Assembly: GCA_030141605.1 (NCBI GenBank)
Contig: JAQGDQ010000110.1
Coordinates: 124,001-188,000 of the forward strand
DNA length: 64,000 nt
From: Tubiluchus corallicola
Taxonomy: Eukaryota; Animalia; Priapulida
Direction: 5' to 3'
This document shows positions 1 to 64,000 of the stretch, one piece after another. A program made the translations under genes and the position numbers. The notes beneath the pieces were generated by a model that made no database searches, was not told the DNA's origin, and worked only from the letters and a program-made list of their open reading frames with translations. Numbering within the stretch: the stretch's first letter is position 1; every line of letters starts with the position of its first letter.

Positions 1-2
1 CA

Positions 3-3000
3 GATTCTAGGCGACTTTCACATGAAGGTGAACAAGAACCTCCCAACAACAGCAAAAGTGGGAGTGATAATGCATCTGAATTATCTGAAATTTCAGAAAC
101 AGAAAATGACCAAGATATTCTTGCTGAGTGTATCAATTCTGCTATGCCATGGGACAAGTCAAAAGCAAAAAAGAATCTCAAGAATATTGTAGGAGGTGAA
201 ATGACTGACAGTAATGTTCTAGCAAGGGAAACAACTGCTGGGGCAAAACAGGGTTTTCATGCAAGTGAAGTTCCAAATTTTGATGGTTCTTCAAAGAAAA
301 CATTTAATCATGTTCAAAAACGCGTAAATTTTTCCACGTTTGATAATACGGATGACATGCTGAAGACATTTAATGTTGAGGGTACTCCACTGAATTTTTC
401 CACAGCTGCTTCATCATTGAGTGATTTAAGTGTTCCATCGTGTGACAGAATGGACGGTGATGGGGAATTTCAAGAGTCGCGATCCAGACATAAGAGCGAC
501 GAAAACAATCAGCTGATCAGTGAAGACCAATCAGAGACAAGTTCCATGTGCGACGAGGGAGACTACATTCTGGAGGATTTAATTCAAGAAGCAATGCCAA
601 AAGGAAAGTCAAAGAAACACCCGTCTGGTGCAGGGATCGTAAAGAAATCACCGGATACTGCTACCTTAGCAGCTCCATATAATGCAGCAATATCAGCTGT
701 AAGTGTCGAACTACCAACAGATACAGTTACTAGTTTTGCCATTGAAGGCACGCCTGCTTTACTCAGTGGAGCCACTTCACTAAGTGATCTGACTCTTGAC
801 TCCAACGATGTTTACAAATCAAATGCTAATTCAGATTTGTCTAAACACGAGAACAAATTGCACAATGAGAATACTTCCTCATCACATCTCACTCAAATTG
901 TTTCCGTTAAGCAAACATTCCCATCACAACCCAACCCGGATTCCGTGCGAAATTTTGCAGTAGAAGATACCCCAGTTGTATTTTCTCGATCTCATTCGCC
1001 TTTGAGTTGCATTACTATTAACGATGAGTCGAATTTTGAAACATGTTTTCCACATGTTCAGGCTGACAATTCATTGCAGTCTAGAACTTCACCTGATAGG
1101 CTTGGTGCCGTAGAAGTCGGCAAGATGGTTAATATTGATGATAGGGCAGTAAGTTTCTCAAGAAACAGTTCGCTAAGTTCATTAAGTATTGAGTCTATAG
1201 GTGCCGAACCAAGTGCTTCGGAACAAGCACTGCTTGACGAATGTATAAATGCAGCCTTGCCAAAGAGTAAAAGTGAGAGATGTCAAGCCTTTCAAGATAG
1301 AAAAAAGTTGAAAGGAAAGTGGAAGATTGAGAAGAAACTATCAGAGGAAAAAGAAGATGAAGTTGTCACATGCGTAGGTTATGAAAAAGTTGAGAGAGAT
1401 CTGAATGAGACTGAGAAAAAGACAGTAGACATCAGTGATGGAGAGGAAAGCGGAAAACAAAATGAAGAAACTGATGGCTCTGAGTCTACAAAAGAAACAG
1501 CAAGCGTTAATTCTGACTTGTCAAAATTTTCTGATGCTGATCTAAGTAAAATTGACTCGGATGCTGACATTGGTCCATTTGAAGAAATTGGGATTATACC
1601 AGACATGGCTATATCTGCTATAATGGATGAACCACAGCCGATGTTAGCGAGTGGTGTCTACAGCGAAGACATGTCTTGTAATTTTGAACAAAAGTGTTCA
1701 CTGCAGGAAGCCAATGACAGCAACGTAACTCCAACTAAATGCGTCCCGAAATTAAAAAATGGCCAGGAAATGGACTGTGTTGCCGAAGGCGAGCTCTCAG
1801 TTGATTCTGGTGCGGCTGGCAAAAGCGACATGGTTCGTTCTCACAATGACGAAATCAATCAAGTCATTGTGGAAAGCGGCAGAATTGCAAGTCAGTTAGG
1901 AAGCAGCTTGAGCAATGAGAATAACGATGCTGATGAAACTTTTCAAGCAACTGGCGATCTGGACATTACCTTGGAAGCAAACATCGTGTTGACTCATTTA
2001 CACGAAAGCAAACAAGAGTGCACTAGCAGCATGACTGATGATATTGGCTGCTTGGAAGATGAAACACTATCATTAGTTTCAACTGATTGCTTGTCAGAGT
2101 GTAGCGAGGTATCGTTTCCGGATTCAGAGCCTTGTTCTGAGTCTTCCTTTGGACGACCACCAAAGCTTCGTCCACGAATAACTAAACCAACTGTTGTTGT
2201 CGAAAGTAAAGTGCCCACTGAAGAACAAGTGAAGAGCATTAGAGGCAGAAGAAAGCCTTTGTACAGTGTCAAACGACCAGTAGGAAAAGACCCTCCACCT
2301 CCTGGCGCATCCATTAGGGGAGGTTCACAAATCAAACATGTCACCAAACCTAGACCTGCAAAGCAAGAACCACAACATGCAACAAAAACCGAAACCGGAC
2401 ACGTGCAGTTTCGACAAAAGCAAGTAGATGGTAGAACAGTAAAGAGAATTAGTACTGGTGATCTGAAACGACGGAGTAACGGAGAAAAGCCAAAGCCAAT
2501 CATAAAACAGGGTACTTTTACAAAAGATAAGCCAACGATCAACGCTCCACAAATTTCACCAACTGGACCACCTAGAAATTCAGAATGTAGTGATGTAACT
2601 ATGGGCAAAAGTCAAGTTAGGTTTGTATTGTTTTTTTACAAAATATGTAATGTAAATTTCTGATTTTTTATTTGCTTGTGCATTCATGTATTAATATATT
2701 ATGTTAATATGTTGTTTCAATATCCTAGCAGTATGTAATAGTGCCGTGATAACATAACTCAAAGTGTTCAGTAAAATTTTAAAATTTCTTATGCTTTCTA
2801 AACAATGGTGAAAAATCATTAAACACTTACGTTGCAGTAGATAACAACGATGTGAGAAGGTGATTAAATATATATGCGGTTTAGTTTGTGTTGATTTTAT
2901 AATGATTATAAGTTGATTTTCCTGTTTTAATTTTAAAGTTTATTGTTAGTCAATGTTTTACAAATGGCAGATGTTTACTTATCATTGCTTTATGGTGTTT

Positions 3001-4290
3001 TTCAGGCAAAGGCCTAGTTGTGGAAATTTGGCTGGAGAAAAGCCCTATCCATCGGCCAGTTGGTCAAAAACACTTACTGATCTTAATTTTCAAGTGGACT
3101 CACCGAAGGACAACGATGCAAGTGGTACTAACAAGCAATCGTCTCGGACTCCGCCTCGCACACCACCTCGTACACATTTGCCGAAAAATGGAGCTGGGTC
3201 TGTAAACAGTGGTGCTAAATCAACAATGAGGACTTCGACCAGTTCACAGAGTCTGAAGCGAGCAGATAGCGGCAGTTTTAGGAGTGCTATGGGCAACCAA
3301 AGTCTGAAAAAAGCCGGTAGTGTACCAACTAAACTCGGCAAAACTGGCAGTAATTTGAGTCTTAACAAAGATTCACAGTCAACGTCAAATCCAAGGCGCG
3401 ATCCTAGCAGCAGCCCACCAAGTACTGCTCGCAGTGTGCACAGCTCTCGGACGGCCAGTCCCAGTCGTGATGCTAGTAATAGTCCTCCGAGCAGTATCCG
3501 TGGTAAACCGGTCATTTCTTCAAGAACTGGTAAGCCTGTTGTTAGTAGAATATCAAGTCTGTGGAAGAAAAGTGGTGCAAGCAAACAGAAGCAAGTCGCG
3601 ATAAAAAACAGTGGCGCTAAAGCGCCATCCGACGGGATAAGCCGCAGCACCACATATGAAAAAATACCCAGTGAAAGCAAAATATTACCTAAGCACGTTG
3701 ATTCCAATAATATGGCAGCTGATAAGTGTGTGGATGATGCACAACATTTAAAGAATAAAAGCTTTAGTGACATTGCAGGTGCTGCATTGATATCACATGA
3801 TTGTGCTGCTGGTGATGTTCCTATACACCTGAAATCAGGCAGTGAGCATCAATTAAAGCAGGATGGCAGTTTTTCTGCCTCACAGTTACCTCAGCCTCAC
3901 TCCAAGCATCAGCCCCCTGGAGCTTCACGGTTGCCGACTAGTGAATCACTAAAGTCTCGTCAAAAATCCCAACCAAATCTTCGGACAGGAAACTCATCAG
4001 CTGTCAAGCCGCCAAATACGAAATGTGCCAGTGTGGACACGCTTGCGGATAAGGCAGTTACTGTAGAAGTTGCACAGGAGGGCAAAGAGACCAAAGTCAA
4101 GTCTGCCATTGTGCCTCCTTTCAATTATTATCCATACCCGAAGTCACAGGTACAAAACACGCAACTTCCTCAACCTGACAAGCCTCGTCGACCAAACTCC
4201 TATGTTAGCAGTATGGAAAACAACGGCTGTGACAACAATGCTGATTCAAGTGATAACTCTGCGAGAGGATACTTGGTCACAACAGTATGA
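3..4290 (+). CDS. APC: Adenomatous polyposis coli protein, 3' part (5'-partial; exons <3-2620 and 3006-4290)
   Basis: Frame is open from position 3. SAMP-type repeats DILAECINSAMP, ILEDLIQEAMP, LLDECINAALP; 20-aa beta-catenin-binding repeats FNVEGTPLNFSTAASSLSDL, FAIEGTPALLSGATSLSDL, FAVEDTPVVFSRSHSPLS; SFSRNSSLSSLS; Ser/basic-rich tail, PPFNYYP and C-terminal YLVTTV (human APC ends YLVTSV). Phase-2 intron GTTTGT 2621 to TTCAG 3005 joins the two ORFs in frame. Confidence 0.93.
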
Positions 4291-5793
4291 ATAACACTAG
4301 GTTTATATTTCTAATTATTCATATAAACTATTATAGGTTTCAATATGATGATACAGTGATTTAACCAGTCAGCATAAACAAAAAATAATCTAACCTAGTT
4401 TTTCGATAAAATGAAGTAATGACGAAGAGATTACAAAAAGTAGTATTCTTTGAAGTTTTGGCTTCTAGCATAAAAACAACGATACAAACAGGTGATTTAA
4501 ATTTAAATTGCAGGAGGTGTAGATTGTATTAAAATGTCTAGTCATTCATGAGTATGTAATCTATCACGTGTTTGTGAATATCAAATTAATGGCTGTTCCA
4601 TTGAAATAATTGAAAAGCAGAATTATATGTTTGACTTCAAACTTGATTATGTTCTTGTGAAAATTCACTGTGTAGAAGTATCTAATTCTTTATGTATGAC
4701 TTTGTTAATCTGTTTTATTATTGGCTTTGTTGTCGTAGCCAGCAGAATTAGGTGGGACTTGCTTTTGTAGTTCAACAGCTGATAATGACACGTCTTCCCT
4801 CGCAGTTCGTGCAGTGTTGTCATTTCGATTTGATGAATGAGTTAGACAGTAGCGTATGTTAGTTAATAATAGTTTCTGTAGATGACAGCACAAGTCTTGT
4901 AAACTTTTCGGATAGTAAAATGTAATCATTAATTTTGATAATAAGTACTGGAAAAATGATCGATACCTGGAGGTTTTCAGCAAGTTTTCACAGCTTTATG
5001 CTTCTTTTTAGCTAAATTATAGCGTCACAATTTTTACTTCACAAGCATTACATTTTACAATCATGCCCATTTTTTAAGGCTGTGTAAGGTTTTTGGAACA
5101 TTTCTTATCTACTTAAAAGGTGCAAAATGGAGTAGCCTGCTATACAAAAGAAAAGTTAGTTTATTGTTGTAAGTGTTAATTTCTACTGTAGATGCTGAAA
5201 GAAGCATGATAAACTTGAGTCTTTGCCAAGTAATTAAGCCTTATTTTAGTTGTGTGAATGTGTTGAATTGGTTGTTGTATTACAGAGAGCTAACGCCATC
5301 TTTTTGATTTTTGATTATATTGCAATCGTGTACACATACCGGAAACGAATATAATTTTCTACTTCTATAATAATCATCTTTGTGGAATTATGATAATAGT
5401 TTATGGCTTTGTAAATAAGATTGTAAGTGCACTGTATGTGAATAGTTTGTAGTATTTATTTATTTACTATTAATTAATAGTCTTTGTTTATTATTTGTTG
5501 TAACACTTTTAACCACAGAGACATTAATTAATAATCAGTTTTTTAGTCTCTTGGTAGACTTACGTGTTAATTTGTTCTTCAGTTTTGTGAAATTTTGTCT
5601 TGTTTCTGATGTTTGGCTCTTAAAGTGCCATTTCTATGTATTTTGTAATTTATAGGTATTTCGTTTGTTTGTATAGTATTTAATTTTGTAAAGATTTATT
5701 ACAGCACTGAGTGTACGAAAATGTAAACTAATTTGCAAAAATTCAACACATAACACAGATTATTGTCCTTTATTTGTAGAGAATTTTGTTTGA

Positions 5794-5927
5794 ATTTGCT
5801 AGTAATTTATATTGTTTGTTTAAATTCTAATGCGTCCTCGGATTTGCTAGTAATTTATATTGTTTGTTTAAATTCTAATGCGTCCTCGAATTTGCTAGTA
5901 ATTTATATTGTTTGTTTAAATTCTAAT
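5794..5927. repeat. 48-bp tandem repeat, about 2.8 copies, downstream of the APC stop codon
   Basis: Unit ATTTGCTAGTAATTTATATTGTTTGTTTAAATTCTAATGCGTCCTCG(G/A) starts at 5794, 5842 and 5890. Confidence 0.9.
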
Positions 5928-7123
5928 ACTCGTAAATCATGTTTTTGTCGTCTGCTGCTAACAAAATTACTGTTCTTTTTCTAACAATGACATGTAGTGA
6001 TGAAAGTGTTAAAGCAAGAATGTGAAATTTAGTAATCGATTCCATGATATTATTGATTTGATTTTTGTGTAAGTAATAAAAATTAATCATGTGCAATTTA
6101 CTATTTTTCTTAAACAATGGTTTTTATTGTGGGAGGGACACAGTGGTTACAGATAAGGGTTTTATTTTTCAGTTTAGTGCACTGAAAAGCTGGAATCCAG
6201 TACTCAACGGTAAGTCCTAATACTGATGTTGTGGCAGAACCGGAATACAGCTAGCTAATTACAAAATGAGTCACTGAACCAGCAAAGATTTTCTAGCCAC
6301 TTTTCGATGTACGTACAGTCATATGTGTATACTTTCATATTCATATAAAGAGTGCATTTTATAACACACCACACGCAGTTACCGAGGGCAGTTTCGATAT
6401 GCAAATACCTGCAATTAATAATGATAACGTCGTAGAAACAAGGTTAATGTTTCTAGTACATCACAAGTAATTGTTTGATCTGCTCATTACATAAACAACT
6501 ATAAATTCACAATAGAGACAGGCGGGACAGAACTATCAGCCCAGGGCGTCGTAAAGTCTTGATACCCCACCCCCCCCTCCCCGATAAATACAGTCCTTTA
6601 CGTGTCACAGATATAGCTGTTACAGACATTTGTGGAATTTACCTATATCAATAACCAGTCGCCAAATTTTGCTAGTCTGAATAAGTTAATACTGAAAACA
6701 CTAATGACTAAACCACCAGATGAGTTTGTAATGCAATGGCAGATAATGTGTGATCAATGGCAATTTAGTTGTGTAAATATCTGCACCTCAATGGAGATTG
6801 TGCGTAACTACAGGTCAGTCAAGAACCTTACAGCTGTTATAAATCATTTATAAGCAAATGTGAATTCTGGTAACGTCAAGTATTACGTAGTTTATTACAC
6901 ATAATATTATCTGTATAATTAATTATTTAATAATAATAATTAAATAACCCACAAATGCAAAGCACGCCCTTTTGAGTCTTTTTTGCGAAAATCGTGTGTC
7001 CAGTCTTGTGGCGAATGAAGCGAATATCATCAAGTTTTTGTCAGCACCAGTCCTGTACTAGTATTTGTATTTGTTTAATGCGTTCGTTGTACTTGCAAGT
7101 TCCTGCTCTGTGCAAGTCCTGAT

Positions 7124-8613
7124 ATGGGTTTAATATTACAGTTAATTCAAACCCAAACGATGGATCAATACTGGCTATTGTTCTTCTTGATGTGCATTCT
7201 ATCAGTGTATTTTGCTTTTGCCATTTTTGGCGTAGTCTTTCCTGACATCAAACTCTCTGGCAATGTAAATAACACAAGCCAAAAAAAGAAAGACCTACTG
7301 TTGTTTGTAGGCATCATCAGCGCGCCAATACGCAGAAACAGACGCGACATGATACGTTCTACCTGGATGGAATGGTGCCGCACTCTTGATGACGTCACTT
7401 GCCTCTTCTTCACGGATGGACAAGACATGTTTGGCGAGAATCTGCAGGAGCCGTTAACTGCACCTCTTATTGATGAAGCCAAGTTACATGGTGACACTGT
7501 GTTAGCCGAAACCCCGGGTGCCATGAATTTTGGCAGGCGATTAACCTGGGTCATGAACTGGGCCTCAGAAAGATACAATTTTAAATATTTTCTACGCTTA
7601 GATGACGACACCTTCCTGTGTTTGAAGAAACTGAGGCTTGAACTTCAAGACGTTAAGCATGAGAGGATAAACTGGGGTTGGAGGCATTGCAGGAAACACC
7701 GTAAGCTCTTTGGTTTCTCATAAAAGTTTTAGGTAAGCGTGTGTAGGAAGTTTGTAGACAACAGGCTAAGGTGCATCTAACGGACACATTAGCAAATGTT
7801 GACGATTTGGTGCCGAATCAGGTGTTTTCAAATGTTCGTTAATAATTATAAGGACAACTGTAGCGTTGGATTGCAGGCGTGGATGTAGCATTGATTTATT
7901 TAATGACTTACTTATGACAGTTGAATATAATTGTAGAACAAACTATGTATAATATTATGTATTTATAACAAGTGTCAATGTAATATTGATATAACTTAGT
8001 TCAAGTTAATTGTAAAACAACTTGTAATATTTCCAAGCTAGTTCGTTGTTATCTCAGTGCACGATGATTGATTAGTAAACCATTCTCATTCAGTGAGTAC
8101 GTCAGAATATTTATGCTAAATCAGCTAAATTTACGTATTTTGATTCCAGACTTCAGGCGTATGGACGAGTTCTTTTTTCTAGTATCAGCTGACCTTGTGG
8201 ATGCTATTCTCCTTCAGTTGCACTCCAAGACCCTCCTGTGCGACCAATTTGGCGACATATCAGCTGCAATGTGGCTGGATTCTATAGAGAATGTCACTTA
8301 TTATGACGACAACAAAAGAGTTTTAATGAAACTTACCAATACTTCGCAAAAGCATTACAATGCAAAGCTGTGTGATCATATTCTAGTTGTACATAATGTT
8401 TACCCCATAACTGTGGATAAACTGTGGCACATGGTTCGAGAAAAGAGTCTGCACTCATCAACTAAATCATCAAGAAGAATTTTAGCTCAACGTTGTTTTC
8501 TGCCCACACCCAACTACTCGCGACGCAATCTGAAATACTGTCATAATGAGAGCTTCATCACACGCAGGACAATGTGGACGGGAGGCAATGGACTAGTTGA
8601 TGCTTTCACGTGA
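7124..8613 (+). CDS. GT31-family beta-1,3-glycosyltransferase (galactosyltransferase-like); exons 7124(or 7160)-7700 and 8150-8613
   Basis: N-terminal type II membrane anchor, LFVGIISAP..RRDMIRSTW motif, DxD motif FLRLDDDTF. Phase-1 intron GTAAGC 7701 to TTCCAG 8149 joins the two ORFs in frame. Confidence 0.8.
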
Positions 8614-10354
8614 TATTGATTAACAGAATGCGGACAGCCACTGCTATGCAGTCGAACTCATGTTTCTCTTAAGCTTGCACTTTAACGTCCAACAAACTTT
8701 GTGAAAGCTGACAAAACTCTACAGCGACTGGGAAGAAGGAACCCATTCTCTCCTACAACTGAGTCTAGAGAAGGATACACGCTGATTGCTTATTATGAAA
8801 AGGTGTAACTATGTAAATCTTCAAGATAACACACGCCAATTCATTACATTTAAAATTATTATGTCAGTCATTATAATCCTCTTTGTAGGAGATAATTGTG
8901 TAGCCAATAAGGCAGATGGACCGGTCAGACATGACGCTGTTTTAATTCTGTTGCTAAGGACTGAGTATGACCGTATTTTCACTATTCTCTTAACTTCATT
9001 AAATTGTAACATAATGAGAAAACCCTCCCACCATTTTAGCGGAAAATTGTAATTGCTGTTTGTGAGTGTGTTGTTTCTGCTGATACGTAATATTTCAGAA
9101 CTTCATATATAAGGTAAATCTGGTTTATTACAAGCTGGCAATAATGATCTTTAGCATAACCTTTACGCCTTCTTACACTGTTGTATTAACTCGGCTATGT
9201 TTCTAGGTATTTCATAGAGTTTCTACTGTGTAAATGGATCCAAATTAGATGATCCAAAGTAGTTAAATACACTGTAAAATGAAAACTGACGTAACCAATC
9301 AGTTGCGTAATCAATTAAGATGAAATAAATTAGTAAAGCAGGACACATTCGTGTTCACGTTATTTTAGTGTATTGTAATGTGGGCGCTGTAGTTATCCAT
9401 CGTACAACAATTACCTGTTTTTGCAAGTGTAATTATTGTGTTACGTGCCAGGCTAAATTTGCAAGTTAAGTTTTCTGGCAAAATAATTTACTTATGTCAG
9501 TATTAATTATTAAAGCAAACCATATTTGTGCCACTACTTCGCGCTCATTGGTCATCTCTGAAAATACTTACTGAGATGCTGATTGGCTGAGACAGCATGT
9601 ATGTACACTTGGCTTTCGAAAGGCAAGAAAATCACTTACCAACTATAATTGTTGGTTCTGTTCATAATTTGACCAACTACATATACGTTAATATTTTCCT
9701 GTAGTAGAACACCCGTATGTAACTTTGCATTTTAGCCTGTGCATTGACAAATTATCTGGTATGAATTTTTTCATTTTTATAATACAGCAAAGTATGTCTT
9801 CAGTTGTTCATTTTTATTAGTATGAATAAATATTCAAGTTAAATTGTCACAGCAGGCACTGAGTGGTAATATATTATATACATTCTTACAAGTAATACCG
9901 TACAATGCAATAATCAGTGCAGTATGCTGAAAGTTTGCGTCATAGATGCTGCCCATATGTATGTAGCGAATGAAACAGGGCTCTGTTTGTACTACTATAA
10001 TAGTACGGCTAAGTCATAGTAGATGGTACCTGTTTTATAATTGTGAGATAACAAATCATTCATCTTTCGACAGTGTTTGTGCATATGGCTAGCCTCCTAG
10101 TCATTACCTGTACAATATGTACTGATCTCTCCAATGTAATTTGTACATGTGAGCGCTGTTGAACTTGCAAGATTCAACACTTACAGCATTTAGGTGCGAT
10201 AGCCCGGTCAATAGCATGATAGTGGCATGACGCCAGTAGTCTTTTATCGATTAGTTATGCCTTGAGGAAGAAGCATGTCAGCTTGCTGGTTGCTAATTTG
10301 GTTATAGTGAAAAATTTTAATGTTACCAAACAAATTAATTTACCGTTAAAAAAA

Positions 10355-13300
10355 ATGGGCAGTGGGTTTAATGAAAATAGCAGTTCTGACAGTGAAAGTG
10401 CCCGTGTGGTTAGTGAATCGGAAGACATGGATACTGACGAAGAGATTGAACAACTAGCAGCTGGAGCTGCATGGTTTTTCAAAACACGTGTTTGTGGGGA
10501 AAAATGTAAGAAAAGTACGATTCCTTTAAAGGGTAGTGTAACGAATAAAACAGACAAATGCCAAAAATACTTAGGCTGTGCAAGTCGAAATACTGCTTGT
10601 GATAAATCGAATACTTGTGACAATATTGAAAGACCTAAAGGAGACATGCTGTTTACAATTGATGTTGCTGGAAATGGAAAGAACGGTGTATGTGTAAGCA
10701 CGAAGCCTACATACGTTTTACACGAGACCGAGGAGGGAAAATCAGAGTATGCTGAGGATAGCACAAAAAGTGACAAGGGAAAAGACAATGACAAATTCAT
10801 CTTCACAGGCAGTGCTAAATCAAAAGAGTATGTTTTTGTTAAATTTAAATATGTGACTTCTCATAGATTTAATATTAATTATGAATTTGAATATGTTAAA
10901 GCATTAATTATTTCAATTTAGTTAGTTTATCAATTATTTATAATCTTAGTGTCAAGATTAACATAGATTATCATTAAGATTAAATGATAAGATGTCAAAT
11001 TCATCATTATTATCTTCATATCTTGTACCATCATTAATTAGCTTATGCTACTTTCTGGTGATTTCAGCCTTTGTTGCTATAATTACCAACTTAGAGAAAT
11101 AAGATATTGCATTCTTGTTTTACAAAAAGACATCGACTCCCGCATGTAAACATTTTTGGGCTCTGACGGTGCTATTAATTTTATCCAGGTTCATAAAATT
11201 AAACTCTGTAGACTGGGTTTTTGAAATGTTGGAGGCTTTTAGTTTGGCCAGCACAATGTGATTCATAATATGAGATTGATTAATTTATTATTTGACTTTT
11301 CTAGAGGATTTTTTTCAACTTTGTGAAGCCGAAATAGGGGTAAAGGTGAAAAATGCATTATTTTTACCAGTTTTAAATTTGTGTTTTTAAAAATGGAAAA
11401 CACAAATATTAGTTATAATCAATACACTGGATGAGCAACAGATGGTGGTTTCATGCTGCCAGTCCTGTCTTTGTTTGCCTGTTTACAGTTCCCAGTAAAC
11501 CACTGGACTTCTTTTTTTAATAGCAAGCCAGTAGAAGTGACTTCTGGCATTTGCCTCTTTCAGTTATTAACAGGCTTGTGATGCTGTTTCGTTGTAACAA
11601 ATAAATGCTAAAGCTGTTGTTTGATAAATATGTTTAGCGTTTATTATCAACAGTTTAAACTAGTTTTTTTATAAAGCCTGCAAACATTATTCGGTTGTAT
11701 TGTGATGTGTATCATATCATGAGGTTATTATTGTGATATGTATCGCATCATGTATCTATATGTATCGTTACAGCTCTAGTTTTTATGTGACGTGCTCTTT
11801 TGGGTAAAAACAATTCCAGATCAATACATTATCATTAAACAGTTGAAATTCAGTATTTTAATGAAATAGAATGCAAAAGACGGAAAATTGGAAATTTTTT
11901 TATTTATATTTAAATCATCATCAGTGAAAAAATGACAAACAGAGGAATCAAATTAAATTTTCCATCTTTTGCATTTAAAGTAAGTACACACTTAATATCG
12001 CCCTGCTTAGCAACATTTCAGTTTAACAATGTTAATTTTTACCCCTCTTTTCACTTAATGTCACACGTTTCATTTAGTTGACAGTTTCTTAGCCTTTAAG
12101 CACTAAATCTTGTTTACCGAAGAAGAAATAAAGGAGAAAGGAAAAGGTCAAAAACGGGTGAATGAGAGCAATCAGAAGAGAAAGGGCCTATGTTTCAAAT
12201 TTAGATTTTAGCTTTCACATTGTCATCACTCATTAACGTTTCAATTAAACAGTTACGTAATGCAGAACAGTAGACAGCCAAGCACTACTAATTTTTACTT
12301 CTGGAGCACAACTAAATGCTTTTACATTCATTGTTTCATTTACTGGCGTTTTGCGTAACGATGCGTTTTGTTGGAATCTATTAGCGTTGCTAAGCGAGGA
12401 CTCACTGTATTTCATTAGTCACACTGAATTGCAGTTGTTTAACCATTCACTGCTAGTATGACGAGAATTTCCAGTCATGAAAATGCTATTCCGACTGGCC
12501 TGTATGACGAGACTCTACCGTCATGCTTAATATGCAAATTAACTGCCACCTACGCCAGTACCAGTAATACTTACACATGCCACATGCAAATGAGGAATCT
12601 GGCTTTGAAAGCGAAAGGTGTTGGTGTCCTCTGTTGTCTGCAAAACATTCATGGCCAAAAAACGTACAAAATGCACAAAAAAGATTGCTGTTATTGCTGA
12701 ACTGTCATCTGTACATTGTCACTGCTGCATAGTTTTTACTGTATCTTTGTCAATTTTTTATTGTCTTCAAATGGCCCAGAAAAGATATAGTGTGGAGCAA
12801 ATTAGGGACTACTTTGCAAAATTTGGGATTGAGTCATCAGATAATGGGAGGTGAAGCCAATCCATGCATGTAATTAGATATGACTATTTCAAAATTGTAT
12901 GGTTGATGAATTATGTGCAACCAAGGTAAAAATTACAGCATTAGACCAGCCTTTATTTCTTCTACACACTAGAATGGCTATTGTGTGAATGTTTGCGTGA
13001 TATGTGCATGTAAACACATCCATATAAATTATGCAATATTTGCTTGTGTATGTATGCTTGAATGTGCAATGCTTTTTTTTATAATCACAGAGTACCAATT
13101 CAAGTGTAGATTATGATGATCATGATGATGATGGTGAAGGCAGTGATGGTGGTGTACCTGTGATGCTAGGACCTAGTGTTGATAATGGTGATGAAGGCAA
13201 TGGTAATGGTACCTATGAGTACAGACAGCGAAACTGATGAAAATATAGCCGATGATGATAATGATAATGCGAGGAGGAAACAAGATACGACACATCGGGA

Positions 13301-16300
13301 GGGGAGCTGTGTCACGTCGAGGTTGCATGATGAGTACAGCAGCACAGCAGCAGCTAATGACATAGATAATGATGATAATAGCGATGGTGACGATGATGAC
13401 GGAGATAATGATGATGATACTCTGAGAAGAGATGTTAGGACCATCGCAAGGACAGGAGCTAGGGTACGTGGAGGCGTGAGTGCTAGAAGAGGTGTTAGAA
13501 CACGTGGTGGAGCAAGGAGAAATGCATTTGCAGCCAACCTTGCACTTGGACTTCCTAATTGGATGGATGGCCAAAACTTTTTTCCTGTCATCCATCTATT
13601 TACAGGCCAACATGGTATTGCTGTTCCTGTGAACAATTTTCAAGAGCTAGATTTTTTTAAGATGTTTTTAGATGAAGCTATCCTGAACCTTGTGGTAGAA
13701 GAAACCAATCGTTATGCAGAGCAATGGATTAACAGCCACCTGCAAATTATGGCAAAACCAAGAGCAAGGGCCAGTGAGTGGTCGCTGGTGGAAATTCAGA
13801 AGTTTCTTGGATTATGTTTGCTAATGGGTCTAATAAAGAAACCGACAATCCAGAGCTATTGGCCAAAGGACAGTTTGTTCTGTACTCTCATTTTTCCTGC
13901 TACAATGAGCAGGAATAGGTTCAAACTGATTTAAAAATTTTTTCATTTTGCAAACAATGACATTGATAGGCTCAGAAATGACCCATAGCGCAACAGATTA
14001 TACAAAATCAGGCCATTGATCACACATCTGAATGACAAATTCTCTTCTGTCTACACACCATCTGAAGATATTGCGCTTGATGAGTCGCTGATACTATGGA
14101 AAGGCCGATTGATGTTCAAGCAATATTTACCTGCCAAGAGGTCAAGATTTGGAATAAAGATATATTCTTTGAATGAATCTTCAGGTTATACTTATCATTT
14201 TCGAGCATATACAGGTGCTACAGATCCTGCACATGACATTGATTCATACTTGCCTGCAGATGCTAACCATCTCAGCAATATTGATAAACTGACAGTGTTT
14301 ATGTTGAAAGACCTAATTGGCAAAGGGTATAAGCTGTATGTAGGTAACTGGTAGACCAGTATAGAGCTTTTTAAGTATTTACATTCAAAAGATACAAATG
14401 GTACCTATACAATGAGAAATAACAGAGTCCCACATACTACAAAAATGCTGATATCAAAAAGGTGATTGCAAACCTTTTATGTCAAGTAATGTAATGGTTA
14501 CGAAATTTGTAGACAAAAGGGAAGTATATATTTGCACCACTGAGCATCCCGATGGCACTGAATGAAAAAGAGTCAAAGGCAGGATAGAAACATACATAAA
14601 TAAACCTGTGGCAGTGTGCGAATACAACAAGGAAATGGGTGGAGTTGACAAAATGGATCAACTCCTACAGCCATATAGTGTTCCCAGAAAGAGTATGAAA
14701 TGGTACAGGATGCTAGCAATATATTTATTGCAAGTAGCATGTCTGAACTGTTTTATTTTATACAAACAATTTCATCCAAACCCAAAAAAGTGCTACTTGC
14801 AATTTCAACAAGAAATTATAGGGAGTCTGCTTTTCAAAGCCAATGAGCGAGCATTGTGTGTCTAAGTGAGAAACATTTCATCTCAGTTCTACCACATACC
14901 CACAATAATCAGTACCCAACCAACGAGAAGAAGCGTGTCGAAGTAAAGTACTGCTGCTTACATGCCCTAGCCAGCCTGCCCTATGTTTTGCAGGATGCTT
15001 TGAAATATACCATACAAAACGAAATTACTGATGTGGTAAGGGTGACAATCATGATGGTAATGAGATGACAACGGCGGTGATACTGATGACGATGGTGGTG
15101 ACACTGATGATGATGATGACAATGACATCGACACTAATACTTTTAGAAAAAAATTACAGTTACAATATTTTTGTGAATTTGAATCATAATAAAAATTTAT
15201 TATGTAGCAACACAACAATATTTTGCGAATTAGACGGTTTGCTTTTATTTGCTTCTACTCTTCTTTCTTTTCTGCTTTCCCTTCCTATTTTTTCTCAGCT
15301 TTCTTCATCATTCTCTCAAGTTTGCTAATACATCGATGAGAGATTGTAGCAACAATGACACTGGTAGTAGCAAACACAGGTGGCAGTGGAATGGCGGCAG
15401 CTGTGGCATTTGTGGTGGTGGTGGGGGGTGTCACAACAGCTATGATGGCAGCAATGGCAATAGTAACAATAGATGTGGTGGTGATGTAGTAACAACCATA
15501 CTATAACGCTGCAGTGCCTATAGCAATATATATAGCAGTAGCAACTTTTCATTTTACTAAAATATTCTTATGCGCCAGCTGGAATACAAATTGCACGGCA
15601 GTGAAGTGGTTGACGATAATGCATTTATTCAGAGAACTTCTGCTTTTGTTTTATATTTCTTAAAACTTTCAGTTGGTAGGTGTTTTTTATCCAGTTTTAG
15701 TTTGCAGTTCTACTGATTTTCAACTTGTATGTTTACATCTTCAGGTTGGAACTGGCTTCAACTCTTGATCCTGGCATTGACTGTAACAGTGATATTTACT
15801 TTACTGATCCTGAGAAACTTGTGCAAATTGCCGAAAAAGAAACTGGAAATAACCTTAAGAACGTGGTGAAAAAATTTAACAAAATTGACGAGGTAAAATT
15901 TGTAGTTTTCAGTCATAATTTAAAATGTCTTTTTATCGGTTTCTGATTTGCTGTTGAGATGAATGATTTGTGGCTGTCCTTTAAATCACTCATCATTAAA
16001 TTTTGAGATTACCACACAGTTTACAAATTTAGAATATATCCCCTAAAAATGAAAGGAAATTATTCCTACCCAACACCAATTTTGAAAACTGTGGCATAAG
16101 CGGGCCACCTTCATGGCTTTTTGTGAGTGTGCATTACTAATTCAAAGAAATTTCTGCAGCTTTTTTAATTTTCACCCAAAACTGTCACAGTTCTATCTAT
16201 CTAATTTTTTTGTAAAAATACGATCATATGTGATATCTTAATGGTATATTGACAGTTTTGAGAATGCCATGCTTTTCTCTGTTGGCCATATGATGTCATC

Positions 16301-19300
16301 ACTTGTTCAAAAATGAGTATGCTTGAGTGTGAAACTGCCAATGACTTAAAGTTGATTGTACAAATACATGAGGTGTTTATAGACTTTTTATTGCACTTTA
16401 TCTGAATTTTTTTAGCATGTTTTCTTGACAATTCCAATACATGCAACTTTTTAGGAACCTTTTCCTTTGAGTTAATGCTTGTTCTTAGGCAATGCAAGGG
16501 TGGCTCAAATAGTTGACTAGTTGCAGTATGGTTTGTGATATGTAATTAAGCAGCACATACATGACTAGGACTTCTCTGTTGTTTAGTATGTCATCTTTAT
16601 TTTTTGAGAGGTGAATATTTCTTTTGTAGCCTATATAGACCTGTATTAAGAAATTTGTTTTTTTAATTTATGTTTGAGACCAGTCACAGCTATAACTATA
16701 TTGGTGACATTTGTGTTCTACTTTGTCAATCAGGTTTTGCTTTTTAGGTTATGAGTAAAACAGCAATAGTTCCTGGTTACGAACAAAAAGACTGCATTCC
16801 ATCATATTCAGAAAAGAAGAGGAATTTGCTCAAACAGCGAAGGGTATGCTGCCATTCTCAGTTAAATGAAGACTGAAAAATTTAATGGCCTAAAAATTAG
16901 AATTAACATTTTTGTTGCTGTATAACAGACTAGATAGTAGACACCATTTAATTCTAATTCTCTTTTTTCAAGTGCTGTCACCATATGAGGCTCGTGCCTT
17001 ACTTACTTGCTTGCAAATTGCAAAATTGTATTTTTAATCTGGCTGAATCTGATCTGGCTAGAGAAGCACAAAGGCTGATGTACAATTTAACAAAAGATAA
17101 AAGTTTTAGTTTAAAGGCTTTTTAGTTAACTGTTTACACTCATTTTATTACATTGAGTAACTTCCTTCGTAAGGTTACAGGTACTGATGTTATGTTTTCT
17201 GTCAAAAAATTTAATTTGATTTGCTCAGGAATTTTGGAAAATACATACGTGCTAGTCATTACTGCCTCATAGACAATTTCAGTAAAACTTTGTAAGCAAT
17301 CAGCTATTAGAATGCAGGATACAATTGAAAAAAAATTGTAAAGTTTAAAATTTTTAGTTCCACAGTCATGAAGAAATGACAACACACGTTATTTTAAACT
17401 CTTAAGCAAAAGATTGTTTCAGAGAAACAAAGTTCCCTTTAAAACTCCAGCAGCTCATATTGCATTGAATACTAGGAATTATGTTGATAAGTTTGGTGAG
17501 GTTTGGAGATAGAACAGTCACTGAGAAAGAATCAACTGTTTCAAATGTGAATGCAAAATGTATATGTAAGCACTGCAGTATATGTGCCAGTGATAGAAAC
17601 CACCATTTAAACTTTATTTTGTGGTTTGGAGAACATGCACTTGTGTGTTTTGCCCAAAAATGTCTGGTGAACTTTCACAAACATACTTTCAGTAGTGGAT
17701 TGTAGACTCCAGTAGAAAATTTAAGTAGAACATTTTTCCACGTTTTGTGTAATAAAGTCATGTTTCATAGTAGCTCCTTTATTAAAAAATTTAGGTTACA
17801 CCTGCTGCAACATTGTTAATTACTTAAGTAAATTATAATTGCAAGAAGTCATGAAGCATAAAAATTGAACAAAAATGGTCTTTTTTCATTTAGGCAGAAA
17901 GAGAAAAGACAAAAGGAAAGAAATGGTTTGATCTGCCAAAGACAGAACTGACGGAGGAAAAGGAGCGGGATTTAAGAATACTCAAGATGCGAAGAGCTCT
18001 CGATCCAAAGCATTTCTATAAAAACAATGATATGAAAGGTCTGCCAAAATATTTCCAGGTAATGCTTTATGCCGCACGAAGTTTGTCTGTCCGACATAGA
18101 AAAAAACTTCTTTGTTGTTTTAAAATCAAGCATTGCTTTAGAAGAAAGATTAATGAATTGCTTTTTTCCTACTTTGATATGTGTACTTTGTATTTTAAAC
18201 ATTGTACTTTATTCTTCCTATAAAATGCTTTAAATGTGAACTACTGTGAAATAACTTATTTCAGTGGGATTTTATTTTTGCTTACATATATGTCACACAT
18301 AATTTTTGAGCGATAATACAATCACCACCTGAAAAAACCGATAGTGGTTAATTGCCTGCAGTGGCTGCTCGTGTATAGGCACTGTGGAACTGTAGCATCC
18401 CCTATTTTCACTCAATACTATCGATAACATTCAATATGATAAGTATTTTTTATTTAATTTTTTCTTCATAGTTCCAGTTTCTTTATATTATTTTATCCTT
18501 AAGCTTAATGTCAGTAGCCATTCCCAAGTTCGTAAAAAATTACAAAAATCCATGTATGAGACTGTGCACTTCACAGTTCCAGCGTCGCGCTGTTTTATCT
18601 TTTGTGCGCATGCAGCCATGCACACATGTCCGAGATACAAACCTTTATGCTAGGTAGAGAGAGCACTGTCGCTCAAGCAGTGCCGACCCTGCTGTGCATG
18701 TGTAAGGTAGCATTTCTTTTTGACCAAATTTTATTTTTATATGTTTGTTTCGGTTTACACAATATTAAACCAATGGCTAAAAATTTTCTGAATAAGCACT
18801 AAAGCATCCCCACTAATTTTAACTACAACCTGGCACTGATTGACGAGACGTTTCTGGTTTTCACACCGCAGACTTTCATTGACTAATTGTGCTTTATATG
18901 AACAGGAAAACAGGGCGTTGCTGTGGTCTGTAAAGGATTGATTGTTTTTGAGGAATTAACACATGAATTACCTTAAAACTCTTATTACTTGTGAGCTCAG
19001 GTCAAGTAATGCTTGGTAAATGGTTGCCGATCATTTTTTGTTACAACTCCATTCAAGTTTTAAATTTGTCAGTCAATGTATTTGTGAACTAATTTCTTGT
19101 AGCAGTGTACGAAAATAAAGCACAGTCAGATGGTAGCAGAATACAAAGCTGTAAAAATCTAGTCCACCTAAAATAAATTATTTCGCAGTATGATGATTGT
19201 TACCGAAGCTATTATTTTAAATGAAATATTATTTGAATCGTAATGCTCTCCTAGTTTTAATTTAGTATATCCATTGTCTGGGTCACTTATTAAGCACAAA

Positions 19301-21722
19301 GAAGCACAGAACTGTTTCTTCTTCCCATTTAGCAAAAGTCGATGAATTTGTAATTTGATATATTTTACCAGGACCTCAATTGGACAGTCGGTTAGTCACA
19401 ATAATCGTGTCTTGCACTTTTGCAGATGGGGCATGTAGTGGATAATCCTATAGACTTTTACCGAGATCGAATTCCGAAAAAACAACGGAAACGAACATTA
19501 GTAGATGAGTTGCTAGCTGATGCGGAATTTAGGAAGTGAGTAAACCTTTGTGAACTTAAATTACGTATGCGTATAACATACATGTATGGGCTATTATGAG
19601 CAACTGATATACTTAAAGGAAGACAGGATGATTTTTCACATACATTTTAACACACTTAATACTGGAAAAGCGTTGCTGGTAATTAAATCTTAATTAACAG
19701 CGGGCAAGCCCAACTATTGATGACATCACAAACTAACATAATTGTCAGCAGCAAAAATATTCCACGAGCATGTTGCACGTGTTTGTGAAAGAGAAAATTG
19801 AAATACAGTGCTACTGTAAGATAGTCAGTGTGTTGTACTAAAACTAGGCATGTTTTAAGATAAAAATTCAAATTTCAGATTTACCGCTATTCTCACATGA
19901 GCTGTTAAACATGTGTAGTTAATTACAAGCTAACACATCTGAACTGAGAGGTGCAGCACCTGTTTTTGTGTAAAGCGTTTCTGAAAGGCAGGTGCTAGTG
20001 CCCATCTAACCAGCGAATGGCAAAATGCATGTAACAGCAAAAAACTAGTGGCGCAAATGTGAAATTGTGTTTTTGTGTGGTAATAATTCTTTTATGTAAG
20101 TCATTTTAAAAAAAATGGTGTGTTCCCTTTCAATAACCACGATTTAATAATAGACCATAAAAGAATTACACGTGTAAAAGAACTGAAATTTCTGGGTTTA
20201 ATACTGAATGAGCATCTAGACTGGTGACCACATATATTCATGATCAGATTAAAAATATCAAAAAATATAGGTATCATCTCATATATTAAAAACTTTCTGA
20301 ACACCGAACATCTTCTAACATTATACAACAGTTTAATATTATCATATTTAAATTACTGCACAACATTATGGGGCTTTACTTATACTACAAATTTAGAATG
20401 CTTAAGAGTTTTACAACGAAAATTTTTACGTGTCATCTTCAAACTAGACAAAAGGAGCACAATTACTACTACACATTTTAAGCAATGTCAAATATTACTT
20501 CTGGATGATGTTATTAATTTTAATGGATGTATATACATGTATAGAACCAACAACAACTTATTTCCAAGTTTTTTTGAAAATCCAGTCAAGATAAATGTAA
20601 AAAAATACAATACCAGACATAATGAATATATACCAAGACGTTGTAGAACAAATATGGCGAAACACTTCATCAGCTATATGGGGCCAGTCCTATGGAACAG
20701 ACTAAGCCGCAATTCGAAATGTAGTCACTCCCTTTTAACTTTTAAAAAAACCGTCAGAAAAGAAATATTTCAAAAGTATTGAAGAGTAACACAATTTGAT
20801 AATGGTAATAACCTGCATTTTTTGCTACAGTAATCTTAATGTAACGTGACTATGTTTAACAGGATACTGAACACTTTGTAACCATGATCACAGTTTTTCT
20901 TAGTTTCTCGCTCCATTTCATCTTTCATTCACTACTCCCCCCCCATTTTTTTAAGATTTCCACATACAGTTTGGCCTGTCAAGCTATGCTTTTAGGCTCA
21001 AACTGTATGCATCAAAAAATTATTCTGTAATGAAATTTGCACATGTATATCCCGCATTATGAAATTTCTTAATAATATTGCATTTATTCATATTTATATT
21101 TATATTTACTCAAATGGAAAATTATCTGTATTTTAATGCTAATTGTAATGATGCAATGTGGAAAATGAATAAAACTCTTGAAACTCTTGAATACTTTAAA
21201 GAATAGATTGTTTTGACCTACAGTTTAAGACTGGGTCTGGTTTTGCTTAATAACGTCACACATCAGCAACTGGTGTGGGAAAATTGGGAATTTATGATGG
21301 GCATTAGGTAACAAAATACTGTTGAGTTCCATAATTTGTAGTTGTTGGGATTTTAGCCAGTAATATTAATTTATGTATTTCTGAAATGCCAAAACTCAGC
21401 CTACTCGTCTTTTGTCTCCATTTTATTAATTGTAAAATGTTTTGATATTTAATCCACTGAGAGATAATCAATTTCAAAGCTGATGCACATCAGATGTCAG
21501 TGATTTATTAACAACCAGACCAGGTGGATTTTAGCCATCTTACGTGCTTGTATCCACACAAGTTATCAGCTTGAGCATAGTTACTATTAACATATTTTGT
21601 TTACGTACATCGAAATTAGGTACAATAAGCGGAAGTATGCTGAAGCTATGATGTCACGTAATGCATCGGGGAAAGGAGCAAGGAGACACATGAAGAGAAT
21701 GGCAACTAAGAAAAGACGGTAG
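10355..21722 (+). CDS. DNTTIP2: Deoxynucleotidyltransferase terminal-interacting protein 2 / Fcf2 pre-rRNA processing protein; exons 10355-10827, 15745-15892, 16748-16843, 17894-18058, 19426-19535, 21620-21722
   Basis: Fcf2 domain KWFDLPKTELTEEKERDLRILKMRRALDPKHFYK..LPKYFQ-MGHVVDNPIDFYRDRIPKKQRKRTLVDELLADAEFRK-YNKRKY; all introns GT-AG with consistent phases. The start codon and first exon are the least certain parts. Confidence 0.88.
12347..12407. mobile_element. Terminal fragment of a Tc1/mariner-pogo-type MITE (same family as 29586-30188)
   Basis: Reverse complement reads CAGTGAGTCCTCGCTTAGCAACGCTAATAGATTCCAACAAAACG, similar to the end at 29586; abuts TA. Confidence 0.55.
12443..15609 (+). 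mobile_element. Decayed piggyBac DNA transposon in DNTTIP2 intron 1
   Basis: TTAA 12439-12442 followed by CCATTCACTGC; right end GCAGTGAAGTGG followed by TTGA (imperfect TIR and target site); internal piggyBac transposase remnants. Confidence 0.8.
12771..15030 (+). pseudogene. piggyBac (PGBD4-like) transposase pseudogene
   Basis: Motifs VEETNRYAEQ, MSRNRF, IALDESL, KQYLPAKRSRFGIK, YNKEMGGVDKMDQ, RKSMKWY; in-frame stops near 13932, 13986 and 14352 plus frameshifts. Confidence 0.85.
18359..18838. mobile_element. Possible hAT-type MITE in a DNTTIP2 intron
   Basis: CAGTG...CACTG termini, internal AGCATCCCC at both ends, only partly matching 8-bp flanks (ATTGCCTG / ATTGACGA). Confidence 0.3.
20101..21190 (+). 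mobile_element. 5'-truncated non-LTR retrotransposon (CR1/L2/Crack-like) in DNTTIP2 intron 5
   Basis: RT C-terminal sequence KELKFLGLILNEHLDW..KISKNIGII..LYNSLILSYLNYC..WG..LQRKFLR (ORF 20240-20782); 3' UTR stem-loop 20963-21009; AATAAA followed by an (AAACTCTTG)2 tail. Confidence 0.8.
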
Positions 21723-24216
21723 CAAAGCTGGAAGGGCACGCGTGCCACATATGCAAACTGAGACTTTATGTACAATAAAACAGAACACATCCCTTAGTGC
21801 ATCAGAGTACGTTCCCTTCGAATTGCAAGAATTTATGCTAATATAAATATTTTGTGCTACTTAATTATTGGTTGATCGATTTATCAGCTTTTATTTCTGA
21901 TGATCGATTATTTTTTTAGCTGACGACCCAAATTGACAGCATCAAAATGCCACATGCACTTCAAAAAAATTTGGAAAACTTGCAGGATAAATATAGCCGT
22001 CATTGTGGCGAAATCAAGCAATATGGCAGTACCATTGCGCTGTAACTTATCACCCTAGTACCACTGCTTAGATGTGAAGGTGTATAAGCACGAGCATGTG
22101 GTTTTTGTAAACAAAAATAAATTAGGTTTGTTGGAATGTTTTGTAAACTAAAACTATTAAAATAAACACATTTTTTATTCTTTACTTTATACTTTTTAGT
22201 TATTCTATCAACATTGCAATTAAGACAGCAATGGTTAAGAGAACAAACCCGTTACACTCAGTGTTATTTGTTAAACGTTTAGCAATTACTAATTTTTTAT
22301 GCCTGAAAACTGATTATTATTGATAATATTGGTAAAACCAATAATTATAATAATAATTATTTAGTGCGCTTAGGCAGAATTTTTTTTCATTGTAGAAACG
22401 TTATTTGAAATCAAGGACAAAATAACAGGAATATAACAAGGTACAGAAATAACAATGTTCATTTTATTCCCTGAATAATATTATAAGCAGTCACTGTAAA
22501 AACTTCCAGTATGAAAATGAAATATTTAATCCACAAATTGAGAGACATTGCTCTAATCCAGTGGACATAGCCAAACACGTTGAGCAGCTGGATAAGTAAC
22601 CAGCAAATCTACCAAGAAGCATGTTTTTATAAGTTATCTTATTTAAAGACATTATTATGAATTGAGATTTTTGTCACTGCAATTTAAATGAATGCAAAAT
22701 TGAACAATTTTTACAACAGAATTTACATTTATTCAAAGTAAATAAAAAAATTTGTATACTGTATAATCCACAATTAATCTGTATATCACGCTAATAGCTA
22801 AAGCTTTTTTTTACATAAACATAATCCTAATACAAAAGAGGAATCACAGTTAAAATAACAATCGTTATTAAGCTTTGGATTTTGCTTTTACTAATTTACA
22901 ATTGCTGGTCCTAAATAAGCTGAGCCGTTGTAGCAAAAAATTATAAATAATATTCCCATCTCTAACATAGATATTTTTCCCAAACACTCACTTTTCAAAT
23001 ACACACAGTTTAAGTAGCTAAACAAGCAATAAAAATGAAGCAAATTACTGATTTTATGTAGAACTGACTCGTACATAACGGATTTTACTGGAAAAACAAA
23101 TTTGCACATTTATCAATTTTATATAAACAACATGGTCATGTAGTACATCTTTAGGCCTACTTACCAAAAAACATTGCATAAGTACCTTTCAATGACATTA
23201 AAACACTACTTCACATAAAACAATTGAAAATAAAGGATTGTTATTGGCAGACCTAAAAAAAACTTTGTCTTGGGTTAAAAGAAATCTTACATTATCTTTT
23301 GTAAAATTTTACCACAGCAAAATGTGTGAATCTATGTCCGCACAACTAAAAAATGTGCACTAGAAGCTTTTGCAAGATCAATTAATCATTGGTATACTTG
23401 TAAAAAGTATAAACCCTCTATACTGAACAAGGTGCAAACCCACTTTATATATCCAGATTTATCTAGAAATTTCTTTAACGATGTTAGTGGTTAACTAAAT
23501 TGTATTTTTCTTGCATTTTTTGATACGTCATCGCTTTGCATTTGAACACAAACAGGGTGGTGTTTGAGCCAAACAAAAATGGTGAACAGTCTTATTGTTA
23601 TTTAACAAAATACAAGAACTTAGACAGTTGCACAAAACAAATCCACCCAAAACAAAACAATAATCGTTGGCATGGAAAATGAATGTTTTTACCCTAGTCA
23701 CCTGTGAAATGGAGGACACTGTTTTAAAAAATACTACAAACTGCAAACATTTTCCAGGTTGGAAACATTTTAGAATTATTTATGTAAGGCAAATGCAGTA
23801 ATGACACAAGTTTTGTCATTAGACGTTTATTAAAATTTCAGTGCGAGGCCAAGTATACAGACAAATACTCATTGATTCGCACTTTATAAAAGTTTAAATC
23901 GTAATGCAAGCATAATTAAAATGATACCAATCACGTTTGTAGTTTCTTAACAAACTTTAACAAACCAACTAGCCGTTGAAAGCCTTTCAAAGCCAAATTC
24001 GAGACACTTGTGCTCAAAATATTTCTATGCAATGAACAACTTGAACATCAACTTGCAAAAACTTGGCATCTGAAAGAATTCCCATCTGATAATAAGCTGT
24101 ACAAGAAACTTTAATAGGTGGATTTTCTTCTAGGTAACAACTAGAACAGCAATTATTGCTACAATAGCATTACACATTTGGCACCTTTGTAGACATTGAT
24201 GGTGATGACGATGACG

Positions 24217-27200
24217 TTACATGGCCATGCCTCCCGTAACCTCCATTGTTGACCCCGTCATGTAATTGGATTTGTCAGAAGCCAGAAATGTAATGGCTTC
24301 AGCGACTTCTGCATGAAAAAAGGAGAAACATCTTAAAAACTGGAAAAATTGGAGGCATTAACGAAAGCTAAGACTTACCAAAATCTCTTTAGGAAAAAAT
24401 ACAAATTTTATTAGATAAGGGAAGCTCCATTGGAATTAACTTGTACATACTAATGTGCTGGATATGTTTATTGCTTTGTATTGACCTCTTAGACTGTTAA
24501 TGCTCTTGACCAGACCAGTATTTCATTTTATTTGGTAGATTAAATTTAGTTTGACGTTTGCATTCAAAAAGTGAACTTCAGCTGGAAAGTTTTTACTCTA
24601 AAATAAGTAGAAACTACGTAGTACAGAAACCCAAAAATATCTAACACAGCACATTTACATTCAAAACATTTTCATATGATCAGTACTCACCGTGAGGTTC
24701 ACCAAATCTTCGTGACGGTATCAACTGTATGAAACGCTCTTTGATTTTTTCCGGAATTGTTGCCGTCATTGGTGATATGATAAAACCGGGAATAATCACA
24801 TTACATCTAATTTTGTGCTTTGCTAGTTCCTGTGCAGCACTCTTCGTCATGGCAACAACGCCTGCTTTCGACGCTGCGTAATTTGTTTGACCTATGTTTC
24901 CCATTTTCCCGACGACACTAGAGATGTTGATGATGGAGCCATTTGTGACATCCTGATCGATCATTAACCGAGCTACTGATTGGGTTACTAACCAAGTTCC
25001 CTGCAATAGAGCAAGTGAAAGATCCTTTTTGAGACAGATTAATAAATTACTATCAAAGACAGTCTTCAAAATTTACATGGCAAGTTTAGTAAAAATTCAT
25101 AAACTGTGTGGCTAGGCTCAGTTTGCTTCCAATGCAAGAAAAGTGTTTATAATAGATTTTGTACAGTTAGACATTTTACGAGCAGGTAGCTTAAGACCTG
25201 TTTAAAGAAGTTTTGGCAGGCACACGACCTAGTCCCATCGCCAAGGATAAAGCATAATCCTCTGAGATAAAACACTGCAGAAGATGCCTTAGCCACATTT
25301 GAATGTGCTGCAAACTGTGCATCTTCAACAAAATATTAACAGTCTCAACAGGCCGAGTGAAAATGCCATATAGTAATATTCTGAGGAGTTACCCGTCAAT
25401 ACACAACCCCTGTATTAGGGTGTTCTTTAATTAACAAAACAAAACACATGCCTTGACCACTTGATTATTCTCCAGAACATTAGTTGATCTTGAAACAGTT
25501 AGACTTTTAACTATTTTTTCAAAGTACAGGGTTAAATATACACTTACAAGGCATGAATACAAAAAGTTCGTGGTTAATTGAGTAGACATAGGATATGGTT
25601 ATTATTGCAGTTTGCAGAGTTTATATTATTCACGTGGCTATTTAAAGCTGAGATGTGCAAATTTGTTTACTACCTGCAAAACATGTCTGCCATATGTTCT
25701 GTTCTCACTCTTACTTCAACGAGTTTAGAGAGGTAGGTGTTAGAAAGCAAGTTCTTTAAATGAAAAATGAATATCAAATAATAACTAAGTCCTAATTAGC
25801 CTATTGGTTAATATGCCCCTGGCTATATACTTTTCACTGGATTTACTATCCGGAAGTTCTCGCCTCGCTTCTAACTTTCTCAGTTAAATTTGGTAACGCA
25901 GTTGATCATAGAAGGATTAGGTCACAACCAATAGGAAATCATACAAGAAAATGGACTAAATTTGATGATTAGGTTGGAGCTTCTTGAATGTGCACAAAGC
26001 ATATTCCACGTTACACTGTAGAATATTGCTACAGAAACAATTCAAAGACTAAGTTCCTGATCAGTTTATCTACATTAGCAGCAGTACTGGACTAGCTGAC
26101 CATTGTGAAAATTGTTTCTGTATGGTTTCATTTGCCATCATCTACCCCACATTGCAGAGAATGTATGTACATTCAAAGCACCTTTCTCAGCAAGAATTAT
26201 ACTAAGCTAAGTTATACTAAACTAAGGAATAATCAGCTAAGTTCTGGTCATGTCACAGTTATCCATATTGTCCTGCCATTGAGTACTGACTCCGTGCCTG
26301 CATTGTCATGAATGTCAAGAATCACTGTAAGAACAAATGCAAAACACTCGAAACTAGAATGGCACTTAGTAAGACCTCCGTCAATGCTTGTGGAGTACAG
26401 TATTATAATTATTTACTGAAAAAAAATTTCACAGAGGTCTAGGTTACGACGTCACCGGTTGTTTTGATATTGTGTGATTTAAGATGCACACCACTGCTCT
26501 TTGCAATTTTAGCAGTAGTGATTAGTGACATCATGCAGAATTTTCCTATGATTCTTAATTGGTCACTGCGAAAATTGAAAGCAATCTCTTTTGTAAAATT
26601 ATGCATTCCTCTACAAAGTTTTGTGGAACTTGTTGAAGTTGTTTTTGTATTATATAATTTTGTTAACTGACTTACTGACTGACTGACTTACTAACTAACT
26701 AACTAAAATGGTGATGAAAATGTTACATCCTTGAGGGAATTAAACACATAATTTTACGAGTGCTATTACATAATTAAGCCCATTTTTACCTTCAGATTCA
26801 CATCAATAACTCTGTCAAAATCGTTCTCTTCCATTTGTAATAACATCCTATCAATGGTAATACCAGCAGCATTCACAGCAATGTTTGGTGCTCTAGAAAA
26901 CCTTTCCATAATCCGATCCATTGTTCTCCAAACATCTTCCTTGCGTGACACGTCGGTTTGAAATGAAGCGAATGTGCGATTGGCTGGTTCTGAAATGAAT
27001 AAAATAACTAGAGTAAAAACTAAGTTGTTACATACAAGCCCAGTTTGCAGGCTTCTGCAAACTTGATGAGGTCATCATTGTCCACAAGTTGTAAACTTAC
27101 CAAAGTCGAGATAATTTCAAAGTCTAGAGCTCCTGAAAACTTAAAGTGTATAGAAAATCCTTTCTTGAATGTTACTGGTTGGAATTTTTCTCATCCAAAT

Positions 27201-30200
27201 TGTTTTTCGTTGCCTTAATTGTGCAGGTTAGTACAAACAACATTGTGACGTTTTTTTAATCTCAATTAACAAGGTCAATAACGTTTTGATAATTTAATGT
27301 CATAACGGATGTCCACTCAACTTCATTTAAACTCTTGAATACTACCTGCTAATGCAATGACTCCTATTATGTGCTATGCAGAGCAAGTAACGTACTTGAA
27401 GTAGTTATTACTAGAGTTAGAAATAAATAGTTTGAATAGTTTTTCACATCTTATAAAATTAATATTTATTATTGATGCTAAACTTTTCTTTCTCATGTCA
27501 GAGAACATTTTTCTTATACAACAAACATTGTAAATGTGAGGGGTGGCGCCCAACCAAGTGTATAGTAATGCCTTAATATTTACAGACATGCAAACACAGT
27601 AAGCAAGCTAGATCAGTATATACTAGCTATTGCTTGGTTACACGTTGGAATGTGATAGAAAGATGCATCAACCCAAAGAGAACAGACGTGCACTGAAGTG
27701 CCCTAGAATGTTAATCCTTCATGTTTTAAAGGATAATAAACACTGTTCATAAGTAAAGATAAAAAAATTGTCTTGCAATTTTATATCATTTGCATGCTGT
27801 ATTGCTGCATACAGAACTTGTGTTTGCAGTAATGCTGTATAAAACTTGCAAATTCAAACTCTGCGACAACTGACATGAGTAGCCATTTAATGATAAGTCA
27901 TCTGAAAAAGGTTTAGATAACATTGCGTAAAGTTTGAAAAAATAATCAGAGCATTTATGGCACATTCTTCAATAACTAAGTAAAAGTTTAAATTACTTTA
28001 TATTGTTAATAAGATCAATGTGTTTTGGTGAATCAGTGGTGCACATTGGGATGGCAATGCAGTGCCAATTTATACCAGGTGGCATGAATATTTTATATTA
28101 TTAAGACTTTATTTCAATTACATAAGTCTCAATAACAGATAAGTGTAATGCCAAGTAATATAACTTTGTATGGAAAGTTTTTTGTGCCACCCTTCTTCTT
28201 TAATGAAACGTGACGTGAATTCATGTGCTGGAATATGATGCTATTCTTAATCACTGAATTGTTCACCTGCTTTTATAGTTGTTTTAATTAAGGTGGTTAA
28301 TTAACAGACTTCATATAATGATAGCCATCAGCTGAATGATGGACTTTGTTTCAAAAGTTACATGTTGAATTGATCAGCTTGTAAGTGTTAGACCTATCAA
28401 TTAACACTCACACATTAGTCATGTGTCACATGTATTTCAAGTCTTTCACACGTCTTACATACATCAAATTTCAATTCTCGTGCGTTCTTCGGATTCACAC
28501 ACAAGTTTGTAAAATCATCTGGCTTCTTTCATCATCACTACCAACTACAACACAATCAGTAGTACAGTGTACTATTATCGATAATGCAGTAATATTCTCA
28601 TGATACATACCAAGCTAAAGGGTATCGAAATAAAAATGATTCAATTTTAAGTGTTCTAGAGCTTTTTCATGTATGCAAAAGAACACAAAAAGCATATTGA
28701 ATTTCAATAATAAGTCGGCAGTACCTAAAATTTGCTTTAGCAATTTGTGTTCCAAAAGTGCAAATAATTTCTGGGGCATTACCTGCGGAGACGGTCCCCC
28801 TTTCTACATTTCATTTTTACACAGAATAGGCTAGCTGGCAGGTCTGTAGCTGGGTGTCTGTTGATTTATAAGGACAGAAGACATTTTTGACTTGGTGACA
28901 AAATATAAATGATTAAGAAAAGCTAGGCAGCATGTTTAACACTCTGTGATAATAACTAAATAAAATTACTAACAATGTTACCAGATTGTATTGTTTAATA
29001 TATTGTTGCTGCTTGCATTACTGAGGTTTTGTTTTGTTTCGTTTTGATATTTTTCCAAAAATCTGAGGGCTCAATAATAAACCAACAGCAGTCAGAACTC
29101 TGCATGTTAACAAAAATAAAATTATTTTCAAGGAATAAGCAGCATTTGGCTGATCTGATACATGATGGGAAAGCAGCATTTCATAGATTTATTAGTAGCA
29201 TTTAGTAAACAACAAACTGGAGAATTTTGTAACAATAATGATCTTCTAACTTGATCATGTATTACTAGACAGTATATAGTAAACTTTTTCATAGCTTTAA
29301 AGGCCTCTGTGGACTATATTAAAGTTAACTGCAGAGTTGTGGTAATTTCTCCACCTTGTATTATATTTTATGATCCACAGATGTATGACTCATATGAGTT
29401 CAACTGTACTCTAGTGTTTAGGTACTGAAATAATTTTACCAGCATAATTTTTTTTGAGAAGCTTCACTGTGTCTTCAGCATTATCAAGTGTAACATCTAC
29501 CACGGCAACATTTGCTCCATCTCTTGCTAATGCTACGCAAGCAGCTCGACCAATACCACTTCCGCCACCTGAAAGTATGGAAGTACAGTAAGTCCTCATT
29601 TAACAACCCTAACGCATTCCAACAAAATGCGACGTTAAGCAAAACGTAGCAAAACGAAGCCGAGGCTTCCATAAAAAGTAATGAAAAAGAATTGAGATAC
29701 ATTCCAGAGACAAAAATCAGTACTGCTATAATCATATAGGTTAAACATTCTATGAGTTTTATTCATATTTCTACTGATTAATGTCTTCCTGTTGTCTGAA
29801 ACCACATATATATTTAACTTACCAATACCTATTTCTCTTTCATTAACATAAGCCTAGTCAGCGCTTGAACAATAAACACTCAAGCCCTGGAGAAACCTTG
29901 AGAATGTTACCTATGTACTTAGGTTGCAGGCAAAATTGCTCGATGCACACAACTAGTAATACAGTAGTAGCGTTAGTAATCAGTCGGATAGCAACAACAT
30001 ATAATAATAACATTGTTTATATTAGTGGTGCATTTTGGAACAGAATAATGCCACAGATGCTGTTTTAGTGCACCAAATTAGGTAAAAATTTCGGCTGATC
30101 AAATAAAAATTTGTCTTGAACGAAGTAAAACAATCGTCGTTAAAGCGAAACATCGTTAAACAGGGAGTCGATAAGGGAGGACTTACTGTACATTACTTCA

Positions 30201-31650
30201 TTTCATACAGCCAATATTGCCCTTGTCAAAAGAAGTAGAACAAACTGCATTAAACTATATTAGCACAAAGATGTTTTTTGTATCAGCAAGCCATCTTCTG
30301 ATCAAAAGTGGTATTAATGAGTACCAATTTATTTAGTTGTGCAATATCCAAACAATATTCTAAATTGCTGTTTATTTCACCTTTTCCAAATTTGCCAGTA
30401 ATGTCTGGATAACAATTATACCTTAAACTAGTTTTTGCATTAAAATTGCCTGCTACTGTTAGAATATCAAGATCGCATACTGTCAGTGTGATACTGTCTA
30501 AGTCACTGTTGAACGTACTGCAGGATTTTTCTCACTAGATAATTGCATAGGCAAACATAACTGAACATTATTGGTTATTGATCATTATCTTAATCATGCA
30601 AATCCATTCAGACAAATGCTGAAATTTGAATTTATGCTCCTGTTTGGTAAAATCCCAACACCACTAACCCTACAATAAATGAAGCCTGTATAATAAAGAT
30701 TATAGCTTTTCCCAGTTTTTGATGATTATTCTGCTGACAGATTTCTTGTACTGACAGTTTATCTAATTTATAAGACTACATATCATCAGCTAGATAGGTG
30801 CGCAGTAAAAGTGGCACAGGTAAGAATGGTGCAGGAAAAAAGTGGCACTGTGAGCCATTTTACATACTGTTGTGTTTTGTTTCTCTCGGAAGGCTCTGTA
30901 GAGAAAACCAGAAAACATGTCAAATTAAACTAGTTTATTAAGGGAGAATTCTACAACACAAAAGTATGAAGGAACGCGAAATGTTTACAGTAAACGTGAA
31001 AATCTGGAAAACGTTTGTGTGTATCTGAAAATACAAGAGAATGTGCAAGTGAGCATTCGTGCAAATCTGCGTGTGTTTTAGCGGCCAGCTTTGCCTTATA
31101 TATAAATGCCAGGGAATATTCTAGAAGTTTCTTTCTAGAACATTCTACTAGGTAAGACGATTATTCTATTATGCTATGGAACATTCTACAATGTTCTATT
31201 TAATTCTAATAGATGCCAGCGATCTCCACAACACATACATTCCAGCTAGATAACCTACACAAGTTTTCTTTTTCAGGGCAGCCATAATAATTTATTAAGA
31301 AACTTTATTATGTGCATGCTTGTTTTCTTGTAATTTTGTATTTTCACAATTTATATACATACATATACATCCTGTTATTGTAGACGAAATGAAAAGTAGA
31401 ATTCTCCAATAAAATTTAAAGGTTATGGAGTATAGACATTTCTCGCTAAAGGGATTTTATTTTTAATTAGTTGCGCGAGTCACCAACAACTGCCAATAAA
31501 ACCAGCAATGTATCAATTGCCAATAAATCTTCAAATTGAAAAAACATTACTTTTTAATTCGATATCAAGCTCAGCCAAAGCAGTCGCGAATGAATTACCT
31601 GTGACAACAGCAAGCCGACCGGCTAACGCATTCGTGAAGGCGGCTGACAT
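24217..31650 (-). CDS. HSD17B8: (3R)-3-hydroxyacyl-CoA dehydrogenase / 17-beta-HSD8 short-chain dehydrogenase; exons 31650-31599, 29568-29440, 26989-26790, 25000-24691, 24308-24217
   Basis: AVVTGGGSGIG Rossmann motif, NAAGIT, VNLKGT, NISS, catalytic YAASK, C-terminal EVTGGMAM (human EVTGGLFM); all introns GT-AG and in phase. Confidence 0.9.
29586..30188. mobile_element. Tc1/mariner-pogo (Tigger-like) MITE in HSD17B8 intron 1
   Basis: TA|CAGTAAGTCCTC ... GAGGACTTACTG|TA, perfect 12-bp TIR with TA duplication. Confidence 0.85.
30868..31233 (-). mobile_element. Solo LTR (366 bp) in HSD17B8 intron 1
   Basis: TGTTGTG...CACAACA inverted termini, exact 5-bp target duplication CATAC (30863-30867 and 31234-31238); TATA-like run near 31097 and minus-strand AATAAA near 30934 give the orientation. 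Confidence 0.8.
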
Positions 31651-34448
31651 TTTCACATTTGCCTTTACTCAGAGAAATCTTAGAAGAAGAACGCATACAG
31701 CTACTCAATTATCGTTGCATTATTTTTCCGTAAGTGCACCATGCAGACGGAGGTCATCATCAAACGACCGAGTTTTTTAGTTCGAATTCGATTCGAACTT
31801 AAAATTGTAGATTCGAATAATTTAACGCTTTAAGTAAATACGTTTTTATCCTTAAAACGTTTGAAACATCATGCAATCAGCACAATATAGCTGTGATTTC
31901 TGTGCACAATTCTTAAACAAATTATTAATGTTCTTACTGCAGAATAAATTCAGGTAATACACTATCTGCGCCGTTTTATACTAATATTATTGGCGCCAAC
32001 TCTGCCAGTCTTAAAAACGCAAATCTTTTATGCTTTTTGAAGGGCAGAGGTCTTCTGCAGTAATACTGCTTTCTTGAATTTCTTCCCTGGGATCTCTCCT
32101 TCCCAGAGCGAGAGAGAGAGAACCGCAGACAATTATTTAAAATCAAACGAAAGTTTAAACCTTTAGATTCATGACAGTAAACCGTTGTTTACTCGAGATC
32201 TTAGGTTCACAACTTCGCAATAGAATTTTTTATGGCAATTAGGACCAAGGCGTGGCGACAGCTTAAAATTAAATTATTGTTTTGCCTTCTACGAGTAGAA
32301 ACGCCTGGAGGAGGCCGCACGGATTCTGAAATGCAACGTGAACGTGAATATTCCTCGTGTGAAAGTATGTATTCCCTCATGACACTAGCCGAAGTAAGAT
32401 AATTTGGCACCCGTAAGGAACGACACTGCGCATGTGTAACTCTCGCTGTATTTCATGTGGGCAAGTAAAGTGGTACGCGGTAACGGAGAAACTGGGGTAT
32501 TGGCTGAAGCATCTGTTATTTTTTAATGTTAAGCTCAGTTCGTACCTTTGTCCCTCACTTGCATGCAATACTCGCACTGTTCATAGTGCTGTGCTTGCTG
32601 GGGCCTTCGGTTGTCTACTTTACTACCTCTCAATAAGCTCTATTTGACGTGACATCATAGCATTGAGTGTCATGGCAGGCGGCAATATTTGCTGCAGGGC
32701 CAACGGCGCACAATTTAAGTAGTAATATAATTAAAAGTACGCATCATAACTGTCTTAAAAGTTAAGAGATAAATAATTCCTCTTACGCTATAAAAGGAAA
32801 TAACATGAAATATAGTGTTATAGGACTTTTAAAGTTGTTTAACCCTTAAGTCCATATAACATTAGATGCACCATGAGTGCTTTCCACGGCGCTATTACAC
32901 TTTCGCATCGCCTACCTTTTTCTAGGTTATTACTCGTTTCTAGGCGCGTACGTCATTATTCTATTATTCTTACGTCATCAGTGAATGTTTCCGCTAATCT
33001 AGTTGTAATTTAATCATATATTTAGGTATAATTACGCTGTATTCACAGTTCTACACCTATACAGGTTGCATCGCCATCTTGTTTGTGTGTGTAGTCACGT
33101 GACGAATTTCGTACTAGTTTATGCATTATCAGGGCCTAGCTTAAAAGCACGTGACACACTTTCATCTTCACCGCATTTACGAAATAAAGAAAAAACCTTT
33201 ACTTTTTTATAATCTTATACTATAGTAATAATACTACAGTAATAAATAAAATTAATGATAAATAACTGTTCCGTTCCAGGCCCACCCGCGATACATAACA
33301 AACTCCCGTAGCTGCAACCCTAATAATCATAAATTATGCCAAGAAACTAAAAATACATGTTAAGGGCCACATCGTCACTGTGCGAGAACGATTGCGCATT
33401 AGTGGTGTAAACACAGTTATGCACGTGGAGCTTTTTGCATTATGGCGGCGATAAGTAATGTATGATTTTAATCTGGAATTATAAAGCGTAAAAAGCACTA
33501 ATATTATGGGAATATGGTGTATATTACGCCTGTTGGTCTGCTTTTTGGCCTGCAGGCGTGAAAAGAACCAATAGGCCAGGAAAAGCTAGGCGGGGCGAAA
33601 GTGTAATAGCGCCGCTTTCCACTAATGTTTTTGACTTACATCTGATTTTGTTTTTTGTCTTACACTCTATTTGTTTTCCAACTCTGGTTATGACAAAATG
33701 TTTCAAGCTATTTGATTTATTGAAAAAAGTCGTTTGGTCTCTCAATTTTAATCACAATGCAGGAAAAGAAACAAACAAATTCTTTCCCCTGTGGTTGCAC
33801 AACAGTTGAAAGCTCTGTTACTGATGAAGCATTCAATGCAGGAACGCTTGTACCAGGTAGCAGTGTCATAGTAGAATTTGTGCCTGCTTAATTTACCAGC
33901 AAAGTTCTTTTGCCAATGATATGCTATATTTGTTTTGCATAGTTTTATAACAATAATATAGCCAAAACGTTTGTCTCTATACAATAGCTGCACAGCGGCA
34001 TGCAATCACACTTGAGCATATAAATTAGATGTAATGATGGCAGCCAGGAGGTCCATAGTTCAATGCTGGATTATTTCTGTCTTGTACTCTACAGCGAGCA
34101 TAATGACAACGTAAAATGCGAACTGAATCCAGCAAATTTATAGAAAGATTCTGCCAGACTCCACTATTTACAAATGCCAGTATACATTGGTTTTGTAAGG
34201 GGCAAATTACAAGTGGGGTAAAATAAACAGCATTTGTCAAAGAGAACTGTTGACATTGTAAACTCAATCTGACAGACAAGCACAATCTTATAATTTTAAC
34301 TAAGCACTAAATTTTATTACCAATCCAAGAATCCAAGTTAGTATTCAGAGAATTATTAACTAAGACATTTGTGAATTTATATACCGTCTCGTATTAAAGG
34401 TTTTTTGGTTTTTTTGGAATAACATAAACTTTGGCTTGACAGAGAGTA

Positions 34449-34453
<5 letters not shown>

Positions 34454-34490
<37 letters not shown>
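34454..34490. repeat. (TA)n microsatellite
   Basis: Uninterrupted TA run. Confidence 0.9.
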
Positions 34491-34495
<5 letters not shown>

Positions 34496-34522
34496 TGTAT
34501 ATGTAATGCATATTGTGTATAT

Positions 34523-35987
34523 CTAACTGGTGTAGACACATTTAACCAAAATTTCACGAATTCTCATTTTAATGAAATACAACATTGAGAAACATCTAAC
34601 TATATAATTTTTCATAGTTATGTCATGTTTTGGAGTTGTACTTCGTACAGATGTTACACAGCCCTTTTTCTTGAGGCATTTTGATTTTTTATAATAATAC
34701 TTTACACGTTCAATCCAATTCAAATAATGAGAAATTTTGACAGCAACGTTCACATTCTCATGCCTCCATTGAGGGTCATCGTCGTCTTTTGACTCATCTG
34801 GTATTGCAAGAGAGCAATAAACACCAAACACTACACCCGTTCTTTTCAGCACCATTGGACCACCTGAATCACCCTGTAGGTAGACAAAAGTATGATAAAT
34901 GATACAATACCACCTGACGAGTTATTTACGTCATTTGACTTTTGTTAATCATCTACAAAACTACAGAAAAATCTTTTTCTCAGACTCAAAATATAAGTTT
35001 GCTGTACCTGTTATGTGTTTAAAATATTTGTATGCTAACATCCAAAGAATAAAGAGGAAGAAAGTGAAATGCAAATAAGAAAAGGAAGGATAAACATAGA
35101 GGGGGAGAAAGACAGAGAGTGCGAGAATGAAAGGAATTTGACGAAAGTTGAACCATGACTGAAATGTAGCGAGCAGCAATGTAAAAATCAAGACAATCAA
35201 ATCTTGCTGAGTTTTGCTAATCATTTAAAAGTGCTGTAAAAAAGCTTGAATTAGTAAGTAACCCAATGCTTCGGGTTCTCAACTGTAGATTTATAAGATG
35301 ATGTTCAGATCAATTTTGGTCTGTGAAAATGTTGTGGAAGTCTTCTGAAAAAGTTTACTTAAAACGCATTGTGGAACAGTATGCTGGAAAAACATCATAC
35401 ATTAATTGTTCAACTTAAACTGTTGAACTGTTGAAACTGTTGAACTTAAGAGTGGAAAATCAGAAGTAAAAATTACTTTTCAGTAATGCACGAATATTAT
35501 TTTAACTCCACGAATGTTAACTCCAACTGATTCTGAACTTGTTTTGTTTACGAATCGTTTTGAATTTTCGTTCTGGAGTTTAATTTTAGAGGTAGAAAGG
35601 CTAACAATAATTTAATTAATTAAATTAAATTAATAACAAATTATCATCAAACATTTATTTCATTTATCGCAACCATTCAAGGCGTAAGAATTGAGAAACA
35701 AAGTATCAATAGGCCTTAATTTTTAACAAAGGCTTATTTTAGCCATCATTAGATGCAAACCCAGAATATGTATATAATTTTGAATTTGAGATGCTGCTGT
35801 AGTTGAAAACGTTCTACTGATTGTTTTAAAATACGTGAAAAGTTGTGCTTCTTGTTTATACTTACCGAAGTTGTATAGCGCGATCGATGACGTGCGCAGA
35901 TAAAAATTGTTCTATTGTATGGCGGGCACTCACCTTTAAAACTTATTATGAAATCTGCCTTCTGCAGATGTTGAGTTATCGGATAGT
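34523..35987 (-). CDS. Trypsin-like (S1A) serine protease, last two exons (35987-35866 and 34873-34523); 5' exons not found, possibly a truncated pseudogene
   Basis: ..QHLQKADF..CPPYNRTIFICARHRSRYTTS | GDSGGPMV..GVVFGV..VKISHYLNWIE, with the typical phase-0 intron just before GDSGGP. Confidence 0.7.
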
Positions 35988-36406
35988 CTGCAAATTATAA
36001 AGTTGCTATGAAATATACAAACGAGGTGTCACAAAAAACACTATAGCGCATAGTCCCAAACTAGTAAAAGACAATGTTCCTGGCGTAAAGATGCCGTAGG
36101 GAATGAAAGCAGCCCATGTAAATGTTCCCTGACATAAAGGCCTACCTTGATATTTGTATAAAGATGCAACAAACTTATTTTAATCAAGTTTGCCTATTCA
36201 CTTTTCTGTTACATGAATCTACCATCGACTTCTACATTTTTTTTGTTGGAAACAAAAATGCTGTTGACGCAATAGGTTTTCTTTGATGATAGTAATACAC
36301 CATAAAATCACAAATAAACCAGAGCTTGTAAACAATGTAATAGTAACAAAGTCGAAGATGAATTAGACATGATGCTCATCTGCCGTAAATATGAACATAG
36401 TAGACA

Positions 36407-36982
36407 TGTGACGGCCCCATTGATCAATGGTGCTTCACTCCGATACTGGCATCAGTTTGAGTTATATTTGCCCTTGCACCACTATTGCTATTACTGTTAT
36501 TGCTCGTAACTACCTCATAGTAGCCTACTGTTTATAACTATTGTTATTACTATTATTGCTCGTAGTTACCTCATAGTAGCCTACTGTTTATAGCTACCTT
36601 GTTTGAGCATAGACAGTAATACGTATTTAGTTTGTTCTAGCTCTTCACCCTTTACAGTGGTAATCGCTTATTCTATGAAGCACTTGCTTGACGCTGACCT
36701 ATTTTCTGATCGCCGTTACCTGTGTGGAAATAGACAGGCAGTATGGGCTATGCGACAAACAGTTACATACACTCCAAAAGTAGTTGATATGCTTTCACCT
36801 TTTAACTAGCCCAGACAAACGTAGAACGATTATCAGCAGCTTGATGCTTTGAATCTTTATTGTTCCAAACTACACTAATGAATAAAGCGCTAGTTGCAGT
36901 GTAATTGTTATGGAGGAACGTGGTACACCCACTGTGAGATGATGATTAGTGGCCGTATTTGATGGACTGGTAGATAACCACA
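36407..36982 (+). mobile_element. LTR-like sequence (about 576 bp) at the left edge of the gypsy complex
   Basis: TGTG...CACA termini, internal 56-bp tandem duplication (36481/36537), AATAAA 36881, PBS-like TGGTGAGACC at 36985, then pol sequence almost immediately. No second copy in the window. Confidence 0.5.
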
Positions 36983-37000
36983 CCTGGTGAGACCATCGTC

Positions 37001-39900
37001 GTGGTGGAAGTTGGCCACGTTTTATCTGAACAAGGAGTTGCTACAGATCCGGCCAAGGTCTCAGCAATTAAGAACGTTTCACCTCCTACGGACATTAAGA
37101 AGTTAAGAACCTTTTTAGGTTTAGCTACGTATTACCATAAATTTGTCAAAAATTTTGCGATAATAGCCGAACCATTACTAATGTTATTAAGAAAAGAAAA
37201 TTCATTTCAATGGACGCATTTACAACAAGAGGCCTTTGACAAACTAAAAACAGTTTTAAACGGAAACCCCAGTTTTGAAATACCCCGAGGTTAATGAAGG
37301 CTATATTGTTCACACTGATAGTTCGAATTTCGGTATAGGTGCTGTTCTTTCCCAGAAGGATTTTAATGGACACCCACGCGTGATTGCGTATATGTCCGAA
37401 ACCCTGAACCGTTCCCAACGTTTATAGCCTACATTTCAAAAGGAAGCGTATGCCATTGTGGCTAGCTTTAGAAAGTTTAAAACATATTTATATAATGCGC
37501 CAAATATAGAAGTCTATACAGACCATGCACCGTTAATTTACTTGTTTACAGCGGCTAGATTAAGGAATCAATTACTGTCTCGATGGGTGGTTGAGCTATT
37601 ACAGTATAACATTAATATTCATTATCAAAAGGGCACAACTAATACAGCTGCTGATGCGTTAAGTCGATTACCAGCGTGTCCAGATTTTGCGGGAGCACTC
37701 CCCATCTCCTTTAGGGATTTTCAACGACAGTTTGTACAATATAATTCGCCTGAAAGATTAGCACAGAAATATAAATATTTAGTTGACCAAAAATCTACTT
37801 CGGAGAGGCGGAAAGGTATTAAAAGTGCAGAGATTATTGCTCAAATTAGCCTACAAATGTTACGTCAAACTGAACAAGAAAATAATTCGAATCAGACAAT
37901 AACCAAAGAGATTTTACCTATAGAGGAAAATGTCTTAGAGGAAAACATTTGGACAGGTGAAGACCCATTGCTAAACAGACTAGAAGTTGAACCAGTTGAA
38001 AATGAAAATACTTCATTTCAAATTCCGTTACCATCACAGGAAACCTCATCAGACCACCCAGCCACTCAATTAGAAGAAAATTCAAAAGAAGATGACCTAG
38101 ACGAATTTGATGCACTACCTTTAGACTTAACAATAGTGCAACAATGGCAGTTATCTGACCCCAAATTAGCACCAATCATTCATGCTTTAACTTCACCTAC
38201 ACAAACCAGCGCCCAAGCAAAACATGCAGAAAATTTTTATATTGACGAACAGGGATTATTGTATAAAGTCCAAAATGATTCTGTCAATCTGGAACAAGAA
38301 AATTTACGTTTAGCTATCCCAGCTAAATTAACAAGTATCCTAATTAGAGGGTTTCATGATGAGTTTGCTGGCCATGCCTCGGTACAAAGAACCTACGACC
38401 GTCTTAAGAAACGATACTATTGGCCCGGCATGTTTGTACAAATTAAGAAACATGTAGACCAGTGTTTGAATTGTCAACACGTCGTTTGCGACCGCATCGT
38501 AAACCTTTAGGTGTCACAGAATTAGCCACTAAACCGTTTGAACATGTCTACCTGGACATATTAATGCTACCACAGACAGAATCTGGTTACAGATACTTAC
38601 TAGTATTAATAGACCAATTAAGCAGTTGGATTGAAGCCTTCCCACTAGTTGATAAATCAGCTAATTCGGTTGCTAATATAATCCTTACGGAATATTTTTC
38701 TCACCACGGGGCAAGTAAGACCTTTTTTAGCGATCAAGGGACTGAGTTCAACAACCAACTTTTAAGAGCCTTATTAAAAGAATTTAGGGTAGTCCACGTT
38801 TTAGGAACTGCCTATCCTTCTAACTCCCAAGGGCAAGTTGAGCGGGCCAATAGAACAATAATTCAACAGTTGTCATATGTTTGTCAACAAAAGTCGAGAG
38901 ATTGGATCGAGTATTTGCCTCATGTCTTGTTTGCCTTGAGAACAATGCCAAATTCAACAGGCTATAGTCCGTTTTTCTTAATATACAACCGACACTGTGA
39001 CTTACCGCTTGATAACATTCTCCAACTCAGATCTAAATATTACGGCTCTGATCCAGTTAGGCTAGATCTAAACCGATTACACGAAGCTTTTCTGCACACC
39101 AGACAGCTCATGCATAAGAATCGCCTAGCTCATAAAAAACGCTATGATAGAACCACGCATACACCCCATTTCAAAGTCGGCGACCCGGTATTTTTACGTA
39201 AAGTCAATTTAGACCCTGCTGAAAGTCATAAATTACAGCGACCTTGGTCTCCATTTTATTTAATTGTCAATAAAATTGATGAATCTCGTTTTAGAATTGT
39301 TCATAATACTACAGGTAAATTCAAAATATTCCACCCGGATCGTTTAAGAAAAGCCAATTTACCTTGTAATCAATGGCTATTACCAACAGGCGTATCGTCA
39401 CATTCAAAATTAGCTGCAAAATCCGCCAGACCAAAATGTAAGTCGACATTGCACTATGTCCCCCCATCAATGTCGGACAATGACTCTAATAGTTTACTTA
39501 ATGAAACACAACCTATCCCAGTTCTGCCACCAAATTCACAATCTGTAAACAAAAATTTATTAGAACCTGACATCATAATTTCTGAATCCCCGCCCCCCCC
39601 CCCCCCAATTTAGACATATACGAAAACGAACCTCAATCTAATATTTCTTCTAGCTCATCAAATTCGACCCTAGACTCCATGCCACATTTAGAATGAATGG
39701 AAGATTCAAATGAAACGCAAAATCTACTTCAAACCGACAAGGAACTTCAAATTGACAGTGAAATTCCCCCAATCATTAATCGCTCAATAAAACATTCATC
39801 AGATGCCGACACGCCTGTTAAGCGTGCTAGAATTAATTTAATTAAATTGCAAAAATCGGGGATTTTAAAAACATTGCGCCATAAATTTTGCAAACAATAA
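37001..39900 (+). pseudogene. Gypsy pol pseudogene (RT C-terminus, RNase H, integrase)
   Basis: GHVLSEQGVATDPAKV, LRTFLGLATYY, HTDSSNFGIGAVL, VYTDHAPL, ADALSR; integrase HHCC (HDEFAGH...CLNCQ), D-D-E (VYLDIL, FSDQGTEF, GQVERANR); frameshifts near 37270, 38480 and 39600 and a stop near 37425. Confidence 0.9.
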
Positions 39901-40449
39901 ATTCCTACGACATTATGATTATATACCACTAACATTACAATTATAATATAAGGTCCGATTTTTGTGTTATAAAGCACTAGGGATATCACTTATATATCAC
40001 CAATATATATATGTATTTATTCTCATATAATTTTATGGACCATGACGTAACAGGCCATTAATAAGGCAAGTATAATTTTGATTTATACTGAAACTGTTTA
40101 GAGTATGGTAATAATCTTCGATTTCCCGGGAACCTTCTTGTTTGTAACGTTTAGACATATCAGACGAGACAGTTATGCATTATCGATGATTTCCATACAA
40201 ATGCTTTTATTAAAACAGTCAATAAGCGTACCATCTTCGGCAACGAACTTATTCAGTAAGTAAAAATAGTTTCCTTACTCCCTCGCCATAAACCTGAAGC
40301 CGTACTAAAAGCTCGAATTTCATGACTTGATTGTTAGACTTTCGTGATTTATGACCAAAGACTTCAAGTCTTAGAATGATTCAGCTTTCTGCGCCTCCAA
40401 ATATACAAGCGGACATAAGACTCTTAATTTAAGTACATGGGATGCTGAC

Positions 40450-43400
40450 TGTTATGTATTTATCTAATTGTGATGTCTGGTGAATAAATTATGTTTATCA
40501 GTAATGGCTGCTTGTGCGTAGTTCACAATAAAATGTGGCGACTCTTGATGGGATAGTTATCGCTGTATGAAGATTTTTAGTGAAAATTTAGATGGCGAAT
40601 GCACAGATAATTGGGTCCGTCAGCGAGTTTAATTCCAGTAAGGAAGATTGGTGTAACTACCAGCAGCGGTTAGAAGCGTGGATGAGAGCGAATAGTATTA
40701 ATGACCAACAGAAGGTAGATGTTTTCTTGTCATTAATTGGTCCGGAAGCGTTTAGCTTAGTGTCCTCTCTTGTAACGCCAGATCCGGTGAATACGAAAAC
40801 TTATGTGGAACTGACAAATAAATTATCGGATTATTATAAACCACGCCGTAATAAGATAGCCGAGAGACTAAGACTCCGTGACAGAAAACAGCGTGAAGGT
40901 GAATCCATTGCGGAATATATTGTAGAGCTACAGAAATGCAGTAAATATTGCGAATTTTCAGCTCAAGAGCTGTCTGACAACTTGCGTGACACTTTTGTGT
41001 GTGGGCTTCGCACAGGATTAATACAAAAGAAATTATTGGAAAGCTCTGATTTAACGTGGAACACAGCTCGGGAGATAGCATTAAATATGGAGGCAGCTAC
41101 ACGAGACACAAGTACACTTTCTGGCAGTGGATATGGTTCATCCGAGGTAAACTACACTGGAAGAGGTAAAAATTGGAGAAAGAAATTGGTAAAACCTAGT
41201 TACCCGATGACTGTAAATAAACCGCATGTTTCAAGTAAATGTGGTCGGTGTTTGGGTGCGCATGAGGCATGGAGATGTCAGTTTAGGAATGCCAAATGTT
41301 ATAAATGTTCAAAAATTGGGCATATCGCAAAGGTATGTAGAAGTGGACGTGGTTATGGACGTGGAAGTGGACGTGGACTACCTGGAAATACCAATAGTGT
41401 TAATCCAGACAGTGATTGTGCTGACGTGGTTCAAATTAGTTCCTTGTATAATCTTGGTACAGCAAAAAGTGCTACTACGAATGAGTACCAAGTGAGTGTC
41501 ATTGTGAACAGGAAGCCAGTTTTGTTTACAGTAGATACTGGAGCTATGGTATCAGTTGTATCAGAAGCTGAGTATCAGGAAAAATTTTCTATTCTGCCTT
41601 TGCAACGCACTAATTTAAAACTTCGTAGTTACTGTGGTAATGAAGTACCGGTGTTAGGTCAAATACATGTTAGTGTGTGCTATGCAGGTCAGCAAGTGAC
41701 CCTTCCACTTGTTGTGGTTAAAGGTGATCGTGTTCCGTTATTGGGACGAAACTGGTTGAAGCATCTTAAGCTAAATTGGTCTGAAATTTTTAACGTATAT
41801 AAGCCTACATGTGGTGCCACAGTTGATAGTGTGATGGAAAAACACAAGTCAGTTTTTCAGTCATGTAGTAAACCGATTGAAAGCTACAAAGCACACATTG
41901 AGCTTAAACAAGGTGCAAGACCTATATTTTGGAGACCACGACCAGTACCCTATGCTCTTAAGGATGCTGTGGATGAGGAGTTAACCCGGTTAGAAAACAA
42001 TGGTATTATAAAGAAAGTGGAAAATAGCAAATGGGCTGCTCCAATAGTGGTTGTCCCCAAAAAGAAAACTGGGAAGGTCAGGATTTGTGGTGATTATAAG
42101 GTCACAGTAAATCAGATGGTGGAAGACGAACCGCATGATTTTCCGACAACAGCTGATATGTTTGCGACCCTATCAGGTGGTAAAATTTTTACCAAGTTGG
42201 ATTTAACAAATGCATATCAACAGCTAGAACTAGACGAAGAGTCTAAAGAATTACTGACTGTGAACACTCATCGAGGCCTTTACCAGTATCAACGTCTTGC
42301 TTTTGGTGTGAAAACTGCGCCAGCAATTTTCCAGAAAATGATGGATAAAATTTTGTGTGGTGTTGAGCATACATGTTGTAAAATAGATGATATTTTAATT
42401 AGTGCACGTGATGACAAGGAGCATGTTAAATTGCTAGATAATGTGCTTACTAGATTAGCTAACCATAATATACATCTAGGCAGAGATAAATGTTATGTAG
42501 GTGTTCAAAGTGTTGAATTTTTAGGTCATATGATTGAGCCAGCTGGAGTTAGACCTACCGAAGAAAAGGTAGAAGCCATTCTTAAAGCTAAAACTCCCAG
42601 AAATGTTTCTGAGCTTAGATCATTCTTAGGTATTGTAAATTACTACTCACATTTCTTGCCTGATTTATCAACTACCTTTGCTCCTTTGTACCAGTTGTTG
42701 CAAAAAGGTGTTCCATGGAAATGGTCATCAGAGTGTGACAGTGCACTAGGTAAAGTTAAACAGTGCTTAACTAGTGATTCATTGTTAGTGCACTATGATT
42801 TAAAGAAGCCACTCACCTTGGCATGTGATGCTTCACCATTTGGTGTGGGTTGTGTCATATCGCACATCATGGAAAATGGCGAAGAACGTCCGATTGCTTA
42901 TGCATCTAGAACCTTGACAGCTGCAGAGAAGGGTTACAGTCAGATTGAAAAGGAGGCACTTGGCATAGTGTATGGTGTTCAGAAGTTTCACAAATATTTG
43001 TATGGGCGGCATTTTACATTGTATACCGATCATAAGCCTTTGACTACCATCTTTGGGCCAAAAACAGCTGTGCCTACTCTTGCTGCGTTAAGACTACAGC
43101 GTTGGTCTTTAATTCTTATGGGCTATGAATATGACGTCCGTTACAGAAAGTCAAGTGAGCATGAAAATGCTGATACATTGTCTAGGTTTCCATTATCAGG
43201 TTGTACTTTAGCAACTGAGTTGGATGTTAATTATTTTTCTTATGTAAATGATTTGCCAGTTACAGCAAAGAGTATCAGTGAAGAATCTCGTAAAGATCCT
43301 ATTTTGTCTAGAGTATGGTATCATGTCATGAACGGTTGGCCGGCTCAGGTAGATCAAAATAGTCCTTTAATGCCTTATTTTCTTAGACGCCATGAGTTGT

Positions 43401-45218
43401 CTAATGACAATGGTTGTCTTCTTTGGGGGTTACGTGTCATTATACCACCCCGTTTCCAGTCTCAACTACTTGACGAATTGCACCGTGAGCATTTTGGAAT
43501 GGTACGTTTGAAAGCTTTAGCTCGTTCTTATTTTTGGTATCCTGGCTTAGATGCTGATATCGAAAATTTAGTAAAAGGCTGTAGTGTATGCCTTAGTGTT
43601 AGAAATAATCCAGTGCGTGCACCAGTAATTCCTTGGAAATTTCCGTCTAAAGTGTGGGAGAGAGTGCACATTGATTTCTTTGAGATTGATGGGAAGCATT
43701 TCCTTATCTTGGTTGATGCCTATTCTAAATGGTTAGAGATACAGTATATGCCATCTACAACTTCTACAAGAACAATCGAAGTACTTGGTACTTGGTTTGC
43801 TTCTTTTGGGCTACCTGTTGAGTTAGTATCTGACAATGGGCCTCAACTGGTATCTGAAGAGTTTGAGAACTTCTTGAGATCAAATGGTGTAAAACATTCT
43901 GTTTCTCCTATTTACCATGCACAGAGTAATGGTGCTGCTGAACGTAATGTTCAAACTGCAAAATTAGCTTTAACTAAATACATGATGGAAGCTAAGAATA
44001 TACCTTACATGACTATTTGTAAAATGCTGAATAACTTTTTACTTACTTATAGGAATACTCCACATAGTACAACTGGACGTAGTCCAGCAGAACTTATGTT
44101 GCAGAGAATGCCTAGAATTAGATTTAGTATGTTAAAGCCAGATTTAAGAGAGGAAGTGGTTAGTAAGCAGGAGAAAACAGTTGATCATGATAAAACTGTT
44201 CGTGAATTCTCTGTAGGTGAGACAGTTAGGGTGAGGAATCACCGTGGAGGTGTGCTTAAGTGGGACATTGGCAAAGTTCTAAAGAGAATTGGTGTTGTTA
44301 GGTACAGAGTTAAGATTGGTTATCAGGTTAAGCATGTACATGTAAATCATATGCTGAAAAGTGGAGAATTCGTTAAGGATGATGATTGTGTAAAATTGGA
44401 TGGGTCTACAGATGATGTAATCGAAGTTCCAGTTAGTCAGCCTGTGGCTGAATCTGAAACATTGCCTGTAAAAGATTCAAGTTCCATTGCTGAATCAGTT
44501 AAAAATTTTGATGATGATTTACCGACTGTAGACAAACCTTCAATTTTTGAAAAAGATCATCCAGTAACGGTATTGCCTAAACCACCTGTAGAACCTGTTA
44601 GACGATCCAGTAGAATCAGGAAGGCTCCTGATAGGTTGATTGAGTCTGTGTGATTTGTTTGCAAATTGATACCTTAATTGAAATAATTTAGTACTGATTT
44701 GGAATTTCTGTATTAGGGCACATACAAATTGGTGTTTGTATTTTCATTGGCTAATTGTCATTATAGCTTATAATAGTTATTCTGATTGAAGATTTCTTTT
44801 GGTATACTATACCTAATTAGAGTTATATTACACGTAATTAGGTCTACTTGTTACTTACGTGTTTTAGTTGTCGCAATTCATTATAGTTGTGTTCAATTAT
44901 TTTGAGAATTCAGTACATATTACTCTGGCTGTTTGATGGGTTTTCCCCAAATTACTTTACTGTGTAAATTTGAATGGTTTGAGAGAGAATCAAACAAGTT
45001 AAATAATGCCTAAAAGTTCACAGTGGTGTATTCATTGTGCATTGAAGTTGTATTGCACATTTCAAAAACCATCTTTTGTTGATTTTCCTAAATGTGTTAA
45101 GTTTATTTGATGCTAGTTTATATCTAGAGGGGAGGATTGTTATGTATTTATCTAATTGTGATGTCTGGTGAATAAATTATGTTTATCAGTAATGGCTGCT
45201 TGTGCGTAGTTCACAATA
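40450..45218 (+). mobile_element. Intact full-length Ty3/gypsy retrotransposon, Mag-like
   Basis: Identical 81-bp LTRs 40450-40530 and 45138-45218; target duplication CTGAC (40445-40449, 45219-45223); PBS TGGCGACTCTTGATGGGA at 40536 resembling the tRNA-Arg(UCU) 3' end; PPT AGAGGGGAGGA 45126-45136. Confidence 0.96.
40592..44653 (+). CDS. Gag-Pol polyprotein (Gag with two zinc knuckles, protease, RT, RNase H, integrase), 1353 aa
   Basis: CGRCLGAHEAWRC and CYKCSKIGHIAKVC knuckles, VDTGA protease, KLDLTNAYQQL and KIDD in RT, CDASPFGVG and TDHKPL RNase H, integrase HIDF / SDNGPQ / AERNVQ; no stops. Confidence 0.96.
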   Translation: MANAQIIGSVSEFNSSKEDWCNYQQRLEAWMRANSINDQQKVDVFLSLIGPEAFSLVSSLVTPDPVNTKTYVELTNKLSDYYKPRRNKIAERLRLRDRKQREGESIAEYIVELQKCSKYCEFSAQELSDNLRDTFVCGLRTGLIQKKLLESSDLTWNTAREIALNMEAATRDTSTLSGSGYGSSEVNYTGRGKNWRKKLVKPSYPMTVNKPHVSSKCGRCLGAHEAWRCQFRNAKCYKCSKIGHIAKVCRSGRGYGRGSGRGLPGNTNSVNPDSDCADVVQISSLYNLGTAKSATTNEYQVSVIVNRKPVLFTVDTGAMVSVVSEAEYQEKFSILPLQRTNLKLRSYCGNEVPVLGQIHVSVCYAGQQVTLPLVVVKGDRVPLLGRNWLKHLKLNWSEIFNVYKPTCGATVDSVMEKHKSVFQSCSKPIESYKAHIELKQGARPIFWRPRPVPYALKDAVDEELTRLENNGIIKKVENSKWAAPIVVVPKKKTGKVRICGDYKVTVNQMVEDEPHDFPTTADMFATLSGGKIFTKLDLTNAYQQLELDEESKELLTVNTHRGLYQYQRLAFGVKTAPAIFQKMMDKILCGVEHTCCKIDDILISARDDKEHVKLLDNVLTRLANHNIHLGRDKCYVGVQSVEFLGHMIEPAGVRPTEEKVEAILKAKTPRNVSELRSFLGIVNYYSHFLPDLSTTFAPLYQLLQKGVPWKWSSECDSALGKVKQCLTSDSLLVHYDLKKPLTLACDASPFGVGCVISHIMENGEERPIAYASRTLTAAEKGYSQIEKEALGIVYGVQKFHKYLYGRHFTLYTDHKPLTTIFGPKTAVPTLAALRLQRWSLILMGYEYDVRYRKSSEHENADTLSRFPLSGCTLATELDVNYFSYVNDLPVTAKSISEESRKDPILSRVWYHVMNGWPAQVDQNSPLMPYFLRRHELSNDNGCLLWGLRVIIPPRFQSQLLDELHREHFGMVRLKALARSYFWYPGLDADIENLVKGCSVCLSVRNNPVRAPVIPWKFPSKVWERVHIDFFEIDGKHFLILVDAYSKWLEIQYMPSTTSTRTIEVLGTWFASFGLPVELVSDNGPQLVSEEFENFLRSNGVKHSVSPIYHAQSNGAAERNVQTAKLALTKYMMEAKNIPYMTICKMLNNFLLTYRNTPHSTTGRSPAELMLQRMPRIRFSMLKPDLREEVVSKQEKTVDHDKTVREFSVGETVRVRNHRGGVLKWDIGKVLKRIGVVRYRVKIGYQVKHVHVNHMLKSGEFVKDDDCVKLDGSTDDVIEVPVSQPVAESETLPVKDSSSIAESVKNFDDDLPTVDKPSIFEKDHPVTVLPKPPVEPVRRSSRIRKAPDRLIESV

Positions 45219-45223
45219 CTGAC

Positions 45224-45766
45224 CTATTAGCAAGTAATTTTAGTCTGGCGAAACTAAAAACATTGCAAACTTCGCCATCGGGAATGACAGATGGAAAACC
45301 ACTTGACTTTTCCCTAGAGGAAAGCCAAAAACTCTTATTAACTCGACAAAAATTTTTGGACCAAACTGATGAATTATTCAAAACTAATCCTGTTGACTTT
45401 TCAAATCATCGTGGTGCATCACTAACAACCTATTTGTTCATAGCAATTATTATTGTATTTATAATAATTTATGTAACTTGTCGTACGAAAATTAAGATGG
45501 CGTGTTGCCCCCGCCTCACAAACCCCAAGACCTCCATTACCAAACCCAAACCATCTCAAGATAGCTCCCGAGATATTAGCTCCAGCCATCCTAACCCTTC
45601 GACGTCGCACCCAAACCCTGTAAAGCGTAACCGGATACCTTCGTATCAAACACCCCCACAATTCCTACCAAAAACAGAACCGATTGTTCGATACACTCCA
45701 ACCAACAACTCCATCGATTTCGTCTATCCTTCTTTACAAACCATACAAGAAGATGAAGCGGCATAA
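45224..45766 (+). pseudogene. C-terminal part of an env-like type I membrane protein of the outer element, split by the nested insertion
   Basis: Removing the nested element gives an in-frame join SAFCASKYTSGHKTLNLSTWDAD-LLASNFSL; then an amphipathic helix (LEESQKLLLTRQKFLDQTDELF), a TM segment YLFIAIIIVFIIIYVTC and a Pro/Ser-rich tail; lies in the usual env position after pol. The env call is inference. Confidence 0.5.
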
Positions 45767-45819
45767 AACCCATACCCATTTCATTTTATCTTATTTTATT
45801 CATTTGTTTTACTATACAG

Positions 45820-46294
45820 TTATAACCAAGACGTTGAGGAGAATCTTTCAAAGTTAGATGACAGCATAGACAAATTTTTGCAGGGACTCAACGACTCCTA
45901 TGAGGTCAATTACAACCTGATCCGTAATACACTTACAACACCTGAAACACCTCAAACCACCTCCGCACCAAACACCTTCGAGAGTGATGACCACTTTCTA
46001 CCATTACAATTTTCCTTTTTACGAAATACGCCTTTAAGTCCAGAAGAAATATACACATTTCTTAAATCGCCAATCCCACCATTCACGGACATTCCAAAGG
46101 ATGTCAGTAAAACAGTGCAGACAGACTTGACCTGTAAACCAAACGATGAAATTGAATTTACTATCTCTAAACTGCTACCTACTGTTTATAACAAACAGAC
46201 ACAAACAGATCAGACATTTTCTCCCGATGTGCTAGTCGCCCTAAAACACCCCCCATTGAAAAATACTTTCATTAACAACCTCGCTCCAATCTAA
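45820..46294 (+). CDS. Accessory ORF A of the outer retroelement (Thr/Pro-rich, no ATG, possibly entered by splicing)
   Basis: Frame is open 45767-46294; strong acceptor-like TTTTATTCATTTGTTTTACTATACAG ends at 45819. Confidence 0.35.
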
Positions 46295-46355
46295 CTTATA
46301 CAAGGTTTGGTCTTACAGTAATCTTTTGACGCTTAAATATCACTTAACTCACAGC

Positions 46356-46544
46356 ATGAATATGCCACCGCCTGCTTCTAACAGCCGCCCTAATTTGCAT
46401 AACGATCGCGCTACAGAAGTTATCTCACGTCACGCGTATGTGATCGTAATCAGCCTAACACTACTTGTCTTCTGTATATTAATAATCGGCATATTATTTG
46501 CCGTTTGTGAAAGAAAATGCGAAATGACTGAACGGGAAAATTAA
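46356..46544 (+). CDS. Accessory ORF B, small single-pass membrane protein (62 aa)
   Basis: ATG 46356; hydrophobic run YVIVISLTLLVFCILIIGILFAVC followed by a charged tail. Confidence 0.35.
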   Translation: MNMPPPASNSRPNLHNDRATEVISRHAYVIVISLTLLVFCILIIGILFAVCERKCEMTEREN

Positions 46545-46637
46545 AAAACTAAAATACTAAATGAATAATTGAATAATGAATGATTGAATTAAAAAACTAA
46601 AATACTAAATGAATAATTGAATAATGAATGATTGAAT
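46541..46637. repeat. 48-bp tandem duplication
   Basis: TTAAAAAACTAAAATACTAAATGAATAATTGAATAATGAATGATTGAA twice. Confidence 0.85.
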
Positions 46638-46959
46638 ACCTTAACCTTTTTTTCTCAAAATCCCCCCTTTCCTAAAAGCTTAAACCTTAAATCTTGCCAG
46701 GTGCTAGGAAGCCACCATAAAACAGCTGACAGCTGTCAATCATCTACCAGGCAGCGACGAGACTGCATCTACATCTGTGATTCTTCAGCATAGAACTTCA
46801 GCACTCATAGAACTTCCGCGTAGTGGTAAATTTATTGCATCTGTGTTGCTTCAGAATTCATAGAACTTCCGTGTAGACTAAAGAAAATTTTGTTATGTGG
46901 TGAAGTACATTGACATTAAAGAAAATCTTGTTCTGTGTTAAAGTACATTAACAGTGCAA

Positions 46960-47310
46960 ATGAAGTTAAATATTCGACTTTTAGTAACTTATAAATATCG
47001 AAAACAACCGTTTCGAAAAACTTATTATTGTGTCAACTACAAACGGAGTCAATTTATTCTACTAGATCTACCGCATACCAAATATTTCAGAAGATATACG
47101 TTAAGTGTGATCAACTTTAAACCTTACGTTGATAAATACTTAACTATGCGGGCAGTCAGACGTTTCAAACAATATAAACTTTACGACTTTCAGAATCAAA
47201 CAACATTGTCTTCTATAAACTGCCATTATTTCATGCGTTGCCAAAATTATTTTGAACACTTAATGGGAGAGCCACATACTTGTGTTGATTCGGATTTCAG
47301 TGCAATTTAA
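46960..47310 (+). CDS. Accessory ORF C, basic 116-aa protein with a Cys/His-rich end, function unknown
   Basis: ATG 46960, Lys/Arg/Tyr-rich, ends CHYFMRCQNYFEHLMGEPHTC; same strand as the other cargo ORFs. Confidence 0.35.
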   Translation: MKLNIRLLVTYKYRKQPFRKTYYCVNYKRSQFILLDLPHTKYFRRYTLSVINFKPYVDKYLTMRAVRRFKQYKLYDFQNQTTLSSINCHYFMRCQNYFEHLMGEPHTCVDSDFSAI

Positions 47311-47368
47311 AACATTCAGACTTCAGTGCAATTTAAAACATTCAGACTTCAATGTAATTAGTTAAGAC

Positions 47369-48235
47369 ATGTCAAGCACCGTCACACGAAGTTGTTTAGT
47401 CTGCTTTGCACCAAGTTCTGCTAGACACTGGTCAATTTACGTGCAGTGCATGCAGATATTTTTTCTACAGACAACAGCACACTCGGAAGGCGCCTCCACA
47501 ACAAGAGTGCGTCGGAGAATGTCGAATTACCCCAGACACCAGACGCTATTGCCAATATTGTAGACTTAATAAATGCATAGCAGTTGGACTACAACCCACG
47601 TCGCCACACTTCGGAAGATCTGCAAGACAGCGCCGAAACTGCCTCAAAGCTCTATTGACCAGCCGTATCAAATCCATTGGTCAAATGGCAAACCAACTAT
47701 TACCAGTCGCAGTACGCATTACGATTCAAAAAAACACAACTTCAGCCAGAATTACAAACATTACCTCTTAATGACCAAATAATTCTGCTTAAATCCGCTA
47801 TACCAAGTATTGTACTATTATGGATAAATACGTTGATTAACTTTGCCTCACTTGCACAGCAGACAGTCCCTCAGCACCAAATCAGCGATTTTGACGAGTT
47901 TACACAACAACTATAAAACTGCACAGGCCATTATGTTAGTTCGACCATCGCAAAATGAACTCGAAATCTTAACAAATATTCCACTGTTTGACTCAAGCTG
48001 CCTCAACCTAGAGAGACCAGATCAAGTAGCTATTTTTCACGCCATATGGATACAGAGATTTAATCACGAGATTGCCATGACATGGCCTTTCAGATTTACC
48101 TCACAAATGGCTGCTCTAAGCAATTTTCAGGCATTATACCAAGCCGTCATTGCATTTGCAACACGTCTCCAGTATTCACAACTGACCCCGGATCAAAACG
48201 CTTACTTTCAACTAAGGGAAGAGAATAATATGTAA
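47369..48235 (+). pseudogene. Intronless nuclear hormone receptor (C4 zinc-finger DBD plus LBD), three frameshifts, inside the retroelement
   Basis: CLVCFAPSSARH-(shift 47429)-GQFTCSACRYFFYR..CVGECRITPDTRRYCQYCRLNKCIAVGL; LBD signature PELQTLPLNDQIILLK (shift near 47730); then (shift near 47915) YKTAQAIMLVRPSQNELEILTNIPLFDSSCLNLERPDQV. Confidence 0.88.
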
Positions 48236-48494
48236 TGTAGAGAATGATTTGTATAATGTAGAGAATGATTTGTATTTTGAACTCATGATTTGTATTTTGA
48301 ACTCATGATATGTGAACACACTTTGAACTCGTGAGCTCATGATATGTGAACACTTTGAACTCATGAGATGTGAACTCTGATGTGTGTTTTAAATATATGT
48401 TTTAAAAATATACTCATACTTTGAACTTTGATGAACTTTGCACCTCGAACTTTGAACTCATGATATGTGTTAAACAAAGTAATTGACGTGAACT
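48231..48494. repeat. Degenerate short tandem repeat array rich in TGAACT (AGTTCA) hexamers
   Basis: Exact TGAACT at 48278, 48298, 48324, 48356, 48371, 48422, 48432, 48453, 48489; recurring TTTGAACTCATGAT unit. Confidence 0.8.
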
Positions 48495-49202
48495 TATGTG
48501 TGCCTTAAACTAGGGGTGCTTAAAGAAAAAAAAATAGTATAGCTATATCTAATAAAATTAATGATGACGATTAAATATATGATGATGAACGTTAGGATGA
48601 TATACTTGGAACCTTGCTAACACAACCTTGTTTTAATATAAACGATGTACCGTGCTATATATATATATATATATAGGATGATGGTGATGGTATATATATA
48701 TATACCATCACCTATTGGAATGACTATCGAATGGTATTCTAAACTGTGTGATTGGTAATGTTGTGACTGTATTTTAAAGAAAAATGTTCGTCATAATGAT
48801 ATTATATATACTCGAACCATGATGTATGTTGCTGAAGCCCTGAATAATGTAATCACCAAAGATAATACTCCAGCATATAAAAGCTTAACCTATATATTCG
48901 CACGTAACCATGCGTATTAGGTGTTGTAAAATGTAACCTCAATATAAAGGGCGCAGCGCGCCTATTTCCTCCATACTTAAAAAGAATGCATTCAGGTTGC
49001 CTAGACATAGAAAAACATATTATAGTTATGAGTAATTTCAAGTAATTAATGCCATGTATTTTAACGGATGTTTATGACAAATATTTAATGCCATGAATTT
49101 TAACGTATGTTTATGATAAATATTAATGGTGTCACGTGTAGTTTAATCTGCCAGCCCCGAGAAAATAAATTCTTTACTAGAAAGAGAGGAGTAAAGAGAA
49201 TC

Positions 49203-49591
49203 TGTAAAATATGTTAAATATCTGATAATTAATGGCCTGATAATTAAATATGTTACACGCCTAAGAAGCCAGACTCCGAACACGGGATTAAGGTGCGGCA
49301 GTCACGTGACTGCCTCTCCACTAGATTCCCAAATACGGAAATGCCCATTCTGGACAGGCTGCGCAGCCAGCCTGGCGCCAGTGCGGAAGCCATGGGCTGG
49401 AGGCGTCTACTAAGAGAGGAGATTAGACTAGATCTCGAGGAGGAAGGTTAGAGACAGATCAGGGGCTTGGCATTGCTATATTCTATACACATATGTATTG
49501 TGATGTTGTGAAATAAACGTGTTAGTCATCAATCCAGGTCTTATAGCTTTGTCATCACCTAAACGCCTATAAACAGCTACCGTCACTTACA
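49203..49591 (+). mobile_element. Probable 3' LTR (389 bp) of the outer retroelement
   Basis: Preceded by purine tract AGAAAGAGAGGAGTAAAGAGAA 49179-49200; TGTAA...TTACA inverted ends; GC-rich core; AATAAA 49512. No matching 5' copy in the window. Confidence 0.65.
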
Positions 49592-52492
49592 TACGCACTA
49601 CCACTATACAAACCAAGAATAGTAATTTTACTCATCCCATATATGAGTAGATTAGTTAAAACTGATTTGCAGCCACTCGAAGTGAGGCACATTATTTTTT
49701 ATTTAAAACGATGTATAAGACCATTTTTTGAAGATTTCTTCACTTTTGCCCCCCCCCCACGCATTTGCGAAGACATTAAAGACTTGCGTAGACTATAAAC
49801 TTTTTAATCAATTCTTCTATGTTGAACTTGTATCGTTACCTGCTTTCTACGCTTATTTTTTCCGCTTTTTCATGAACAATTATGTTTTTCTTTCTAAGTA
49901 ATTCGATTATGTTTTTCTTATCAATTATATCATATCTACTGTTTGAATAAACATTTTTGCATTATATTTCGTTTTAGTAATACTTTACAGTTCATTTGGT
50001 GCTTGAGAACGGATTATTTGCTTTCACATTATTTCTTATGGGAATAAATGGTACTCAACCAAATCGGTCTTCAAGCACTTTTTAGGAACGAATTATGGTT
50101 GAAAATAGAGGTATGACTGTATTGCAGTTTAGCTTGACAGATATCTAGGTGTAACACTTACATAACGAACAACTGATCTTGTAGTCAATAAAGCAACTTT
50201 GATTTCAAAGTTATACTTTTCAGCAATTCAGTTAATCTTACAAAAAAGCAGCGTACTCTGCCAGAAAAAAATGCAAAACCGAATCATGTAAACAGAGGAC
50301 ATCAATGACCAACTGAAGTAACACACAGCCACCATAAAATACAAATTTGCACTTTCCGAAAAGATGTAGAAAGTATACAATTACACACACATGTGGGAAA
50401 ATTACAAACATGTGTGTAATTGTATACGTTCTACTCTTTGTTTGTATGCCCTCTCTCTACTGTGTCTTCACTGTAAGGGGTCAGCTGTCATAAAAGAATA
50501 TCTGGACAATGAATATCAGAAGGCGAAACCCCAAACTATTCAAGTGCTTTTCCTCCTCCTGAGAAAAAGTAAATTAATACACAGCAGGCATAAACGAGTT
50601 ATTAATTATAAATTATTTATTAAACTATGAGAAACAATATTGTTCTAATATTAACACCAGTATGTTTATCATGAGCAGCATGTTGCATAAAATTGCACAT
50701 CATGGGGTCAACAATTATACTCATTTTAGGCTATTTTTCTAATTTCAATAGCTCATTATTGTAGAACTATTCAACTATCAGTTCCTTCGTCACGTAATCG
50801 AGTTCTGGTAGTTGTTTGTACAATTACACCACATTTTATGTGGACCCCCCCCCCCATGACCCTAACAGCAGCTCAGAAAATATGTCACTGTCACAGTGCT
50901 CTAGCAGTGACATCTCTTCCAGTACACTAATGAACTTTTAATGACTTGCACACGCGCTGCATCGTTCAAGCACCTATACAGCGATGTACTATTTAGTATA
51001 TCTCTGGGAGATCATTACCCTAGTAATATTAACAACATCCTATATGTAAAGAAGCTAGCTCAAATGCCAGTTATAGTGTGAATATGATGAATAAGATGAT
51101 ATAATATTAACACCAGTATTTTTATCATGAGCAGCATGTTGCATAAAATTGCACATGATACTAAGTGAGCTTTTGAAAAATTATAGCTCATTGCCAAACA
51201 TTGAAGAAAAATACATAAACCAAGCGAAAGAATTGCTTACAACGATAAACGACATCATTACATAGTTGCCGAGAAATTTAAATTGTAACCGTCCAACTAT
51301 TTCTAATTTCAAACCCTTTATACCAGACTAAACCACAAAAACTTAGTAGGAATGTCAATTTTACTCACAATTATACACTATACATTTTGTACAATTATAC
51401 TACGTTTTTTATAATACATGACTTCTACAGTTAAGACACCATTAGGGTGTTAATGTAGCTGCAAATATGTAGTACACACACGTGTATAACCATTTGCCAA
51501 GGAGGCACAGCTATACAATCCTATACGAAATCCTCTTTACAAGGCCATAATAAAGTCACATAACGAAAAATGCGCAGCCGCAAAAATGAAACAGGCGGCA
51601 CATGTGAACAAGGTTCGCGACATAACAACTTTATTAGACTTGCAACTAGATTTGTCATCAGAAGCTTGAAAAACATATAATTTTAGAATTTGCTGTTAGA
51701 TTTTAATAACGGTTAGTAATCTGGATTTATTATTCTTTGTGTTTGTGTAGTTGCTATGCGTGTGAGGTTTGCTAATATTGTTTAACAGGTCCATACTGAT
51801 TTCACACTCTCAAATTATATTTTTTCAGACTTCTGCTGACGAATTAAGTTGCAAATTCAAAACGTCAAGTATAATAATATTATTATAAGGTCGCAAACTT
51901 TGTTCACGTATGTACCGTATGTTTGATTTTTTGCTGTACATGCCTGTTTCTGAAAGCATTTCATGCCTTTCTTAAATTCCACTCTACAAATAGTCAAATC
52001 AAACAAAGTTGTATCACTTTACTTACTACCAGCTGACTAACCAATTAAGTTCAAAGTAGAAAATTGCATTTATAGGTTTCTCAAGAATCAAATCTATCAA
52101 GGTGGTAATTGAAACGAACTAAAACTTCCTGATCTCGATGGGCATGAAATACACTGTAATAAAAATTATGGAATGATCTGTTAACAATGTAAAAGGAAAC
52201 ACGATGCCTCCAGGCAATGCTGCAACTTCGGTAGAACATGAGGTCTTTTGTATAGCACTTACATAATTGAAACTGCATGCATGACAGGATAACTAACTGA
52301 ATTATGCCCATATATAACCCCCTATCACAGTTTCACTACTTTACAGCTGTAAGGCTTAAATATCAATTCAAAACTGAATTATCATCAATAAAACAATTAT
52401 AATTTAAAAATTGCAGAAGAAAAATCTATTCAGCTACAGTGCCCAAATGTCTTCAGGCTAGCTCTGGAAGCATTTCGTACACAGATGGCTAA

Positions 52493-55400
52493 TCACAACT
52501 TTGACCGAGCTTGTTCCATCATGGGTTTTAAGTATTTATAATATGACGGATGGATCTGAAATGAGAAGAAAATAACTTGTGATACCAGCAGGTCTAACTT
52601 CACTTGAAAATAGAGATTCAGTGGCCATGGAATTTTCTGTCTCATAATCACAGGGGATTTAAGTAGAATGCATTTGTTTATTTATTTATTTATTCTTTAT
52701 ACAGCTAAAAACTCATGATAAAAATATAATGTGAATTTAATGAAAAACATCAAGCTGGAAGACAGGTGACTGAAGCTCAAAAATCCACAAATAAGGTCTC
52801 AATAAACAAAAAACAACAACAGCACGTGATGATACAAACAAAAGTTTGAAATTGAATGAAAATCTTAATTTTGAAGTATTTTATATAAGAAACATTATAC
52901 TTAAAGGTATATGCAGCTTTCTCTATTGCATACTTGTGACAACAGCATTTCTTAATTTTGCCAAGCAAATGAATTTTCCAGAAGGTAAAACAAGCGGCAA
53001 ACTTTTGTGCAATGAGTGCTACCATGTCATTAAATATTAAGTTAGGTGTCTCACTGCCCACCATACGTGTTTACCTCTGATTTGTTTAACGTTGATTTCT
53101 TGGCAAACTCGTACAATCTTTCATAAACGTTACCATCGTAAGCACCTAGGGCGCTGCGTAGTATCTGATCGTCATAATCAAATGCATCAACAAGCGCTAC
53201 AGCGTTAGGACGGACCTCTCCCAGTAACTCGATAAGGTAAGACTTCATCTGCATCATTTGACTTCCATTCATGTAACCATCCTGACAAATGGAATATACA
53301 GTAAAACATGTTATTTCTACATGATAATTATGATACGTTGCTTAAGTATTTACTAATTAAACATGGCGATTGCATTTCGTTATCTAAAGTATCTGAATCA
53401 AAACAGCAAAAGCGTTATTTCGTTGGGGAATCAAATTTATCTTATTAGTTATAGTAAACTAATTACATTTAAAATTGCTGCAGTATTAGTAAGAAAGTTT
53501 CAGGAAAAATTATACAAGGGATCTCTATCACAAACAGATCATTCCCGTCCTTATTTGAATAAGATGAACTTCAGGTTGGAATTATAACAGTAACTTCAAA
53601 GTTCTAAAACAGCTCATACTTGACTACTCGATGTGTTGCAAAAGCTAGAAAAGAGACAAAAGTTAAAAGAAACAATTTAGTGAGCCGCTGACACAGTAAC
53701 AGATCTCACCAGTAATTTTTGACATTCTAAATAAATACTATTGCTTTTATTATTATTTTATGCATACAAAAATTTTTATACAACAATGTAGTTTTAATAC
53801 AAAAAAATAATTTGCATTGAAAAAACAAAAGAAGGATAAAATCCATATACACATCGCTTCATGCTACATGTAGTTGCTTACACATTCCTAAAATGCTTTT
53901 CTAACTTTTCTTTTCTCAGTAAAATTAACGCAAAGATTACATCCATGCTTTATTCTTAAATCAACATCTGAGTCATTCATAAAATACAACATTTTTGGTA
54001 TCACAATTGATTCACAATTTTGAATTCTGTTTAAAAATCCCAACTTACGACTGTCTATCAAAAAATTTGCTGGAATGGTACCACAACGATACATAAGTAG
54101 TTTTCCACTTTCATTTTGTTTAAAGTCAAATATTTTTCATATGCACAGCTCAGACTTACTCTAATTACATTCACATCTATAGTGGACATGCCACCAACTT
54201 AACACCTATACAACAAAATAGAAAGACATAAGAACTAATTAATGGTTTTGCCATTATTGAGTTTGGGCCCCATTGTCGACAAAACACTATTTAAGGACCC
54301 GAAATACTTACGCTTTAATCTTGTAATGTCAAATATGTGTTCCAAAATGACAAGTTGAAAATGATGAATGTGAAACAGCAACATTTTTGTCATTTGTAAA
54401 AACCTTATGTATGCACAAGCATAAAAATAAGAGACGCTTTACAGATTTTTCGGGATTTTTGGTGGCATTTAACATAACAAAATGCTGTGAAAGTGCTTAA
54501 TCAAATTAACAAAATGTTTGTGAAAAACATCTGTCTATTTTCCCCATTTTCGTAAATGTTTACCTCTAAAAAGTCTCCGGCAGACTGCAGTAGCGTGTGT
54601 GTACTGTACAGCTGGCACAGCGAAGTTAAGACAGCTCGTACAGAATTGCTCATCTGTTTCTCATCTACAGCATCTTCAAAATTCTTCACAACGTAATACT
54701 CGGAATGTGCCTGCAATGGTGCAATAGCTAGAAAGAAAGTGATGTAACAGCTCCATAGTTTTTAAGTCCTGTTATAAGCTAGCTTTGCAAATCTGCAAAA
54801 AAAGTCACAGTCATGGATGTCTTTCCTGAAATTAGGACCTAAGCCAGTGGGACAGTTGTACATTCCATTTGGCATCACAGACATGTATCACCGACAATAA
54901 AAAAATAAATAAGCCCTTTTCATAGGTACGTTGTGTGCACGCGCTGTTGCTGTAGGTCAAAGATTAAGTGTGCCACAGCAACGAATCTAACTACAACTGT
55001 CACGTGATATGTGGGTAAAGCAAAACCATCTGCCACTCAGTTCAGTAACTACAGTTGCTTTACATGAACTTTACTTAATTATACATTAGTCTGTACATTA
55101 GAGTGACTTACTAGCAGGATCTTGCTTACGAACGAGAAAAATTGAACTAGGTAAGGTTCTAGATAGCAGTTAAAACTGTTAATATTACAGTAGCATGGGC
55201 TGCGAGGCATTGTCAAGTGTTAAAACATGTTGTCTGGTACACTTAATCTTTGACCTTTTCACGACCATCGTCAATCACTGGAACTGTGAAAAGGTTTATT
55301 CAGCTACAATGTGACAACTGCTGTTTACCTTAGCAACCCATGTTTGGCTTTACAGTCTAGAAACAAAGACAAGAAAATTTAATCAGTGCAGGAAATAAGA

Positions 55401-58400
55401 AACCGCTCAACTATTTAACAGAACGCAGCTGATAAAATTCCATTTGAAGGAAATATGGCAAATACATCTATAATTGGCTGAACTTTGTACGAGACTGAAT
55501 GGATTTTCTTAGCCTGTTTAGTAATGCATGTTTAGTAACCAATAAAAATGACGGATAGATTAGTCGTTATAATTGCCACCCACAAACTAATTATTATGCA
55601 CGTTAGCCTCTGTGGAGAAGGTTCCTTTCAACAATCAACAAACAACTTTCTTTAAACAGCAAACAACAATGCAACTCAAACACCTTAGCGTTCCAGCTTT
55701 CCTACTCAATTGTACAAGCCTGTTCTTAAACATTTTCAATACCTCTTGTTAAAATAAGCAACAAACCTGGGCTGCCTTTACAAGATCAACAGAACAGTTA
55801 TTCCAAGCACGCACGTAACTGACTCCTTTACTAGTTTCCTTGTTCAACAACTCACAAGCGTAACCAATTAACCTGAAAAAAAGACATGGTCTACCATAAG
55901 AAATCACTTTGCTTTTTTCATGATTTCACATCATGCTAATAATTATAAGAGTAAAAGGTTAAAGAGAAATCGACATGCCTTTCGATAAGTTCTAAGCAGG
56001 GCCACAAAGAATACACTGTGTGGGCTACATGACCTCGTGTGTACAGTGTTCCCTCGCTACTTCGCGGTTCGTTTATCGCAGACTCGCTGTTTAGCGGATT
56101 TTCAAAAACATTAATGTGAAATATTTATCGCTGTATTTTCGCTGTTTCGCGGGTTTTTGCGGTACTCCGTCTAAAGTATTTTTGCACATGCGTAGTGCAT
56201 ATTGTACAGTAATGTATAGATTTAATGAATTTTGCATAAAAAATCACAAACTGTATAAAAATATATTAAAAATGTTAATTCTAACATTAAAAGAATATTA
56301 TAAATCATAAAAATTACCATTTACAGTAAATAGTGTATTTATTCGGCGGATGAATACACACCAAAAACGAAATGTAGTACTTGCGCCCACTTGAGATGCG
56401 GGAAAGGGTTATGTATAAGAGTGTGGGGAGGGTTTATAAAGACTTAAAATAATGCATAACTACTAAAATAAGTATAGTGTCCCTACTTTGCGGAAATTCA
56501 CTTATTTGGAACGGGAACACCCAAGATAATTGAGGGAACACTGTATGTGCTTTTTTAAATCATATTACACACAAACATAAATTACAAATACAACAACAGT
56601 GTCGGTATTCCAATATTTATATATCTTGCACCAACCTTTTTGCCCGATGAGCAAAAGCAGGAGAAAAGCGACTTCCTTTCTGAAATTGAAAATGTTGTTC
56701 ACCGAGCTGCGAAAGATATGCTACAGACATTTTCAGCTGCTTGCCACTACGAGCTGCAGTAAAACACTTGACCAAATGTCTGTCAAAAAATTAAACCGGT
56801 GTGACAAAGTATAACAAAGAAGTATAACATAGACAACAGACAAGCTTATTTTGGTTCGATTTTAAAACTAGTGTTTTGTTGTAATAAACTTAAGATGAAA
56901 ACTACCTCAAGTGTCAATATAATATCACAATAGAATTTACATTATTGAGTTAAACTTTATTGAGATGACTTTCATCTTTGCTGAAACAAATAAATATTTA
57001 CACAGGATCAGAAAGTTTCAATAACAAGTTGTCTAAGCATGTAAGGCTTCTACGAGAAAGAGTTACGAATAAAACTTCACAAACTGATGAAGTAATGAAC
57101 TAGAAAGAAAAGTCTGTCTTTCACTTTTCTTCTTTATAGTTTTTGAAGTCACCCTTTTACAGTTCCAGTTTTTCTGCATCGGCCACACTATACTTCTTAT
57201 TAGCAGTGGCTGAAGCTGAGTCAGTTGCTACTACATCAGCAGACTGACACAGTAAATCAACTAGCTTGACTGACGCTGAATCAGTTGCTACTGCATCAGC
57301 TGACTCACACAGTAAATCAACTAGCTTGACAGAAGCTGAATCAGTTGCTACTGCATCAGCTGACTCACACAGTAAATCAATTTTAGTGACAGAAGTTGAC
57401 TGACTTTTCAGCAGTGTTGGCTTAAAGAATAAATTAGCTAAGTCAGCTAAAGCTACGAATTTTTGTTAATGAAATAAATGATAAATTGTTAGTTAACTGT
57501 TACATTGTGGAGACAAATTTTTTTAAATAATTTGTGTTGCTTATACACAGAAAAAAATCTGATGTACAAATTTAAATAATGCATTAGAGATCATTTTTTA
57601 TTATTATAAAAAAGCAATAGATTTATTGCAAATATAATTTAAATCTAACTCGTGGCGAAGCTTATCTTGATTACTGACAAATCAACACCAAAGCACCAAA
57701 ATAATCCCATACATATTGTCTACTCGTGTATTTAATTTTGAATTGACCAGCTTTCTCGTTCAAAAACTTCTAAAGTTTAGTATCTCTGTCAGCACACGCA
57801 CAATGTGACTGCAAATCCGTGGCTCTGGCCTCTAATTATTAGTTATTATTTTATTTCATACAGATCTCTAATGAAAATTGCATAAAAGCCTTGTATCATA
57901 TTTATTATATGATATATCACCTGGTATAATACTTATTGCATGATATATCACCTGGTACGATATTTACTACATGATATCCCATCTGGTATGTTTTCATATG
58001 ATATATTATCCTTTACAGAGAGACTCGATGACAATTCTGATGTATAATTCTTGATTGTGAAACACGTGTTAAAACACCCGAAACATTTCCTGTTTTTCTT
58101 ACAATTTTCAGTCACGCAAACACAAGCATGCTTCCCAGGCTAGTATATACAATGGCAATTAAGCTCTTGCAACTATATAATTTTTTGTAAACAATTTAAT
58201 GCCACTAATTCTCATCCAGAAAATGACTTCACAACTACTAAAATTTTTTTTAGCAAAACCAACTAAGTAGAATAAAGATGCACCTCGCACTTTGCAACAT
58301 TAACACTGTATTTTCGCCCTCATATGTACAAGCTGGAACAACTTTAGTGTACAGATCAGGCAACGAACTGGCTCTGGAGTAACCGTGTCCGCCGCAGCTC

Positions 58401-61400
58401 ATGCGACACTGTTCTACTGCTGATGAAGCAACAGCCGTACACGTTGCCTTTAAGCTGCACGAAACACCATGTAGCTGGAATAAGATGCATAAATGTGCAT
58501 TAATAGACAAAATTATAAAAGTATAGGCTACAGGTAATAAACTAACATGACTTAGCTCCTGCAGATAAGGTAGAGGTGGACAAAGCTCCATCACTTCTAC
58601 TGAAGCCATTGCAAATACAACTGACAAGTGTAAGCAAATTTACTGAAAAGCAAGTATTGGTGAAACATTGAAAGGTGAATAAAATTTGGTTGCACTGGCA
58701 TTTTGATCACAAACGAAACACTAGCAAAAACGACTTAGTTAAGTGTTAGTTAAGACACTAAAACATCAGCACGCTTTCCTACTGTTCAACCACTGTGGTT
58801 AACCTGTTCCAAGCAGCTTAATCAAATGTACCTATAATATTTGCTTGCAAAGATTAAAAACCTAAACTGCTTAAAAGTTAAATGTATTTTTGCTATTAAC
58901 ATTCTATAAAAAAATGTCCTACACACACCGAAAACGGTACAAGAACTTCAAGCAAAAATGAGTGAAATTACAAGTTATCATGGTGACGTGGTCACTCAGC
59001 TTCACATGAATCACTTTCCAGACTGGCCAGTAAGAGTCATTGTTACATTATGTCACCATCAAAATGCTAGTGTGAGCCAAACATTTGTTCAACTAGAGCA
59101 TAATTTGCAACAGCATCTTAAAAAAACACACGACCTAACAGTGTTAGAAAAGCTTTTTGGCAAACTTACCTCAGGCAAAAGATCAAAATCTCCATCCTCA
59201 ATCTTTTTCGCCATAGAGAAGTACATTTTGACCATGCGTTCTCCAGCAAAGTGGAATGCATAAGCCGCTGCCAGAATTGGAAAAAGCTTGTACTGCTGAG
59301 TCACAAAGTCAATGACTTGTGGTTCTACACCACTACAAATGGATATGAATAACGTTCAAACAAAAACACTTATTTATTTATTAGTTATATATTGCCGAAT
59401 ATCATTAATTCTAAATTAATGTTTATTATAATTATCGACCTATAAGTTCACAGTCTGAACTTTATAAAAAACAACCAAAGCAGCTACCAAAATAAGTGGT
59501 GCGCGGTACACTGGTATGTCAAAATATCACTGACTACTTATAAACAAATACTTTTTTCTGATAGTCATTAATGCAAACAGATGCTACATCTATCAGTACG
59601 TTGCTTAGGAGTAAATCACAGTTCAGTGATCTATAACTGATTGCACACATTACTTTTTTGGTGTCCGTGACTTAGCTGCTGCTTTAATTTTGTTCAATTA
59701 AACATTTTACTAACCAATATTATTGTGATGCTGCTATCTACAAACCAAAAAAATAAAATTCTTGTCATTATAATCAACAGTTATATTTATAAGGAGAAAG
59801 GCATTAAAAACTATGAATCACTCAGGATTCGAACTAAGAACCCTGTAATATCAAGCCATTTGTTCTGCCCATTTGAACTTTCATCCAGGTCTGAATTCTC
59901 ATACTAATCAGCACACAATCAGTTACAGCAACATAACAGCATACCAAATATACAAAGATAGTGGACTAAAATTTAAAAGATGGTAAACACAAGCTTACTG
60001 TGGCTCAATCTCGGACTGTCGTCGCACTGCACTGTAGCGAGTAGCGATGGTCACAGCATGTCCCAAGTAGCGTCCTGTATCGTCCACTATCATAGCCCTA
60101 ATCAGCACCATTGTCCCATAAGCTAGTTTGCTGCTAGGGGGCTTTATGTAGGTGCCATCTTTTAGAACCTGAAAAGTTAGATAGCTTTGCTTATACATAA
60201 TTGAAATTGTGCAAGCTGTCAGTATGTAGCACTTAATGAAGACATTGTACATTATAATGGTGGATATGGCAGGATTAAATCTTATTATAAGGATAATCCC
60301 TGTGATGAGACACCGAACCAGTAGAGGTGTCTTAGCCATATTTAAGTATATATCTTAGTTTAAGAATAGCACAACACAGAAGCAATATATCAGCTAAAAC
60401 CACCTAAAAGGAAAAGTCAACCAACCATTTACTGATGAGGCCTAGTGCCGTTTAGCTTTAGTTAGCAATCAAATGTGGTGACATGCACCACTCAATTATT
60501 TGCGTACCCTCAAGATGAAAGTTACAATGGTGCACAACGAAACGAAAGCAAAAAATGGTAAAGTAGTAAACAGTAAAGCAAGGGTGCAGCGATAAGGGAG
60601 CGATATGCACATAAGACAAAAAAGGCAAGTGAGTAAAGCAGGGTTGAATAACATGCAGCACAGAATGACAGAGCAGAACATGGCGGAGCAGACAATGCGT
60701 CCTGTAGCAAAACAAATGGAACAAAAGATAACAAAATAAAATATAAAAAGGGATGAATAACGTGCAGCACAGAATGACAGAGAAGAGCATGGTGGAGCAG
60801 ACAATGCGTCCTGTAGCAAAACAAATGGGACAAAAGATAACAAAATAAAATATAAAAAGGGTTGAATAACGTTCAGCACAGAATGACAGAGCAGAGCATG
60901 GCTGAGCAGACAATGTGTTCTGTAGCAAAACACAAAATAAGCCATTTTAGTATCTAACAAAATAAATTATAAAAACAAAATAAAGTACCAGAAGCTAACA
61001 TAGCGTAAAAGCAAACCATTGCCACATAAAATATTTTTAAGCAGACAAGAACAAAAACAATAAAACAAAGATAGCAACTGACTGAAAAAAGAAAAAATGC
61101 CCCTTCATACATTCTCACTTTCTCCTCGTCACTGAAAAAGAACTTTTTCAAAGTTCGAAAATAATATCCAAAAACAAGTTTCAATGTTTATAGTGAAAAA
61201 TTTATAGAAACATGTGCCATGCACATGAAATTAAACAGAGCTAGGTAGTTATGGTCACTATAACAATTTATTACAATTGGCGACATTCGTAATTTATTAC
61301 AATTTACCTGTGCGTTCTTCATCAGCATCCCTTCACGAGGTATGCGTACGTAATTAAGTTTCAAGTAACCATTATCCACTGTTTCAAAACCCATTTTAGG

Positions 61401-61988
61401 ACCAATATCTCCAAGTTCAATACCTAGTTAAAATAAATGTTATAATTCTTAAATTTGAATATACGTCCAAAAAATTTGTGTTCATCATACCAAATTTCAT
61501 TTACAAAATAAGGTATTGTGCAACTCAGCAGCTTACATTTTCTGAAACAGTAAAGAAACTATTCAGTAAAGATCAGAAAAATTTAAAAAAAAAGGAAATA
61601 TTAAAAAAATTTTGAACTTTAGAGTCAGAAGCTGTTCCCATGAATTAGCAAAAAATACCTAAATTTTCTTTCTTTGACATCACTATAACTAATCTATGTC
61701 CAAGTCAATACTTCATAAAAGACCCTAGTTAAACACATATTTTATTAAAGGGCAAGTCACTTTAATTCATAACACGTTCCATTACGGATAGCTAACCTCG
61801 CAGATATGTAAGCACAGTATTGATATGTAATTGTTAGTCGATGAAAATGTCTAAAAAAGTATGTATACCTGGCATAATGGAGTGATCATTCATGTTGCGA
61901 ATCTGCAACCAGAAGGGATGAACTCCGTAACATTTTCCATGCGTGTAAAGTTGAGCCATTAAGATCACATGGGTGCTCAAATGAGCCA
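52493..61988 (-). CDS. ACOX1: Peroxisomal acyl-CoA oxidase 1, 5'-partial; exons 61988-61869, 61423-61308, 60168-59999, 59332-59170, 58474-58284, 56779-56636, 55872-55767, 54710-54564, 53281-53075, 52555-52493
   Basis: [37 protein letters not shown], catalytic [34 protein letters not shown]-terminal PTS1 SKL; all introns GT-AG and in phase. Confidence 0.93.
53888..54230 (-). mobile_element. Degenerate LINE 3' fragment in an ACOX1 intron
   Basis: Broken RT C-terminal-like peptide ([35 protein letters not shown]). Confidence 0.45.
56044..56543. mobile_element. Tc1/mariner-pogo (Tigger-like) MITE, 500 bp
   Basis: TA|CAGTGTTCCCTC ... GAGGGAACACTG|TA, perfect 12-bp TIR with TA duplication. Confidence 0.88.
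57211..57400. repeat. 60-bp tandem repeat, about 3 copies
   Basis: Unit GAAGCTGAATCAGTTGCTACTGCATCAGCTGACTCACACAGTAAATCAACTAGCTTGAC(T/A) recurring every 60 bp. Confidence 0.85.
60641..60931. repeat. 109-bp tandem repeat, about 2.7 copies, in an ACOX1 intron
   Basis: GAATAAC..GCAGCACAGAATGACAGAG..GAGCAGACAATGCGTCCTGTAGCAAAACAAATGG recurring every 109 bp. Confidence 0.85.
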
Positions 61989-62079
61989 CTACAAAAAATT
62001 GATTGCTGTGTTATTCTTCAATAGCCAAGTCTTTGACAGCAATTGTCCACTGTGACTTTGTGTTTCATGCTTTGATGAC

Positions 62080-62922
62080 TTACTTGCAGAAACAGATTTT
62101 CTTAAATGCTGTTCTAAACTTGCTATTCATAACTGCATAAACAAATGGATTGGCAAAACTGTTACAATATCCAGACAAAAGATAGAGAGATCGCATTTGT
62201 GGATTTGAATGTGGTTTTGTTAGGATGAAATTAGGTCCCCAGCAAACTATAAACACAACAGTGATCATAAGCAGCATTTTTGTCGCTTTCATTTCTGCCA
62301 CTTTTACACTTGTTTGCGGATTTTCTTGGTGAATTCTTAACAGTTGTTTCCGTGCAGCTCTCCACATTAGTACATACAGTACGGGCAATGTGACAGCGGG
62401 CAAATAAAAAAATAGAATATTGTTGTATATTAAGAAAATTCTGGGAATGTTGCTCATCACAAGAGCATGAAGTATACATGCTGCAGCTAAACTAAAACAC
62501 CACGTAACACAAAGTATTGCAGCTATCGTTTTTCGTGTGATGTAGATGTTGTACTTATATGGATGTAAAACTGCCAGGTACCTTTCTGCAGCAATTACAC
62601 ATAGATGTAGTATACTAGTATTTGTCAAAAATACCACAACATTTCCAATGACATCACGTGAAATACGTTTTCTTTTTCCTGGAAAGAGAATTTGTGAAGG
62701 CAGTATTATTCCGACTAATAAATCTGTTATGGCTAGCGACACAATGAAGGCATTTGTTTTCGTCTGTAGCTGTTCATAATTATATACTGCAAGCACAACT
62801 AGCAGATTACCTACTACTATAATTATCGCAGTGAGTAGATACAAAACAAATTCTGACACATAAAGCACTGTTTGCAACCCTACTTCTGTTCCATTTACAG
62901 TAAAATTAGTCATTAAATGCAT
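62080..62922 (-). CDS. Intronless class A (rhodopsin-like) GPCR, orphan, inside an ACOX1 intron
   Basis: Seven hydrophobic segments with GNLLV, SLAITDLLVG, AERY, TM4 W, CWGP, NSFANPFVY, helix 8 KFRTAF; N-glycosylation sequons NFT/NGT; first ATG at 62922. Confidence 0.9.
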   Translation of the reverse strand: MHLMTNFTVNGTEVGLQTVLYVSEFVLYLLTAIIIVVGNLLVVLAVYNYEQLQTKTNAFIVSLAITDLLVGIILPSQILFPGKRKRISRDVIGNVVVFLTNTSILHLCVIAAERYLAVLHPYKYNIYITRKTIAAILCVTWCFSLAAACILHALVMSNIPRIFLIYNNILFFYLPAVTLPVLYVLMWRAARKQLLRIHQENPQTSVKVAEMKATKMLLMITVVFIVCWGPNFILTKPHSNPQMRSLYLLSGYCNSFANPFVYAVMNSKFRTAFKKICFCK

Positions 62923-63795
62923 GGTCAGGTCCCACACACTTCAATCTGTGAACAACAAATTTTCTTCTATTTTTGTAAAAATGAACATTTCAACTAACAC
63001 CTACAGCTCATAATTGCACAATGTGACAAAGCTGCACTTGTGAATCACTTATTTACCCTCAGCTGCAGCAACAATGCACAGTGCTTCTATCAGTCAATTG
63101 ACAATTGACACTGTTAATTTCGATGCATGATACTGAATACAAGAGTTCGTGAAAATAAATAGTTCATAATATTGCATGCGCCCACTGTGTGTGCTTAAAT
63201 GTACATTAACAGCAGGTGCACATATATTTGCCATTGTGTGCTTTCATAGACGTATTCATTAGATGACGAATAGTTTATATAAGCTTATTGTTCTCAACTG
63301 TGAAGGAAAATGTAACACATATAATGTAATGTGCAGTGGTGGTTACGACCACACTATTAACACCCACTTGCCTACTTATGCCTAGGGATGTTCGTGATTA
63401 GTGTAGTTATGATCCCATTCCCAAACAGCGAAAGTGAACTTTAGTCAAACCCCGTTCCTAAACATTCAGTCAGTTCCGTGCCCCGTTCCCGAACTTCTCA
63501 TTCAGTTCCAACCTTAAAAACTTTACAATATTTGAAAAACAATGTTTACAGCACAACATACAATAATACATTTATACAGTAATCTATACGTATCAATTTA
63601 TAATTTGCTTTAACTGTGCTAGTGACTTAAAACTGAAGTGAAGTAAGAGAAGTTTTGTCATCACAGATATTTTTGCTCATTTTCTGAAAACAGTGTGCCT
63701 AGGTCCACTAGATTCATTTTTATTCGGGCACTCAAATGAAGGAAGGAATTTACAATCCCCACATGATTTTATACCCTAATCTTATCGCTAGCCAT

Positions 63796-63832
63796 AACCC
63801 TAACCCTAACCCCACCCTAACCTTAACCCTAA
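63796..63832. repeat. Short degenerate (TAACCC)n telomere-like tract
   Basis: TAACCCTAACCCTAACCCCACCCTAACCTTAACCCTAA. Confidence 0.7.
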
Positions 63833-64000
63833 TTTTAATCTTAAGCCTAATGCTAATCCACTTCACAAACTAATTTCTTGTGTGTGAGAAACTGCTAACT
63901 TCAGCCCAAATGAAAACAGCATGTAAAGATTAATGCATGTTCAGTGTAGATTTTTTAAAAATGATTTGGACTTTTTTACAACGAAATTGCTTCCCATGCA

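Follow-up and report, generated by a model that had tools for sequence, protein, structure and literature searches.

The 64-kb stretch of DNA analysed here (the window) contains, among the remains of a Ty3/gypsy-type LTR element, an intronless gene that is confirmed to encode a nuclear receptor: it has two C4 zinc fingers and, behind them, a ligand-binding domain (LBD) that has diverged strongly. We consider it highly probable that this receptor is element-borne and selected, whatever its target might be, and would give about an even chance to the more specific proposal that it is an element-encoded transcription factor, long kept by the element and acting on the element's own sequence. Taken to its full extent, this would amount to a gypsy family with its own receptor circuit, in which a rewired P-box reads an array within the element and switches the element on or off. 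That would be the first such retrotransposon, a scenario we hold tentatively, as somewhat short of an even chance.

The receptor ORF, from its ATG at 47369 to the end of its stop at 48235, comprises about 288 codons in four frame pieces, in agreement with the compact intronless receptor described in an earlier note on this DNA. The zinc-finger piece, second of the four, matches Pfam zf-C4 with E 5.8e-11 (43.1 bits, cut-off 21.1), and against solved structures it finds 82 sequences at E up to 1, led by the DNA-binding domains (DBDs) of VDR and PPAR-gamma. The two C4 fingers, with nine cysteines in canonical spacing, span the first break of the frame; they are preceded by a 7-residue N-terminus and followed by an FGR-type C-terminal extension behind the second finger, a short hinge and a compact LBD. 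The D-box has three residues, and the P-box of this copy reads C-S-A-C-R-Y in place of the canonical C-E-G-C-K-G. Pfam detects the LBD only faintly (E 0.02, 14.8 bits, below the cut-off of 23.5), and the last piece of it has no match in Pfam, PDB, Atlas or Foldseek and an uninformative single-sequence fold model (pLDDT 46). A profile built from 18 fetched LBDs, with the part behind the DBD as query and X at the break, gave 22.3 bits, a score reached by 0 of 1000 shuffles (949 scored, best 11.1); for the last piece by itself the score was 12.4 bits (best shuffle 6.8), and hhalign gave a probability of 85 over 126 columns. The alignment is colinear from helix 3, through the L-x-x-x-D-Q-x-x-L-L motif of the LBD signature, to a short helix 12, where the activation motif is without the acidic residue usual in ligand-activated receptors.

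Features of the receptor-carrying element and of the gypsy nested in it (window coordinates)
Feature	Position	Strand	Basis or remark
Outer element pol, 5'-truncated: RT end, RNase H, acidic linker, integrase	37010..39613	+	Pfam, tblastn
Decayed region behind pol	39614..40449	+	may hold remains of the membrane-protein ORF
Nested younger intact gypsy, separate from the receptor element	40450..45218	+	LTRs, target-site duplication
Membrane-protein ORF, 3' part, cut by the nested gypsy	45224..45766	+	hydropathy 2.64
Accessory ORF, 175 codons, no assigned family	45767..46294	+	mostly silent differences between copies
Small ORF, 62 aa, one transmembrane helix	46356..46544	+	hydropathy 3.26
116-codon ORF directly 5' of the receptor	46960..47310	+	present in other copies
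Intronless nuclear receptor	47369..48235	+	four frame pieces, zf-C4 match, LBD profile match
Nine AGTTCA half-sites, one orientation, in degenerate tandem repeats	48278..48494	-	hexamer count
Polypurine tract	49179..49200	+	21/22 purines
3' LTR, 389 bp	49203..49591	+	TGTAA...TTACA ends, AATAAA at 49512, contig-depth step

Pol, ORFs, receptor, polypurine tract and LTR all lie on one strand. The outer pol has the Ty3/gypsy order of RT, RNase H and integrase, with Pfam matches to RT_RNaseH (E 1e-12), Integrase_H2C2 (E 1e-17) and rve (E 3e-11), the integrase comprising an H2C2 zinc finger and the core. Matches of six gypsy pols in tblastn begin at 37001-37013, and no gag, protease, core RT or 5' LTR of the outer element was found within the window; the nearest pol among the relatives listed is 33% identical. 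A long acidic linker of about 150 residues (37690-38140) separates RNase H from integrase. The decayed region behind pol gave no Pfam match in any of the six frames, X standing for stops. One minus-strand frame there (39801-40448), with fewer stops than most, is protein-like, also without a Pfam match, and is perhaps an inverted or inserted fragment. The nested gypsy has identical and very short LTRs of 81 bp, a 5-bp target-site duplication and a single gag-pol ORF of 1353 aa; we rejected it as carrier of the receptor, which lies outside its LTRs and differs from it in base make-up.

The membrane-protein ORF that this insertion cuts is env-like in position and has one transmembrane helix and a long Pro/Ser-rich tail; it has no Pfam or PDB match, and Atlas gave a lead (0.75) to a viral glycoprotein C-terminus. 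The position stated by the earlier note, on the element strand between pol and env-like ORFs on one side and polypurine tract and 3' LTR on the other, is upheld, with the env label a putative one. Pfam matches of the 62-aa ORF are all sub-threshold, and the 116-codon ORF, with no Pfam match, is doubtful as a protein-coding gene. Three AGAACT hexamers in short repeats at 46792-46867, about 500 bp 5' of the receptor, could be part of an internal promoter. From the receptor stop to the polypurine tract and LTR there are about 940-970 bp of repeat-rich sequence. The LTR follows the polypurine tract and has TG...CA ends; with no 5' LTR or other partner within the window, it was called from its own features. 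Within it, a CACGTG E-box forms the centre of a perfect 18-bp palindrome (49297-49314), and the LTR is followed by a very high-copy short repeat (49800-50150; summed depth in X1, one of the sequencing runs considered below, ~1000x single-copy).

The receptor frame is broken near 47,440, 47,730 and 47,905. All three breaks lie inside X1 contigs identical to the window (47290-47546, 47522-47798 and 47775-48220), and assembly error was ruled out as their cause because contigs run across them without a difference. Since X1 is possibly the source of the assembly itself, independent support is confined to the third break, which is also spanned by a contig of X3, a run on a different sample in a different study, that matches 47723-48013. 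Contigs of other copies have, across each break, the length differences that an unbroken frame would give, two of them right at the second break, so the breaks look like decay of the copy in the window after its insertion. In one X4 contig that spans the second break, the net length difference is zero, so at least one other copy may be broken too. The earlier note had the three frameshifts matching the decay of the outer pol; as the 0.87 kb of receptor have three frameshifts and the 2.6 kb of pol two, plus a stop, decay is similar in kind without being an exact match.

Further copies were found in independent contigs. The receptor stretch occurs in 4 of the 6 listed runs, from two studies, none of them listed as an RNA run. 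On 47290-49230, X1 has 61 contigs, of which 15 are at least 99% alike, 7 are at 95-99%, 17 at 90-95% and 22 below 90%, so that 39 of 61 are less than 95% alike; the 14 contigs of X3 divide into 4, 2, 1 and 7 in the same classes (8 of 14 below 95%). X5 and X6, other samples under the same species label, have no contigs on this interval, an absence that can be false. Copies that are 80-95% alike, in contigs from both studies, tile the way from the upstream ORFs into the receptor: the chain runs through 45855-46201, 46174-46683 with a joint on to 46946, and 46853-47292, and then through 46924-47541, 47435-47857, 47769-47915 and 47899-48226. Because these diverged contigs overlap, the same upstream ORFs precede the receptor in other copies as well. 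Summed contig depth, which is not a copy number, comes down to the level of the window's own receptor copy at about 48.7-49.05 kb, recovers before the polypurine tract and jumps at 49203, remaining high until about 49600. This is the profile that a pre-LTR region and an LTR common to the copies would give.

One might ask whether what is multiplied here is a unit separate from the pol-bearing element, either a non-autonomous LTR derivative or some other mobile or duplicated block, which we regard as improbable. None of the contigs from other copies links the receptor to either the polypurine tract or pol, which was outside the contig placement; with the 5' LTR missing as well, the two ends of the element are not seen together, and the 39.6-40.4 kb segment between pol and the ORFs has no Pfam match. 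A single contig, found in X1 and X2, joins the LTR to the 45.2-kb region (49481 to 45215, with a side of 42 letters), which would fit a derivative without gag-pol and weakly hints at a deleted derivative. However, the target-site duplication of the nested gypsy shows that 40449 and 45224 were once adjacent, pol, ORFs and receptor have strand, C-over-G skew and silent-site make-up in common, and any derivative would itself have come from an element that carried the receptor.

For selection between copies, 40 of 187 difference rows were used, 39 of them in the receptor, each counted as a single-letter change. Among these 39, 24 are silent, where the spectrum of observed changes would predict 27.7% (p 1e-5), and 23 fall at third positions; in 48013-48112 alone, 12 of 19 differences are silent, with a rough pN/pS of 0.13 and silent sites near saturation. 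As 30 of the 39 rows involve one X3 contig, they represent few lineages and not 39 events. Three further receptor rows comprise one silent and two replacing differences. Upstream, 14 of the 18 listed differences in the membrane-protein ORF and the 175-codon ORF are silent, and 2 of 6 in the 116-codon ORF. Purifying selection on the receptor between copies is supported by these counts, and the 175-codon ORF, judged from its differences, is under purifying selection between copies as well. The base composition of the receptor at its 114 four-fold sites (A 0.45, C 0.24, G 0.10, T 0.22) agrees with that of the outer pol and ORFs (p 0.28) and differs from those of three pooled host exons (p 0.001) and the nested gypsy (p 4e-8). 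One of the host exons (7tm) is nearly as close to the receptor as pol is, so the host sample is thin.

Lineage-specific expansions of nuclear receptors are common among animals, and the gene could in principle be a passenger, derived from retrocopies or from fast-evolving receptors without introns that form a family in the host, with the silent excess coming from host paralogs and possibly with a close parent gene in the host genome. We think this very improbable, as other copies have the element's upstream flank and ORFs in common, the upstream ORFs show an equal silent bias and the base make-up of the receptor is unlike that of host exons. Nor does the gene carry the traits of a processed retrocopy: there is no poly(A) tail, with no run nearer than 290 bp (the nearest, A9, at 48526), and no target-site duplication of its own, with no flanking repeat >10 bp. 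The earlier note had named such a tail or duplication, a single-copy receptor or a near-identical retrocopy as findings that would speak against cargo, and had proposed a comparison of selection between copies. The receptor proved to be multi-copy together with element flanks, and the silent excess is what long-kept cargo would give; with element-like silent sites in addition, that claim of the note is supported. Its word 'domesticated' applies in the sense of being kept by the element, and not by the host.

The receptor is far from every known receptor sampled, with at most 41% identity in the DBD (41 receptors) and at most 18% in the LBD. Against 1.84 billion representatives, 236 matches reach E 0.001, and the best 150 of these include no relative above about 54% identity, in line with the earlier argument from strong divergence with motif retention against a recent retrocopy. 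Scored by single domains, it comes closest to a long mollusc/nemertean NR1D-like group, PPAR, HR3 and VDR, which makes an NR1 origin likely. In DBD and DBD+LBD trees, with NR2-NR6 barely sampled, the receptor sits on a long branch in no supported grouping, so that the NR1 resemblance pointed out before applies to best matches, and the phylogeny that had been suggested gave the long branch without a subfamily placement. Among longer proteins, a word-based search with the DBD piece yielded 98 candidates, none of which scored. In IMG/VR, the integrase was found in 0 of 4 stretches and the DBD profile in 0 of 143, and two loci found by a scan with the DBD piece were discarded as off-frame chance matches. 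In a metagenome scan, the best 80 of 304 receptor loci are all canonical-type or unrelated receptors, with no pol, LBD-piece or accessory-ORF match at E 0.05.

Behind the gene, beginning 43 bp past the receptor stop, nine TGAACT hexamers (AGTTCA on the other strand) are found in 217 bp, in pairs with 3-, 4- and 5-base spacers. This array, together with the changed P-box, is newly seen here. The next densest 300-bp stretch of the 64 kb has three AGTTCA, and window-wide the hexamer is at chance level (53 vs 53.4 expected). TGAACT is the commonest hexamer of the array (nine occurrences, the next having seven), present both within and outside two tandem units; the LTR, outside which the array lies, contains none. 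In PMC3908500, AGTTCA is given as a VDR half-site, and half-site choice is described as shifting with P-box changes. Because tandem repeats multiply any hexamer and the array was noticed post hoc, we take it as a lead only, a candidate target of the element's receptor. A P-box without glutamate need not read AGTTCA, which counts against binding of the array.

Let us assume that the element is nevertheless the target. The element would then have captured a spliced NR1-type host mRNA once, long ago, perhaps by template switching, and the captured gene would have been trimmed to a DBD and a compact LBD. We suspect that a subgenomic RNA with its end in the 3' LTR would serve for expression of the receptor, which would be maintained as an aid to element replication. 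More speculatively, it might bind the AGTTCA-type array behind its gene and set element transcription without a classical hormone switch; it might be a ligand-independent regulator, a repressor or a competitor of host receptors, ligand-independent action being suggested by the missing acidic residue in the helix-12 motif. Since gene and candidate sites are side by side, the mechanism is directly testable.

An element-borne and selected receptor could instead act on host genes, competing with or repressing host NR1 signalling in the manner of v-ErbA, perhaps in germ line, development or immunity; host receptors would then read the array, or it would have arisen as a by-product. The copies, the selection and the base make-up would be explained equally well, a DBD kept with its FGR extension next to a helix 12 missing its acidic residue would be in keeping with such a role, and the rv-cyclin of WDSV also acts on host transcription (PMC3185748). 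We nonetheless regard it as rather unlikely, though a serious candidate: from its changed P-box the receptor is predicted to use other sites than host NR1 receptors do, so that direct competition is less plausible, and the half-site array adjoins the gene. Our preferred reading thus remains a receptor that acts on its own element.

A few other features of the window may be recorded. A long Ser-rich exon at 2950-4290, ending in YLVTTV, has no database match; we take it to resemble the last exon of APC. Host exons include a galactosyltransferase (7079-7723), a trypsin-like protease (34523-34921, minus strand) and an intronless rhodopsin-family GPCR (62080-62940, minus strand), and a piggyBac-type transposase fragment lies at 13170-13934 (DDE_Tnp_1_7, E 4e-16). 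There are a MITE-like inverted repeat at 32887-33614 (45 bp arms, 638 bp apart), another at 12347-29646 (67 bp arms, 17 kb apart), and tandem repeats at 57157-57465 (60 bp unit, open on the minus strand and Thr/Ser-rich there) and 60640-60966 (109 bp unit). No tRNA was found in the 64-kb window.

Nuclear receptors are animal-specific, cellular, intron-rich regulators. Among them, the best DBD matches of the present receptor lie in NR1 (VDR, PPAR, HR3/ROR, E75 and the mollusc/nemertean NR1D-like group); the FGR extension is as in ROR, E75 and PPAR, the three-residue D-box as in PPAR and the 12-residue linker between the fingers as in the mollusc group. Unlike NR1 members, it has C-S-A-C-R-Y at the P-box position, no A/B region and a short hinge. 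The v-erbA of avian erythroblastosis virus, transduced recently, near-identical to its cellular source and joined to gag in a defective virus, is the one retroviral nuclear receptor case known to us. The likeness consists of a nuclear receptor within a retroelement and the loss of the helix-12 activation motif. In contrast to v-erbA, with its gag fusion and close cellular identity, the receptor here is a stand-alone ORF with its own ATG, diverged (DBD at most 41% identical), multi-copy and under selection. Such a cargo class would surprise a specialist. It might serve as a natural experiment that shows how a receptor, once free of host duties, becomes smaller and alters its DNA specificity, and might provide a means for diverged intronless receptors to multiply within animal genomes or to pass from one to another.

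Captured extra ORFs in LTR retrotransposons are already known, and a nuclear receptor as cargo is new in the literature searched, in which no retrotransposon-encoded nuclear receptor is described (subscription journals and Repbase were outside the search); the earlier note, which knew of no described gypsy family that stably encodes one, agrees with this. PMC13524379, which surveys 1512 Ty3/gypsy elements of invertebrates that carry env, does not contain 'nuclear' in its main text, nor receptor, zf-C4, hormone or accessory in seven of its supplements. With these elements the present one has in common a gypsy pol followed by a transmembrane ORF, here env-like by position only. Closer in cargo are bdelloid rotifer LTR retrotransposons, whose ORF3 encodes a GDSL esterase or DEDDy exonuclease (PMC5408684), and planarian Burro, with extra BIR, BCL2-like and MATH ORFs (PMC6431247), which are likewise of gypsy type, with host-like ORFs behind pol and family-wide retention. 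Here, in contrast, the cargo is a sequence-specific nuclear receptor accompanied by several further small ORFs, and its copies show an excess of silent change, whereas ORF3 variation within a rotifer genome is reported as mostly neutral. The WDSV rv-cyclin, which according to PMC3185748 is <20% identical to host cyclins and inhibits the viral promoter, is in our view alike in being an old, highly diverged, host-derived regulator among several accessory ORFs. WDSV is a vertebrate retrovirus, and its cyclin has no DNA-binding domain of its own, whereas here an invertebrate-type gypsy pol goes with a putative DNA-binding receptor; given a receptor kept by the family, invertebrate gypsy elements could reach the regulatory complexity of complex retroviruses.
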